From Jimgerdemannia flammicorona (taxonomy: Eukaryota), in contig RBNJ01000070.1 of NCBI GenBank assembly GCA_003990765.1, positions 1 to 44,256 on the forward strand: a stretch of DNA of 44,256 bases, read 5' to 3'. Shown here piece by piece: positions 1 to 44,256 of the stretch. The notes under the pieces are model-generated. The model made no database searches and was not told the origin of the DNA. It was given only the letters and a program-made list of their open reading frames with translations. Within the stretch, counting starts at the first letter, position 1. Each line of letters starts with the position of its first letter. The position numbers were made by a program, and so were the translations under genes.

Positions 1-9
1 AAAAAAAAG

Positions 10-63
<54 letters not shown>
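1..63 (+). repeat. Poly(A) tract, probably the tail of a non-LTR retrotransposon inserted into the 5' LTR of element A
   Basis: A-run directly abuts sequence matching the interior of A's 3' LTR (~15273 onward), where no poly(A) exists. Confidence 0.6.
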
Positions 64-68
<5 letters not shown>

Positions 69-214
69 ATCACTCACAGATATCCAGCTTTGACTATTAT
101 ACCACTAAATACCAAGAACATTTTGTTGCTTTTGACAAAGTAACTGGGGGCTTAAGCCAAACTATATTAACCCCCAATCTTGTAATTTGCTTCTATTGAG
201 TCAGGCATATTATA
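64..214 (+). repeat. 3' end of element A 5' LTR
   Basis: Direct repeat of the end of the 3' LTR (tcaggcatattata vs tcagatatattaca). Confidence 0.9.
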
Positions 215-216
215 TT

Positions 217-233
217 TGAGGGCTCAACTAGGA
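217..233 (+). promoter_or_regulatory. Primer-binding site of element A, tRNA-Pro-like (decayed)
   Basis: TGAGGGCTCAACTAGGA 2 nt after the LTR end; matches element C PBS TGGGGGCTCAACTGGGA apart from two G>A changes. Confidence 0.75.
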
Positions 234-782
234 AGATTTTAAAAAAAATTGATGTGACTTTTTAGCTCATAAGAACCCACAGTCAAACTGGATATATTTG
301 ATATAACACCAATCTCTGCCACAACAGAAGAACTAGTTATTACCAGTATTTGGACAGGAAGAGAAGTAATCACCTTAAGACTTACCAACTATCCAATATC
401 AGAAGGATCTCAATCAGAAACCAGTATAGCCCAAAATCCTCAATCAGAGCAACTAGACAACATAGGTAGCCCTGCTAGAGATCTTGAAGAACTTGCACAA
501 GAACTAGAAGATCTCATTACATAAGTCTGAGATCTTACAACCAGATACTCCATATCAGTTCCACCAATTTTTCCCAAAGAATTCTTATCACTAGCTCTTG
601 TAGAACTGGAAGTAGCTCCTATAAGAATACCTAAACTCATTCTACTTCGTCCAAGGTCCAGAACACTATCCTCAAGATACCCAAGCACTCCTATCTCTGG
701 TAATAGTTCAGAAAGTGAATCAGAGTCAGAATCTGAATCAAAATCTGGACCAGAACCAGAATTAGAAGAAAGTGATGATGAA

Positions 783-3700
783 ATGGCCATCTTACTACTA
801 ACTTTTACAGGATATCCAGAGGAAGACTCCAGAGAATTCCTTGATAGAATTGAAGGAATTGCATTCCTGAAGAATCTCTCAGATAAAAGAAAAATTACCA
901 TCTATAAGACCTAGCTCAGAGAATCAGCCAGAGGAATTTTCTACCAAACAGCAAATAACCCATATTCAGAACTGATGAGATAGATATAAGCAGCAGCATA
1001 TTATGAGCTAGAATATGTAGCCATGGTCTACTGACTTATTGAAAAATATACAGAAAATGAAACCCACTACAAGGCTTAAGAATCTATCATAGGAATGAAG
1101 ATAAATTTTGGAGAATCACCTAGAGCCTTCTTTACAAGAATCCAGAAGATAATGTATACAGCTGAGTTCAATGCTACTAACCAGGACATCATAGGTCCAA
1201 TGACCTTCATGAATAGGATTCCTCTGAACATTGCCCAGCATGTCCATACCCTAGGCATCAGAAGGTCTGAAGAGCAAGTAGATGCAGCCCAAGAATTCTT
1301 TGATATCAGACAAGGAACTACCTCTACCTAGAGTGACTATGATAAGAAGGAGGACAAAGAAGACATCCTGGTCAAAGTCCTATAAGGACTCCTCCAAGGA
1401 CAAGAAAGATCTGAAGAAAGAAGGCCAGCCAAGGAAGGAAAGAAGGACAGAAGTAAAATCCAAGACCTCAGCTCCAAGTTGGACTAATTGGTTGGGCAGA
1501 TTGAAAGACTTACTATATATAAAAATCAGAGTTATCTAGACAACAGAGGATACCCACCTCAGAGGAACCAGGGCTATCTGCCCAGAGATAATAGGAGCTA
1601 TCAGCAAGAGGAAAGAAGATACTCTGTCTAAGATAGAGTCCAAGTCCAATATTTCTACTATGGACAATTCAGACACTATACTACTAAATGTGACAACAAA
1701 AAAAATGACTGAAGGGATTCAGAACCACCAAACCAAAGGAATGAAACTCAGTACAAGAAGACTGAAGCCCATTCTGTTGAAGATTTTGAAGAAGTAAGCA
1801 ACAGTGAAGATTATAGTGACCTAGACTTATACTCTACCAAGGTTACCATCTGAAAAACAGTCTACCCAGCAGAGAAAAGAAAGAGACCTATAGGAAGACC
1901 ATCTAGGAATATCAGCAGAAGAATTATCCAAGAGGAAGATGAAGAGCATAAAGAAGAGCAAGTAGAAACAGCTCTCTGGACCCCCTCACCAAGACAAATG
2001 AGCTGCTACCAGAGGATGAAGAAATGGAACAAAAAGAATGGGAATCTGCTGCCCCAAAGCCTAAGAAGAAGTATACCCCAAAGACCATGCCTAGAGATAT
2101 CTACAATGAAGCCTGGTAGAAGATTCAAGAAGCCAAGATAGAGGTTTTCCTTCTGCAGTTTCTGCAACTGACACTAGCTAGAGTCTGAAATAAATTACTG
2201 AGAACCACTAGGTCTAGCACTGGCTGGATCCCCATTCCACAGCAAGAGCCAGCTTCCATTCCTATCTAAGCTGCAGAAAGACATATCAGCACTTACCTAC
2301 ATGGAGATATTGAAGGACAAAAGGCGAAAATTCTCATAGATACAGGAGCAGCTATTTGTATCATTGCCAAGCAATTCCTGAATACCCTCTAATGGTCCAT
2401 TGATGGACCATCCAACCTCAGCATCATAGTAGCAGATGGAGCCTGAACTCAACCTCTTGGAGAAGTATGAAATATCACTATTTCCCTTAGGCACATTCAG
2501 TTCTCTATCTCAAAAGCTGTTGTCACTGAAGCCATTATCTATGATATGATTCTTGGCACCAACTAGATGAAGGAAATGAATTTAGTTGTTGATATTGATT
2601 AACAAGCACTCAAGTTTGACTACTGAGGCAAGAAGTACAGAGTTAAGATAACTAGCTATGAGTAATCAAAGAAGAAGAAGGTTACAATCCAGAAGGAATA
2701 TACCAGTAGTAAAGAATCTACTATAGAAGAGAAAGAAGAATCCAAAGATGAAAATGATCCCAGCCTCAATCCCCAAATTAACCTGGTGGATAACAGACCA
2801 GAAGACAATATATGGGTCAAGAACACTGTCTCCATTACTATTGGAGCCATTGCAGGAGAAATCAAAGGATACCCCATCTGCCTTAAGAAATATAAGTACT
2901 CTGAGCACTCTTCCAAGATCATCAGGACAAGAAACTCACCTGGCATAGCCTGCCCTGAGTGCAGAAGAAAGAAGAAGAAATGCAGACATATTCCAGAGAT
3001 ACCTGCAGCTGAAGCTGCAGAAGTATAAGCAATTTGGGGTCAAGAATTGTCTGAGGAAGAAGAAGTTCTTAACTAAGAAGTTCCTGAACAAGAAGCACCT
3101 GAAGAAGAAGAGGTCTCTGAACTCATTCTCTGAGATAACTCTCACTGGACACCACCTGAAGATAATGACTCTTAGAATATAGAAGAAGGACCCAGTACAA
3201 TTCCCATTATTCCCAAGAAAGAAACTCACCAAGAAAGAGCTTTTCAGCTAGAAAGATACCCACCCCAAATGGTCTTCCACTCTCCCTGAGACTATTGCTA
3301 CTAGTGCCATCTACTTGACCAGCAAAAAAGACAGAGACCCCAAAGACCAGAACCCCCAACCATAGTCATACAGTCAACTACTTTCCAAGAAATTACCACC
3401 AGATTGCAAAGCCAATTTAGAGGACAAGGTTTCTTCACCCAAACAGAAGTATACCCATTATCTACCCTTCCTCTAACTTATGAACAAAATGGGTACCATT
3501 CCTGAAATAACAAGAAATCAACAACCAGGAGCATCATTTTTAAGTAATGAGATATTGTAACCATAGAAGACACCTAGACTATCAAGACTGCAGACATCAG
3601 AAGATTCACCTCAGTTATGATGTTGTAATCCACACTTTGAAGAGAAGAGATAACAGAGGCCAGATTCAAAAAAGCCAGATGAAGAAGCTAGGAAGAAGGA

Positions 3701-4707
3701 TCCTCAAGATCTATAATTTAGAAGAAGACATCCTAGCTCTCATCAGACATACAACCTGTTAAGGATAGATAGAGGATACTACTAACTTCATGGAAGCCCT
3801 AGACCCTACAGGAAGAAGAGAAATCAACTATCTCTGAGATTTCTCTACTGGAGCCAGATGGCCACACCTCAACCTCAGAGCCTAGAGACTCTCTGCTAGT
3901 GAAGCTTTAGCCCTAGAATATCCCAAACTCAGCAAGAATATTGTCCAGTATACCCTACTCCATCTCAAGGCCAAATCCCTGACTAAAGCCCACCTGGAAG
4001 ATATAGAATATAATCTTCACAGTCTGGAGAACAAATCTATCAAGCCCAAAAAAACATTCATGATCAGAACTAGACTAGCCATACAACCACCCCAAGGAGC
4101 TTACATCCAACTAACCTTAAGGTCTGGACTTATCAGATAAGGAATAACCATAGAAAGAGAAACCATTGACCCAGGATATATAGGTGAAATCAAGATCATT
4201 CTATACAACAGTAGTACAGAATGACACTAAATCATTAGAGGACAGAAGATTGCCCAAGCAGTTTTCATGAAGATCAAGACTCCACAATTACAAGAAGTCT
4301 CCAAATTGACTGAAGGAACAAGACAAGCCAAAGAATTTGGAAGTTCAGACAAGAAGGAAGTATATCTCCTTCAAGTCAATCATCTCAAGAGGAATACTCT
4401 CCAGCAAGTATACTACCAGCTAGTCAAACTGTACAAAAACCTCATCCTGGAGCCTGGAGAACAAACCACCTTTGAAATCTTTACACCACCTAACCCCAGA
4501 AACCTTTTCTTTAAACCCAATGAAGATATCCCATATCTGGATATAGAAGGACACACCTTCCCTGACAAGATGAACCCAGTATACTCCCAAGCAACCAACC
4601 AAAGTTGGGAAACCATCATCTTGCTGAAAGGAACCATCATAGGACATCTGGTGCCTTTTTTCAACTAAACTTATAGAGAAGTTTATGAACTAAACCTATC
4701 AGGAAAT
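783..4707 (+). pseudogene. gag-pro-dut: Element A ORF1: Gag capsid, zinc knuckle, aspartic protease, Cys/His-rich accessory block, dUTPase, dUTPase-like domain
   Basis: MAILLLTFTGYPEEDSREFL capsid start. Decayed knuckle YFYYGQFRHYTTKC (~1650-1690). ILIDTGAAICII (~2330). dUTPase remnants RSGL, IDPGYIGEIK, IAQ, EFGSS (~3940-4350). Confidence 0.85.
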
Positions 4708-4748
4708 GGCAAAAGGTCTCAGAAGAAAAGAAAGGCCCCTCTGCGACC
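4701..4748 (+). promoter_or_regulatory. Decayed -1 ribosomal frameshift signal of element A
   Basis: AGGAAAT at 4701-4707 (CpG-decay form of GGGAAAC) plus stem ggtctcagaag/cctctgcgacc; RT continues in the -1 frame. Confidence 0.7.
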
Positions 4749-6169
4749 CAGAAGATAATGAAGCCTTCCACCAACATTGGAGAAAAATTGATACTTCAAC
4801 AATGGCAACAACTAGTAAAACTCCTCAAAAAATATCAAGATATCTTCACCACTGATTATAGCAACCTACTATACAACCCATTATATCACTATAGCATAAA
4901 TATAAGAAATGCAATATCCATTTGACAGAAACTTTATAGAATACCCCATTACTTAAAAATATTCAAAAAGGAGCATATTTAAGAACTCTTAAACAATAGA
5001 ATCATCTGACCCTCTACCAGCCCCTGGGCCAGTCCTATACTTATTGTACTAAAGAAAGGAGGATGGAGACTCTGTGTAGATTACAGGAAACTCAATTCAG
5101 TCACTAAAAAGGATATCTATTTTTTGTCCATAATTGATGACCTCTTGGATCAGTTACAAGATATCAGATACTTCAGCAATATATACCTTTTTACAGAATT
5201 CCATGAGATCTCCATGGACCTCAAAGACATTCAAAAGACAGTCTTTCTTGCTCTAGGAAAACTGTTTGAATACCTCTGAATGCTCTTTGGACTTTGCAAT
5301 ATACCTCCCACCTTTCAGAGGATGATAAATTCAGTTTATATCCTCTTGAACCACTACTACCTGATTATATACATAGACAATTCTAACATCTATTTAGCAA
5401 ATTTTGAAGAATATCTGTACTACCTAGAAGAATTCAAGCTCATCTGCAAGAACCATCTGAGACTCAATATAAAGAAATGCTACTTCAGGAAACAGAAACT
5501 TGAATTTCTTAAATTTATAGTTTTGAAAGAAAGAACCCATGCAGACCTAAAGAAAACCAAAAAGATCAATAATTGACCAATATCCAAGACTCTGAAGGAA
5601 ACACTATCATTCCTGATACTAGTATCCTACTACAGAAGGTTTATCAAGAACTTCACCCAAATTGCTGTCCCAATCTGAGTTCTTCTCAAGAAAGAAGTAC
5701 CTTATAAATGGACAGAATCCTAAGAGAAAGCCTTCAAAGAACTCAAGAACTACATGACTACAGCACCAATTCTTGTATACTCCAATCTACAGAAGCCATT
5801 TATCTTATATATAGATGCTTCTAAAGATAGCCTAGGAGCAGTTCTAGCCCAAGAAGGGCCTGACCAACAATACCATATAATAGCTTATATAAGCTGAGCT
5901 ATCAAACAGCAGCAGATGAACTATGGTAGCATCAAACTGGAATACCTTGCAGCTATATGGGTAGTCACTCTGTTCAAGTATTATCTTATTGAAAAAGATT
6001 CACTCTGATCACAGACCATATAGCCCTCAAATGGCTATTCAACTATAAGGAATCTACTGAAATCCTGGCCTGCTGGATCCTTATCCTTCAGGATTACAAA
6101 ATCACCATCATCTACAAAGCAGGGAAAGCCAACAACAATATTGATGTACTTTTCTGTTAGCCCCAATGA
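4708..6169 (+). pseudogene. pol: Element A reverse transcriptase and RNase H
   Basis: SPWASP, RLCVDYRKLN, FGLCNIP, YIDN (decayed YIDD), YIDAS, ITDH. Confidence 0.9.
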
Positions 6170-6303
6170 ACCAGAAGAAGGGTGTCTCAAGGAACTATAC
6201 TCCAAAGGAAGCTCCTCAGACCATCAAGGCACAAAAAGATCTCATCTGAAAAGAACATCAGAAAGCTCACCAAGAACAAGCAAAAATAGAAGAAAAGTTG
6301 TGA

Positions 6304-6835
6304 CAAAGTGTCCTTCGCATGAAATGTATGTGAGATATATTATGCTAAATCGAGTGTGCTGATATAAGCTGGGTCGATGGGTTTGGTGAATATGGAAGCA
6401 TGTACTTCCCAGGTCTGCCATTCATATAAAGCAAAGAGGCTGCATATTTATTATTTCTCCTCCAAAAGGAAAGGGTGGAATGGGTTGCATAAACTGATTG
6501 CAGGAACTAACTAAGTATATAGGTATAGTCTATGTGCTTAATTGTTAAGATGTGACATATACTCAGTCGCTCAGGGGGATATTACATGTAATGCATACTG
6601 AAACATTGCTAAGCTATTTGTCACTGACATCTTGCCAGAGAACTGAGACTAGGCTAACATTGCATAAGAAACCACACAACGGGACCTGAGACTAAGCTAA
6701 GATTGCATAAGAAATGGTGTAGCAGGGAACTGATACTAAGCTAAGATTGTATAAAAGACCTGAAAGATTGTATGATAGTGGTTTTTTCATGGCTTCAGTC
6801 ACTTTGCCGAAGTTTGAGCTATGTTTATAACTCTA
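6304..6835. mobile_element. ~530-bp non-autonomous repeat, copy 1 (Helentron/Helitron2-like structure), inserted in A integrase
   Basis: Homologous to 15797-16317 and 16318-17791. Removing it restores the integrase frame without a TSD. Internal 3x ~43-bp subrepeat. Confidence 0.7.
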
Positions 6836-7129
6836 AAAAATATACCAATATTAGCCCAATCTCAGAATACAAGTTTAGAACATACTTAAGAAATATAATA
6901 CCTACCAGAAGTACTAAGGAAGGAAGAATTACCAAGTATCACTACAATTAATCACACCACCAAACAACATCTTTCAGAGATAGGGAGTAGATATAATTGG
7001 ACCTTTACTAGTTATACCAAGAAGAAACAAGTATATTCTTGCAGACACATCTTTCTCCAGTATCATTCAGGTTATACAACCTTTGGAAAGTACTTATAAC
7101 ATCGTTTTTGGAGAAAAGAGACTAATAAT

Positions 7130-9153
7130 ATGGTGACCGACAGGCAATCTGAGGTGCATATTGGGCAGGGTGGCCCAAGTGCTTTTGACTGGCAGCAGGT
7201 GGAGAGGGGTCCAGGCCTGGGGGGGGGCATGAGGGGGCTGCTGGTGGGTGGATATAGAAGGGGTGGAGGTAGTGGTGGAGGCCAAGGGTCTGGGAGGGCA
7301 AGCTTTGTGAAGATAGTGAAGGAGAGACAGCAGGCATCAAGGCTGGAGAGCTGGCTGAGGAAAGGCAAGGAGACCAAGAAGGTAGCAGTACATGAGAGAG
7401 TAGCCCTTGGAAGGGGGGGCAGTGGAGCTGAGAGAGTAGCAGCTGGGGGGAGTGTGACTGCTGATAGTAACAAGACTGCCAATCTGGAAAAAAATCCAGA
7501 TGTGACAGCTAATGGCGAGGCTGAGCAGCTGAGGCTTGGAAGACAAGGAGATTTGGTGGATGGTATGACAGGCCTAGCAGTAGCCCTGTTACTCAAAAAA
7601 TCGATCTTGGCATTTGTGGTCACACTGTGCTTCTGGGGCTTAGTGGTGATGGTGAAAATGGTGCTGGGGCTTATCACTAAGCAGGTGGTAGGAGCTGCAT
7701 CAATGAAGTTTTGAAGGGACTGGAGGGAGTGGAGGTGGGTTTTGAGGAGGCTGGGTCACTGGAGGAGGTACTGAAGGTTGGATTGGTAGTTGGAGAGGTA
7801 TGTGTTCTAATGGCACATTGCCTGAAGTAGGATCCCAGGGTGGTCCAACTGCTGGTGAAAGGAGTGTCCACGGTGATGGCAGTGGAGACAAGAAGGAGAG
7901 TTAAGGAAGTCATGGCAGAATATGGAGAAGTGGTGGATATCAGATTCAGGGTTTGGGAAGGGACCTCACTCAGGACTGGTGATGTGGATGTGAGGATTCA
8001 GCTGGCTGAGAAAGAAGCTACCAGAAAGGTGAGGGACTGGCCTTTGGTAATAGTCTGGGGAGTGATCTTGTGCAAGATGACTAGGGTGAAGGGAAGTGAG
8101 GAGGAGGAGGAGGATTTATTGGAAGTGCTAAAAGAGTTGAGTGGGGCTGTGGAGCAGCAAGCAAAGGCTTGGGAGGCTTTTGTAGAGTCGACACACTTGG
8201 AGGTGGTGGATGGAAAACAGATTCAAGTGGACGAGGAGCAGTGGGAAAGGGCTCAGGGGTGTAAGAGATAGAAGGAGCTACTGGCTAAGCTAGAAAGCAG
8301 ACCATTGAAGGATGTGAGCAAGATGAAGAGCACAGGGGGGACCAAAGTGAGTGTCTGGGCTGGTGAGGGGGGTGGGAAGGCTGGGAAGGCAATAGGGGAG
8401 GATAAGAAAAAGCCTGGTAATGACCCATATGCTGATGGTACAATGGAGGTTTGGGAGGTAGACTGGGAGGACTCCCCTACCCCTACCCCTCTTATCAGGC
8501 GAGGCCCAGCTTCCCAAAACAGGGTGGTGGAGGATGTGTCAATGCAGGGGGCCCAGAGGGTGCAATTCAGAATTCTAGAGGTGGTAAATGGGGGACAAGT
8601 GGTGGCAGCTGGAGAGGAGGAACTGGTGGATATCCTGGAGGTATGGAATGAGTCTGCAAGCACTGGGACTGATACCACAATGCTGGATAGAGGGAGGCCA
8701 GTAACTCTGAGTAGGAAGGAGATGGGGAACCTACTTTAGATGTGCCAGATAATGAATAACCTAGTAGCAGAAGAGTTGGGGGAGGTGGACTTGAGAGTAA
8801 TGAGTGATGAGCATTGGGTGTAGATACTGCAGGGAGATGGAGTGATGAAGGCATTGAAGGCAGAAATTCTTATAGTGTATCTGGAGGAGGAAGGGTATGA
8901 GGTGGATAAGGAGAGAGAGGCAGAGATAGCAGTCATTGCTGGGGAGAGGGCTGAATACTGCTGGAACAAGCATTATAGATTGCAGCTCTCGCAGGAGGCC
9001 TGCCTAGAATACCAGGAGGAGTTTGAGGAGAAGGCAAATAGGGAGATGAATAACCTGCTGACTGGATTGGAGGCTCAGAGGGCTGAAGAGGAGGAGGTGA
9101 CTGCAGAACATAATCTGGACATAGTACAGGAGGAGATGAACATAGAGCAGTAG
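7130..9153 (+). pseudogene. LINE ORF1 (Gly-rich N-terminus, RRM-like segment, acidic C-terminus), frameshifted
   Basis: LLVKGV...MAEYGEVVDIRF...RTGDVDV RRM-like pattern; position upstream of ORF2. Confidence 0.65.
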
Positions 9154-9171
9154 AGATCAATTGATAACATA

Positions 9172-12100
9172 ATGTATTTCATTATGAACAGTACAACCAA
9201 CATTTTTTCTTTAAATGTGAATGGGTTACAGGGCACTGCTAGATGTAGGAACATTTTTACTTGGATGAAGGGATTGGAGACCGATCTCTTCCTCTTACAG
9301 GATATCAGGTGTGAGGATGATTCTGATAGGATGGAATGGACAAAGAAATGGGAAGGTGTGGTGATTTGGAAGAGCAAGGTTGGGATTCTGGTTCAGAAAG
9401 GCAGAGGGGAGATAAGGGACATGAGGAGCTGGGGGGAGAGACTGGTATGGGGCAAGTGGATTCGTGCAGGCTGGGAGCCAGTTACTATTGGCTCCTGTTA
9501 CTATCCTGCTGTATGGAGTGAGCATGTAGATTGGGTGAAAGGTCTCCAGGAGAGTGGGATCCTTGCAGAGACTGAGGTGGATATGCTTGGGGGAGATTTC
9601 AATATGGTTCAGGATATACTGATAGATAGAATAGATGGAGGATGGAGTGCTGAGAGCAGGAGTGGAGGGCTGGCAGTATGGGAGGAAGTAGAAAGACTAA
9701 GTGCACTAGTAGAAGCTGGTAGAGAGTACTGGGGGGAAAGGTGGGTTTATATACATTAGGCAGGGGGCCTGGAGACAAGGATTGACTGGATCCTGACAGC
9801 CAGTTGCTAGGGCCTAGATGTTTGGAAATCACTGGAGGTGGAATGGTGTCTATGGTCAGATCATTGGGGGTTTTTGGGACAGGGGTGCTTTGGAGGAAGT
9901 GGGGATGGGCCTAGACATTGGTGCCTAAATTCCTCTTTGTTAGATGATAAAACCCAGTAGGATGAGTAGGCTAAAGACATTCAGCTGAGGGTAGAGAACT
10001 GGTGGTAGGAAGGTGCCTCAGTTGGGGTTTGGTGGATGAGGATGAAAGAGATGACCAAGATTTACTGGAGTGAGGCTGGCAAGGAGGCAGGGAAGCAGAG
10101 AAGGTGAAGAGTGCATTGGGCTTCTACTAGATTGGCAAGGCTCCTGGAGGAGTGGGTAAGGCTGATGATGCTGGTGGAAGAAGAAGATTGGAGATTAATG
10201 AGGGTGAAGATGGAGGTTGGGGAACTACAACAGGTGCTGTGGGAAGAGGAAGAGGCAAGGGTACAAAGCTTGGCAGCATAGCTTCATTGGCAGGATCTGG
10301 AGGAAGGAGAGAGACCTTCCAAGTTTCTTATGAGGGCCCTTAGGGCAAGAAAGATATAGCAATAGTGGGAAGGGGTACTTGACTCAGATGGTATACTAGT
10401 GCATGGTGTACAGGACATTCTTGGATCATTGAAGGAGCAATGGAGTGGATTGTGGAGTGAGGAGGAGGGTGGGGCAGATGCTGCTGCCATTGACCAAACA
10501 TTGGAGAATTGGTACCCACCACAAGTAGAGGGGCTAGATGATCTAGTGATACCTGTACAGGAGGATGAGATCCACTAGATTCTTGTCATGACAATACCAG
10601 GTATGGCACCTGGGGAGGATGGTCTGCCCTGGGACTTCTGGAAGTGAATGGTTGGAGTCTTAGATGTGATGAGAGAGATGATGGCATTGTGTGACTTTAT
10701 CCTACAGATAGGGAGATGGGTGGGGGAGCAGGATCTTAGGCTGGTGATGCTGCTTTATAAGAACAAAGGAAGGCATGAGGATTGGAAGAACTGGTGACCA
10801 ATAATGTTGCTAGATATGGACAGAAAGTTGGTGACTAAGGTGGTGGTTGCAAGGCTACAGAAGGTGGCCCAGCAAGTTGTGAATATTAAGTAGAGGGGAT
10901 TTGTAGGTGGTCAGCTCATTAGGGATGGCACAGCCTGGGTACATGGAGTTATTGAAGAGGCAAAGGCCTGTGGACTGAATGGGCATCTAGTCTTCTTAGA
11001 CCAGGAGAAGGCTTACAACTGGGTGTGATGAGTCTAGCTAGTAAAGGTATTGGATAGAATGGGAGTTCTATGCCAATTCTGGTCAGCAATAGTCAGCCTA
11101 CTGGAAGGGAGTAGGGCTGCACTCATATGTAATAGACATAGAGGAGTAGTATTCCCCTTGGGTAGGGGGGTACCCCAGGGGGGCCTGCTATCTCCCATTT
11201 TGTATGCTCTTTCCCTGGAACCCCTAATGGACAGAATTAGGTAGAGGATAGTGGGGCTCTATGTCTTTGACATTGGGTGGAAAGTTGGGGCCTTTGCAGA
11301 TGATATGGTGGTTGGTTTGGGATCGATTGCTGATGTCAAGGAGCTTAAAAAGACAGTGGAGTAGTATGAGGAGAACTCTGGGGCTAAGCTGAATTGGCAC
11401 AAGTGTGAAACAATGATGCTAGGCAACAGCCTGGTGAGAGGAGAGATTATAGGAACAATTGTCCCCACTGGTGAGGCAGTGCAGTACTTGGGCATCTATT
11501 TGTCAGTCTATGGGTCAGTTCTGCCCAGGCTTTGGTAGGAGCAGAGGATTGGAATCTGGGAGGAAGCCCTACAGGGTTGGGGGGGAAGACACTTCTCTCT
11601 AGCAGAGCAGGTCTTGATTTTGAATATCTATTGGCTGCCAAAGTTGTGGTATCTGGCTTATCATCTGGACTTCTCAGCCTAGGTGGTGAAGAGATTGATG
11701 AAGTTGACAAAAGGATGGATTTGGGCTGGCAGATGGAGTCAGATTGGCTGGGAGACCTTGTTCTTACCAGTGGCAAGAGGTGGTCTTGGGCTGGTTGACT
11801 TTCCGAAATAGCTACACTGCTTGAGAGCATGGTGGCTAAAGAGGGCAGTAGATTTGAGAGGAGGTGGTTGGGTTCCCCTACTGTAGAAGATCTGAGAGAG
11901 GCAGTTATCACCTAGAGGCTCAACTGGTGATCTCCTCTTATTGGTTGGACTTTGGAGCACTGAACAACTATAATATAAAGAATTTTTATGGGGAATAGCA
12001 GAAGGGGTATACTGCATTGGAATTTGTTGGCAGGAGAATGAAGGGGAGATGGCTTGGGACCCAGTGATATGGAGATGGGATCATATACTGCTGGGTGGTA

Positions 12101-12800
12101 CCTCTTTAATTGAGTTCGACATTGGAATGCCAAAGAGGACTGGGCCAGGATCTGTGGCCTAGTGGTTGGCAAGGAGTTGGAATTGGAGAAGAGTGGAACT
12201 GGTATAGTGTTTGGACCTGAAGTGCCACAGTGAGGAAGTGGATGCCACTGAAGTACTGAGTGGTCTGGTGGTGCATACTGCAGAGGAATGTAATGCTCAA
12301 CTTTTACTTGGGGCACCTTATCATAGGGAGTTGCTTTGACTGTAAGGAGTGCCATAATGTAGGGCAGAAAGGGGGTTATATACAGATGCCAGAACATTGG
12401 CTAGAAGAGTGTGAGGTATTGGGGGACTTTTGGTGGACCATTGGGGATCGCTTGTGGGTAAGGTATAGGGGAGATGATATATGGGGGAGGTGGGAGGACT
12501 TGAGAGATCAATTGGTAGGGGGGGTAGGAAAGGAGTAGCTTACTTTAGGCTGAGCTTTGGTCATTTGGGTGGGGCTGGCCAGTCACTGGCTATTTGTTTT
12601 TGAGGATAGGAGGAGACAGGGCTTGGGGGACCAGTTGTTGCAGTAGCATAGTCTTATGGAAGACACCTTGACAGGCTGGTGGCTTGGTTGGGGATGACAG
12701 GGTGGTTAGAGGCACTGCTTGATGGAGAAAATCTGTGGACAGAGTGGGGAGAGAGTTGGAGTAGTTGGTGAGAGGGTGATCTTTATTTATGAGGAGGTGG
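9172..12800 (+). pseudogene. LINE ORF2: AP endonuclease, reverse transcriptase, C-terminal zinc finger
   Basis: SLNVNGL, LLQD, GGDFN, RIDW, SDH; PGEDGLP, LDQEKAY, GVPQGGLLSPILY, AFADD; CFDC...EHWLEEC. End approximate. Confidence 0.92.
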
Positions 12801-12888
12801 GGAGGAGCTCCTCTATGGGGATTGGGTAGTGGGTGGTGATAATGTATACTTATTCATAGACTGGTAATAAAGACAGAGTCCAAGTGAC

Positions 12889-12919
<31 letters not shown>

Positions 12920-13653
12920 CAAGTATATTCTTATATTTATAGAACATCTGATCAAGTGGCCTGAGGCTTTTCCAATAGAAATCACAGATGTCTTAACCAT
13001 TGTAGGTCTTCTCCATAGACTTACACTCAGATATGGACCCCCAGAAGAACTCATCTCTGACTGAGATACAGAATTCGTCAACAATATAATTACAAGTTAT
13101 ATCTGAATTCACAAGATCTGCCTTAAATGAACTACATCATACCACCCCCAGACCAATGACATGACAGAAAGAATAAATCAGACTATCAAGAAAGAACTTG
13201 CCTGAGTCAATCCTACCAACTGAGATCTCTGCTTACCTGAGATCCTATGGGAAATTCAGAACACTCCTGCTGTTTCTACCAAACAAAAACAATTTAAAAT
13301 AATATTTGTCAAGAAAACCAGAACTACTGACCATGAGAATCTTGGAGACCTCCTTAAGAAGACAGAACAGTTACATAATCAGACCTGAGTTCAGATTACC
13401 AAAGCCCAAGAAAGACAAAAGAAGTACTATAACCAGAAGTAAAAGGATCAGGAGATCAAGATTGAAGATCAAGTACTAGTCTAGAGAAGCATGATTGAAA
13501 CAAACTTTGCTACCAAATTGGAGCCCAAATGAGAAGGACCTTATCTTATATATAATATCAGAGAGACCAGTATCTATTTAAGAAGTATAGATAGATGAAC
13601 TCTGAGAACACCAGTATACATCAATCATCTCAAGATATACCTCTCCCCACATC

Positions 13654-14169
13654 ATGAATCAGAGAGTTGACAATTATCTTCAGACTCTTATCCTTAGCTC
13701 ATTTCAATCACTGTCAGTTCCCCTACCCCAATTCCAAGAAGTCAATGGAAATATCCTCTAGAAAATTCAGATTCATCAAGAGAATCTTGTTCTGGTCAGA
13801 TGATTGCTACAGGTCCATCAACTTTAGACCCATTATGCAATTGGAGAACAATTGCAGAACCTCCCAGTCTCAGAACAAATATATATCAGAAATACCACAG
13901 GACTATCAAGGAGAGATATCACTGCTGTAGACAGGCTCTATATCCTTTATAAACAAAACCCTGCAGCTCTGATACAAGCAAAATTCTTCTGGTATAATGT
14001 ATGGGGAATGAACCTAGCCATCTATATGAGCATCATCAATACTGTCGAAATCCTATTTCTAGAAGAAGAAGAAGAACCCCTAGAATGGAGCAACTATGAT
14101 ATAGACAATAAAGATGATAGAACAGGTATTGATACAGAAGATGCCTATCTATACTGAGATGATAACTAA
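13654..14169 (+). pseudogene. Element A extra ORF after integrase (accessory gene family shared with the LTR ORFs of B and C)
   Basis: MNQRVDNY...HQL*THYAIGEQL...TAVDRLYILYKQNPAAL...acidic tail; one frame, stops are transition-type. Confidence 0.65.
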
Positions 14170-14199
14170 AGGAACAGACCATCCTTTAGTGGGAGCTGA

Positions 14200-15423
14200 T
14201 GTGATACACCAAAATATACCACTTAAATTATAACTCAGATAACATGAATATATAGTATAGTAACCAGACACAGCAACCATTGCTGCAGAAAACTATATAA
14301 ATAGTCAGACTACCAGATAAGGTATATCTGTATAGGACTTACACACCTATGTCAGATCTATATACTTGTGCTGAACCTGTACAACTTACTATAAGTAGCA
14401 AATCTATAGTTAGCCATATAGTAATCAGATAGCAACTACAATATATAAAATACTCTAGAGATAAGAGTGAATAAACCTCAGTCTAAATTAAATCTAAAGC
14501 AAAAGTTAAGTCTACCTACTATACTTTGAGAGGAACTCTATAGTCACTGCTAGGAGATTGTGAGTAAAGTATTTATTTTTACTCTAGTCCACTTTCTGAT
14601 ACAAAGAAGAGTTTGAAGAACTTTACTGCCTTTTGAGAAATCTACCACTTAAGGAATAAACTACTATATTTTAGTTTGTTTGTCAGATAAGTCTGAAGAT
14701 TTGCTGCCCAAGTTTAAGGAAAACTTCACTACTATTTCCAAGTTATCTATATTCCCAAAAAACCCAATCCTTATCACCAAGCCAGTCTATTTGATGTAAC
14801 TTTGCAGTGGAGCCAGTCTATGATATAACTCTATATAAATAAAGCCAGTCTTTAATATAACTTATCAAAAATCCAAGTTATTAGTTTGTTCCAAGTGAGC
14901 TTAATTCAGGAAGAATTTACTACCGGTATTATTTCCAGTAAGCTACTGATTCAGGAAGAATCCATACCATTCTCTATTCCTAGTAAGTCTGGTATAGAAG
15001 AATCTATGATATTTAAGAAGTCTACTAATTTAAAAGAATCTGTACCCAAATTAAGTTATCTGCCAAATCACACTATTATCCAGAAATTACATACTTTTGG
15101 AGGTTGCTATACTATACAAGAGATCATCATGCAGAAATCATATACTTTTAGAGATTGATACTCAAGAAGGAAAACTACTAAATTACTAGACCATTATGTA
15201 TAAAGAATACCTATACCATATATCCAAAATCACTGCTATACCCAGAGAACCATCCAAATTAGGAAATTGACATATAAATTACTTACAGATATCCAGCTTT
15301 GACTATTATATCACTAAACACCAAGAACATTTTATTGCTTTTGACAAAGTAACTGAGGGCTCAAGCTAAACTACATCAACTCCCAATCTTGTAATTTGCC
15401 TCTATTGAGTCAGATATATTACA
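14200..15423 (+). repeat. Element A 3' LTR (~1.2 kb)
   Basis: TGTGATAC...TATTACA ends; purine-rich AGTGGGAG just upstream; TATA-AATAAA-TCAGT at ~14442-14483. 5' boundary inferred. Confidence 0.75.
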
Positions 15424-15796
15424 ATATAGATATAAGTATAAGTACCATTTCTAGGCTTCTATGCTGGATTTATGAGAGCATGGTGGGTTAATAAGGAAAC
15501 TCATAGTATTGGTAAGAATATAAATAGCTGATATAGAATATATTTACTAAGACTGCTTAACCTCAGTATGGGTGATGGTAAAGGTACTCTTACAATGAGA
15601 AAGAAGTATTAGCCTAGCTACAGTGGCTTGTAGCATTTCTTATTATAGCACCTATAAATGACATTATTGTTTTTGTAAATAAAAATATTATATTATATTA
15701 TTTTTTTATAGACTGATATAATAAAACAATCATTATGTACTTTACTTAATATAAAGAAAATAAAAATACATATAATTTTTATAAATAAGAAATAAT

Positions 15797-16317
15797 AAAG
15801 TGTCTTTTGTATGAAATGTATATAAGATGAATTATGCTAAATCGGGTATACTGATATAAGCTGGGTCAATGTGTTTAGTGAATATAAAAATATATACTTC
15901 TCAGGCCTGCTATTGAAGAGACTATATATTTATTGTTTCTTATTCAAGAGAGAAGGGTGGGATAGGTTGTATAAACTGATTACAGAAACTAACTAAGTAT
16001 AAAGACATAGTCTATATACTTGATTATTAAGATATGATGTATACTCAGTTGCTGAGAGAGATATTATATATAATATATGCTAAAATATTACTAAGCTATT
16101 TGCTGCTGGCATCTTGCTAGAGAACTTAGACTAGACTAATATTGTATAAGAAACAGTATAGCAGGAACTGAGACTAGACTAAGACTATATAAGAAATAAT
16201 ATAGCAGGAAACTAATACTAAGTTAAGATTACATAAATAATCTAAAAGATTATATAATAGTGATTTATCTGTAGTTTTGGCCACTTTGCTGAAGTTTGAC
16301 CTATATTTACAACTCTA
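15797..16317. mobile_element. ~530-bp repeat, copy 2
   Basis: Colinear with 6304-6835; head-to-tail with copy 3. Confidence 0.8.
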
Positions 16318-17791
16318 CAAAGTATTCTTTATATGAAATATATATAAGATGTATTATAATAAATTAGATGTACTAATGTAAACTAGATCAATGGGTTTAG
16401 TGAATATAGAAGCATATGCTTCTTAAACCTGCTATTTATATAAAGTAAAGAGACCAATGCTGCAGATCTGGGGAGTGGTCAGGCTCCTAATTCAGATACT
16501 ACTAACTACTACTACTGGCCAAACCCATGGCCTGCTAGTAATTAGATAGAGGGGCATACTATTATAACTATAGTTGTTCAAGATAAGATATAGTATAAAT
16601 TACAAATATAATAAAGAAAAGCCACCAATTTCCAGTGGTCTGTCAGTTGAATGATATAGTCAGGATAATTAGTTAAGGCTAACAGAATGGCTTCATTAAT
16701 GTGAAAGAAGTGACTATATATATCATAGACCAGTAAGATACCAATCAAGAGAGACTATATAATATCAATGAAAGTCATTTGAGAGAGCAGTTGAGATGGG
16801 CCCAGATAGAAGACCAGGTCTTCTGAGTATTCAAATCATATTATTGATAGTAGTATATAAATAGTCAAATTTGAAATGATATATCTGCTAGATTAGATTA
16901 AAGGTTATACTATTCTATATAGTGAGTTTATCAACTTATATGAGACTATAGAAAGAAGAGCAAGCAGTCACTCAAATAGTGGTACCAAATGATATATGTA
17001 TCTAGTTATAATATACTATAAATAGTCTATAGATATTGATAGGTAATGGAGCAATAGTCATATAGATGAGAGAGTGGTGGAGAGAAGTCTGAATAGACTT
17101 AAGAATAATATCAAAGAATAGTAGTGCTGAGTTTTGTAATTGGTGGGCTACTTGATAATTAGCTATGTTATAAAAGTAGTTCTTAATAATGATATAAGGT
17201 TTTTCTTTACTAATAAGCCATAGTATCCAATGGCTTAATAGGTCATCTTGTAAGAGAATAGCAGTTACTTCAAGAATATTATAGGAGTTGAGAAAGTGTT
17301 GAAGAGAATTGATACCTGAGCACAGATTATCAGTCTGAGTATAGAATTACTAATAGAGATATATGTCAAATTTATGGCAAAGCTAAAGAGAAATATAATC
17401 AAAGTAGATAGAAGTTCTTAGAGATAGAAAGAAAGAGTATAATGAGATAATAGATCAGCAGAGTTTAATGCAGAGAGGATATACTATATATATTTAATTA
17501 TTAAGATGTAATATATACTCAGTTACTGAGAGAGATATTATATATAATATATACTGAAATATTGCTAAGCTATTTACCACTAACATCTTGTCAGAGAACT
17601 GAAACTAGACTAATATTATATGTATATATATAAAAAATAGTATAGCAGAAACTGATACTAGGCTAAAATTATATAAGAAATAGCATAGTAAGAAACTGAT
17701 ACTAAGCTAAGATTGTATAAATAATCTAAAAGATTGCATGATAGTTAGCTTTGGCCACTTTGCTGAAGTTTGAGCTATATTCATAACTCTA
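16318..17791. mobile_element. ~530-bp repeat, copy 3, with ~1 kb extra internal sequence (16456-~17483)
   Basis: First ~140 bp and last ~305 bp match copies 1 and 2. Confidence 0.75.
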
Positions 17792-17990
17792 ATATATTTT
17801 TTAAGCTGATGAGAAATCTGTATACTAATAAATGAATAGTCAACATCATATATCTGAGGTTATATTATTCAAAATTCAATATGCTATCCTTTTCTTTGAG
17901 AATAATAAAAACTTATTGGAGGACAATGTATCTATGTAAGCTATCTGATGCTTGTGAAGAATTTAATTAATAGCAGAAGCACAATTTGAT

Positions 17991-18026
<36 letters not shown>

Positions 18027-19306
18027 AACACACGCATGCAGCATGTGAAGGTATTGCACAACTCAGAAACAAAGAAATGCATTTAAAATAATAAAAATGT
18101 TATCAAACAACTCTTTTATCCAATCGGAGTGGGTTCTTGCTGGAGATAGATGTACTTGTGGTGTATTACCTAAGTTCTTAGCGTAAAATAGAGTCCATGT
18201 CATATATCACTTCAGACGGTTGCTCAATTTTGCAGCAGGTCTGGTGCAGTGTGTGTTTGCTTATGCGAGCAGGGAAACAAAAAAAGCTCTGGTGAGCAGC
18301 ACTTCATCACAATCCATCCCACAATCTACTGGAGTGTCTCTCCTGATAAGATGGGAAGTCACATAGACCTGCAGATCTGGGATACTGCTTTGGATTTTGT
18401 TTTGTTTTGTTTCAGTCTGCGTCATTGGAATTTGAACTGGCGCATCAAGCACGTCGCTTGAGTCATCCTTGTTTTGTGTCCCGCTTGGAGGATAAGTCGC
18501 ATGCTTTTTCAAAGGACCAGCAGTGTGAAGAATGATGCGCTAGACGTCAAACGCGTTTGTCATAACCACCTAGTGGTCTGAGCTGGCCGTACGGTGACCT
18601 GACTTTATGGACGCTATTAAGGAGATAAAACGGGATGGGGTTTTAAACCTGAAGGGATCATCGCCAACCGATTAGAGGAAAACCCGGGTCTATAAGTATA
18701 TGACCAGTACCTGCTCGTTACCAGAGTTAAAATCGAACAGAGTTGACCAAAAAAAAAAAAAAAAAAATAGTAACGGGAACGGGGATTTCACCGAATGATA
18801 CAGCGACACTTGTACCAACACGGGAACAAGAACGGGATTTCACTGAATGCTACAGCGCTACCACTTTATGCAAACGGAAATACTCAAGAGGCATACGGAT
18901 TCCCAAGAAATAGATCGCCCAACCTTGGTGCTTGAGATTGAAATAAAACGACAGGTCATGGAATGGGTCGTATTTGGTATTGCTCTCATATGTGTTCCGA
19001 GGTGATTATTGAATTGACGGAAATTCATGGCACAAATACCAAACTGTCCAAGGAATGTGTTCAAGGAAGTAACAAATGCTTCGTTAAAAGGAATCTTGAC
19101 TTTAAACTGGGGCTTGTATCATAACAGAGCAGAATTTGCATTGGAGTTTCTTCAGGTGCAATTATCGGTATGGTTCTCCAAAAATATGAAAAAAAAACAA
19201 CCTTTAATATGCCTATGATTTTTTGCGTTATGTATAATGTACAAGATACTATTGTATGCGGTGCTTCACACAAATCGGCGTCTCGACATTCCCAAAAGCC
19301 ATACTT

Positions 19307-20344
19307 TTACGGCATCACAACAGCCATTACAACGCTGACAACAACCGCTAACCCGACCGCCACCACTACCATTGCAAAGGCTATCAACACATATCCCAAC
19401 CAATGATTTTCTTCCTCAAGCCTCGTCGGTCTATGTATCCCAGCAAGGATCAACGCTTCTAACTCCCGCGCCGCATCCATAACCATCCGATCATTCTCAC
19501 CCAACGGCACAACCTCGACCCCACCACGCTCCGCGTTCACACAAATGCAAGCCACTACCGCCAAAGCCGCTTTCGCCTGGCGTGCAACGATACCACGATA
19601 TTCACGCGCCCGCCTCTCGACCTCCTCACGCGTCCGTCTCACAGCCTCCTTCTTCCTTTTGCCCTTGAGTTTCAAGTCGTAATGCGTCGTGGCCACTACA
19701 GCAAGGACACCGGTGCGGGAAGCAAACACTGCTGTACCTTCTTTCATCCCGATACTTGTGGAGTTGCGTTCCAAATGAAGTTCGTAGAAAAAAGGAAACC
19801 CTGAGAGGATCTGTTTGAGGATCGGTTGGCTTGGCCCAATGCCACAAAACTGGTATCTTCCGGAGCTCCAGAATAGTATCGGTCTCAGAAAGACGATTGG
19901 TTTCAGGTGGTTTGCAATCAGACGGTGCATGACGCTGTCCTTGTCGAAGGCAATGCCGTTCAGTTGCCGAAGCTGTTCCCAGTGATTTGCAATAATATCT
20001 CTCTCGGAGCGTTTGACCTCAACGTTCCACTCCAATGCTATCTCCAGAACAGTTCTGCCGACACGACGGGTCTCCTGCTGTTGCCAACCGAACTGGTAAA
20101 CGAGTTTCCCAGCCACCGCGACAGCGGTCAGGCTCGTGCTTGTCTGGCTACTGAAGCGCCGAATTATCGCCTCGAACACCGTGCCGAATACACCACGGTC
20201 GCTGGCCATCCCGAAAGTAGACGCGTGCTCGGAAAATTGGAAGCCATAGTCGGCCAGAGCCGCGAGGTGGAGGCGGCAGAGATGGAGGATCAGCTCTCTT
20301 GAGCGAGGGTGTTGCCAAAATGAAGCCAACGTACTATCTGGCAT
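19307..20344 (-). CDS. Uncharacterised ~345-aa protein with C-terminal transmembrane helix (tail-anchored); probable 5'-UTR intron 20382-20479
   Basis: Long open frame in CpG-normal DNA; first ATG at 20344; GTGAGT donor, CTAAC branch point and TAG acceptor upstream; hydrophobic C-terminus WLGYVLIAFAMVVVAVGLAVVVSVVMAVVMP. Confidence 0.75.
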   Translation of the reverse strand: MPDSTLASFWQHPRSRELILHLCRLHLAALADYGFQFSEHASTFGMASDRGVFGTVFEAIIRRFSSQTSTSLTAVAVAGKLVYQFGWQQQETRRVGRTVLEIALEWNVEVKRSERDIIANHWEQLRQLNGIAFDKDSVMHRLIANHLKPIVFLRPILFWSSGRYQFCGIGPSQPILKQILSGFPFFYELHLERNSTSIGMKEGTAVFASRTGVLAVVATTHYDLKLKGKRKKEAVRRTREEVERRAREYRGIVARQAKAALAVVACICVNAERGGVEVVPLGENDRMVMDAARELEALILAGIHRPTRLEEENHWLGYVLIAFAMVVVAVGLAVVVSVVMAVVMP

Positions 20345-20472
20345 GAGTGTGGCAAATGAAATGGGAAAAGGGATGATTTGGCTATCACCAGTCAATGTCC
20401 ATGAAGGGATAGCACGTTAGAGACACGTCATCACTCGATTAGACAATCTATTTATAATTTTTTACATCACAC

Positions 20473-20880
20473 AACTCACTTTCGCTCAGTCCGTCACCTC
20501 ACAGTTTTTTTGCTCCCACCCGCCTCCCTCTTATACGAGTTCTTCTCCGAACTAACTAATGCAACGCATTCGAGACAGAAACATTCCTCATGCATGCATC
20601 CGCCCAAAATAAATCACACATCCATGTTATCGAGTAGTGATGCGGGGATTTAACGTCTTTCTTTCGCCTACACTTCGTTTAATCCCCGTCTCACTACTCA
20701 TGATAGGATAGATAGAGAATATCTGTTTTATTTTGGGAGAATGCGTGCATGAGAAATGTCTGTCTCCAATGCGTTGCAATCAGTCAGTTCGAAGAACCCG
20801 ACATGAAAGAAGTGTAAAAGAAGAAGGAGGTGGGTGGGAGCGAAAGCCGTGTAATGGCGGATTGAGTGGAAGAATAAGTT
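20473..20880. repeat. ~410-bp degenerate inverted repeat (foldback) with a 24-bp central stem
   Basis: 20632-20655 pairs with 20676-20699 (21/24); outer arms also align, e.g. gcaacgcattcgagacaga vs revcomp gcaacgcattggagacaga. Confidence 0.9.
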
Positions 20881-21239
20881 TCACATACACGGATACTATT
20901 TTAGCGCGTTATTACCTCCATAAGCAACCACTGCAATAGACTCCGCGCCATATCTTTTTTCACACTTCAGCTTCAGTTACAAGAACGGGCCGAATCCCTT
21001 TTGAGGTTCTCTTGCATGATTGGAACGGCCAAAAATAATATATATATAATGTATGGCTCTCTCGCGGAAGAAATGTTTCTTATGCGCATGGGTGGGTGAC
21101 GTAAAGGGTGAGTGGGGCTGGCGCAATTGATTACCCCTTTAACCTTGGGCCCGTTGTGAAATTGATCGATGCGGCGTTTGCTAAAAAATTCGCGTCTTTG
21201 GAGGAGCCTGAAAAGTGTAAGCCCATGGGTAACCTATCC

Positions 21240-21520
21240 CTTTGTTTCCGCGTCGAACACCGTCACGTAGGCCACTTCACGTATCCACCCGAGGTCTCAG
21301 CTTGCGTATGCGGTTTCAGACACGTAGAAACCTCGCCCTGCTTCCCAAGCTGGTATACACCGGAAGGTATGTCTCGTTTTCAGATCACCGATTAGCTAGC
21401 TTACCAAATGGCCCGTTTGCTATACTCTTTCATTTCCCACCGTAGAGGACAACGCGCTAATCAACGCATATAACCGGTATGGGAGTAGGTGGAGGGGATC
21501 ATGCCGCGCCAACGGAGCAT
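21240..21520 (+). pseudogene. Myb/SANT-domain gene relic with one intron (21367-21445)
   Basis: Splicing GTATGT...TAG gives WYTPEEDNALINAYNRYGSRW; flanking helices appear frameshifted. Confidence 0.6.
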
Positions 21521-22119
21521 CGATGCCACGTGACACAACTGAAAAGATTGGGGCGCATTCCATCAGTTTATGCAGTAGCATCACTGGATCATGTTTTTTT
21601 GGGTGACGTAGTTGGAAGATTTTTAAGTCACATGCCTGGCAATGTGACATGTGGCAAAGGGATTTTGGTGGTGGGGGATTATGTAAATATATACACTTCT
21701 AACACCATGTAAATACATATAAACTTCTAACATACTTTCAACACACTTTCAATATATAAAATATAGAATTCAATGCCCTCTCTAATGCTAACTACAATAG
21801 TGATCATTGTATTCAACTTTTTAATATTGAATAAGAAATTACTCTTCCTCTTGAAGAATTTGAAGAATGGTAGAAAGAAATTAACAATATTTGGAGTCAA
21901 ACAGAAGATACTATAGAGCTGAAAAAAACCAATAGCTGGTCAAAGAGATATAATTGTAGATTTAAAAAATATCAAAAATTATCTACTAAAAATTCTAATT
22001 CTACTAAGCAATATGATGAGCATTCAAAATACAGATCTTTATAAAGCACAAATCACCATCTCAGCTAGAAATAAAATTGTATTTATTCAAAAAAAAACTC
22101 ATACAGATAGACTTTCTCA

Positions 22120-22122
<3 letters not shown>

Positions 22123-22158
<36 letters not shown>

Positions 22159-23345
22159 GGACTCATAGTCCCATGGATTTTTATTGAAAGGGAACCTAGA
22201 CTATATAGGCCAAAACCCTCCCCCACCATCCACCGAACAATATCCCCCCATTAACCTAGGCTACTAAATTGTCCAGCAGTCCCACCACTCCAGCTATGTC
22301 TGTCAAACACCGGCTATATTGACCTCCACAATATATACTAGACTTGTCTGCTCACCAGGGCTGGATCATCATTTATATATGAGAGCACACCTATACATTG
22401 GATCTAGCAGTGCCAGGACTGAATAAAGAATAGTCCCCTGAACCCCAAAAGAAAGCCTGAGATAAAGAAAAAACCCCCCAACTAACCAATAGAGAGCAAA
22501 GTAGATTCAAAGTGGGTGAGTAAAGAACTTATATATAGCACCTTCCTCAAAGGACTTACATATGGGCTAAGGCCTGAAGAGACCCCACTTCTACTCTCCA
22601 AGCCTGCGGGCCTCAATCACATTGTCATATTAGCTCCTAATTCCAGTTGGATACTGCTAAATGAGAAAGGCCCCACTCCCCAAGCCTGTGGGTCTCGATT
22701 GTATTGCTGTGTCAGCTCTTGGTTCCAGTTGGGTACAGCCAGAATGCTGGCCCCTACACTACCCCACCCTCCACTAGTCAATCGAAAGGCCCTACTGAAA
22801 TATTGTCTGCCCTAGCCCCAATGACCGCCCCCAGCCTGGCACCCCACTGGTTTACCATAATTGCCCTTCCTCCTATCTGTGATGGCCATCTCCCCTTCCA
22901 TCCCAATATCATCCAAAAAACAGTCACCTATGCTAGAACCATACTCACCAGGAAGCTCACCAAAGCCAGAGGGCCCCACTATAGGCACTGAGGACCTATA
23001 GGTAACCTATACTGAGCACTTGATGCCCAAGGTTGGCTGACTTCCTATGTAGCCCAAGACATACCAAGACAGCACCTTGTTGGCAATGGCAAAAGGAAGA
23101 AGGTGCCATACCAAAATAGATGCACTCTAAATATAGCTGAAGATACTAGAAACTATGAAAAAATAGAGAAGACACTGATCTGACACCGATAAAGAGGTAA
23201 CTCATTACCATTGCCCTCCTCCCATTATGCCCATGCAGGCACAGCAAACCAACCCAAGGTAGAGGGGGTAATAATAGGGGAAAGGAGACTCAGAAGGTTG
23301 TCTACCAAATCTTGTAACTGGTAAGATAGCAGAGAAAAAGATGCC
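22123..23345 (-). mobile_element. Short (1.2 kb) LINE-derived insertion
   Basis: Poly(T) 22123-22155, AATAAA on minus strand, TSD agactttctcatac (22109-22122 / 23346-23359), decayed ORF2 finger PICKSFEEGAIYKFFTHP. Confidence 0.85.
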
Positions 23346-24477
23346 AGACTTTCTCATACTCATAAACTTCAAAAGAGTGATATATTGAAGAACTTCAGAA
23401 AGGTTATTATGCATCAATAGTCAAAAATATAGCTAAGCAGTAATTTGGAGATAACTAGAATTTATTAAAACAAAAAAACTTATCAAAATTCAATATAGAA
23501 TTCTTAGTGAAATTAATATTGAATTTATTAGTAAGAAGATTTTAGATAATGATCTAAAGGAGACAGTTGAATGACTCAAGTTAAATAATTATCAATCTGA
23601 GTTTTTAACTTATAATATCTATTATAGCTTAATATTTACAAATGATGAATATCTGAATGCTCTTCAGAAGTATGGATATTTAGTACTAATAGATTCAATA
23701 TACAAAATAAATAAGCACAACTGGAAACTTTATATATTTTTATTATATAATTCTTTTGGAGTATAGATATCAAGTAGATATTTCTTTATTAGTAAAGAGA
23801 GTGCTCTAATAGTTGTAGCTAGATTAAAATATCTAAAACAGTGAGCATCAATATAATAATCTCAATATTTTCTTATTGATCAATTAGCAATTAAAGAAAA
23901 GGTAATTATTAACATTTTTCTAGCATCAATAGTGGTAAGCAAAATATTGATATTTATTTCTATATTTGGCATTTTCAATAAATACTTAATTATCAAATTG
24001 ATAGCTTTTCAGAAAGTCACTGTTTGATGATTCAGATAATATATAAAACAACTAAAATAAGCTATGAACAATTAGTAACTCAGGCAATTCAAAAAATACT
24101 AATGTGATAAAATTATCTACAATATATTAGGTAAATAATATAGCAAAATAGAGAATGTAGAATTATCAACATTTATCTCTTCTTCTTCAAACAACTGCAA
24201 CTAGTACTTTGGAGTCTTATTATATAGTAATAAAGCAAAAGAGAAATATGTATAAGCTTTGGAATTATTAGTATATATAAAATTATAGATTAAGTTTATA
24301 ATAAATATCTCAACAGAGCTACTGTAAATCATCAGAACTTTAGACAAAGTCAATTGCAGAAATGTTAATTTATTCTTTTCTGAAGAGCTTTCTATATCTT
24401 ATTTAACTTCTTATATTAGGTAAAATTTGAGCCTTTGAAAAACAACTTGAAAAAGATAAGATAATATCTAATTATAC

Positions 24478-24480
<3 letters not shown>

Positions 24481-24514
<34 letters not shown>

Positions 24515-24519
24515 GCCTG
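24481..24519 (-). mobile_element. 39-bp retroposed stub (9 nt + poly(A))
   Basis: T30+aacagcctg flanked by attatactac (24471-24480 / 24520-24529). Confidence 0.7.
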
Positions 24520-25490
24520 ATTATACTACTATAAAGTACTATTGTCAATTTTTTTAAAGATATATACTTTTATACAAATACTTCTTTCATTGAGATATCA
24601 GCAAGAATTTTCTTACTAATATATATTGGAAGCAATTTTGAAGCATATTTACTAAGTCAGATATCTATATATATCAGTTGTACTTAAATAAAGAAATAAA
24701 AAAAAGAAAAAGATTCTTTGCAAGTAGTAATAGAATATCAATGACTGGAGTTTTATTTTATTTAAAAACAATTATGTAAACATTGATTCCAACTTAAATT
24801 AGAATTTATTCAAACTAGTAATCAAAGTCAATTATAAAATCTCATAATACAAATATATAAACTTTACTTAGAAAATAGACAAAACTAAATCTTATATCTT
24901 TTTCTGACTAGTTTTGTAATATTTTTACTTTTATAGTTTTTTTTCTTTATATTTCTTATAGGGCAGAATAATGAGATAGTTGTAATTAGGGATGTAAGAA
25001 TGATATATATATGTATAAGTATATATATATATATCATAAAAATTACACAGTATACTAGGATATAAATTTACAACTATAATGGTATATTTTTCAGATTATA
25101 GTAAGAGACTGAATATATAATCTAAGTATATATATATCTAATATATATCTAGAGTAGCTTCAGTTATAATTTAGATATATAATAGATATATATTATTATA
25201 ATTCTAGAACTATTTTAGAGCTTTTACAATTCTACTTAGATATATTTCAGATATACTTTAGTGCTGTTCTAGAGTTTGAATAGATACTTTATATATATTA
25301 TTATTATAGATATTACTAAATATTTAAAAATATATATTATAATTATATAAAAGTTAATAGTAGACTATGAGATATGGAAAGTTGAGAGAGATTTATAAAG
25401 GAGACTGATAGGAGAAATTAAGAATAAGTGATTAACTATTGGATAAGTACTAGCTATTTAGATTAGGCTTACTAGATATTAGCTATATGT

Positions 25491-27021
25491 TGTCATATAG
25501 TGGTCACTGAGTTTTTCAAATATACCAGATTCTCTTCAAGGTGTATCTCTTAGACTAACTCAAGTTTGTTATAAGTAAGTTCTTATTAGAGTACCTTTCC
25601 AAGGTCTTATAGTCCTCAAACTTCTTATCTTTAACTATCTTGTTATCTCTTAGATTGCTTGCAAGGAAGTGTGTATAAGTGAAACTGGAACTAACTTTAT
25701 TTCAGAGGAAATAAGAGGAGTATTTATACAAAATATAATTCAATAGTTGCTAAGATATAAAGCTAAATATAAATTCCAAAACTAAAACTACTAAGTTTCA
25801 GGGTCAGCACTGATGGTTGTACAGGTTTAGAATGCTGATATAATTCAGTATCACATCAGAATACTGGTGCTGGAACAATTTCGCATCACCTCAGAATGCC
25901 AGTACTGGCATTATCTAGTGTTATATGAGAATATCGGTGCTGGCATTATTTAGTGTAATAAGGAACTTAGAGCAGAAAGTTCAGAACCAGGGGGGCTTCA
26001 TCCTCATCATCATCATCATCATTGAAGGAGATGAGATCCACAAATTCATTATTTTTGTATGCTTTGATGTCATATGGGATAATGTCATCACTGATGACAT
26101 CATCATGTTTGGTGGCAGGAAAAATCAGGAACAAGATCTGGAGCTCTCCAGTCTATGAGGTTCTCTTCCACAAAATAGGGGACAAATGTGGGGTCTTGGG
26201 GAGATTTAACCCAGATACTTAGGCCTTAGAATACTGAGATCAACCCTTACAGGAATTGGTCTGGGTTATCCTGGAGGATAGGGTGCCAGAAGTCTTCTAC
26301 TTCATCACTATTGAGGGTGATAGTGGACTGGGCTTCTGTAGCCACTCTGGCTTCTAGTGCATTGATATGGCAGGATGATAGGTCTCTGAAATCTGAGCCT
26401 CTAATATACTCCAAGTTGGGGATTGACCATAGTGCATACCTGAAGATCTGATGGATCTTCTTAGCTATTCTTGTTTTGTGTATATCCATAGAAGTGGCAT
26501 CTTGTAGCTCTTGAGTGCTGGCCTGTAGGAACTCCCAGCAGAGGAGGTTTCCTATTTTGTACTTCTGCTACATTTGGAGGCATTTGGTAGCAATGGTGAT
26601 TCTTGTTTCATTTTACAGTGGTAGAGGATAAAGTGATAGGGATCTGCAGTACCCAGGTTGATACTAGGAGTCCTTCTTGAGTGGGTCCTCATAGCTCTTC
26701 TGATGTCTTGGAACATTCTTTCTTCAACTGAGATGCCTTGGTAATTCCTTGACCTTGAGGTTTGGTGAGCAGCAGGCATTTTATTTGTGATAAGTCTTTG
26801 AGCTATTTTGGGATTGGTGGTTCTTATTGGTTGCTGCTACTGTGGTTCCTTGATCCTTCTTTTATATTCTTCAGGATGCTTATACTGTAATCACAATGAC
26901 TTACAGTTGGTCATCATTGCTCATCTCATATGCCATATGATCTCCTTATACTCTGATCTGATAGCTTGCAAGGAAAGGTTGTCTCCTATACTGATGTCAT
27001 CATTCTGAGGTCACCATTACA
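25491..27021 (-). repeat. Element B 3' LTR (1531 bp)
   Basis: Direct repeat of 32714-34280; TG...CA ends. Confidence 0.95.
25967..26779 (-). pseudogene. LTR (U3)-encoded ORF, 3' LTR copy
   Basis: MPAAHQTSRS...; joins ORF-track pieces 26552-26779 and 26247-26489; small frameshifts. Confidence 0.75.
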
Positions 27022-27031
27022 TCTTCCTCCT
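27022..27031 (-). promoter_or_regulatory. Polypurine tract of element B
   Basis: AGGAGGAAGA immediately before the 3' LTR TG on the minus strand. Confidence 0.85.
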
Positions 27032-27334
27032 GAATAAGGATCTTCTCAAGCATCCTTATTCATTGGTCCAGTCTTGAAAAATTTGCTGATCCCATAACCT
27101 CTGACAAGGGGTCGAAAAGTGGTATTTATGGGCTGGTGTCTTTCCTTTGTATTTTGGTGTGATGGTGAAGGGTCGCTCTCTTCATATAGAGCAAGGGCCT
27201 GATTCTGATCTTGACCAATCAGTTGATGGTTCAAACTCCTCTGACTTTGAAAGTCTCATGGATGAGTAGTTGCCAGTGCTGTATCTCTTAGAGAATGGTC
27301 CAGACAGATAGCCTGCTGGTCACAGAACATATTG

Positions 27335-28576
27335 TTACGATTCACAGACTAGAACCTCATAGGCAGTCATTACATTTTGCTTCTCTTGTATAGGTTCATG
27401 GTACTTCTTGAGTCTGTTCCTATGTACCATGGTAGGCAGTATGGTCCCTGAGATTTTTCTAAGCCAGAAGGTGGTTCCCTTGATATCTTGCATGTAGAAG
27501 GGTCCTTCCTATTTGGGCTCCAGTTTTCATGACCATGAGGCTTCTACCATATTTTGATACAGTAGAACCTTTTCTCTGATTCAGATAGGTTCTAGGGCAT
27601 TGTGATTCTTTTCCACATTCTTCCTTGTCAGTACTTGTAACTTGGTGATGTAATTTTCAGCCTTCTTCCTGATTTGGTATAGTCTCCAGATTTCTACATC
27701 AACCCATCTCTAAGTTAGGTCTAGATTCGTGGCTGAGGTTCCATCAGAATCTTCTTCTCTAAAGAGCAGCTCTCTTGGGGTAAAGTGTATGCTCTGTGAC
27801 CATATGTTTCATAGGACAGAGAGGACAGTTGGGAGATAGTTATCCCAATTCTCATATGTCTCTGAGATCTTTGCTAGGATGTTCTTAAGGGTCTTGTTGG
27901 TTCTCTCTGTCTGTCCATTTCCTTGAGGGTGGTATGCAGTGGTCTTGATGTGCTGGATCTTGTATTTCTGATATATTATCTCATGGAATCTATTGACAAA
28001 TTCTGTTCTGCAGTCTGTTGTGATTTGCTTTGGTGTCTTGTAGTGGCAGATGATTTCTTGGTATAGGAAGTTGGCCATAGAGAGGGCATTGGCTTCTTGT
28101 AATACTCCTACCTCTATCCATTTGGTGAAGAGGTCTACAATAACTATAATATAGTAGTTTCCTGATAGTGTTACTGGTAGTGGTTCAATGATATCCATTG
28201 TGATGTGGTGGAAGGGGATAGGCTCAATTCTTGATGACCCAGATGCCTGGTCTTGCTGATCTTGTTTCTGTTTTTGGTACTTGTCACACTCTTTAACAAG
28301 CAGGTCTTCTTCTATCTTAGACCACTACATGGTTCTTCTTGCCTTATCATATATGTTGGTTCCTCCTAAGTGTCCTTGCTCGTATACTTCCTTCATTACT
28401 TGATACTTCTTGTGTTCAGATATTACTAGCTTTCCTCCTTTTCTGAGTGTAGTGTTGTCTAGTTCAAACTGTTTCCAAGTCTAGTTGATGATGTTGATTG
28501 TCCAAGGTTCAAGGTGGTTGGGCATCTTCCACTACCCAAGGTAGCTGATTAATCCATAGTATAGCTTCTTGTTCAT
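27335..28576 (-). pseudogene. int: Element B integrase with its own ATG
   Basis: MNKKLYYGLISYL...GHLGG...ECDKYQ; MDIIEPLP, TTD, ERTNKTLK, EGPFY; no chromodomain seen. Confidence 0.9.
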
Positions 28577-28601
28577 GTTGAATAGTCTTGATGAGAGTGT
28601 T

Positions 28602-31600
28602 TTAGAGTGTCCTTGAGAGTACATCAGTATTGGTGTTGGTCTTTTCTGAGCAGTGCTTGATAGTACAGTCATACTCTTGCAGCCTGTAGATCTATCTGGT
28701 ATATATTCCTTTGGGGTTCAGAGTGTGGAATAGCCAGGCAAGAGCAGAGTGGTCTGTTTGAATGGTGAAGTGTTTTCCAGCTAGGTAGTAGTGGAACTTA
28801 TCTACTGCCCAAACTACTGCTAAGCATTTGAGCTTGCATGACTTGTAGTTCTGTTCTGCTTTGTAGATACCTCAGCTTATATAGGAGATGATATATTCAT
28901 GTCCATCTTTCTTCTGAGCTAGAACTGCTCCAAGTTCTATAGCACTCATATCTGTCTACAGGATGAATTCTAGGTTCCAGTCTGGTCTTCTGAGGATAGG
29001 TGCTTGAGTCAACCTAGTCTTGAGTTCATTGAAGGTTTCTTAGTACTTCTTGGTCCATTCGAATTTGGTCTCCTTCTTCAGTAGCTCATAGATAGGTGCT
29101 GCAATATTGGAATATCCTTTGATGAATCTTCTGTAGTAGCTGGCCAGTCCAAGGAAGGCATAGACTTCTGTAGTTGTTCTGGGTCTTGGGTAGGCTGCAA
29201 CAGCCTCAATCTTCATGGGGTCTGTGTGGATTCTGGTCTGGTTGATGAGGTGTCCTAGGTAGGCAATTTCTTGAGCTGCAAACTTACATTTTTTGGGCTT
29301 GATGTAGAGGCCATGCTCCTTGAGCCTCTTGAGGGCTAGCTGTATGTGATTGACATGTTCTCATGCAGTGTTGCTGAAGATGATCACATCATCAACATAG
29401 ACAAAGAGCCATTTTCCAATCTTGTTGCTGAAGACTCTGTTCATCATTCGCTGAAAACTTACTGGGGCATTACATATTCCAAATGGCATTTGCAGATAGA
29501 TATAGGTGGTGTCAGGTGTGATGAAGGCTGATTTCTCACTGGCATCTTGAGTGAGATCAATCTGATGGAAGCCTGAGAATAGATCCAGGGTGGTGTAGTA
29601 TTTGGCTTCACTTCCAAGGGTGGTAAGGATTTCTTGAATATTTGGCAAAGGCTGCCTATCCTTCTTGATGATAGCATTGAGCTTCCTGTAGTCAATGCAG
29701 AGTCTTGGTGCAAACTCTCCAGGCTTGCTTTCTTTCTTTGGGGCAAGGACAATGAGTGAGGCCCAGGGGCTGATAGCTTGCTTGATGATCCTGGCTTCTT
29801 CCATTTTCTTGAGTTCTGCTCGCAGCCACTCTCTGTAAGCAGGTGGTATGGGTCTGGCTTTCTGGTAGATGGGCTTGGTATCATCAGTATCAACTTCATG
29901 ATAGTACTTGGGTTCTTGATTGTGGATATCTCTGAAGTCCATAGCAAATACTCCTTCATTCTGGTGCAGGATCTTGAGAAGTTGTTCCTCCAGGGGAAAG
30001 TTTTCTCCAATGATATATGTGTGCTTGTTCTGGTCCTTGTCTTTCTTGTGCTTGAGTTCAGTAATCTTGGTAGTGGTATAGGCTCCTCTTCCAGTAGATC
30101 CAAAGTCTTGTTCTCCTCTCTTGGTCTTGATGAGTTTGATGGCTTCAATGATCTTGGGCTTCTTGATTTCGTGGATCAGCATCTGGCCAATCCTGTCATA
30201 CTTCTTGACTTCGAAGGAGGTGGTGTGGTTGTGATTTTTGACTATGAGAAAAATCTCACCAGTGTAATTGGGGTCAATTACTCCTCCTTCAACTGAGATT
30301 TCACTTTTGGCCAGACTGCTCCTGATCTTGATAATTCTGGCATAGTTCTCTAGCAGCTTGACTCTAATTCTAGTATCAAGTAGGGTGGTGGTCTGTGGTT
30401 TAAGGGTAGCATCTTGAATACTGGCAAGGTCCATTCTTATGGCTCCTTTAGTCTTATATTCTGGGATCTTGACTTTGGGGTGAAACTTCTTGACCTTGAG
30501 GGTGATGTCTGATTCTTGTTCCTCCTCATCATCACTGTCAGCTTGGAGCTCTGGGGGCTGGTTATCTTCTTTGGCTTTCCTTTTTGCTTCAGCAGCTTAT
30601 TACTCATATTTCTGTTGGTATATTTTCCTGACTTCACTGATACAGAACCAGCAGTCATTCAGGTGTTCAGAGCAGTACATCCTAGTACCATGGGGGCATC
30701 TTCCTTGAGGGGTATAGCCTTCGATAATCTTATTGTACCACTGCTCATCTGTGAGCTTGGGTGTCTTATTCTTGTTCTTGTTCACCAAGTGCATGAAGAC
30801 CTCTGTGTCTTTTTCATCTTCTTTCTCTATGTCTGGTAGAACTCTTTTATGGACATTGATAGAGACTCGTACCTTTCTTCCTCTATAGTTGATCTGCATC
30901 TTCTGAGCATTGAGGTCAATGATGGTCTTGGCCTTGTGAAGCCATTGATTGCCAATAAGGATGTCATAGTTGGTGGCACTTGTAACAATTATGTCTACTG
31001 ATATGGTAGCTCCTCCTATCTTGATGGAGACTTCTTGGATTTTGCCAAGGAGGATAGCTCATGTACTATCTGCTGTAATATAGACTATCTTGGTGGACTC
31101 TTCAATGTCCCAGCCTAGGTGGTCAATTGTCTTCTTGCTCATGAGGCATTCTCCAGCACCAGTATCAATGATGGCATCAAAGATACAATCTTTGATCTGA
31201 TATAGGGTATAGGCTGATGTCTTGCACTAGTCTTTAGATTCTTTACCAGAGTTCTTGGATTCTTCCTGTGCATTGTGAGCTTCTACAATCTTGTACTCTT
31301 GATTCTTGGCAGTAGTTGCAAGTCCTACTCTCAACTGCTGTCTGAAGGCAGGGACTTCAGCTAGCTGTCCAAAGGTAGTATTGACCTTCTGTTCCTTGAG
31401 ATCCTTGTAGATGTCATACTGGTGGATCTTGATCTTGCGCAGCTTCTGTTTCTTCTTGCTTTCACTTTCTCCTAAGACTGGAGTAGTGCCTTCAATGATT
31501 TGACAGGCAGCTTCATCTAACTCTATGTCTTGATCAATTTCCTCGAGTTGGATCTTGCTTTGAATAGTGATAGCCAGGGTCTTCTTTGGTCTTCCAACTG

Positions 31601-32594
31601 GCTTGCTGTTGCTCTTCTTATCATAGGGCTTAGACTGGGTTCTGGTATCTTCAGTAGTAGGGTAGAATTCAAGCTCCTTATAGTATTCTTCATCATCAGT
31701 ATCACCAATCTCCTCGATGACTACTGCATTGGTTTGTTCTCTAGTTCTACTAGTATTGCTTGGTTGGGCTTTGTGTCTTGTTTCGGTCATGCAATTCTTT
31801 GCATAGTGGCCTTATTCTCTGTATCTGAAGCATGTGATATTGTGTTCTTCTGTAGTAGCTGCAAATCTCTGCACTGGTCTCCTGTTAGCACTTCGGACTT
31901 CTTTAACAACATCACCAAGGTGTGTAGTCATCTCAGCGAACTGCTTGGCAAGTTCTTCCACTAGGTCAGCTTTGGCTGTCTTGGGGGTAGGTGGGATTGG
32001 TTGTTTGTTTACAACTGTGGCAGGTAAGATACTAGTTGGCTTTGATGGCTTCATCTTGATGCTAGTTATTTTCTCTATTGAGTGTTTGGCAGAGTGTCTG
32101 GTAGTCCAATATCTCTATGCAAAGACCACTTTCTGATCAAGGGTCAGTGTAGCTAGGGTAGACCAGATTGCTAGGGCAATTTCAGGGTGAACTCCTTTGA
32201 GAAAAGTTGAATCTGCTATTTGTTCCTTGAGATGGTCATCATAGTCAGCCAAGACAATCTGGTGGCAGATTTGGGTATAGAATGAGTTGGGATCTTCACT
32301 AAGTTCCTGGCAGATAGTATTGAGTTGATCCTTGAGAGCTTGCTTGATCTCTTCAGTATAATATATTGTTCTGAGAAATGCCTTTATGTTGGCAAGTTTG
32401 GCTGCACTAGCATTAGCAATAGTGGCTGCATTTAACTTGTCTCTAGCAGGTCCTCTGAGGCTGACTGGTAGAAGAGCCAATTGAGCATCCATACCAAGGG
32501 CTCATATAGCAGTGAATTGTTCAAAGTCTTCAATGAAGGTCAGGATTGACTCTTCAGTAGTATATCCATAGAATATGGGGGGATGCATTTCCAT
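28602..32594 (-). pseudogene. gag-pol: Element B single-frame gag-PR-dUTPase-RT-RNase H
   Basis: MEMHPPIFYG; CFRYRE*GHYAKNC; IIDTGAG; RSSL, GVIDPNYTGE, RIGQ, RGEQDFGSTG (~30091-30505); YVDD; ends DVLSRTL*. All pieces share one frame. Confidence 0.93.
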
Positions 32595-32692
32595 CTTATC
32601 TTGAATTCTTGCAGGGATGACTCTTGTAGTCAGGGTAGTTATTGTGGGGTTGTTCGTTTTTCAGCTTGAAAGTGAGGGATTCATCTTGAATA

Positions 32693-32710
32693 ACTAGCCA
32701 ATGGGTACCA
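32693..32710 (-). promoter_or_regulatory. Primer-binding site of element B (cognate tRNA not assigned)
   Basis: TGGTACCCATTGGCTAGT 3 nt inside the 5' LTR end. Confidence 0.65.
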
Positions 32711-32713
32711 AGT

Positions 32714-34280
32714 TGTCACATAGTAGTCACTGAGTTCTTCAAATATACCAGATTCTCTTCAAGGTATATCTCTTAGACTAACTCAAGTTTGTTATAAGTA
32801 AGTTCTTATTGGAGTGCCTTCCCAAGGTCTTATAGTCCTCAAACTTCTTATCTTTAACTGTCTTGTTATCTCTTAGATTGCTTGCAAGGAAGTGTGTATA
32901 TGTGAAACCAGAACTGACTTTATTTCAGAGGAAATAAGAGGGGTATTTATACAAAATATAATTCAATAGTTGCTAAGATATAAAGCTAAATATAAATTCC
33001 AATAACTAAAACTACTAAGTTCCAGGATCGGCACTAATGGTTGTACAGATTAAGGATGCTGGTATAATTCAGTGTTATATCAGAATACCAGTGCTGGAAC
33101 AATTTCGCATTACCTCAGAATACCAGTGCTGGCATTATCTAGTGTTACATAAGAATACTGGTGCTGGCATTATTTAGTGTAACAAGGAACTTAGAGCAGA
33201 AAGTTCAGGACCATGGGGGCTTCATCCTTGTCATCATCATCATCACTGAAGGAGATGAGATCTGTAAATTTGTCATTTTTGCGTACTTCAATGTTATGCA
33301 GGATGATGTCATCACCAATGACATCATCATATTCAGTGGCAGGGAAATTGGGAACAAGATCTGAAGCTCTCCAGTCTATGAGGTTCTCTTCTACAAAATA
33401 GGGGACCAGTCTATGAGGTTCTCTTCTACAAAATAGGAGATAAATGTGGAGTCTTGGGGAGATCTAACCTGGATGCTTGGGCCTTGGAATACTGAGATCA
33501 ACCTTTGCAGAAATTGGTCTGGGTTGTCCTGGAGGATAGGGTGTCAGAAGTCTTCTACTTCATCACTATTGAGGGTGATAGTGGACTGGACTTCTGTAGC
33601 CACTCTTGCTTCTAGTGCATTGATATGGCAGGATGACAGGTCTCTGAAATCTGAGACTCTAACATACTCCAAGTTGGGGATTGACCATGGTACATACCTG
33701 AAGATCTGATAGATCTTCTTAGCTGTCCTTGTTTCGCATATATCCATGAGAGTGGCATCTTGTAGCTCTTGAATACTGGCCTGTGGGAACTCCTGGCAGA
33801 GGAGGTTTCCTATTTTGTACTTCTGCCACATTTGGAGGTATTCAGTAGCAATAGTAATCCTTGTTTCCATTTCATGGTAGTAGAGGATAAAGTGATAGGG
33901 ATCTGCAGTACCCAGGTTGACACTAGGAGTCCTTCTTGAGTGGGTCCTTATAGCTCTTCTGATATCTTGGAATATCCTTTTTTCAACTGAGATGCCTTGG
34001 TGGTTCCTTGACCTTGAGGTTTGGTGAGCAGCAGGCATTTCATTTGTGGTAAGTCTTTGAGCTATTTTGGGATTGGTGGTTCTTATTGGTTGCTGCTACT
34101 GCAGTTTCTTGATCCTTCTTTTATATTCTTCAGAATGCTTGTACTATGGTTACAATGACTCATAGTTAGTCATCATTGCTTATCTCATATGCCGTATGAT
34201 CTCCTTGTACTCCAATCCGGTGGCTTGTAAGGAAAGGCTGTCTCCCATGCTGATGTCATCATTCTGAGGTCACTATTATA
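32714..34280 (-). repeat. Element B 5' LTR (1567 bp)
   Basis: Direct repeat of 25491-27021 plus a 35-bp tandem duplication at 33371-33440. Confidence 0.95.
33191..34038 (-). pseudogene. LTR (U3)-encoded ORF, 5' LTR copy (~270 aa reconstructed)
   Basis: 164-aa open stretch, then *HPILQDNPDQFLQRLISVFQGP... and acidic tail FSDDDDKDEAPMVLNFLL*. Confidence 0.8.
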
Positions 34281-34691
34281 ATGTTTATGGATGGGCAGTG
34301 ATTGGCACTTAGACTGTAAGTCATAAGGTAGAAGTGACTGATTTTAGATCTATTGAATGGCTGATGGAAGAGATAGGGACCTAGAGAAGGACTCTATAGG
34401 AGGTTGGTAGAAAAGATCTGCAGATAGAGTAGAGAGAGGATTAAAGTGGCTAAGGAGTTGGTGTATTTTCAAAGAGATGGGGAAGGGGAGAGGGAGAGAG
34501 GGGGGGGGAGTGAAGTCTCTCAAGAGATTGGGTGAGGGGAGGGTCTGTATTAGTATAATATAGATTAGTAATAAGAATAGCAAAGTGAAATCCTAGTAAC
34601 TATAAAATATATATATATATATATAGAAAGTTAGAATATAGTAGATTGTCAGAAGACAGAAAGCTAAAATAAAGTGAGTTATTAAGAAGCT

Positions 34692-34798
34692 AGAATATAG
34701 TAGATTATTAGAATACAGCCAGTTATCAGAATATAGTAGATCTTCAGAATATAGTAGGTTGTTGGAATATAGTGGGTCTTTGGAACTCAGTAGAGTAG
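34692..34798. repeat. 18-bp tandem repeat (~6 copies, consensus agaatatagtagrtyntc)
   Basis: Direct reading of the sequence. Confidence 0.7.
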
Positions 34799-34854
34799 AA
34801 GTCTATTAATATATAATATAATAGTAGTATCAAAGAGGAAGACAGTATCATTCA

Positions 34855-35887
34855 GTGAGTTATAGAGATATTTGCTAACTAGATAATAAAATAAAATAAA
34901 TAGAATAATTATAAGGCTTTAGTCATAGAGATATTTACCAATCAGATAATAAATAGAATAGTTATAAGGCTTCAGTCATAGAGATATTCACTAACTAGAT
35001 AATTAAATGAAATAAATAGAAAGGTTATAAGACTTCAGTCACAGAGATATTTGCTGATCAGATAATAAAATAAATAGAATAGTCATCAAGCTTTAGTTAC
35101 AGAGATATTTACTGACCAAATAATAAAATAAAATAAAATAAAATAAAATAAATATAATGATCATAAGACTTCAATTATAGAGATATTTACTAATCAGATA
35201 ATAAATAAAATAAAATAAATAGAATGGTCATAAGGCTTCAGTTACAGAGATATTTCCCAATTAGATAATAAATAAAATATAATAAATAGAATAGTTATAA
35301 GGCTTTAGTTATAGAGACATTTACTAACTAGATAATAAAATAAAATAAAATAAATAGAATAGTCATATATAAGGCTTCAGTCACAGAGATATTTACCAAC
35401 TAAATAATAAAATAAATAGAATGGCCATCAAGCTTTAGTTACAGAGATATTTGCTAACTAGATTATAAAATAAAATAAAATAAATAGAGTAATTATAAGA
35501 CTTCAGTTACAAAGATATTTACAGATCATATAATAAAATAAAATAAATAAAATAGTTATAAGGCTTCAGTCATAGAGATATTTACCAACCAGATAATAAA
35601 TAAAATAAATTAAATTAAATAGTCATAAGGCTTTAGTCACAAAGATATTTGCTGATCAGATAATAAAATAAAATAAAATAAATAGAATAGTCATAAGGCT
35701 TCAGTTATAGAGATATTTACTAATCAGATAATAAATAAAATAAAATAAATAGAATGATCATAAGGCTTCAATCATAGAGATATTTACTAACTAAATAATA
35801 AAATAAATAAAATGGCCATCAAGCTTCAGTCATAAAGATATTTACTGACTAGATAATAAAATAAAATAAAATAAATAAAGTAGTTAT
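34855..35887. repeat. ~60-bp satellite, ~16 units, with variable (AAAAT)n
   Basis: Core aggcttcagtcatagagatatttactaatcagataat repeated; cut by element C. Confidence 0.92.
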
Positions 35888-36094
35888 TGTGACATACGCA
35901 ATTGAAAACAGAGTACTGGTGACTGCTAAGATCAGATGACATAATGGCATAACAATCAAATAGACAGTCTGACCCATTAGGTGATCATTCCAAAAGAAGA
36001 CAAGATGATCTAAGCCAAAATGAAGACCACGTTATTTAAGGAACCATACTCTACCTCAGGGATCAGCACTAAAGAACCAAGTACCCACCACACA

Positions 36095-37081
36095 ATGTCT
36101 CCCATTCGCCGATCCAACCAGACCTCCCACCGCTCTACCCCTTTGCCTAGCCCAAAGACCCTGATCTTTGAAGCTATCAAGAAGGCCATCTGGTGCCCAG
36201 ACACTTCCGAACACTTGAACTTCTATACTGAGGACCTTGGACACTTCATCAACTACCAGTATATAATAACCCAACAGCTCAAAGATACTACTGAATGAAT
36301 GACCCTCTGGCATGACTATGAAATCAGACACCGCCTTCGCAATGAGACTCAAGAAGATGACCAGGAAGACCTCATTGCCAAAATGTTAACCACCAGCTGG
36401 CTAATCAAGAGAGCTCTCCATGTCCACCAAATCTTCTGCCATATTTCCTAGGCTATAGCACACTTGCAAGGAGTAACAGCTGGTAGCCTCTCCCGCCTTT
36501 CAACTGAAGATGCTGACTGGATAGAATCTGAAGTAACCAATGCTATTGGCAGCAACTGCATTACCATAGGAAGCCAACAAACCGAACCTACTCAGCCAGG
36601 TTTCCACACCACCTCACTCTGAGACAACCATCAAGGTCACCTAATAAGTCTTATGGAGATATTCGAAGGACCACCCATCACTATAGAGGCACTCATTGGA
36701 GCTACCCCAACCACCCACCACCCTGTCAGCCACAATTCACACCTCATCATTTGGGAACCGAATCAAGAAGAAGTCCAAGAAGTTCCTGTCTTTGAAGAGG
36801 AGGCCCAAGAACTCCAAAACCCTGCCCCTGAAGAAACCCCCTCTGACACTGAAACTGACGAGCCTTCAGAAGAAGAAGAGGAGCAATAGAGAGTCTACCA
36901 GTCCTCTGTCTGCATTCAAGCTGTTCAAGGGTTGGAGAATGTTGTTGAAGATGACTGGCTACTTTTCTACCCCCTCACCTCTTGGCCGGTGCTTCCCCCC
37001 TTTGAGGAGAGATATGATGAAGAAGAAATCACAACCCAGCAAGATTTGCCCGCCACGGACAAAGGGTACTATTTCCTCTAG
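36095..37081 (+). pseudogene. LTR (U3)-encoded ORF of element C (~328 codons, 4 in-frame transition-type stops)
   Basis: One frame from MSPIRR to KGYYFL*; aligns over ~190 aa with element B LTR ORF. Confidence 0.78.
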
Positions 37082-37105
37082 AGTACTGCCCATCAGCCGT
37101 GAGAA

Positions 37106-37320
37106 CCCAGCTTTTGTCAGCAGGTCTGAATCCAGTGTTGCTACCCAGTACTACTGTTTTCAGCATTTTGTCAGTAGGTCTGAATCCAGCATTGCCACCC
37201 TCCACAACTGCTTCTGGCAACAATCATCGTATCATGTCAGCTCATCCGAATCCAGCGTTGCTACCCAGTACCACCATTTTCAGCATTTTGTCAGCAGGTC
37301 CGAATCCAGCATTGCTATCC
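37106..37320 (+). repeat. Tandem subrepeats in element C U3
   Basis: 4 copies of tgtcagcaggtctgaatccag.rttgc. Confidence 0.8.
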
Positions 37321-37448
37321 CCTACAACCCAATCCGTAGTAAACAATAGCCTGCACCTCGCATCGTGCAAACCAATAGTATGAGTTCACCACAACATAGT
37401 ATACCTTAGCCTTAGTTACACCCTCTCCCCCCATAGCTAGCAAACTTG

Positions 37449-37488
37449 TATAAATAACCCATATTCTTAGAGTGAATAAACCTCAGTC
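37449..37488 (+). promoter_or_regulatory. LTR core promoter / poly(A) module: TATA, AATAAA, TCAGT initiator
   Basis: agagtgaataaacctcagtc identical to 14464-14483 in A; equivalent module in B at 32913-32951 (minus). Confidence 0.75.
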
Positions 37489-37649
37489 AGCTTGTGTTTA
37501 AAAAGTAAAAAGGATTACAAAAGAAACCACTGCCTCCAAGAGACCGGATAAATTCTGAGAACAAGATAACAACCTAGAGCAATGGATCGCTCAGAAGTTT
37601 GAGTTAAAGAATTTTCTCTTACCACGGAAAGAAAACGTTACCTGACTGC

Positions 37650-37875
37650 CGCCATTCGAGACCCGAGACCCAGCCAAGGATTCAAGACCAGACCGCCATT
37701 CGGACTGCCATTCGGACTGCCATTCGAGACCCGAGACCCAGCCAAGGATTCAAGACCAGACCACCATTCGGACCACCATTCGGACCACCATTCGAGACCT
37801 GAGACCCAGCCAAGGATTCAAGACCAGACTGCCATTCGGACTGCCATTCAGACTGCGCATTCAGACTGCCATTCA
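37650..37875 (+). repeat. Nested tandem repeat in element C R/U5 (12-bp ccattcggactg within ~68-bp units)
   Basis: 3x ccattcgagacccgagacccagccaaggattcaagaccagac. Confidence 0.85.
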
Positions 37876-38355
37876 AGATTCAAGATCCAGAAACCCAAGG
37901 ATACCCAGCCAAAGGATACTAGGCCGCCAAAGACCAACCCGCTGCCAATCGAACGACTGCCAGGAACCTTTCAAGATTAACCAAGACGGATGAGCGAGCC
38001 ATCAACCTCCATTTTCCCAACCTACTGCACCATGAACTGCTTAAAGTCAAGACCGTCGCCCGCTTCAAATCAACCGCATATTCCGCTAAAGTTTATCACC
38101 GCTGGCACACCCAAGTAACCACCCTCTGTTAGTAACAACACCTTTTTTCACTGAATATTGAGCCACCATCAATGTCCTGAGCCAACGAACAATCTCTCGC
38201 TAATTATCAATTACCGCATAAATCGAACGAGCCGATCACGTGATCAATGACCTGCGAACGTCACCAATGCATTCAGTTATCCATCGTGCGCTTCACCAGT
38301 GACACACATTGAGCCGTGTAGTTGAAGTTCATTATACATAACTGATGCCACATTT

Positions 38356-38373
38356 TGGGGGCTCAACTGGGAA
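38356..38373 (+). promoter_or_regulatory. Primer-binding site of element C, tRNA-Pro-like
   Basis: TGGGGGCTCAACTGGGAA resembles the tRNA-Pro PBS TGGGGGCTCGTCCGGGAT. Confidence 0.8.
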
Positions 38374-39252
38374 AGTTTTCAAAAGACTTGACCATTTGGC
38401 TCAAGAACCCAGCTATCTACAGTGGAGAACTTAGCAGGACCAAGTCAGCAACCAAACCAGGGGCAGCAACAGCCCTCCTCAGCAGAAAAGAAAGCCCACA
38501 CCCTTGTCAGAACAGTAGCCAGGACCCTATTCAACACCAGTAGCCAGAAAACCAAATCAGAAGAAAGAAGTGACCCAGACTACGGTTTGACTTCAAGAGA
38601 AAGGAGACGACTCAGAGGACAACCAGAACTGCCCCTTCAGATCCAAGACTTAGGCCAAGAAGAAGAAGAGAATATTCCTGAGGAGTATCAGACCCTTATC
38701 CATAGGAAGAACTCAGACAGAAGTGACTACATAACTACTGTTGTTACTCGAGTCACTCTACTAGACCGGGTATACTTTGAAACATCAGAAGGAGAAGAGG
38801 ACTATTATCCATATCAACCAGAGCAAGACGATGATTGGGGATCAGACTATTAAAGGGATGAATTCAACCTATACTATTATCCAGACAGCGACACTGACCC
38901 ACAGCAGCAACCAGATGAACAAGACCTCACCACTTCACAACAGCAAGGGGCAGACAAACTCACTATCAGTTATATCAGTCCACTCCCACTATCAGTTGCT
39001 CGAACTTCAGTACTCTGGTCACTCACACCTCGCCACTATCACCAGTCCATCAGAAGATCTCCACCACTACCCAGGACTTCAACTCTAGCATTAATTAGAA
39101 GGGCCAGATTACCCTCACCCTCACCAAGACACTGCCCTCTGCCAGCACCACTAGATCATCAAGTACTAGCACCACCACCTTCCCCATCACCCTGAGGATC
39201 TGCCAGATCCCCTACCCCTGAACAATACTCAGATAGTGAAGACGAGCCAGAC

Positions 39253-42200
39253 ATGAGCTACTTTCAGAAGTTCCATGGTGCAGACAATGAAGATATCAAG
39301 GAATTCTTTGGAGAAATTGAAGTTCAAGCAGCCACCAAACAATGGGATGCTGCGAGAAAACTCAGAATTGTGGAGTCGCTCCTGAGAGGACCAGCCCTAC
39401 AGAGGTATAATCAAGCCAAGCAAGCCGGAGGAGAAATCCATACAGAGGAACTGAATGATGGCCTTCAACCTGATAGGAACCATGTAGCAAGATACATGAT
39501 TCACAAAGCCTGGCTCCGTGCCCAGTTCAATGGATTCGAGCGCCAACAAGAAGCACAGGAGGCTTTGACCTATATGAGCCAAGCTGCCAATGAAACCCCC
39601 AAGAGTTTCTACTATCGGATTTAAGCTCAAATGATCAAGGTGAACCTTCAACCAGCAGTCCAACTGGCCCTAGCCTCAACTACCTTCCTCAATGGCTTAT
39701 ACCCAGAACTCTGAAGGCAAGTTATCAGGATGGGATATCAAAACATTGAACAGCAAGTTGCTGGAGCACAAGGATGTTGGGAAGCAGATTATAGACCAGT
39801 ATAACAAGTACAAGGCTATCCTGAGCCAATCTGAGCCAAAACCTCAAGGACCTGAGGAATAACCATGGAGCAAGAGAATGCCTTCCTCAGAGCCCAGATA
39901 GCCAACTATGAGAACAGACCAGCACCTACAAATCCAACTCCATTCAGGCAACCACAGCAGCAGCCACCATCAAGAGTTCAAGAAGACCCCATGACAACGC
40001 TCACCAAGCAAATGAAGGACCTGGCCATTGCAGTTACTCAGCTGAACAACCAAGGTAGAAGACAACAAGACTACCATCGTGATAACCGACCAGACTACTG
40101 GCAACAAGACAACAGAGGTCCTGCCCCCACACTATCAGCTACAACTACAGCCTCACCAGCGACTGGTTTCTATGGTCCCACCTGCTCCAACTGCAAAAAT
40201 CAAGGCCACATCCAGAGGAATTGTCCAAGAAACCAATCCACCCAGTTCAATGACAGAAATGTCAACCTCTTTCAGGTAGATGAAGAGACTCAGGAGATGG
40301 AAGAAGAAGCAGCCTGGCTCCATGGTCAAGAAGATGATATCTACCCATACTTTGAGGCCTTTTCATCCAAGGTGACATGGGAAGCTGCCCCAGCAGAGAC
40401 CAGAGGATGAGGAAGACTATGAAGAAACCCCCCACCTCAACTGCCAGTAATAATATCCACAGGCAAGCATCCGCGACATGGCCATTCTTCTTCAGACACT
40501 CCACAAGAACAGGAGAAGCAAGTGAGAAGAGATACTCCTGAACCAGAAGCCGGACCATCTAGGACAACCCCCAGCTCTACTTTGCCAGACCTTGAAGAAG
40601 ATGAGTATATGAGCATAGAATCTTCAGCTGATGAAATGCCCATCAGGAATGAGAGACTACACCCTAAGGGACCAAGACACCAAAGAAGCAGCAAGCCCCA
40701 TGCAGCAGCCTCACTTTGGGAACATATCCATCTACAGAATGCTGGTCTTACAGTTGAGCAAGTCCTCAAGAATGCACCAGAAGTCAGGCGAAAATTCCTG
40801 AAAGAAGCTAAGGAAGACACCAAGAGACTTCCAGTCCAAGGACCACATACTCAAGAACCTAGCACTATCCACACAGTCCATGAGAGCCAGCGACATGAAC
40901 ATCAATCTACAAGACTCACCAATGGAAAAGTGCATGGTGAAAATGCCAGAATTCTCATCAATACTGGAGCAGCAGTATGCATCATCACCCAAAGAATGTT
41001 GGAGCGAATTGGATGGGGAATAGATGAAGGAACCAAAGCAAGAGTTATCATGGCTGACGGATCAGCTTCCACACCCCTTGGACTTGTCAGAGACATTCCC
41101 ATTCAAGTTGGAAAGGCCCGCCTCAATGTACCCAAAGCTGTCGTGACCCCCGCAATCTCCTATGACCTGATCCTGGGAACTGACTGGTTAAGCTGAGTGG
41201 GAGCCAATGTAGATATCAAGAAACAACTCCTGGTCTTCTCCACTCATGGACAGAAGCACAAGGTGCCCATTGACTTGAAAGGATTATCTAAAAAGACGAA
41301 TCAAGCCTCAGAAACAGAATGGCAAGGACATGGCGACACCCCCACTACTACTGAGGATGAAAGTAAGGCCAATTTCCTACAAGAACTAGGAAGTGATTTC
41401 GATGCCCCAAGGGACCAAGAAAGCGAACAAGAAGACTCTTTCATTGGAGTTATTGGTATTGAAGGCCTGGAAGAAAGCATTGATAGAGCCATTAATGCAA
41501 GGGCAGCACTTGAGTTTGCAGGACCCTCTGCTCAACCACCACCACTACTGGTAGAAAATCAGATCATGCGAGCCTTTCATCAAGGCATATGCAAACACTT
41601 CATCAGCTTCCACTCACCAAGAGATGATTGCAGCAATTGCCGAATCCTGGATCTTAAGAAGGTTCCAATGCCAGAAATTGATGACAAGGATGAATTGAAG
41701 CAAGCACCATCCCACAGCCAAATACAACCTCCAACCCCAAAGACCTTCAAGAAGACCTATAAGGAAGGACAAAAGATCCTCGCCTGCCAAACATTCGAGT
41801 CCCTTACCATCGAAGGAGAAAGCAACAGCTCTTACACTATCACTCGGGCCCTCCAGATCACACAGCCCACCTATGATAAGTATCAGAAGAGATTCCCTAC
41901 CAGTAGGGAGGTCAAACAGCAAAATGAAGACTTTGTCAAAAAGGGATATTGTGATTGTGGAAAAACCTTTACCTGCTATTAGTGTGAACATCGAGACATT
42001 CACCTCAGCGAAGATGTCTACAAGAGCCGAGTCAAGAGAAAGGACCCCACCCTGCAAGAACCTTGAATTCGCTGGGTCTGTCGGAAGTGCAAAGAAATCA
42101 ACCATGAAGGAGATTGCAAGTTCAAGAACAAGACCTCCATCTGGGACCTACCATTGGAAGTTCTTGCCATCATTCACTGGTACTGCCGCCCTCATCAAGG

Positions 42201-43164
42201 AAAAGAAGGTATCAATCTTGTCTTCATCCTTATGGAAGCTCTGGACCCTCTAGGAAAGACTGGATTCAATTACACAAGAAACTCAAAGACAGGAGCTCAC
42301 TGGCCTTTCTTCAAACTGGAGTGCATGGACTTCTCACCTACAATGGCAACAGCTGAAGTGCCATTTCTCAAAGCTCAACCAATTATCCAGATCAAGCTGC
42401 TTTCACCCTGGGCACAGCCACCTCTTGCACAAACAGAAGGATCAGTTGGCTATGACCTCTGCCTCCCCTACCAAGCAAGAATCCGACCCAGAAGTACCAG
42501 GACTTTTGACCTACAGATCGCACTCGCTATACCACCTGGGCATTATGGACAATTGGCCTCAAGATCCTCATTGGCAACCAAAGGAGTCACAGTAGAAGGA
42601 GGAGTCATCAATCAGGACTACCGAGGTCCCTTGAAGGTCATTATCCACAATTCTAGTAGAACCAGCCGATTCTTCAGTCCTATGGAAGCCATCTGCCAAA
42701 TCCTGTTTATCAAGATATTACAGCCAACCATCCAAGAGGTAGACTAACTAGAAGATACCAACAGAGAACAAGGAGGCTTTGGAAGCACCAATAGAAATCT
42801 ATGGACACCACCTATCAAGGTTCATTTGGCAATAGTTGCTCAATTCTGACAAATGAGACCCCACATCTGCCATCCAATCTGAGCAAGAGAAGATATCCTC
42901 CTACAGCCCTACCAGCAAAAAGGCCTAGATGTGCACCTACCAGTAGAAGCAAACAACTTAATATTTGCACCATCATTGGAGCTTCAAAAGGAATACCACA
43001 TCCTCCTGGCTGAAGAATGAATTCATGACCAGATGTCACCAATCCACATCTCTATCAAAAACTCGGGCTTCGAAGTGATAACTATCTCCAAGAGAACAAC
43101 ACTGGGATATTTCGAACCACTGATAGACATCTATGAGGAAGAAGTCTTCGAATTCTTGGGAAAC
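39253..43164 (+). pseudogene. gag-pro-dut: Element C ORF1: Gag, CCHC knuckle, protease, accessory block, dUTPase, dUTPase-like domain in one frame
   Basis: FHGADNEDIKEFF; CSNCKNQGHIQRNC; ILINTGAAV (D>N) and DLILGTDWL; GYDL, RSSL, GVINQDYRG, GGFGST. Confidence 0.92.
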
Positions 43165-43203
43165 AGCAAGCCCTCTCTGGTGAGACTGATGGTACCAGGG
43201 AGG
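43158..43203 (+). promoter_or_regulatory. -1 programmed ribosomal frameshift signal
   Basis: In-frame G GGA AAC, 7-nt spacer, 10-bp stem cctctctggt/accagggagg; RT is in the -1 frame. Confidence 0.82.
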
Positions 43204-44256
43204 AAGACTCAGCAAATTCAGCAATCAAAGCCGTTGACATCGAGACAACTCTAACCAAGGACTAGCAACAACAAATACAGGAGTTAATAGAGGAGTACAA
43301 AGATATATTTACCACCACATATGATAACTTCCCACCATATCAATATGGAGAACACCCTATACATACTGGAGATGCAAGACCAATCCGACAATGACCCTAT
43401 CGAACACCACATCATCTGATTGAATTCGAACAATAACACATAGATGAAATGCTATGAAATGGAGTCATCAGACCTTCATCAAGTCCCTGGGCTTTACCAG
43501 CAATCATAGTACCAAAGAAAGGAGGATAGAGATTAGTCGTGGATTTCAGAAAACTCAACAAAGTTACCACTGAAGATGCCTATCCACTGCCAAGAATTGA
43601 TGACCTCATCAATGCCCTTGGAAAAGCCAAATACATGACCACTACCAACCAGTTCCAAGGATTCCAAGTAATATCCATTGCCAAAGAAGATATCTGCAAG
43701 ACGGCCTTCATCACTAGACGAGGACAGTATGAATACCTATGAATGCCCTTTGGACTCTGCAATGCACCTGCCTCATTCCAACGAATGATGAACTGTGTCT
43801 ACCGGGACCTTATCGGAAGAAATGTGCTAGTGTACATAGATGATGTAATCATCTACTCTGAGACATTCAAGCAGCATTTGCAAGACCTCTGCAAAGTATT
43901 CAATACCATTCGAAATTCAGAACTCAGACTCAATGCCAAGAAGTGCTTCTTCAGAAAACATCAAGTCGAATATCTAAGATATGTTATTTCAGCTCAAGGA
44001 ACACATGCCAACCTCCACAAGGTGGAGAAAGTCAAGAACTACCCAACCCCGACCTCAGCAAAGGAGACCCTATCCTTTCTTATACTGGCATCCTACTATC
44101 GATGATTCATCCCAAGGTTTTCAGATAAGGCAGCACCTCTCCGAGATATCTCCAAGAAGGACCAACCATTCTACTGGAAAGAAGAACAACAAAAGTCATT
44201 CGACCTACTCAAGAAGGTCCTTACCGAAGCCCCTGTCCTGGTGTGACCAGACTTTG
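43165..44256 (+). pseudogene. pol: Element C reverse transcriptase (partial pol)
   Basis: VDFRKLN, YPLPRIDD, MPFGLCNAPASFQR, YIDD. Confidence 0.95.

What the first reader, a model, noticed from the sequence alone, without database searches (positions are those of the whole stretch)
13654..14200. The same gene family sits outside the LTR in element A: a snapshot of gene capture into U3
Seen: A has an ORF overlapping the integrase stop, with QL*THYAIGEQL (W..Y.IG..L motif), TAVDRLYILYKQNPAAL (cf. RTAKKIYQIFRYVPWSI) and an acidic tail. It ends before the inferred PPT/LTR. A's U3 is only ~280 bp versus ~1.4-1.6 kb in B and C. Inference: moving the PPT upstream of this env-position gene would put it in U3 and duplicate it in both LTRs and in solo LTRs.
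Basis: partly seen in the sequence, partly recalled or inferred. Interest (0 to 1): 0.75.

Follow-up and report, generated by a model that had tools for sequence, protein, structure and literature searches.

The report
Retrotransposon gene inside or outside LTR
One small, unnamed accessory gene family sits just outside the terminal repeat in some jumping-gene families of this genome and wholly inside it in their close relatives, apparently because it is swapped between elements as a cassette, which shows how a gene can come to be copied in every terminal repeat.

Summary
Element A carries a real 171-codon gene (13654-14169), dead in this copy, that overlaps the integrase stop and ends before the LTR. 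The LTR starts at 14200, and none of 12 full-length sister copies has the gene in its 5' LTR. The gene was under purifying selection (net dN/dS 0.12). Three further families found here (D, E, F) bridge the gap: a profile without A scores A at P 1e-5 to 4e-9. On the RT tree each of three sister pairs has one member outside and one inside U3 (A/C, F/B, D/E). But the gene tree differs, and B and C keep sister-type PPTs, so A is not their precursor. Cassette exchange by recombination fits better than a PPT shift; direction is open. The protein is all-helical with an acidic tail, has no membrane segment and matches no family; a transactivator is my best guess (about 45%). The scan noted the U3 gene, and twice the position change, on other pieces of this genome.

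The parts
13654..14169 (+). Accessory ORF of element A (171 codons; helical core plus acidic, aromatic-rich tail); this copy is broken by four stops
   Evidence: intact natural relatives P0001/P0002; net dN/dS 0.12 [0.07-0.20]
12921..13670 (+). 3' part of A's integrase (resumes after a LINE-like insertion); its stop overlaps the ORF start by 17 nt
   Evidence: stop codon in 38 of 38 copies
13575..13581 (+). TATA-like word 79 nt before the ATG, inside integrase codons; candidate internal promoter only
   Evidence: present in 22 of 22 A copies listed; cannot be separated from coding constraint
14188..14199 (+). Polypurine-tract position of A
   Evidence: directly before the LTR start in sister copies
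14200..15423 (+). 3' LTR of A, TG...CA; U3 about 270-330 nt, AATAAA at 14470-14475, long U5
63..214 (+). Remnant of A's 5' LTR (its 3' end), followed by the primer-binding site; the rest is beyond a poly(A) run and the contig end
   Evidence: 90.7% to 15272-15421; window = whole contig
32714..34280 (-). 5' LTR of element B
   Evidence: 4-bp target duplication with the 3' LTR
33191..34038 (-). Family ORF inside U3 of B's 5' LTR (broken in this copy), TATA-like word 82-87 nt upstream
25491..27021 (-). 3' LTR of element B with the second, broken copy of the ORF
35888..38352 (+). 5' LTR of element C
36095..37081 (+). Family ORF inside U3 of C's 5' LTR (broken in this copy), TATA-like word 58-59 nt upstream

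Best explanation
The ORF is a true accessory gene of a Ty3/gypsy-type element and a distant member of a protein family (about 120-150 residues of helices plus an acidic tail) carried at the 3' end of the RNA in at least six element families of this genome. SHOWN: it lies outside the LTR in A and D, runs through the PPT in F, and lies inside U3 in B, C and E; each of the three RT sister pairs has one of each state. INFERRED (about 65%): the gene travels as a cassette (leader/promoter + ORF, often with U3) by template switching between co-packaged RNAs. A crossover before the resident PPT leaves it internal; a crossover behind the PPT and LTR start puts it in U3, from where reverse transcription copies it into both LTRs and solo LTRs. 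A is therefore one state of a toggling system, not the ancestor of B or C. INFERRED (about 45%): the protein is a soluble regulator, most likely a transcriptional activator of its own LTR, made from an internal promoter as foamy-virus Tas is; linkage to its own U3 would then be what selection keeps.
For: Selection: net dN/dS 0.12 in frame, 0.81 and 1.71 in the other frames (interval); C vs C2 0.17 from one copy. Membership: profile of B-F without A scores six A proteins at P 5e-6 to 4e-9, 0 of 1000 shuffles each; the top 3 of 510 windows of a whole A element all overlap the ORF, and hhalign gives 79% against at most 5% for 49 shuffles; models of A and D show a similar run of helices. Position. 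RT tree (D,E) 100/99, (B,F) 100/99, (A,C) 98/96; ORF tree groups B, C, D (87/96); B+F rejected in the ORF tree, p-AU 0.031. Cassette exchange: A1/A2 net divergence is 0.00-0.035 across pol and U5 but 0.05-0.18 from the integrase stop to R; net dS 0.84 vs 0.09. An E-type LTR on two contigs keeps nt 1-61 and 1301 onward but holds a foreign integrase end in place of its ORF. B shares a 20-nt leader with an outside-LTR D-like metagenome locus. Promoter: TATA-like word 58-87 nt before the ATG in 22/22 B, 22/22 C, 18/18 D copies and both metagenome loci; chance 3.5-6% per 80 nt. No hydrophobic segment; acidic tails in all six.
Against: Direct pairwise profiles A-B, A-C, A-D are not significant; with B+C+D alone A scored only P 1e-3 to 2e-2 in one test; the widened A profile does not find C (about 230 of 1000 shuffles as good). 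AU tests did not reject A+C (p 0.069) or D+E (p 0.154) in the ORF tree, which has long branches. A1/A2 were grouped by the ORF, so low net pol divergence partly follows from free recombination in pol. TATA-like word in only 1 of 9 E copies, none seen before F, and the pattern was chosen after looking. B vs two decayed B-like copies gave 0.50. No functional data; no DNA-binding fold recognised; structure models are weak (pLDDT 54 and 61).
Confidence: 0.6

Rival explanations
1. PPT relocation within one lineage: a new PPT/LTR start upstream of the gene moves it into U3, or loss of that junction moves it out.
For: C and D share a 255-bp non-coding block (about 81%) after integrase; C's PPT and LTR start lie between that block and the TATA, and D has the same ATGTGAC word at the colinear position but without the purine run. 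F's ORF already runs through the PPT. The block begins in C's last integrase codons, which would favour movement out of U3 in D.
Against: The shared block is far younger than the C/D protein split (33% identity), so it did not travel with the gene throughout. B and C have sister-type PPTs. No old PPT is visible behind the ORF in B (by eye). A's protein is not the sister of C's or B's.
Confidence: 0.22
2. Same mobility, different function: the protein counters host silencing or RNA decay (an anti-silencing factor of the VANC type, recalled, or an RNA export/suppressor protein).
For: Elements are almost free of CpG while the host-gene region is not, a sign of heavy methylation; deep alleles on one pol background fit host conflict; LTR-borne copies could act in trans from solo LTRs.
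Against: No similarity to a known suppressor. The allele block includes U3, which fits a cognate activator-target pair as well.
Confidence: 0.3
3. A's ORF is an unrelated helical protein that resembles the B/C gene by chance and position.
Against: Leave-one-out P down to 4e-9; F was found without A and aligns to A at 35-60% probability; the A-like protein P0016 scores P 9e-6 on the B-only profile, 0 of 1000 shuffles.
Confidence: 0.08
4. The ORF is an env-like membrane or fusion protein.
For: Position between pol and the 3' LTR only.
Against: Highest 19-residue hydropathy 0.3-1.1 in all six families, no signal-like N-terminus, no cysteine in A.
Confidence: 0.02

Closest known systems
Sense additional ORFs between pol and the 3' LTR of LTR retrotransposons (review PMC7264820; parts 1-2 of 3 of the text read)
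   Same: Sense ORF after pol, present in most copies, conserved, no host homolog found; maize Grande gene23 has its own promoter and a nuclear product.
   Different: The review's sense ORFs are env-like with membrane segments; it describes none inside U3 in the parts read. This family has no membrane segment and occurs on both sides of the PPT.
MMTV sag in U3 and HIV-1 nef overlapping U3 (PMC12789967; 12 passages read)
   Same: Whole ORF in U3 (B, C, E like sag); ORF running across the PPT into U3 (F like nef); sag can be made from a promoter near the 3' LTR.
   Different: No sequence or fold link; sag is a membrane protein; here the host elements are Ty3/gypsy-type without env and one family shows all positions.
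Foamy-virus tas/bet with internal promoter (PMC12789967; passage read)
   Same: 3' regulatory gene with a second, internal promoter; works-like model for the best explanation.
   Different: No homology shown; transactivation is untested here.
Shared ORF3 pool of bdelloid rotifer retroelements (PMC5408684; abstract and section 3.4 read)
   Same: The same extra ORF type in unrelated lineages through exchange between elements; several lineages with dUTPase.
   Different: Those ORF3s are known enzymes or env; movement into the LTR is not described in what I read.

Membership tests
Ty3/gypsy-type LTR retrotransposon (element A) | Order gag-PR-RT-RH-INT between two LTRs | tested here: met
   Uninterrupted copies; domain names assigned from motifs in the translations (recalled), not from a Pfam hit
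Ty3/gypsy-type LTR retrotransposon (element A) | TG...CA LTRs, primer site, PPT, target duplication | tested here: met
   4-bp duplications readable in 4 of 12 copies
Sense additional ORF (aORF) | [quoted passage not shown] | tested here: met
   22 A1-type copies translated plus 16 further loci
Sense additional ORF (aORF) | Conserved like other element proteins | tested here: met
   net dN/dS 0.12, equal to integrase
env / env-like ORF | Transmembrane segment and signal peptide | tested here: not met
   hydropathy maxima 0.3-1.1
env / env-like ORF | Spliced subgenomic mRNA | not testable with these tools
   only contigs of uncertain kind were available
The B/C U3 protein family | Direct profile-profile homology A vs B or C | tested here: inconclusive
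   0.4-9% probability; profiles are shallow
The B/C U3 protein family | Detection by a family profile built without A | tested here: met
   P 5e-6 to 4e-9, 0 of 1000 shuffles; hhalign 79% vs at most 5%
The B/C U3 protein family | Trp of the W..Y.IG..L motif | tested here: not met
   0 of 38 copies; E and F lack it too
The B/C U3 protein family | Same fold | tested here: inconclusive
   similar helix order; both align to one 61-residue segment of 3v42_B in the sequence register, Z 3.9 and 4.2, rmsd 3.0, which is weak
Retroviral transactivator (Tas-like), works-like | Internal promoter before the gene | tested here: inconclusive
   positionally conserved TATA-like word in B, C, D; no transcript start data
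Retroviral transactivator (Tas-like), works-like | Binds and activates its own LTR | not testable with these tools
   needs a reporter or binding assay
MMTV Sag | Type II membrane protein, sequence homology | tested here: not met
   no membrane segment; no Pfam match above cut-off

The most novel reading that the evidence does not exclude
These elements are 'complex' retrotransposons with an undescribed transactivator that has its own promoter, comes in alleles matched to its U3 target, is traded between chromodomain-bearing and other Ty3/gypsy lineages, and has entered U3 three times independently, so that many solo LTRs are self-contained regulator genes acting in trans on the genome's elements.
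Probability: 0.25. Interest if true: 0.85.

Novelty: new variant of a known kind. Interest (0 to 1): 0.6.

Why it matters
LTRs are treated as non-coding, and how sag or nef came to lie in U3 cannot be watched in retroviruses. Here one family shows outside, straddling and inside states in three sister pairs, with thousands of candidate matches per family, plus a case of foreign DNA swapped into U3. That makes the route and direction of U3 gene capture testable by comparison alone, and it names a new protein family to assay.

Tried and rejected
Direct hhalign A vs B, C, B+C, B+C+D: not significant. Subfamily A2 as an in-LTR sister of A: no, same outside layout wherever flanks were held (16 loci). 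B's reading frame between integrase and PPT as a second family member: rejected, 56-859 of 1000 shuffles as good in 19 of 20 tests. The C/D shared block as a gene (dN/dS 0.63-1.5) or known RNA (0 Rfam matches): rejected. Pfam: nothing above cut-off. PDB sequences: 0. Fold searches: best Z 5.0 and 5.1, no Foldseek hit under E 0.001; this does not show a new fold. Atlas: 0.87 and 0.91 with few shared features, leads only. Viral contigs: none. Wide protein searches gave only 5-11 unnamed metagenome proteins each; my recollection of similar proteins in other early-diverging fungi was not borne out by any search. A search with P0009 returned only family D again. RNA: no RNA holder listed; contigs of two runs of uncertain kind cover the LTR more than the body of B, which copy number or DNA explains equally. 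Literature searches listed no report of this family or of a U3 ORF in such retrotransposons; listings only, open-access library only. The host organism was not determined.

Full report
Setting. The window is a whole contig of a 231-Mb eukaryotic assembly. Its repeats are almost free of CpG while 18-22 kb is not. It holds three Ty3/gypsy-type elements: A (plus, 63-15423, interrupted by a LINE-like insertion), B (minus, 25491-34280) and C (plus, from 35888). Domain names rest on motifs that I recognised in translations. The host was not determined; earlier notes of this scan call it probably fungal.

The observation. An ATG at 13654 overlaps the integrase stop by 17 nt, and the frame closes at 14167-14169; both stops are present in 38 of 38 copies compared. 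The window copy is dead (four stops), but intact 171-172-residue relatives exist in metagenome proteins. Because A's 5' LTR is cut by the contig end, I fetched 12 full-length sisters: no 5' LTR matches the ORF, 6 of 12 LTR pairs start within 6 nt of window position 14200, 5 start further in and 1 failed, and four show target duplications. The LTR is 14200-15423. The 'W' is not real: 29 CAG, 8 TAG, 1 CAA, no TGG in 38 copies.

A real gene. A second subfamily (A2) has the same layout. Net divergence between 23 A1 and 12 A2 copies (three A2-side loci left out: two without full integrase, one third allele) gives dN/dS 0.12 [0.07-0.20] for the ORF and 0.12 [0.05-0.22] for integrase; the other frames give 0.81 and 1.71.

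Is it the B/C family? B and C are homologous (97-99%). A against either is not significant (0.8-1.4%, shuffles up to 2.6%), and against B+C+D only borderline. Profile searches then found more families in the genome: D, E and F, F being found by a profile without A. With B-F as the profile, six A proteins score P 5e-6 to 4e-9, 0 of 1000 shuffles each; the three best of 510 windows across a whole A element overlap the ORF, hhalign rises to 79% against at most 5% for controls, and a diverged A-like protein scores P 9e-6 on B alone. Against this, the widened A profile still misses C, and two short A-like fragments score weakly. Models of A (pLDDT 54) and D (61) show a similar run of helices and align to the same 61 residues of one solved chain in the sequence register, at low Z. 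I put membership at about 90%.

Position across families. D: ORF about 1 kb behind a chromodomain-type integrase, ending at the PPT; 800-bp LTR pairs exclude it in 5 of 8 contigs (3 complete), 2 had no pair and 1 was a larger duplication; a metagenome locus has the same end-at-PPT layout. E: inside 2.0-2.1-kb LTRs. F: starts about 70 nt after integrase, runs through the PPT and stops about 20 nt inside a 450-470-bp LTR. The RT tree pairs D with E, F with B and A with C, all well supported: each pair has one outside and one inside member, so at least three changes of state. Of 30 B loci, 21 held a complete LTR and 4 of these are solo LTRs with target duplication.

Route. Instead B, C and D form a 31-38% subfamily and A, E, F are 12-19% outliers. 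B+F is rejected in the ORF tree (p 0.031); A+C (0.069) and D+E (0.154) are not. B has F's PPT and primer site and C's junction resembles A's, so the junctions look resident. Exchange is visible directly: on a nearly identical pol, A1 and A2 differ in one block from the integrase stop to the poly(A) signal (net dS 0.84 vs 0.09), and an E-type LTR on two contigs carries a foreign integrase end in place of its ORF between fixed ends. Template switching between co-packaged RNAs (established retroelement biology, recalled) explains both. Evidence for the rival remains: C and D share a block upstream of the gene, with C's junction behind it and a junction-like word at the same place in D; that could be a junction gained in C or lost in D.

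Function. No membrane segment or signal, no Pfam, PDB, fold or Atlas assignment. All six proteins end in acidic tails with scattered aromatic residues, the pattern of acidic activation domains (recalled). A TATA-like word lies 58-87 nt before the ATG in 22 of 22 B, 22 of 22 C and 18 of 18 D copies in which the start could be located (of 30, 30 and 21 loci), against 3.5-6% by chance, but in only 1 of 9 E copies. In A it falls inside integrase codons, and re-initiation at the overlap is equally possible. With the ORF-U3 allele block this favours a Tas-like activator (45%) over an anti-silencing factor (30%); neither is shown.

Comparison and novelty. Extra ORFs after pol are known (PMC7264820, parts 1-2 of 3 read), as are shared ORF pools (PMC5408684, abstract and section 3.4) and U3 genes and internal promoters of complex retroviruses (PMC12789967, passages). 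Six searches listed no report of this family; closed papers and supplements were not seen. The scan noted the U3 gene often in this genome and the position change twice, once as unproven (summaries only, the first of which led me to PMC7264820). New here are the bridged homology, the three sister pairs and the evidence for exchange. Verdict: real, new variant of a known kind, interest 0.6.

Noticed in passing
window 7070-12920: A LINE-like element (endonuclease and RT motifs by eye, poly(A) at about 12890-12920) is inserted in A's pol; uninterrupted copies have only about 195 nt between window 6300 and 12920.
   Followed up: no
window 6305-6843, 15797-16436, 17478-17792: Three to four copies (75-80% alike) of an unidentified 300-540 bp repeat, one inside A's pol.
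   Followed up: no
window 20543-20796: A 250-bp imperfect inverted repeat (72%) in the CpG-normal region, upstream of the 369-codon ORF at 19307-20416 (minus), which has no Pfam match above cut-off.
   Followed up: no
window 34858-35890: AT-rich tandem array of about 63-68 nt units between elements B and C.
   Followed up: no
L178:941-2375 and 5736-7257; L131 (minus): E-type LTR whose ORF slot holds a C-type integrase end and spacer, with like breakpoints on two contigs.
   Followed up: partly
L170:482-736; L139:460-712: 255-bp non-coding block shared at about 81% by families C and D right after integrase; a packaging or dimerisation signal is possible; no Rfam match.
   Followed up: partly
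window 27000-27370 (minus): B has a frame of about 120 codons running through its PPT to a double stop at the same place as F's ORF; not related to the family; selection untested.
   Followed up: partly
L103:1940-2340; L017 (minus); L168:3450-3780: Further decayed family members (H after a chromodomain-like integrase end; G, B-like); position relative to the LTR not fixed.
   Followed up: no
L108:3330-3830 (minus): A third ORF allele on the A pol background, about 25-30% divergent from both A1 and A2.
   Followed up: partly
A, B and C insertion sites: 4-bp target duplications are mostly ATAT, ATAC, ACAT, CTAT-type words; D shows 5-bp duplications.
   Followed up: no
window 14455-14490 and 37440-37490: The TATA/poly(A) core of C's LTR is 87% identical to F's and A's is about 75%, although F's RT sister is B: LTR cores are also exchanged.
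   Followed up: partly

Follow-up and report, generated by a model that had tools for sequence, protein, structure and literature searches.

Open reading frames within the LTRs of the Jimgerdemannia elements

The window, by which we mean the whole analysed stretch of 44,256 nucleotides of contig RBNJ01000070.1 of Jimgerdemannia flammicorona (GCA_003990765.1), carries three gypsy elements, designated A, B and C, and its principal features are collected in Table 1. Element B is assigned to the Ty3/gypsy elements (Metaviridae) on the basis of its direct LTRs, target-site duplication, PBS, polypurine tract and domain order, with Pfam analysis establishing the order gag - PR - RT - IN and placing a dUTPase between PR and RT (dUTPase 1.2e-22, RVT_1 4e-21, rve 4.5e-12 and RVP_2 2.5e-5). 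The LTR pair of B is 88.3% identical over 1568 columns when compared by self-BLASTN (aligned spans 25489-27019 and 32712-34278). For element C the order within the window is gag zinc knuckle, PR, dUTPase and RT (zf-CCHC 4e-4, gag-asp_proteas 2e-12, dUTPase 1.2e-24 and RVT_1 1.5e-18), the window stopping in the reverse transcriptase.

Table 1. Coordinates of elements B and C, their LTR ORFs and associated signals in the window
Feature	Position	Strand	Remarks
Element B	25491..34280	minus	full-length, decayed Ty3/gypsy; gag, PR, dUTPase, RT, IN; from LTR pair, ends and Pfam
Target-site duplication ACAT of B	25487-25490 and 34281-34284		4 bp
B 5' LTR	32714..34280	minus	1567 nt
B 3' LTR	25491..27021	minus	1531 nt
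Polypurine tract of B, AGGAGGAAGA	27031-27022		adjoins 3' LTR
PBS-like site of B, TGGTACCCATTGGC	32710-32697		starts with TGG, 3 nt past 5' LTR
LTR ORF, B 5' LTR copy	33191..34038	minus	ATG 34038, stop 33191; sense to element B
LTR ORF, B 3' LTR copy	25967..26779	minus	sense to element B
TATAAAAG box, candidate ORF promoter	34118..34125	minus	87 nt upstream of B ORF ATG
35-nt tandem repeat x3.7, candidate enhancer	33057..33184	minus	between B ORF stop and core promoter
B core module	32913..32951	minus	TATAAATA 32951-32944, AATAAA 32924-32919, GTCAGT 32918-32913
Presumed 5' LTR of C, 5' part	35888..37500	plus	TGTGACA through core module only, not the whole LTR; layout parallel to B
LTR ORF, C copy	36095..37081	plus	ATG 36095, stop 37081
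TATTTAAG, TATA-like word	36033..36040	plus	62 nt upstream of C ORF ATG
C repeats	37103..37328	plus	between ORF stop and core promoter; 37115-37208 and 37235-37328 85% alike
C core module	37449..37490	plus	TATAAATA 37449-37456, AATAAA 37475-37480, CAGTCAG
gag, PR, dUTPase and RT start of C	38392..44256	plus	runs past window end

The first-pass annotation of this DNA had proposed that B and C each carry a protein-coding gene inside the LTR, and re-checking confirmed the coordinates it gave for the three ORFs. The location inside the LTR was borne out for element B, where the ORF is found in both copies of the LTR pair. As the second LTR of C falls outside the window, this location is established for B only, and the likeness of layout to B suggests that the ORF of C likewise sits in an LTR. 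HMM matches for the copy in the B 5' LTR had E-values of 4e-58, 1e-18 and 3e-8. All three copies in the window are dead, their frames broken by transition-type stops, by frameshifts and by a duplication of 35 nt: the copy in the 5' LTR of B has one in-frame stop and a frameshift resulting from a 35-nt tandem duplication (33371-33437), in that of the 3' LTR three in-frame stops are joined by two or more frameshifts, and the C copy has four in-frame stops and zero frameshifts. The two copies of B differ evenly across codon positions (identities of 0.909, 0.903 and 0.909), which indicates neutral decay after insertion, as expected. The C copy matches an intact protein of its own type, P0007, at 76% over 314 aa (E 4e-150).

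In element A no copy of the LTR ORF was detectable by HMM or by pairwise shuffles. An ORF fragment at 13828-14157, in the presumed 3' LTR of A, was considered as a fourth copy and rejected, as it scored -0.3 bits with the HMM and gave a pairwise z of at most 2.8 (200 shuffles) against nine family members. A YxIGExL-like word is present in the same fragment, which ends in acidic residues.

Relatedness and selection of the encoded proteins

For protein alignment the B and C copies were translated with X at stops and read through. BLASTP aligned the two products at 57.8 bits (E 1e-14), with 47 of 173 residues identical (27%) and 6 gap positions, and the Smith-Waterman score of 150 lies 22 sd above the mean of shuffled controls (mean 33.8, sd 5.3, maximum 61 in 500 shuffles). 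When the two LTRs were compared in all 36 pairings of frames, sense ORF with sense ORF came first (57.0 bits, E 5e-12); second was an antisense pair (27.7 bits, E 0.006), and none of the others exceeded 23.1 bits. Between the intact C-type protein P0007 and the B 5' LTR copy, the match covered 200 aa at 31% identity (78.6 bits, E 9e-19). At the DNA level no match between the B and C LTRs was obtained by self-BLASTN (word 11, E<=1e-5, rows below 80 nt dropped), and outside the ORF no alignable DNA beyond short motifs was found between them. The alignment made by eye in the first-pass annotation, from which a relationship in protein and not in extended DNA had been proposed, thus withstood the shuffled controls.

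Intact relatives of 247-342 aa, representing at least eight subfamilies, were found, among the matches listed, in environmental assemblies only. They are gene calls from short environmental contigs, so that their intactness is in part a matter of ascertainment. Among the longer contigs with family members are one of 19.4 kb (P0022) and one of 4.8 kb (P0011). The homologue searches for intact relatives gave 4 and 3 matches, and a repeat of the homologue search with another alignment gave no additional members. A profile search of 1.84 billion representatives returned 11 proteins at E<=1e-3, none of them long or fused. A scan of metagenomes supplied a single locus, L001, a 1535-nt contig with an intact 291-codon ORF upstream of which no pol-like frame was seen, and scans of viral contigs and genome contigs found no more DNA copies. 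None of the 21 family members listed comes from NCBI or UniRef, which may be explained by the masking of LTRs in annotation pipelines.

Comparison between families revealed the pattern of a coding sequence. Identity at codon positions 1, 2 and 3 was 0.44/0.56/0.36 between the B 5' LTR copy and C, 0.52/0.66/0.37 between the B 5' LTR copy and L001, and 0.51/0.61/0.31 between C and L001, with position 2 differing from position 3 at p values of 1e-4 to 2e-9. Between families pS was 0.75-0.80 and saturated, whereas pN was 0.38-0.51 and not saturated, and this difference indicates that the protein has long been under purifying selection. The dN/dS check was run between families only, where dS is saturated, B's own LTR pair being the only copies available within a family. 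The codon-position identities, the relation of pS to pN and the intact ORFs in relatives together uphold the earlier proposal of a protein-coding gene under selection. The 27-31% identity of the LTR ORF between B and C is accompanied by identities of 37% over 340 aa for RT, 31% for PR, 32% for dUTPase and 25% for gag, and, as judged from these values, the purifying selection on the gene is shown to span a divergence equal in depth to that seen in gag, protease and dUTPase of the same elements. The GC content of the ORF tracks that of its element (B, 0.44 and 0.43; C, 0.48 and 0.46).

Architecture of the protein and of the LTR

The encoded soluble protein consists of a short, R/S-rich N-terminus, which has an MPxxR start in most subfamilies (the start is common to five of them), a helical domain of about 190 residues and a strongly acidic tail of 56-147 residues with interspersed hydrophobic residues. 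The acidic tail reported in the first-pass annotation is a general property of the family, with a net charge of -14 to -26 in nine of ten full-length members and of -7 in the tenth, P0016, and its exclusion of an Env-like protein was also sustained, as the top 19-residue Kyte-Doolittle mean was 1.09 (nine full-length members) and no membrane segment was evident. The tail contains hydrophobic-acidic motifs, such as DLISFxD and LNFLL, which are retained within subfamilies and, to some extent, from one subfamily to another. The helical domain has a near-neutral pI (5.6-6.9 in nine of ten members); it is not basic and so offers no support for nucleic-acid binding.

An AlphaFold2 model of residues 1-215, made from 20 sequences, reached a pLDDT of 81.9 and a pTM of 0.76, while the model of the whole protein from 9 sequences was poor (pLDDT 37.4). 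The first 190 or so residues are thus confidently predicted to form a helical domain, for which no look-alike was found among solved structures: VIA-align of the model against 48,161 solved chains gave none at Z 5 (best Z 4.0), Foldseek gave a best E of 0.7 in PDB and of 0.18 in BFVD, and a PDB sequence profile search gave a single, unrelated match (E 0.21). Pfam returned no family for P0001 or P0002 at E<=1, and at E<=10 no family in more than 2 of 22 members and no HTH match, while the best value in the ESM Atlas, 0.91, belonged to unnamed bacterial clusters and lay inside the chance range. The Pfam, PDB sequence and fold searches thus revealed neither a DNA-binding domain nor an activation domain of a known kind. 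HTH domains of the ParB/KorB/SopB type account for 8 of the 50 VIA-align rows listed, covering model residues of about 70-180 (Z 2.7-4.0, under the usual noise for helical models; rmsd 4-7 A), and a ParB/KorB-type HTH likeness of the helical core may serve as a lead only.

The layout of the LTRs was found to be parallel in B and C. The module described in the first-pass annotation is present, as TATA, AATAAA and CAGT, downstream of both ORFs, with TTGTATAAATA the same in the two elements. That the ORFs lie upstream of this module was upheld, while the accompanying placement in U3 is probable, being deduced from the TATAAATA-AATAAA-CAGT module and the tandem repeats, both of which follow the gene. 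The core module is best interpreted as the putative genomic promoter, with a poly(A) signal just before the start site and an initiator. The sense strand of each LTR contains exactly two TATA-like words, and the TATAAAAG word of B recurs in L001, 80 nt upstream of the ATG. As TATA-like words occur in the window at a density of 1.5-1.9 per kb, the presence of one less than 100 nt from an ATG is only mildly unlikely. AATAAA occurs once in the B 5' LTR and once in the LTR of C, and in the B 3' LTR a further copy immediately precedes the ATG; downstream of the ORF ATG the LTR's own AATAAA is the sole one on the sense strand.

Possible roles of the LTR gene and comparison with known systems

The explanation that we consider best as a whole, and somewhat favour, is that an accessory protein-coding gene lies wholly inside the LTR of a clade of dUTPase-bearing Ty3/gypsy elements. 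Conserved cis-regulatory DNA that happens to be open in one frame would dispense with a gene, and U3 regions of LTRs do contain conserved regulatory motifs while every copy in the window has stops. This is nevertheless scarcely credible, as it is contradicted by the BLASTP, frame-pair, shuffle and codon-position results: the B and C LTRs share no BLASTN likeness and yet their protein frames match at E 1e-14, and identity peaks at codon position 2 and is lowest at position 3. Moreover, relatives contain intact ORFs of 247-342 codons, and AlphaFold2 folds the alignment at a pLDDT of 82. It is improbable, if less so, that the ORF is a passenger devoid of a role, derived from a host gene fragment or a small mobile element captured in an ancestral LTR. 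Such an origin would agree with a protein that has no recognisable retroelement domain and with element A showing no copy; however, a functionless ORF would have lost its frame across a distance at which synonymous sites have become saturated, whereas here frame, start codon and domain order are kept across at least eight subfamilies, the divergence of the ORF is on a par with that of gag, PR and dUTPase, and the 1.84 billion representatives did not yield the longer or fused relative that a host family should give.

The gene could also be real and be located in R or the 5' leader instead of U3, opening the full-length transcript as its first cistron ('ORF0'), in which case the upstream TATA-like box would set the start of genomic RNA and the downstream AATAAA would serve only at the 3' LTR. 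B, C and L001 each have a TATA-like word at 62-87 nt before the ATG and an A at position -3, and a leader of about 21 nt is conserved between B and L001 (83% over 41 nt, with the remaining non-coding LTR unaligned), all of which is compatible with this arrangement. Against it, a second and better conserved TATAAATA follows the ORF and has tandem repeats just upstream, and an upstream ORF of 250-330 codons would strongly impede translation of gag. Transcripts starting upstream would, in addition, reach the AATAAA of the 5' LTR about 1.1-1.4 kb on, which is too far for promoter-proximal suppression, as this distance exceeds the known range of such poly(A) suppression in retroviruses, and we consider a leader position distinctly unlikely. 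Slightly more credit, while still unlikely, may be given to a protein whose target is not transcription but host defence or another step of the replication cycle, for instance an adaptor that, like Nef or Vpr of lentiviruses, would attach to a protein of the host or of the element through its acidic-hydrophobic tail motifs (DLISFxD, LNFLL). The conservation of these motifs within and partly between subfamilies is in keeping with such a role, as are a helical domain that is not basic and the failure of the PDB profile and fold searches to link it to DNA, but any likeness of the motifs to known linear motifs is putative.

Within the reading of an accessory LTR gene, it is possible, and proposed here tentatively, that the protein works in trans to regulate transcription or silencing of its own element, with target recognition by the helical domain and the acidic-hydrophobic tail as the effector, a logic that would resemble that of the transactivators of complex retroviruses. 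The first-pass annotation had suggested, for example, a transactivator or an anti-silencing protein acting on the tandem repeats, and those at 33057-33184 and 37103-37328 would be the candidate binding sites of such a factor. The ORF may be transcribed from its own TATA-like box upstream of the ATG, with the mRNA ending via the LTR's own AATAAA, in which case each LTR would form a self-contained unit. A messenger of about 1.2-1.4 kb would be made from either of the two, and perhaps from solo LTRs as well. The complete scheme, in which the LTR is an autonomous gene whose regulator, through a helical fold not seen before, activates the downstream genomic promoter or protects it from silencing, is more doubtful. 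If correct, the retrotransposon would be a 'complex' one, regulated by a feedback loop of the Tas/Tax kind, and solo LTRs arising from recombination could go on providing all members of the family with the factor in trans.

The LTRs of retrotransposons are usually taken as non-coding control regions. A selected gene within them would double with every insertion, survive as solo LTRs and sit exactly at the element's site of transcription control. Should the protein be a regulator, a trait thought typical of complex retroviruses would enter env-less Ty3/gypsy elements and provide a new handle on how elements escape from, or tune, host silencing.

Genes within an LTR are otherwise known from a few complex retroviruses, and a search of the literature for ORFs inside LTRs returned almost only sag, the superantigen gene in the U3 of the LTR of MMTV (mouse mammary tumour virus). 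Like sag, the gene described here is an entire sense-oriented ORF contained in the LTR, as seen in B, and is hence present twice per provirus; it precedes the putative core promoter, which would place it in U3 as well. However, MMTV Sag is a type II membrane glycoprotein, whereas the LTR ORF protein has neither a membrane segment nor any Pfam match, and the host is an env-less Ty3/gypsy retrotransposon and not a betaretrovirus. Foamy virus Tas/Bel1 (which has an internal promoter), HTLV Tax and HIV Nef are encoded at the 3' end, overlapping U3. By analogy, these may be compared with the present gene as extra genes at the 3' end or U3 of a retroelement, and the proposed combination of a folded domain with an acidic C-terminal effector, possibly under its own promoter, would be shared with Tas and Tax; in contrast to the retroviral transactivators, to which no likeness of sequence or fold was found in the PDB, BFVD and VIA-align comparisons, the gene lies wholly within the LTR.

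Accessory ORFs of unknown function occur in the plant Tat/Ogre/Athila lineages and in elements of bdelloid rotifers. Such additional ORFs (aORFs) lie either ahead of gag or in the stretch from pol to the 3' LTR and are not known from within the LTR. The LTR ORF is similar to aORFs in being a conserved extra ORF carried by Ty3/gypsy elements besides gag and pol, and differs from those described in the literature searched by its position inside the LTR. An 'add. ORF' is drawn for fungal chromoviruses in PMC2864245, and it may overlap with the LTR ORF, as the passages concerned do not place the 'add. ORF'. According to PMC2864245 and PMC5408684, elements of Postia placenta carry a dUTPase between PR and RT, as elements B and C do, and dUTPase-bearing elements are also present in Phanerochaete chrysosporium and Tuber melanosporum.

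Coding potential and decay of the LTR ORF

Two of the three Ty3/gypsy elements in the window, B and C, carry a sense ORF (the LTR ORF), present in both LTRs of B and at the matching place in C, and this ORF encodes a selected soluble protein inside the LTR. The coordinates proposed for it in the first-pass annotation were correct, as was its remark that the LTRs of B and C lack evident similarity at the DNA level, since BLASTN at E≤1e-5 returned no match between them (rows shorter than 80 nt were dropped). At the protein level, with X placed at stops, B and C aligned at 57.8 bits (E 1e-14, 47 of 173 positions identical, 6 gap positions), and the Smith-Waterman score of 150 exceeded that of all 500 shuffled controls (33.8±5.3, maximum 61), which bears out the alignment previously made by eye. 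Among 36 LTR frame pairs only the sense-ORF/sense-ORF pair was strong (57.0 bits), the runner-up being an antisense pair at 27.7 bits.

When B, C and L001, a 1535-nt metagenome contig with an intact relative of 291 codons, were aligned by codon, identity peaked at codon position 2 and was lowest at position 3 (0.51/0.61/0.31 over 214 codons for C and L001, p 2e-9). Among these three sequences the proportion of synonymous differences was 0.75-0.80, and therefore saturated, as compared to 0.38-0.51 for non-synonymous differences; for the selection presumed by the first-pass annotation the direction is thus clear, with dN far below dS between families, while no formal dN/dS value is given because dS is saturated. 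The two LTR copies in B differ evenly across codon positions (0.909/0.903/0.909 identity), and this pair, which diverged only after insertion, is the expected neutral control. The central claim, that LTRs of two gypsy families divergent from each other harbour a conserved coding gene, holds, and the LTR of this retrotransposon clade very likely carries a real gene under selection.

Every stop in the B and C copies is of the C-to-T or G-to-A transition type, as judged by the codons of aligned intact relatives, in keeping with the extreme scarcity of CpG in the elements (observed/expected 0.00-0.07 in the coding parts of B and 0.24-0.26 in the ORF and gag-pol of C). TpG+CpA is in excess in both (1.15-1.27). 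These biases are indicative of deamination of repeats in the host, either linked to methylation or RIP-like, with B apparently the older or more severely affected of the two elements.

Host elements and organization of the LTRs

All three gypsy elements are decayed. The LTR of B starts with TGTAATGG, altered by transitions in the 5' copy, and ends with TGTGACA; a polypurine tract, AGGAGGAAGA, adjoins the 3' LTR, a PBS-like word starting TGG lies 3 nt past the 5' LTR, and ACAT is the 4-bp duplication on both flanks. Pfam domains follow the order aspartic protease, dUTPase, RT and integrase in B, and comprise gag zinc knuckle, protease, dUTPase and RT in C.

Coordinates of retroelements, LTR ORF copies and upstream TATA-like words
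Feature	Position	Strand	Remarks
Element A	1 to ~6300, then 12900-15450	plus	interrupted by LINE-like element
LINE-like non-LTR retrotransposon	~7000-12900, e.g. 9154-11400	plus	RVT_1 E 7.8e-21; Exo_endo_phos E 0.021, below cut-off
Element B	25491-34280	minus	LTR pair, 4-bp duplication, Pfam domains
B LTRs	25491-27021 and 32714-34280	minus	88.3% identity, 1568 aligned columns
LTR ORF, B 5' LTR	ATG 34038 to stop 33191	minus	one stop and a frameshifting 35-nt tandem duplication (33371-33437)
LTR ORF, B 3' LTR	26779-25967	minus	three stops, at least two frameshifts
Element C	from ~35888, leaves window inside RT	plus	begins TGTGACA
LTR ORF, C	36095-37081	plus	four in-frame stops, no frameshift
Upstream TATA-like word, B	87 nt 5' of ATG		TATAAAAG
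Upstream TATA-like word, C	62 nt 5' of ATG		TATTTAAG

The LTRs of B and C share one order of parts, namely edge, TATA-like word, ORF, tandem repeats and core module, and the ORF of C presumably lies inside an LTR as well. The TATA-like word falls within the ~200-240 nt between LTR edge and ORF, and that of B recurs in L001 80 nt 5' of the ATG; moreover, B and L001 share a conserved stretch of 21 nt immediately before the ATG, with an 83% match over 41 nt, although their proteins are only 40-43% identical. The repeats between ORF and core module consist of a 35-nt unit (x3.7) in B and of two copies of 94 nt in C, and the core module of both consists of TTGTATAAATA, ~20 nt, AATAAA and CAGT, followed in B after ~200 nt by the PBS-like site. 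The sense strand holds exactly two TATA-like words per LTR, while AATAAA is single in the 5' LTR of B and in C, the 3' LTR of B having a second one just 5' of the ATG.

In the arrangement that we propose, the genomic promoter would consist of TATAAATA and the repeats upstream of it, and AATAAA would lie just 5' of the start site of the genomic RNA, so that it would be transcribed solely from the 3' LTR. With this start site placed after the ORF, a position of the ORF in U3 under its own promoter is moderately likely from the layout. In C, a 68-nt tandem repeat (37651-37866; x3.2, 89% matches), in which 12-nt GACTGCCATTCG units are nested, is found 3' of the core promoter and may be U5 or leader; the PBS of C was not found.

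Between B and C, the RT is 37% identical (340 aa), the protease 31%, the dUTPase 32% and gag 25%, while the LTR protein is 27-31% identical, a divergence comparable to that of gag, and the base composition of each LTR ORF tracks that of its own element. Both properties fit descent of the gene from an ancestor shared by the two families, and two recent captures do not fit.

The start of C directly abuts an AT-rich tandem array of ~1 kb (34858-35888; GC 0.21, 63-67-nt units, ~14 copies, 75% matches), which fills the gap from the flank of B to the first base of the C LTR, belongs to neither LTR, and may be a satellite or the remains of another element. The RT of A is 35-37% identical to those of B and C, equidistant with the B-C distance, and A also retains a dUTPase remnant (4231-4668, E 2.9e-4) and, past the LINE-like element, an integrase remnant near 12.9-13.2 kb (rve E 0.033, below cut-off). 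Positions 63-212 and 15272-15421 match at 91% and are probably the ends of the two LTRs of A. The LINE-like element is nested within A and its plus strand is strongly G-rich (GC skew up to +0.47). Outside B and C are three repeat copies of ~300-540 nt, 75-80% alike (6305-6843, 15797-16325 and 17480-17792), and the longest ORF outside the elements (19307-20416, minus strand, 369 codons between stops) matched no Pfam family.

Relatives and predicted fold of the LTR protein

The B protein retrieved four predicted proteins (174-271 aa, 73-86% identity) and the C protein three (175-325 aa, 74%), while a profile built from these matches and searched against 1.84 billion representatives yielded 11 proteins at E≤1e-3, none longer than 342 aa or fused to another protein. 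All 21 members in the cluster listing derive from JGI/IMG or ENA assemblies, most on contigs of 0.6-2.4 kb, and are either unnamed or labelled 'hypothetical protein'. The 22-sequence alignment comprises at least eight subfamilies, five of which share an MPxxR start, and has the core motifs YEIGHxL, AxKIHQIFRHxPxxIxxL, LSxxxxxxLExxV and DNxxxxLxxLxxxFxGPxI, then a variable acidic tail. Among 1030 six-frame fragments of the window the profile HMM recovered only the three copies (11 fragments at E≤0.019, the next at E 3.1), and no copy was detected in A. An ORF fragment right after the A integrase (13828-14157, plus strand), family-like by eye with its YAIGEQL word and acidic end, was rejected as a fourth copy (HMM score -0.3 bits, z ≤2.8). 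L001 holds a 33-nt word, 82% alike, on either side of its ORF (170-202 and 1481-1513, 1311 nt apart), which could mark recurrent regulatory sites or else the place where a second LTR copy begins.

Neither a membrane segment nor a signal-like start was found in the LTR protein. A whole-protein model from nine sequences was poor, while a model restricted to residues 1-215 of the L001 protein and built on 20 aligned sequences was confident, reached pLDDT 81.9 and pTM 0.76 and is nearly all helix, including one of 37 residues. This model had no significant Foldseek match in PDB (best E 0.7) or BFVD (best E 0.18), and VIA-align against 48,161 representative chains gave none at Z≥5 (best 4.0); ParB/KorB-type HTH domains recur in its weak rows, below the stated noise level of the tool for helical models, and are thus a lead only. 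In charge, the helical domain is close to neutral; in nine of ten full-length members the tail has a net charge of -14 to -26 (-7 in the remaining one, P0016). Between roughly a quarter and a third of the tail residues are hydrophobic, again in nine of ten, and short tail motifs, e.g. DLISFxD and LNFLL, recur in several subfamilies.

Possible roles of the LTR protein

We propose that the gene would be expressed from either LTR as a short mRNA ending at the LTR's own poly(A) site, and that its product would act in trans on the promoter or chromatin of the element with the acidic-hydrophobic tail as effector. The first-pass annotation had suggested a transactivator or anti-silencing protein, and such a putative regulator is plausible; as an assignment, a transcriptional or anti-silencing function is tentative. 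A main rival is that the ORF is an ORF0-like first cistron, which would apply if the start of the genomic RNA lies upstream of the ORF and not, as the core module suggests, after it. A second is that the protein serves as an adaptor, either at different stages of replication or in countering host defences. The third, a passenger without function, is hard to reconcile with the selection signal.

By position the closest known case is MMTV sag, and by the proposed logic the 3'-end transactivators of complex retroviruses; the LTR protein appears to fall outside both families, as it has no membrane segment and showed no likeness in sequence or fold. Among the literature listings and abstracts surveyed, LTR-borne ORFs were confined to MMTV and its relatives, with none for LTR retrotransposons, and passages of PMC10787394 contained nothing relevant. 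Fungal gypsy elements bearing a dUTPase are described in PMC2864245, as is an 'add. ORF' to which no function is assigned.

What the first reader, a model, noticed from the sequence alone, without database searches (positions are those of the whole stretch)
38356..44256. Three dUTPase-bearing gypsy families with a complex-retrovirus-like architecture
Seen: A, B and C all have a trimeric-type dUTPase between protease and RT. B has a 4-bp TSD, A and C have tRNA-Pro-like PBS, neither visible integrase has a chromodomain, and LTRs are 1.2-2.5 kb. Known: retroviral dUTPases lie before PR (betaretroviruses), between RH and IN (non-primate lentiviruses) or after IN (ERV-L); dUTPase is uncommon in Metaviridae, and typical fungal chromoviruses make 5-bp TSDs. 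Inference: a distinct, diversified lineage.
Basis: partly seen in the sequence, partly recalled or inferred. Interest (0 to 1): 0.75.

Follow-up and report, generated by a model that had tools for sequence, protein, structure and literature searches.

The report
Four-gene gypsy retrotransposons carrying dUTPase
These are dead copies of three related jumping-gene families whose dUTPase enzyme is already known in such elements, but which encode integrase as a separate gene starting on the previous gene's stop signal and carry an extra unknown gene, in two families inside the terminal repeat.

Summary
Observation confirmed. Elements A, B and C are decayed Ty3/gypsy copies with a trimeric-type dUTPase between protease and RT, 4-bp TSDs, no chromodomain and LTRs of 1.2–2.5 kb; the PBS of C matches a host tRNA-Pro at 17 of 18 nt. 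The PR–dUTPase–RT order itself is published (PosPlaTy3-5, rotifer Juno/Vesta/TelKA, Burro; Tmt1 is cited for it), so that part is ordinary.

The lineage is still distinct. A, B, C and metagenome relatives form one RT-RH branch (SH-aLRT 99) inside a wider split-integrase group that includes Rhizophagus gene models. Integrase is its own ORF, with its AUG on or beside the pol stop (AUGA, UAAUG, AUG-nn-UAA); this points to termination–reinitiation, which the reviews I read list only for non-LTR retrotransposons. A and C reach RT by a −1 frame change after the dUTPase. A conserved helical ORF3 follows integrase and lies inside the LTR (U3) in B and C.

No named reference element was in the trees, and the dUTPase donor is unresolved. 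This scan noted the split integrase, the frameshift and ORF3 before on other pieces of this genome; I found them here before reading those notes.

The parts
35888..38352 (+). Element C 5' LTR (2,465 bp, TG..CA): coding U3, TATA at 37449 followed 26 nt later by AATAAA, long repeat-rich 3' part
   Evidence: two-LTR copies are 12.0-12.9 kb long with a 4-bp ATAT TSD
36005..37081 (+). ORF3 of C inside U3 (about 358 codons; broken by sporadic stops in this copy)
   Evidence: 0 stops shared among copies in frame over 1,050 nt, against 17 and 16 in the other frames; 27% identity over 142 aa to B's LTR ORF, E 8e-14
38356..38373 (+). Primer-binding site of C, complementary to host tRNA-Pro(CGG)
38392..39252 (+). 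Leader frame of about 290 codons, continuous with gag and lacking a shared AUG
   Evidence: shared-stop tracking; meaning not established
39253..43254 (+). ORF1 of C: Gag (CCHC knuckle at 40183), protease (40960), Cys/His-rich insert of about 370 aa, dUTPase, pre-RT spacer; ends in a shared stop
42385..42789 (+). Trimeric-type dUTPase of C, all five motifs recognisable
   Evidence: PF00692; best solved relative 2okb, E 5e-23
42790..43150 (+). Degenerate dUTPase-like spacer without catalytic motifs, shared with A and weakly with other gypsy elements
   Evidence: hhalign score 21.3, E 0.006, against 8.9-13.6 in 20 column shuffles; weak hits to pre-RT spacers
43158..43203 (+). Candidate -1 ribosomal frameshift: G GGA AAC heptamer in the ORF1 frame, 7-nt spacer, 11-bp stem
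   Evidence: 28 rows; the stem alone is not significant, z -0.64
43157..44256 (+). ORF2 of C: RT (YIDD at 43833) in the -1 frame; RNase H, integrase and 3' LTR lie beyond the contig end and were read in other copies
25491..34280 (-). Element B, complete: LTRs 32714-34280 and 25491-27021, TSD ACAT, single ORF Gag-PR-dUTPase-RT-RH from 32594
30108..30494 (-). dUTPase of B
27335..28576 (-). Integrase of B as a separate ORF (+1 frame); AUG-AA-UAA junction in the family, with that stop altered in this copy
   Evidence: pol stop at the same place in 20 of 21 copies, AUG in 20 of 21
33195..34038 (-). ORF3 of B inside the 5' LTR (second copy starts at 26779 in the 3' LTR); lower end approximate
   Evidence: 0 shared in-frame stops over 840 nt, against 6 and 16
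63..6301 (+). Element A, 5' part: LTR remnant 63-214, tRNA-Pro PBS 217, ORF1 from 783 (Gag-PR-insert-dUTPase-spacer), -1 frame change at about 4701, RT-RH, ATGA stop-start at 6166-6169
12911..15423 (+). Element A, 3' part: rest of integrase, ORF3 from 13654 overlapping the integrase end and lying in front of the LTR, 3' LTR 14200-15423. Integrase also includes 6835-7041, cut off by two later insertions

Best explanation
A, B and C are dead copies of one old clade of chromodomain-less Ty3/gypsy retrotransposons of a probably early-diverging fungal host (host inferred from the nearest named relatives, not identified). The genomic RNA holds three or four successive ORFs. Shown: ORF1 encodes Gag-PR-(Cys/His insert)-dUTPase; RT-RH follows in frame (B and most relatives) or in the -1 frame (A, C); integrase is a separate ORF with an invariant start Met; ORF3 is a conserved all-helical protein, behind integrase or inside U3. 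Inferred: (1) ribosomes slip -1 at G GGA AAC, so Gag-PR-dUTPase is made in excess over RT, as at a betaretroviral pro-pol junction (recalled); (2) ribosomes that stop after RNase H restart at the overlapping AUG, so integrase is a free protein that enters the particle by binding RNA or Gag instead of being cut from Pol; (3) the dUTPase keeps uracil out of the cDNA; (4) integration prefers alternating purine-pyrimidine, AT-rich sites and leaves a 4-bp duplication; (5) ORF3 regulates the element's own RNA or shields it from silencing, which is the weakest step.
For: Pol stop fixed at the junction in 11 of 11 C, 9 of 9 A and 20 of 21 B copies that hold the junction (2 of 11 A rows lacked it). 51 of 80 metagenome loci showed both the RNase H end and the integrase start, and none was fused. 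After dropping 3 mis-called loci, the 48 left fell into 32 clusters; in the 18 clusters closest to B, 17 have a member with the stop within -5..+8 nt of the AUG. 16 of 16 scored clusters did so, against 3.2 expected from shuffles. The offsets are the forms listed for termination-reinitiation (AUGA, UAAUG, AUGnxUGA; PMC5972666, PMC10275272, passages). Met1 is invariant in 34 of 34 aligned integrases. RT lies in the -1 frame in 28 of 28 C rows and 11 of 11 A rows, with the 0-frame stop at one codon in 26 of 28. A profile built only from 7 metagenome ORF3s finds A's ORF3 (best E 2e-8) and, weakly, the B and C LTR ORFs (E 0.014, 0.017). Trees.
Against: No translation or RNA data. No shared upstream structure and no TURBS-like UGGGA motif (1 of 16). 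The shuffle test ignores shared descent, and a Met-Asn start creates AUGA by itself in the -1 frame. 9 of 14 more distant clusters have spacers of 27-139 nt instead of an overlap, so overlap is not needed across the whole split group. In A and C integrase would depend on a frameshift and then a restart, which gives very little protein. The C stem is no more stable than shuffles (z -0.64); in A a G GGA AAY heptamer survives in only 2 of 11 rows, and CpG decay as the cause is inferred. The bootstrap tree did not finish. The dUTPases do not form one branch in their own tree (3 changes, none forced by strong branches).
Confidence: 0.62

Rival explanations
1. The split integrase is real but is translated from a subgenomic mRNA (splicing or an internal promoter in RNase H); the stop-start proximity only reflects compact packing.
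For: A has a pyrimidine tract plus YAG just before its AUG; 9 of 14 distant clusters have spacers; this route avoids the double attenuation in A and C; Cer1 makes its extra protein from a spliced mRNA (PMC10309623, passages).
Against: Only 5 of 16 clusters have any YAG within 40 nt of the AUG; RNase H tails of 11-29 codons stay open right up to the AUG, and six different offsets all fall within 8 nt.
Confidence: 0.24
2. Integrase is joined to Pol by recoding (frameshift or read-through) at the junction, so a normal Pol-IN polyprotein is made at low level.
For: The integrase frame is open for some codons upstream of the AUG in many copies, and A and C already change frame elsewhere.
Against: The integrase frame is -1, +1 or 0 relative to pol in different families; no common slippery site; Met1 is invariant.
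Confidence: 0.07
3. An already described fungal dUTPase-gypsy clade (Tmt1, PosPlaTy3-5, Phanerochaete elements, Ylt1 or SN_1006) with the same layout, so nothing is new.
For: The PR-dUTPase-RT order is published; no named reference sequence was in my trees; chromodomain-bearing rows lie near the split group in one tree (SH-like 98).
Against: Tmt1 has a chromodomain (PMC12581995, passage); most of the surveyed fungal elements have one Gag-Pol ORF or two ORFs (PMC2864245, section 5); nine literature searches found no separate-integrase gypsy clade; the link to the chromodomain rows is unresolved in the IQ-TREE run.
Confidence: 0.15
4. The breaks are mutational decay of dead, CpG-depleted copies.
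For: The window copies are full of stops, and CpG observed/expected is 0.01-0.24 in the coding parts.
Against: The breaks are at the same positions in nearly all copies and are present in metagenome relatives with uninterrupted ORFs of 1,281-1,746 codons.
Confidence: 0.01

Closest known systems
dUTPase-bearing fungal Ty3/gypsy elements: PosPlaTy3-5 (Postia placenta), Phanerochaete elements, Tmt1 (Tuber) (PMC2864245 passages and section 5; PMC12581995 passages; original Tmt1 and Phanerochaete papers not seen)
   Same: dUTPase in pol, between PR and RT in PosPlaTy3-5; Ty3-type RT; fungal setting
   Different: Here no chromodomain, 4-bp TSD, tRNA-Pro PBS, separate integrase ORF, -1 shift after the dUTPase, conserved ORF3.
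Bdelloid rotifer Juno, Vesta, TelKA (PMC5408684, passages) and planarian Burro (PMC6431247, section 7)
   Same: dUTPase between PR and RT; GPY/F integrase without chromodomain and varied ORF3s (rotifers)
   Different: Animal hosts; integrase drawn as part of pol; ORF3s are env, GDSL esterase or DEDDy nuclease, whereas this ORF3 matched no family or fold
Termination-reinitiation in caliciviruses, influenza B, fungal CHV1 and HvV190S, and the non-LTR retrotransposon SART1 (PMC10275272, PMC5972666, passages)
   Same: Overlapping or adjacent stop and start: AUGA, UAAUG, AUGnxUGA
   Different: Among retrotransposons these passages name only SART1 and LINE-1; no TURBS motif or shared structure was found here; the downstream product is integrase
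Cer1/CERV of C. elegans (PMC10309623, passages); MMTV sag and the betaretroviral pro-pol frameshift; foamy virus Pol packaged apart from Gag (these three recalled, from no call)
   Same: Extra regulatory ORF at the 3' end or in U3; protease/dUTPase made in excess over RT; an enzyme packaged without fusion to Gag
   Different: Likeness of layout only: no sequence or fold link, no env, and the RT is not retroviral

Membership tests
Ty3/gypsy (Metaviridae) | Domain order Gag-PR-RT-RH-IN between TG..CA LTRs, with PBS and PPT | tested here: met
Ty3/gypsy (Metaviridae) | RT closest to Ty3 among solved RTs | tested here: met
   Ty3 RT E 2e-64; foamy and caulimoviral RTs E 9e-41 or weaker
Ty3/gypsy (Metaviridae) | Integrase is the last domain of the Pol polyprotein (usual layout, PMC3248453 passage) | tested here: not met
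   separate ORF
Chromoviruses (including Tmt1) | Chromodomain at the integrase C-terminus | tested here: not met
Chromoviruses (including Tmt1) | 5-bp TSD (seen for beet chromoviruses in PMC3605345; for fungal ones recalled) | tested here: not met
   4 bp in A, B and C
Chromoviruses (including Tmt1) | RT branch within Chromoviridae | tested here: inconclusive
   Sister to five unnamed chromodomain-bearing rows in FastTree, unresolved in IQ-TREE; no named references
PosPlaTy3-5 / Phanerochaete dUTPase elements | dUTPase between PR and RT | tested here: met
   PMC2864245
PosPlaTy3-5 / Phanerochaete dUTPase elements | Common RT/IN clade with those elements | not testable with these tools
   Their sequences were returned by no call
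Ylt1 / SN_1006 (non-chromoviral fungal gypsy clades) | Phylogenetic grouping on RT and integrase | not testable with these tools
   No reference sequence at hand
Retroviridae | Retroviral-type RT and env gene | tested here: not met
   Retroviral rows fall outside; no env-like ORF in full copies
Trimeric dUTPases | Five motifs, including the motif-3 Asp and the Gly-rich tail | tested here: met
   R-S, G-x-I-D, Y, Q, R invariant in 9 of 9 aligned rows; activity not tested
Termination-reinitiation (TURBS type) | Stop and start overlapping or adjacent, out of frame | tested here: met
Termination-reinitiation (TURBS type) | Upstream 18S-complementary motif in a structure | tested here: not met
   UGGGA in 1 of 16; no shared fold
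Termination-reinitiation (TURBS type) | Downstream expression depends on upstream termination | not testable with these tools
   Needs reporters or ribosome profiling
-1 programmed frameshift | X XXY YYZ heptamer in frame, spacer, downstream structure, -1 ORF | tested here: inconclusive
   Heptamer GGGAAAC/T in 27 of 28 C rows and the -1 ORF are met; stem not significant; weak in A

The most novel reading that the evidence does not exclude
An undescribed Metaviridae clade that makes integrase as a free protein by stop-restart translation and packages it in trans, adds a betaretrovirus-like frameshift between dUTPase and RT in one branch, and carries an accessory gene of no known fold that was captured into U3 and then swapped with the LTR between lineages. 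B's ORF3 is closer to C's than to that of B's RT sister L090, and C's is closer to B's than to that of its RT sister A.
Probability: 0.45. Interest if true: 0.82.

Novelty: new variant of a known kind. Interest (0 to 1): 0.66.

Why it matters
LTR retroelements are taught to deliver integrase as part of Pol. A wide clade that encodes it separately shows that another packaging route and another translation rule can work, and near-intact relatives make both testable with short reporter fragments. It would extend termination-reinitiation to LTR elements. It also explains why gene predictors call these integrases 'IS30 transposase' or 'InsO' or bridge the junction in a fungal gene model. The U3 gene is a candidate retrotransposon regulator of unknown fold in genomes where these families are abundant (at least 150 close matches each for B and C in G000, which is the display cap). 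The dUTPase alone would not matter much.

Tried and rejected
1. dUTPase position as the novelty: rejected, published.
2. dUTPase donor: the tree of 68 rows and 139 columns is unresolved. The best prokaryotic and viral matches are 47% identical or less; the clade's enzymes join neither the cellular-type copy L194 nor any outside group with support. The AU tests did not finish.
3. ORF3 family and fold: Pfam gave only a sub-threshold Lenti_VIF_2 row (E 0.06), which I do not accept. Atlas best score was 0.88. The representative search gave 6 hits, all unnamed. The model of L114's ORF3 (pLDDT 84.6) had no match in PDB or BFVD at E<=0.001, and best Z was 4.2; this does not show that the fold is new.
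4. Fold of dUTPase plus spacer from a single sequence failed (pLDDT 34). A direct BLAST of the spacer against a dUTPase gave nothing. I first read the spacer as a tandem duplicate of the dUTPase; weak hits to pre-RT spacers of other gypsy elements, including the fused neighbour P0229, favour an older spacer.
5. Primer tRNA for B: no tRNA-like hit was recognised among the 96 pattern matches (the six fetched loci were not scanned).
6. A second tight stop-start at IN/ORF3: not general. The AUG usually overlaps the integrase tail by 1-131 nt, and in B and C it lies about 550 nt downstream.
7. Expression: no RNA holder was listed.
8. Viral contigs gave retroviruses and distant integrase matches, no clade member.
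9. The bootstrap RT tree did not finish; support values are SH-type only.
10. The Hizi and Herzig review has no passage on retrotransposons.


Full report
1. What is there. The window is contig C70 of G000 (231 Mb). It holds three decayed LTR elements: A (+, 63-15423, cut by two later insertions), B (-, 34280-25491, complete) and C (+, from 35888, running off the end in RT). CpG observed/expected is 0.01-0.24 in their coding parts against 0.97 in a host-like stretch. Because the window copies are broken, I fetched 11 other C, 20 B and 10 A copies out of the 150, 150 and 40 listed, picked for lying in long contigs.

2. Each family has a PF00692 dUTPase between protease and RT, with the trimeric motifs kept. 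TSDs are 4 bp, mostly ATAT, CTAT, ACAT or ATGT in AT-alternating flanks: B 10 exact of 15 rows with both ends, C 6 of 6 scored, A 6 of 7. The C primer site matches a host tRNA-Pro(CGG) at 17 of 18 nt, and A has the same site; B's primer tRNA was not found. LTRs are 1.2, 1.55 and 2.5 kb. The integrases have a GPY motif and end without a chromodomain.

3. The dUTPase order is known. PMC2864245 (passages and section 5) reports dUTPase between PR and RT in PosPlaTy3-5 and cites Phanerochaete and Tuber Tmt1 for dUTPase-bearing elements. PMC5408684 (passages) reports it for rotifer Juno, Vesta and TelKA, and PMC6431247 (passages and section 7) for Burro. PMC12581995 (passages) says Tmt1 has a chromodomain. 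I did not see the original Tmt1 and Phanerochaete papers, nor the supplementary structure table of PMC2864245 (an old .doc file, not requested), which may bear on ORF layouts.

4. Integrase is a separate gene. The pol frame ends at a fixed stop just after RNase H in 11 of 11 C, 9 of 9 A and 20 of 21 B copies that hold the junction. In C and A the stop overlaps the integrase start as ATGA (C 11 of 11; A 7 of 9, the other two ATAA). In B it is ATG-AA-TAA; the window's own B copy is the one exception for the stop. A natural B integrase frame found 104 relatives. I aligned the query with 33 full-coverage hits: Met1 is invariant in 34 of 34 rows and 31 begin there. That search was limited to 188-599 aa, so I also searched longer proteins. 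The 120 listed are 26-39% identical to the query and mostly fused Pol proteins of other gypsy groups; the Rhizophagus clarus model P0227 lacks the RNase H end and the integrase start, as a predicted intron over the junction would give (not checked on DNA).

5. The junction in relatives. Of 80 metagenome loci, 51 showed both sides of the junction and none was fused. I dropped L137, L154 and L168 as mis-called; the 48 left form 32 clusters at 70% identity. The 18 clusters nearest to B were chosen by their rank. Of these, 17 have a member with the stop at -5, -2, +1, +5, +7 or +8 nt from the AUG. L106 and L111 have an earlier stop but keep TAATG or TGATG at the start, and L122 is the miss at -47. 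Sixteen clusters were scored against shuffles: 16 observed within 8 nt, 3.2 expected; this ignores shared descent. Of the 14 more distant clusters, 5 are close (-2 to +17) and 9 have spacers of 27-139 nt. The close forms are those given for termination-reinitiation in PMC5972666 and PMC10275272 (passages), which name SART1 and LINE-1 among retrotransposons. Against this reading: no shared structure, UGGGA in 1 of 16. Against splicing: a YAG within 40 nt in only 5 of 16.

6. Frame change before RT. In C, RT is in the -1 frame of ORF1 in 28 of 28 rows (26 distinct copies; 3 short loci did not reach the site). The heptamer is GGGAAAC in 13 rows, GGGAAAT in 14 and altered in 1, in the correct phase; a stem follows after 7 nt in most rows; ORF1 stops at the same codon in 26 of 28. 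The stem of the window copy is no more stable than shuffles (z -0.64). A shows the same -1 step in 11 of 11 rows, but the heptamer is intact in only 2. B and the long relatives have one frame from Gag to RNase H. The shift therefore lies after protease and dUTPase, not after gag.

7. ORF3. The LTRs of B and C are long because U3 codes for protein: 0 shared in-frame stops over 840 and 1,050 nt, against 6-17 in the other frames, upstream of a TATA box followed closely by AATAAA in both. The two proteins are 27% identical over 142 aa (E 8e-14). A profile from 7 metagenome ORF3s alone hits 33 of 81 external loci (the 7 seeds included), 6 of 10 A copies at A's own ORF3 (best E 2e-8; a seventh hit is a B-type LTR in that stretch) and weakly the B and C LTR ORFs (E 0.014 and 0.017). 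In A and most relatives ORF3 overlaps the integrase tail; in B, C and L089 it lies about 550 nt further on. It models as an all-helical domain (pLDDT 84.6 for L114's protein) with no fold match. B and C ORF3s hit each other but not A's or L090's, although RT pairs A with C and B with L090. I infer an LTR exchange between lineages; it is untested.

8. Phylogeny. On RT-RH, A, B, C and 13 relatives form one branch (SH-like 99 among 175 rows; SH-aLRT 99 among 64 rows). A dUTPase is seen in 14 of these 16 rows (L093 through L094, a second contig of the same element); L102 and L113 are too short to tell. Long split relatives outside the branch lack it. All split rows together get 92, with one fused, chromodomain-less element (P0229) as sister at 95. 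Several 'split' protein rows are labelled only from ending after RNase H or from their neighbours in the tree, not from DNA. The nearest named relatives are Rhizophagus and Cetraspora gene models, hence the inference of an early-diverging fungal host. No named reference element was in the trees, and the bootstrap run did not finish. The dUTPase tree does not resolve a donor or a single origin.

9. Mechanism, shown and inferred. Shown: the ORF map, its conservation, the clade, TSD and PBS. Inferred: -1 slippage, stop-restart translation of integrase, packaging of free integrase, dUTPase sanitising the dNTP pool (the assumed role cited in PMC2864245), and a regulatory ORF3 by analogy with Cer1 CERV (PMC10309623, passages). 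The MMTV, betaretrovirus and foamy virus comparisons are recalled and come from no call.

10. Novelty. Nine full-text searches and passages of PMC3248453, PMC7175516, PMC3605345 and two preprints showed no gypsy clade with a separate integrase ORF or a U3 gene. The library lacks most subscription papers and Repbase reports, so prior description is not excluded. This scan's own notes report the split integrase, the frameshift, ORF3 and the Cys/His insert on other pieces of this genome. I read them after searches had shown these features, and they are not independent support. Verdict: a new variant of Ty3/gypsy, interesting for its expression plan rather than for its dUTPase.

Noticed in passing
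window 38392-39252 (C) and about 240-782 (A): Long leader frames continuous with gag (about 290 and 185 codons) with almost no shared stops and no shared AUG; possibly a non-AUG N-terminal extension. Relatives such as L105 also have an open stretch before the gag Met.
   Followed up: partly
window about 41300-42380 (C) and 2650-3950 (A): Cys/His-rich insert between protease and dUTPase, about 30% identical between A and C, no Pfam match; shorter Cys/His segments lie at the same place in B and relatives.
   Followed up: partly
window 7033-12910 +: LINE-type element with endonuclease- and RT-like motifs (read by eye), poly(A) tail and a target duplication of about 20 bp, inserted into A's integrase.
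   Followed up: no
window 6302-6835; related copies 15797-16317, 16319-16436, 17478-17791: Repeat of about 530 bp inserted into A's integrase; starts with TGTGACA and may be a solo LTR of another family.
   Followed up: no
window 34633-35888: Tandem arrays with 18-bp and about 67-bp AT-rich units between B and C; a related array lies near another C insertion in contig C122.
   Followed up: no
window 19307-20416 -: 369-codon open frame in a stretch without CpG depletion (about 18100-21700); no Pfam family and no Atlas hit above 0.76.
   Followed up: partly
L194 (G000:C6287:6598-6984): Intronless cellular-type dUTPase with a basic N-terminal extension and several changes in conserved motifs; could be the host gene or a decayed paralogue.
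   Followed up: partly
L195-L223 (G000): Another abundant repeat family with its own dUTPase, plus a further type in L214; neither groups with A, B or C in the dUTPase tree.
   Followed up: no
L135, L138, L139, L140, L145, L148, L155, L165: The spacers of 87-104 nt between the pol stop and the integrase AUG share a T-rich motif just before the AUG and seem to lack an AG acceptor (by eye); candidate restart or promoter element.
   Followed up: no
C copies, about 300 nt after the integrase stop (for example L039 about 5170-5480): The integrase frame stays largely open for about 100 codons after a stop shared by 11 of 11 copies; read-through or a relic, unexplained.
   Followed up: no
L107 177-8251: Integrase, ORF3, then gag to integrase again within 8.2 kb: two elements head to tail with little room for an LTR between them.
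   Followed up: no

Follow-up and report, generated by a model that had tools for sequence, protein, structure and literature searches.

A probable −1 programmed frameshift site downstream of the dUTPase in a Ty3/gypsy-type retrotransposon lineage

Described recoding layouts and the present locus

Retroelement replication is controlled to a large degree through the Gag:Pol ratio. Among the gypsy-type elements described, the majority either make a single fused product or place a frameshift between gag and protease. In the alpharetroviruses (Rous sarcoma virus and avian leukosis virus), protease is encoded in the gag frame, and a single −1 shift precedes RT. The heptamer of PEG10 is GGGAAAC. Here we describe two elements, A and C, which are dead copies belonging to two families of one Ty3/gypsy-type (Metaviridae-like) LTR retrotransposon lineage. 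In both, the change of frame lies downstream not only of protease but also of a dUTPase.

A functional parallel exists with the alpharetroviruses, whose frameshift is described (PMC5009743) and employs the heptamer AAATTTA, a short spacer and a large pseudoknot (PMC3835772). The likeness lies in a protease encoded in the gag frame and a single −1 shift before RT, by which only the polymerase part would be made scarce. However, alpharetroviruses differ in their AAATTTA heptamer, their large pseudoknot and their lack of a dUTPase, and the RT of element C is of gypsy type. The C/A lineage works like the alpharetroviruses without being a member of them.

At the level of the signal, the gag-pro site of betaretroviruses (SRV-1, MPMV, JSRV) shares with C the heptamer GGGAAAC, a 7-nt spacer and a dUTPase encoded upstream of RT. 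Nevertheless, betaretroviruses use two frameshifts (gag/pro and pro/pol) and a pseudoknot, whereas C has one shift and a predicted hairpin. In these viruses the pro frame encodes the dUTPase on the N-terminal side of protease (excerpt of PMC2238898). Such a layout is not found in C, where the dUTPase is C-terminal to protease and no frame change separates the zinc knuckle from protease.

The order protease, dUTPase, RT is itself known from the rotifer elements Juno, Vesta and TelKA and from the fungal PosPlaTy3-5 gypsy elements, and the dUTPase between protease and RT in these fungal and rotifer elements is counted as part of pol (PMC5408684, PMC2864245). In the excerpted descriptions of the rotifer elements, protease and dUTPase belong to pol, downstream of a gag-pol frameshift. 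In C, by contrast, the gag frame includes both, so that they precede the shift, and the dUTPase is succeeded by an extra beta domain. Two-ORF plant LTR retrotransposons, including Ogre, have GAG-PROT in one ORF and RT-RH-INT in the other, with the boundary after protease (PMC6317226). According to the excerpted account, Ogre splices out an intron of about 274 bp to cross this boundary, whereas C has overlapping frames with a heptamer. The plant two-ORF elements are without a dUTPase, whereas C and A carry one.

PEG10 and other sushi-type sequences are of Metaviridae origin and use a classical −1 frameshift, and a dUTPase-bearing vertebrate metavirus serves as a proxy for the PNMA ancestor (both in the excerpt of PMC11011659). 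PEG10 differs from C in that it shifts frame ahead of protease, at the end of the gag-like part, and uses a pseudoknot as stimulator. Among the full texts searched, we found no gypsy-type element with a frameshift downstream of a dUTPase. The mechanism is nonetheless a textbook one; only its placement is unusual, and the layout has precedents. The alpharetrovirus arrangement and the plant two-ORF elements (excerpt of PMC6317226) make it less unusual than a preliminary description of this DNA had taken it to be.

Three dUTPase-bearing elements and their reading frames

The window, that is, the whole stretch of 44,256 bases that was analysed, is AT-rich, CpG-depleted eukaryotic DNA (observed/expected CpG 0.22). 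A Pfam scan took as input all 250 stop-to-stop ORFs of at least 55 aa in the window. There are three gypsy-type LTR retroelements (A, B and C; Table 1), each with a dUTPase between protease and RT. The Ty3/gypsy domain order is found throughout: A and B each have protease, then RT, then RNase H, and C has protease followed by RT. Integrase after RNase H was detected in B only, and the RNase H and integrase of C lie beyond the window end. The best RT matches for C are gypsy polyproteins at 40-47% identity. LTRs are seen as a 1.5-kb pair in B (88% identical); element C is truncated by the window end, and in A only a 150-nt repeat is seen (63-212 and 15272-15421, 91% identical). Each family has one copy in the window, and those of A and C are both dead. 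A and C belong to different families: the sole nucleotide match between them comprises 336 nt of RT at 66% identity.

Table 1. Positions of the elements and of the features surrounding the candidate frameshift site (window coordinates; Y denotes the extra all-beta domain)
Element	Feature	Position	Strand	Remarks
A	Whole element	about 60-6300	+	Pfam scan of ORFs
A	dUTPase, decayed	3952..4347	+	Frame = 1 mod 3; Pfam dUTPase C-terminal part in ORF 4231-4665
A	Y domain	4375..4700	+	Copy-specific in-frame stop 4666-4668, where P0024 has Arg
A	AGGAAAT	4701-4707	+	MAFFT columns of C's GGGAAAC; in phase with dUTPase frame
A	Spacer	4708-4714	+	7 nt, same length as in C
A	Stem	4715-4723 / 4740-4748	+	8/9 positions paired, -8.1 kcal/mol
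A	-1 frame: linker, RT, RNase H (decayed)	4689..6157	+	0-frame stops at 4756 and 4759
B	Whole element	25489..34278	-	LTRs 25489-27019 and 32712-34278
C	Whole element	about 38400 to window end	+	End of element outside window
C	C-terminal capsid part and CCHC zinc knuckle	39574..40236	+	Knuckle about 40180-40227; Pfam zf-CCHC in ORF 39856-40407
C	Aspartic protease	40921..41193	+	Pfam gag-asp_proteas, E 2.2e-12; alignment to P0004
C	Accessory Cys-rich block	41197..42420	+	Two conserved Cys/His clusters; colinear with P0004
C	dUTPase	42421..42789	+	PF00692, E 2.9e-30 (read-through P0002, residues 667-789); E 1.2e-24 on ORF
C	Y domain	42802..43155	+	Aligned with A, P0004, P0024, P0032
C	Slippery heptamer GGGAAAC	43158-43164	+	In phase as G_GGA_AAC (..Phe-Leu-Gly-Asn..)
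C	Spacer	43165-43171	+	7 nt, between heptamer and stem
C	Hairpin	43172-43203	+	Stem 43172-43182 / 43193-43203; 11 bp including 2 G-U, 10-nt loop, -15.9 kcal/mol
C	0-frame stop	43252-43254	+	29 codons past heptamer
C	-1 frame: linker, then RT	43137..44256	+	Frame = 0 mod 3; ends with window

In element C, the zinc knuckle, protease, accessory block, dUTPase and Y domain share one frame (codon starts = 1 mod 3), and RT lies in the −1 frame, where Pfam RVT_1 matches fall in ORFs 43530-43739 and 43743-44102 (both = 0 mod 3). Pfam domains and a check of the frames thus bear out the earlier claim that RT is at −1 in both A and C. The −1 frame of C aligns from 43266 onwards with the RT-containing ORF of element B (BLASTP E 4e-44). 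Upstream, the frame of C is colinear with an intact relative, P0004, over 39574-43155 (E 2e-11 and 4e-80), its capsid and knuckle part matching P0004 residues 1-187 (BLASTP E 2e-11). Zinc knuckle and protease are read in one frame in both C and P0004. The accessory-block ORF 41197-41979 matches no Pfam family. The protease motif of C reads NTGA, with Asn in place of the catalytic Asp, where A and P0004 read DTGA.

At least 23 in-frame stops interrupt element C (8, 7 and 8 in three read-through stretches), among which TGA accounts for 5/7 and 5/8 in two of the three stretches. Yet it contains one frame change only, across about 3.6 kb upstream and 1 kb downstream, and this combination of many stops with a single change of frame indicates decay mainly by substitution. 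Methionine is absent from the first ~100 codons of its −1 frame, which fits a fusion product.

Intact relatives were sought by HMMER among 1.84 billion representative proteins, with the read-through frame of C from protease to the 0-frame stop as query. The search returned 19,116 matches at E up to 0.001, and most of the best 150 were plain dUTPases. Seven of these 150 were retrieved (P0004, P0024, P0032, P0006, P0038, P0093 and P0011); P0038, P0093 and P0011 were set aside as unrelated dUTPase-bearing proteins. The best match reached query residue 911 or beyond, and so ran through the Y domain, in 3 of the 150 listed: P0004 (1,179 aa), P0024 (226 aa) and P0032 (312 aa).

All three of these proteins end 17-41 residues past the aligned site, and none of the three continues into RT, in support of a native −1 frameshift as originally proposed. 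One alignment column marks the end of both P0004 and P0032, 41 residues after the Gly-Lys of P0004, and P0024, which is close to element A, ends 17 residues after its Gly-Asn. These residue pairs, at the aligned site, are of the kind encoded by GGN-AAN codons. P0032 has Glu-Asn at the aligned site and misfits a canonical heptamer there. P0004 comprises, in a single ORF and in the same order as C, the capsid end, zinc knuckle, protease, Cys block, dUTPase and Y domain (Pfam matches cover the knuckle, protease and dUTPase; Y is placed by alignment). Since everything from knuckle to Y stands in one ORF, colinear with the frame of C, the lineage is without gag/pro recoding, as the preliminary description had held.

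Word-indexed protein searches added little. The dUTPase-Y part of C matched one protein, of an unrelated copia type. The −1 frame of C matched only generic gypsy RTs (31-47% identity), which are uninformative on the N-terminus of pol. The Y domain of P0032 had no match among longer proteins, and a search of genome contigs with P0004 gave 233 pattern matches, none of which was confirmed.

The preliminary description had placed the shift after the dUTPase. The site is indeed downstream, but the Y domain, an all-beta domain of ~110 residues, intervenes. Y is conserved in all five aligned sequences (C, A, P0004, P0024 and P0032), and an AF2 model of P0032 gives it a pLDDT of 74-91 and a fold made entirely of strands. 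It may represent a second, degenerate barrel of the dUTPase type: when profiles of Y and the dUTPase domain are compared, 87 columns align in register, as a weak match (E 0.0098, probability 4%), and Foldseek lists the two-domain EBV dUTPase among its matches, over 238 columns with a poor TM of 0.30/0.36.

Element B is organised differently. Its minus-strand ORF 29364-30596 (411 aa) contains dUTPase and RT in the same frame, and the upper ends of its coding ORFs, from 32501 to 28871, are all = 2 mod 3. Protease, dUTPase, RT and RNase H of B share one frame, and the Y domain is absent. P0006 (1,044 aa) is alike, with protease, dUTPase, RT and RNase H in one ORF and no Y. Judged from these sequences, B and P0006 are a sister lineage in which dUTPase and RT are fused and which does without the frameshift, as had been said of B at the outset. 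Both lineages possess protease, a Cys/His block, dUTPase and a homologous RT N-terminus; B and P0006 differ from C and A in having dUTPase and RT in one frame, no Y domain and no shift. The shift was originally called conserved, a term that suits the two families and their protein relatives but not the B lineage.

Heptamer, spacer and stem in two families

Element C presents the canonical components of a −1 signal, namely an in-phase X_XXY_YYZ heptamer, overlapping ORFs and a structure 5-9 nt downstream, the range given for heptamer-to-structure spacers (PMC5009743). The heptamer G_GGA_AAC reads in frame with codon starts = 1 mod 3, exactly as first reported. The 7-nt spacing and the stem were likewise found, although the stem is of 11 bp, two of them G-U, rather than the 10 bp originally given. 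The last −1-frame stop is at 43134-43136, so that the frames overlap over 115 nt (43137-43251), and the heptamer lies inside this overlap, 22 nt after the −1 frame opens. The frame-1 stretch of C (38392-43251, 4,860 nt) contains four XXXYYYZ heptamers, two of them in phase, including the GGGAAAC at 43158. A further GGGAAAC, at 18272, lies outside any element.

The hairpin of C stands out locally. A 45-nt window beginning 5 nt past the heptamer folds at -17.4 kcal/mol; folding this stable is seen in 0.15% of about 14,700 windows over the entire stretch and in 0.2% of 1,930 windows in C. The longer 96-nt fold of 43165-43260 is unremarkable (z -0.09; 77/200 shuffles as stable). The preliminary description had also asked for pseudoknot prediction. 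Pairing of the loop with downstream sequence is unsupported, as shuffled sequences equal it in 1,160/2,000 cases for C and 412/2,000 for A. Rfam gave no match at gathering score over the whole window and, at E up to 10 over 43050-43350, only a chance lncRNA match on the opposite strand.

In element A, the heptamer as it stands, AGGAAAT, fails the XXX requirement and is not a canonical slippery site. Its two differences from C fall in one CA and one TG dinucleotide, which are what CpG decay produces, as the preliminary description had proposed. MAFFT places both heptamers in the same columns. RT is again −1 relative to dUTPase, with a frame overlap of about 70 nt (4689-4755), and a stem of different sequence follows at the homologous site after the same 7-nt spacer, also as described. 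A second GGGAAAC in A, at 4607, is out of phase.

The two stems can be compared directly, bearing in mind that the comparison consists of two DNA sequences only. Among the first nine stem positions, four have changed on both sides and yet remain paired, four are identical and one is broken in A. From C to A, the double changes convert C-G to G-C twice, U-A to A-U, and G-C to A-U. Taken alone, the stem of A is weak, its -8.1 kcal/mol being not far from the -7.7 kcal/mol near which the effect of hairpins was lost in a published study (PMC3203594); it ranks in the top 8-13% of windows, and while pairing at 8/9 positions is reached by 281/20,000 shuffles, it is reached by 9.8% of all window positions. 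Between its protease and dUTPase, element A changes frame at least once more, and because of this its −1 relation alone says little. Element A offers moderate support for a frameshift signal, short of independent proof.

Proposed mechanism, alternatives and implications

We consider it likely that the site is a genuine −1 programmed frameshift of once-active elements with a gag-pro-dut / pol layout. In active elements, ORF1 would have encoded capsid, zinc-knuckle nucleocapsid, protease, the Cys-rich block, dUTPase and the extra beta domain, and most ribosomes would have stopped 17-41 codons beyond the site. A minority would pause at the hairpin 7 nt after G_GGA_AAC, whereupon the P- and A-site tRNAs would slip from GGA-AAC to GGG-AAA. 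The slipped ribosomes would then read RT, RNase H and presumably integrase in the −1 frame. Protease, accessory block and dUTPase would be made in Gag amounts, and only the polymerase part would be scarce; this stoichiometry is suggested by their shared place in ORF1, upstream of the shift. Slippage, its efficiency and the resulting protein ratio are what we infer from the layout.

Published experiments make the individual parts credible. On mammalian ribosomes, few heptamers are as prone to shifting as G_GGA_AAC (PMC5009743). GGGAAAC is the site of SRV-1, MPMV, JSRV, FIV and others (PMC3835772, which thereby upholds the original attribution to SRV-1 and FIV), and the SRV-1 spacer is 7 nt, according to the same excerpt. 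In HeLa cells and in reticulocyte lysate, simple hairpins of 10-12 bp placed 7 nt downstream are enough to drive frameshifting, with the effect fading near 5 bp or -7.7 kcal/mol (excerpt of PMC3203594). By this published hairpin scale, the C hairpin should work at a modest level.

Among the alternatives, the best placed accepts a real −1 frameshift but attributes its stimulation to something other than a simple hairpin, such as a pseudoknot, longer-range pairing or a protein-dependent element. Most retroviral GGGAAAC sites do use pseudoknots (excerpt of PMC3835772), and the C hairpin is only moderately stable, with a loop of 10 nt. Nevertheless, loop-to-downstream pairing is no better than in shuffles, no Rfam family matches, hairpins of such size work in reporters (excerpt of PMC3203594), and A keeps its stem through double changes. 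We regard such a stimulator as improbable.

A second alternative holds that the ORF1/pol boundary is native but the heptamer incidental, pol being expressed by Ogre-like splicing, by termination-reinitiation or by internal initiation. It can draw on Ogre, in which an intron parts GAG-PROT from RT-RH-INT (excerpt of PMC6317226), on a Met in the −1 frame of A 20 codons past the site, and on the fact that the frameshift is predicted from sequence. We give it little credence, however: C and A both have overlapping frames (115 and about 70 nt, respectively) with no separating spacer, the −1 frame of C lacks Met for ~100 codons, and a canonical heptamer and hairpin stand at textbook spacing.

The break might also be an accident of decay, in which a 1-nt indel arose after the death of C (and of A) and the heptamer and hairpin occur by chance. 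In its favour, the two copies are pseudogenes with many stops, a second change of frame occurs elsewhere in A, the related lineage of B and P0006 is in frame, and the C hairpin is not significant in the 96-nt fold. Even so, three intact relatives end their ORF at the same place. Two families of 66% identity agree in the −1 relation, in the column of the heptamer, in the spacer and in the register of the stem, and no second change of frame occurs in C within about 3.6 kb upstream or 1 kb downstream. An in-phase heptamer together with a top-0.15% hairpin would moreover be improbable, and we judge such an accident very unlikely. Finally, transcriptional slippage, which requires runs longer than three G or three A, is rejected, as the runs here are only 3 G and 3 A long.

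If the programmed frameshift is real, it would mean that a recoding site can move along the polyprotein, that a high protease dose is tolerable outside the alpharetroviruses, and that paired sister lineages with and without the shift are open to comparison. On that reading, annotators of such elements would do well not to count a frame break between dUTPase and RT as damage. The interest is chiefly for specialists in transposons and recoding, the mechanism itself being textbook.

More tentatively, and with considerable doubt, we speculate that in a metaviral lineage the gag-pol frameshift was relocated to a point beyond protease and dUTPase when the lineage gained a beta domain that is possibly dUTPase-derived. 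Were this so, protease, the zinc-binding block, dUTPase and pseudo-dUTPase would all be parts of the particle precursor made at structural stoichiometry. The lineage of B and P0006 would then represent the state before or after the move, and the pair of lineages would constitute a natural experiment on the position of a recoding site.

Domains between protease and putative shift site

The accessory block that separates protease from dUTPase has no match in Pfam, and two Cys/His clusters (C-H...C-x2-C and C-x-C...C-x2-C...H) are retained in it by element C, a decayed gypsy-type LTR retrotransposon, by P0004, an intact protein relative of C and its fellow element A, and partly by P0006, a protein of the element B lineage. 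Retention of these clusters suggests that the block binds zinc. The protease of C (40921-40960) carries Asn-Thr-Gly-Ala, and that of A and P0004 carries Asp-Thr-Gly-Ala; with Asn in place of Asp, the C copy is therefore without the catalytic Asp.

Between the dUTPase and the putative -1 frameshift site that precedes RT lies an extra all-beta domain, which is conserved, and is missing in B and P0006. Its AF2 pLDDT is 74-91, its hhalign result is weak (E 0.0098, probability 4%), and its structural match to the two-domain dUTPase of EBV is poor (TM 0.30/0.36). On these weak indications, it may represent a degenerate second dUTPase-like barrel.

Coordinates of features in the window and in protein relatives (P0032, like P0004, is an intact relative of A and C)
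Feature	Position	Details
Accessory block, protease-dUTPase interval	C 41197-42420; P0004 residues 640-790; P0006 residues 335-360	
Extra all-beta domain	C 42802-43155; A 4375-4700; P0032 residues 173-255	~110 residues; between dUTPase and shift site
B RNase H, upper end	28871 (minus)	2 mod 3
B integrase, upper end	28324 (minus)	1 mod 3
Tandem array, ~1 kb	34858-35887	67-nt AT-rich unit, ~14 copies, 75% match
68-nt tandem repeat	37651-37875	3.2 copies, 89%; 5' of C's gag
Poly(A) run	1-63	63 nt; window start
150-nt repeat	63-212; 15272-15421	91% identical
0.3-0.5-kb repeat	6305-6843; 15797-16325; 17480-17792	3 occurrences
ZSWIM1-3 RNase H-like match	23575-23763	weak, E 6.9e-5
RT fragment	11038-11241	isolated, E 4.5e-4

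Repeats and probable remnants elsewhere in the window

In element B (27812-28871, minus strand), the frame differs between RNase H and integrase. The ~1-kb tandem array is positioned between an LTR of B and element C. Upstream of gag in C, repeated peptide-like units are also present at ~37000-37400, and several frames are open across this repeat region. The pair of 150-nt repeats flanks 15 kb that include element A, and the 0.3-0.5-kb repeat contains a 43-nt tandem unit internally.

Among the stop-free stretches of the window, only the 411-aa ORF of B is longer than a run of 369 aa (19310-20416, minus), which had no Pfam match. The ZSWIM1-3-like match and the RT fragment are probably leftovers of other mobile elements.

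The upstream reading frame beyond the putative shift site

Downstream of the shift site, the upstream (0) frame continues into a tail that is shared by distant relatives, appearing as the C-terminal tails of P0004 and P0032, with the conserved peptides Lys-Ala-Pro-Leu, Leu-Pro-Pro-Thr-Leu-Glu and Ser-Ser-His-Trp-Arg-Lys. In A, this tail is still readable beyond the element's stops (4762-4790). Such conservation suggests that the doubly coding overlap is under constraint.
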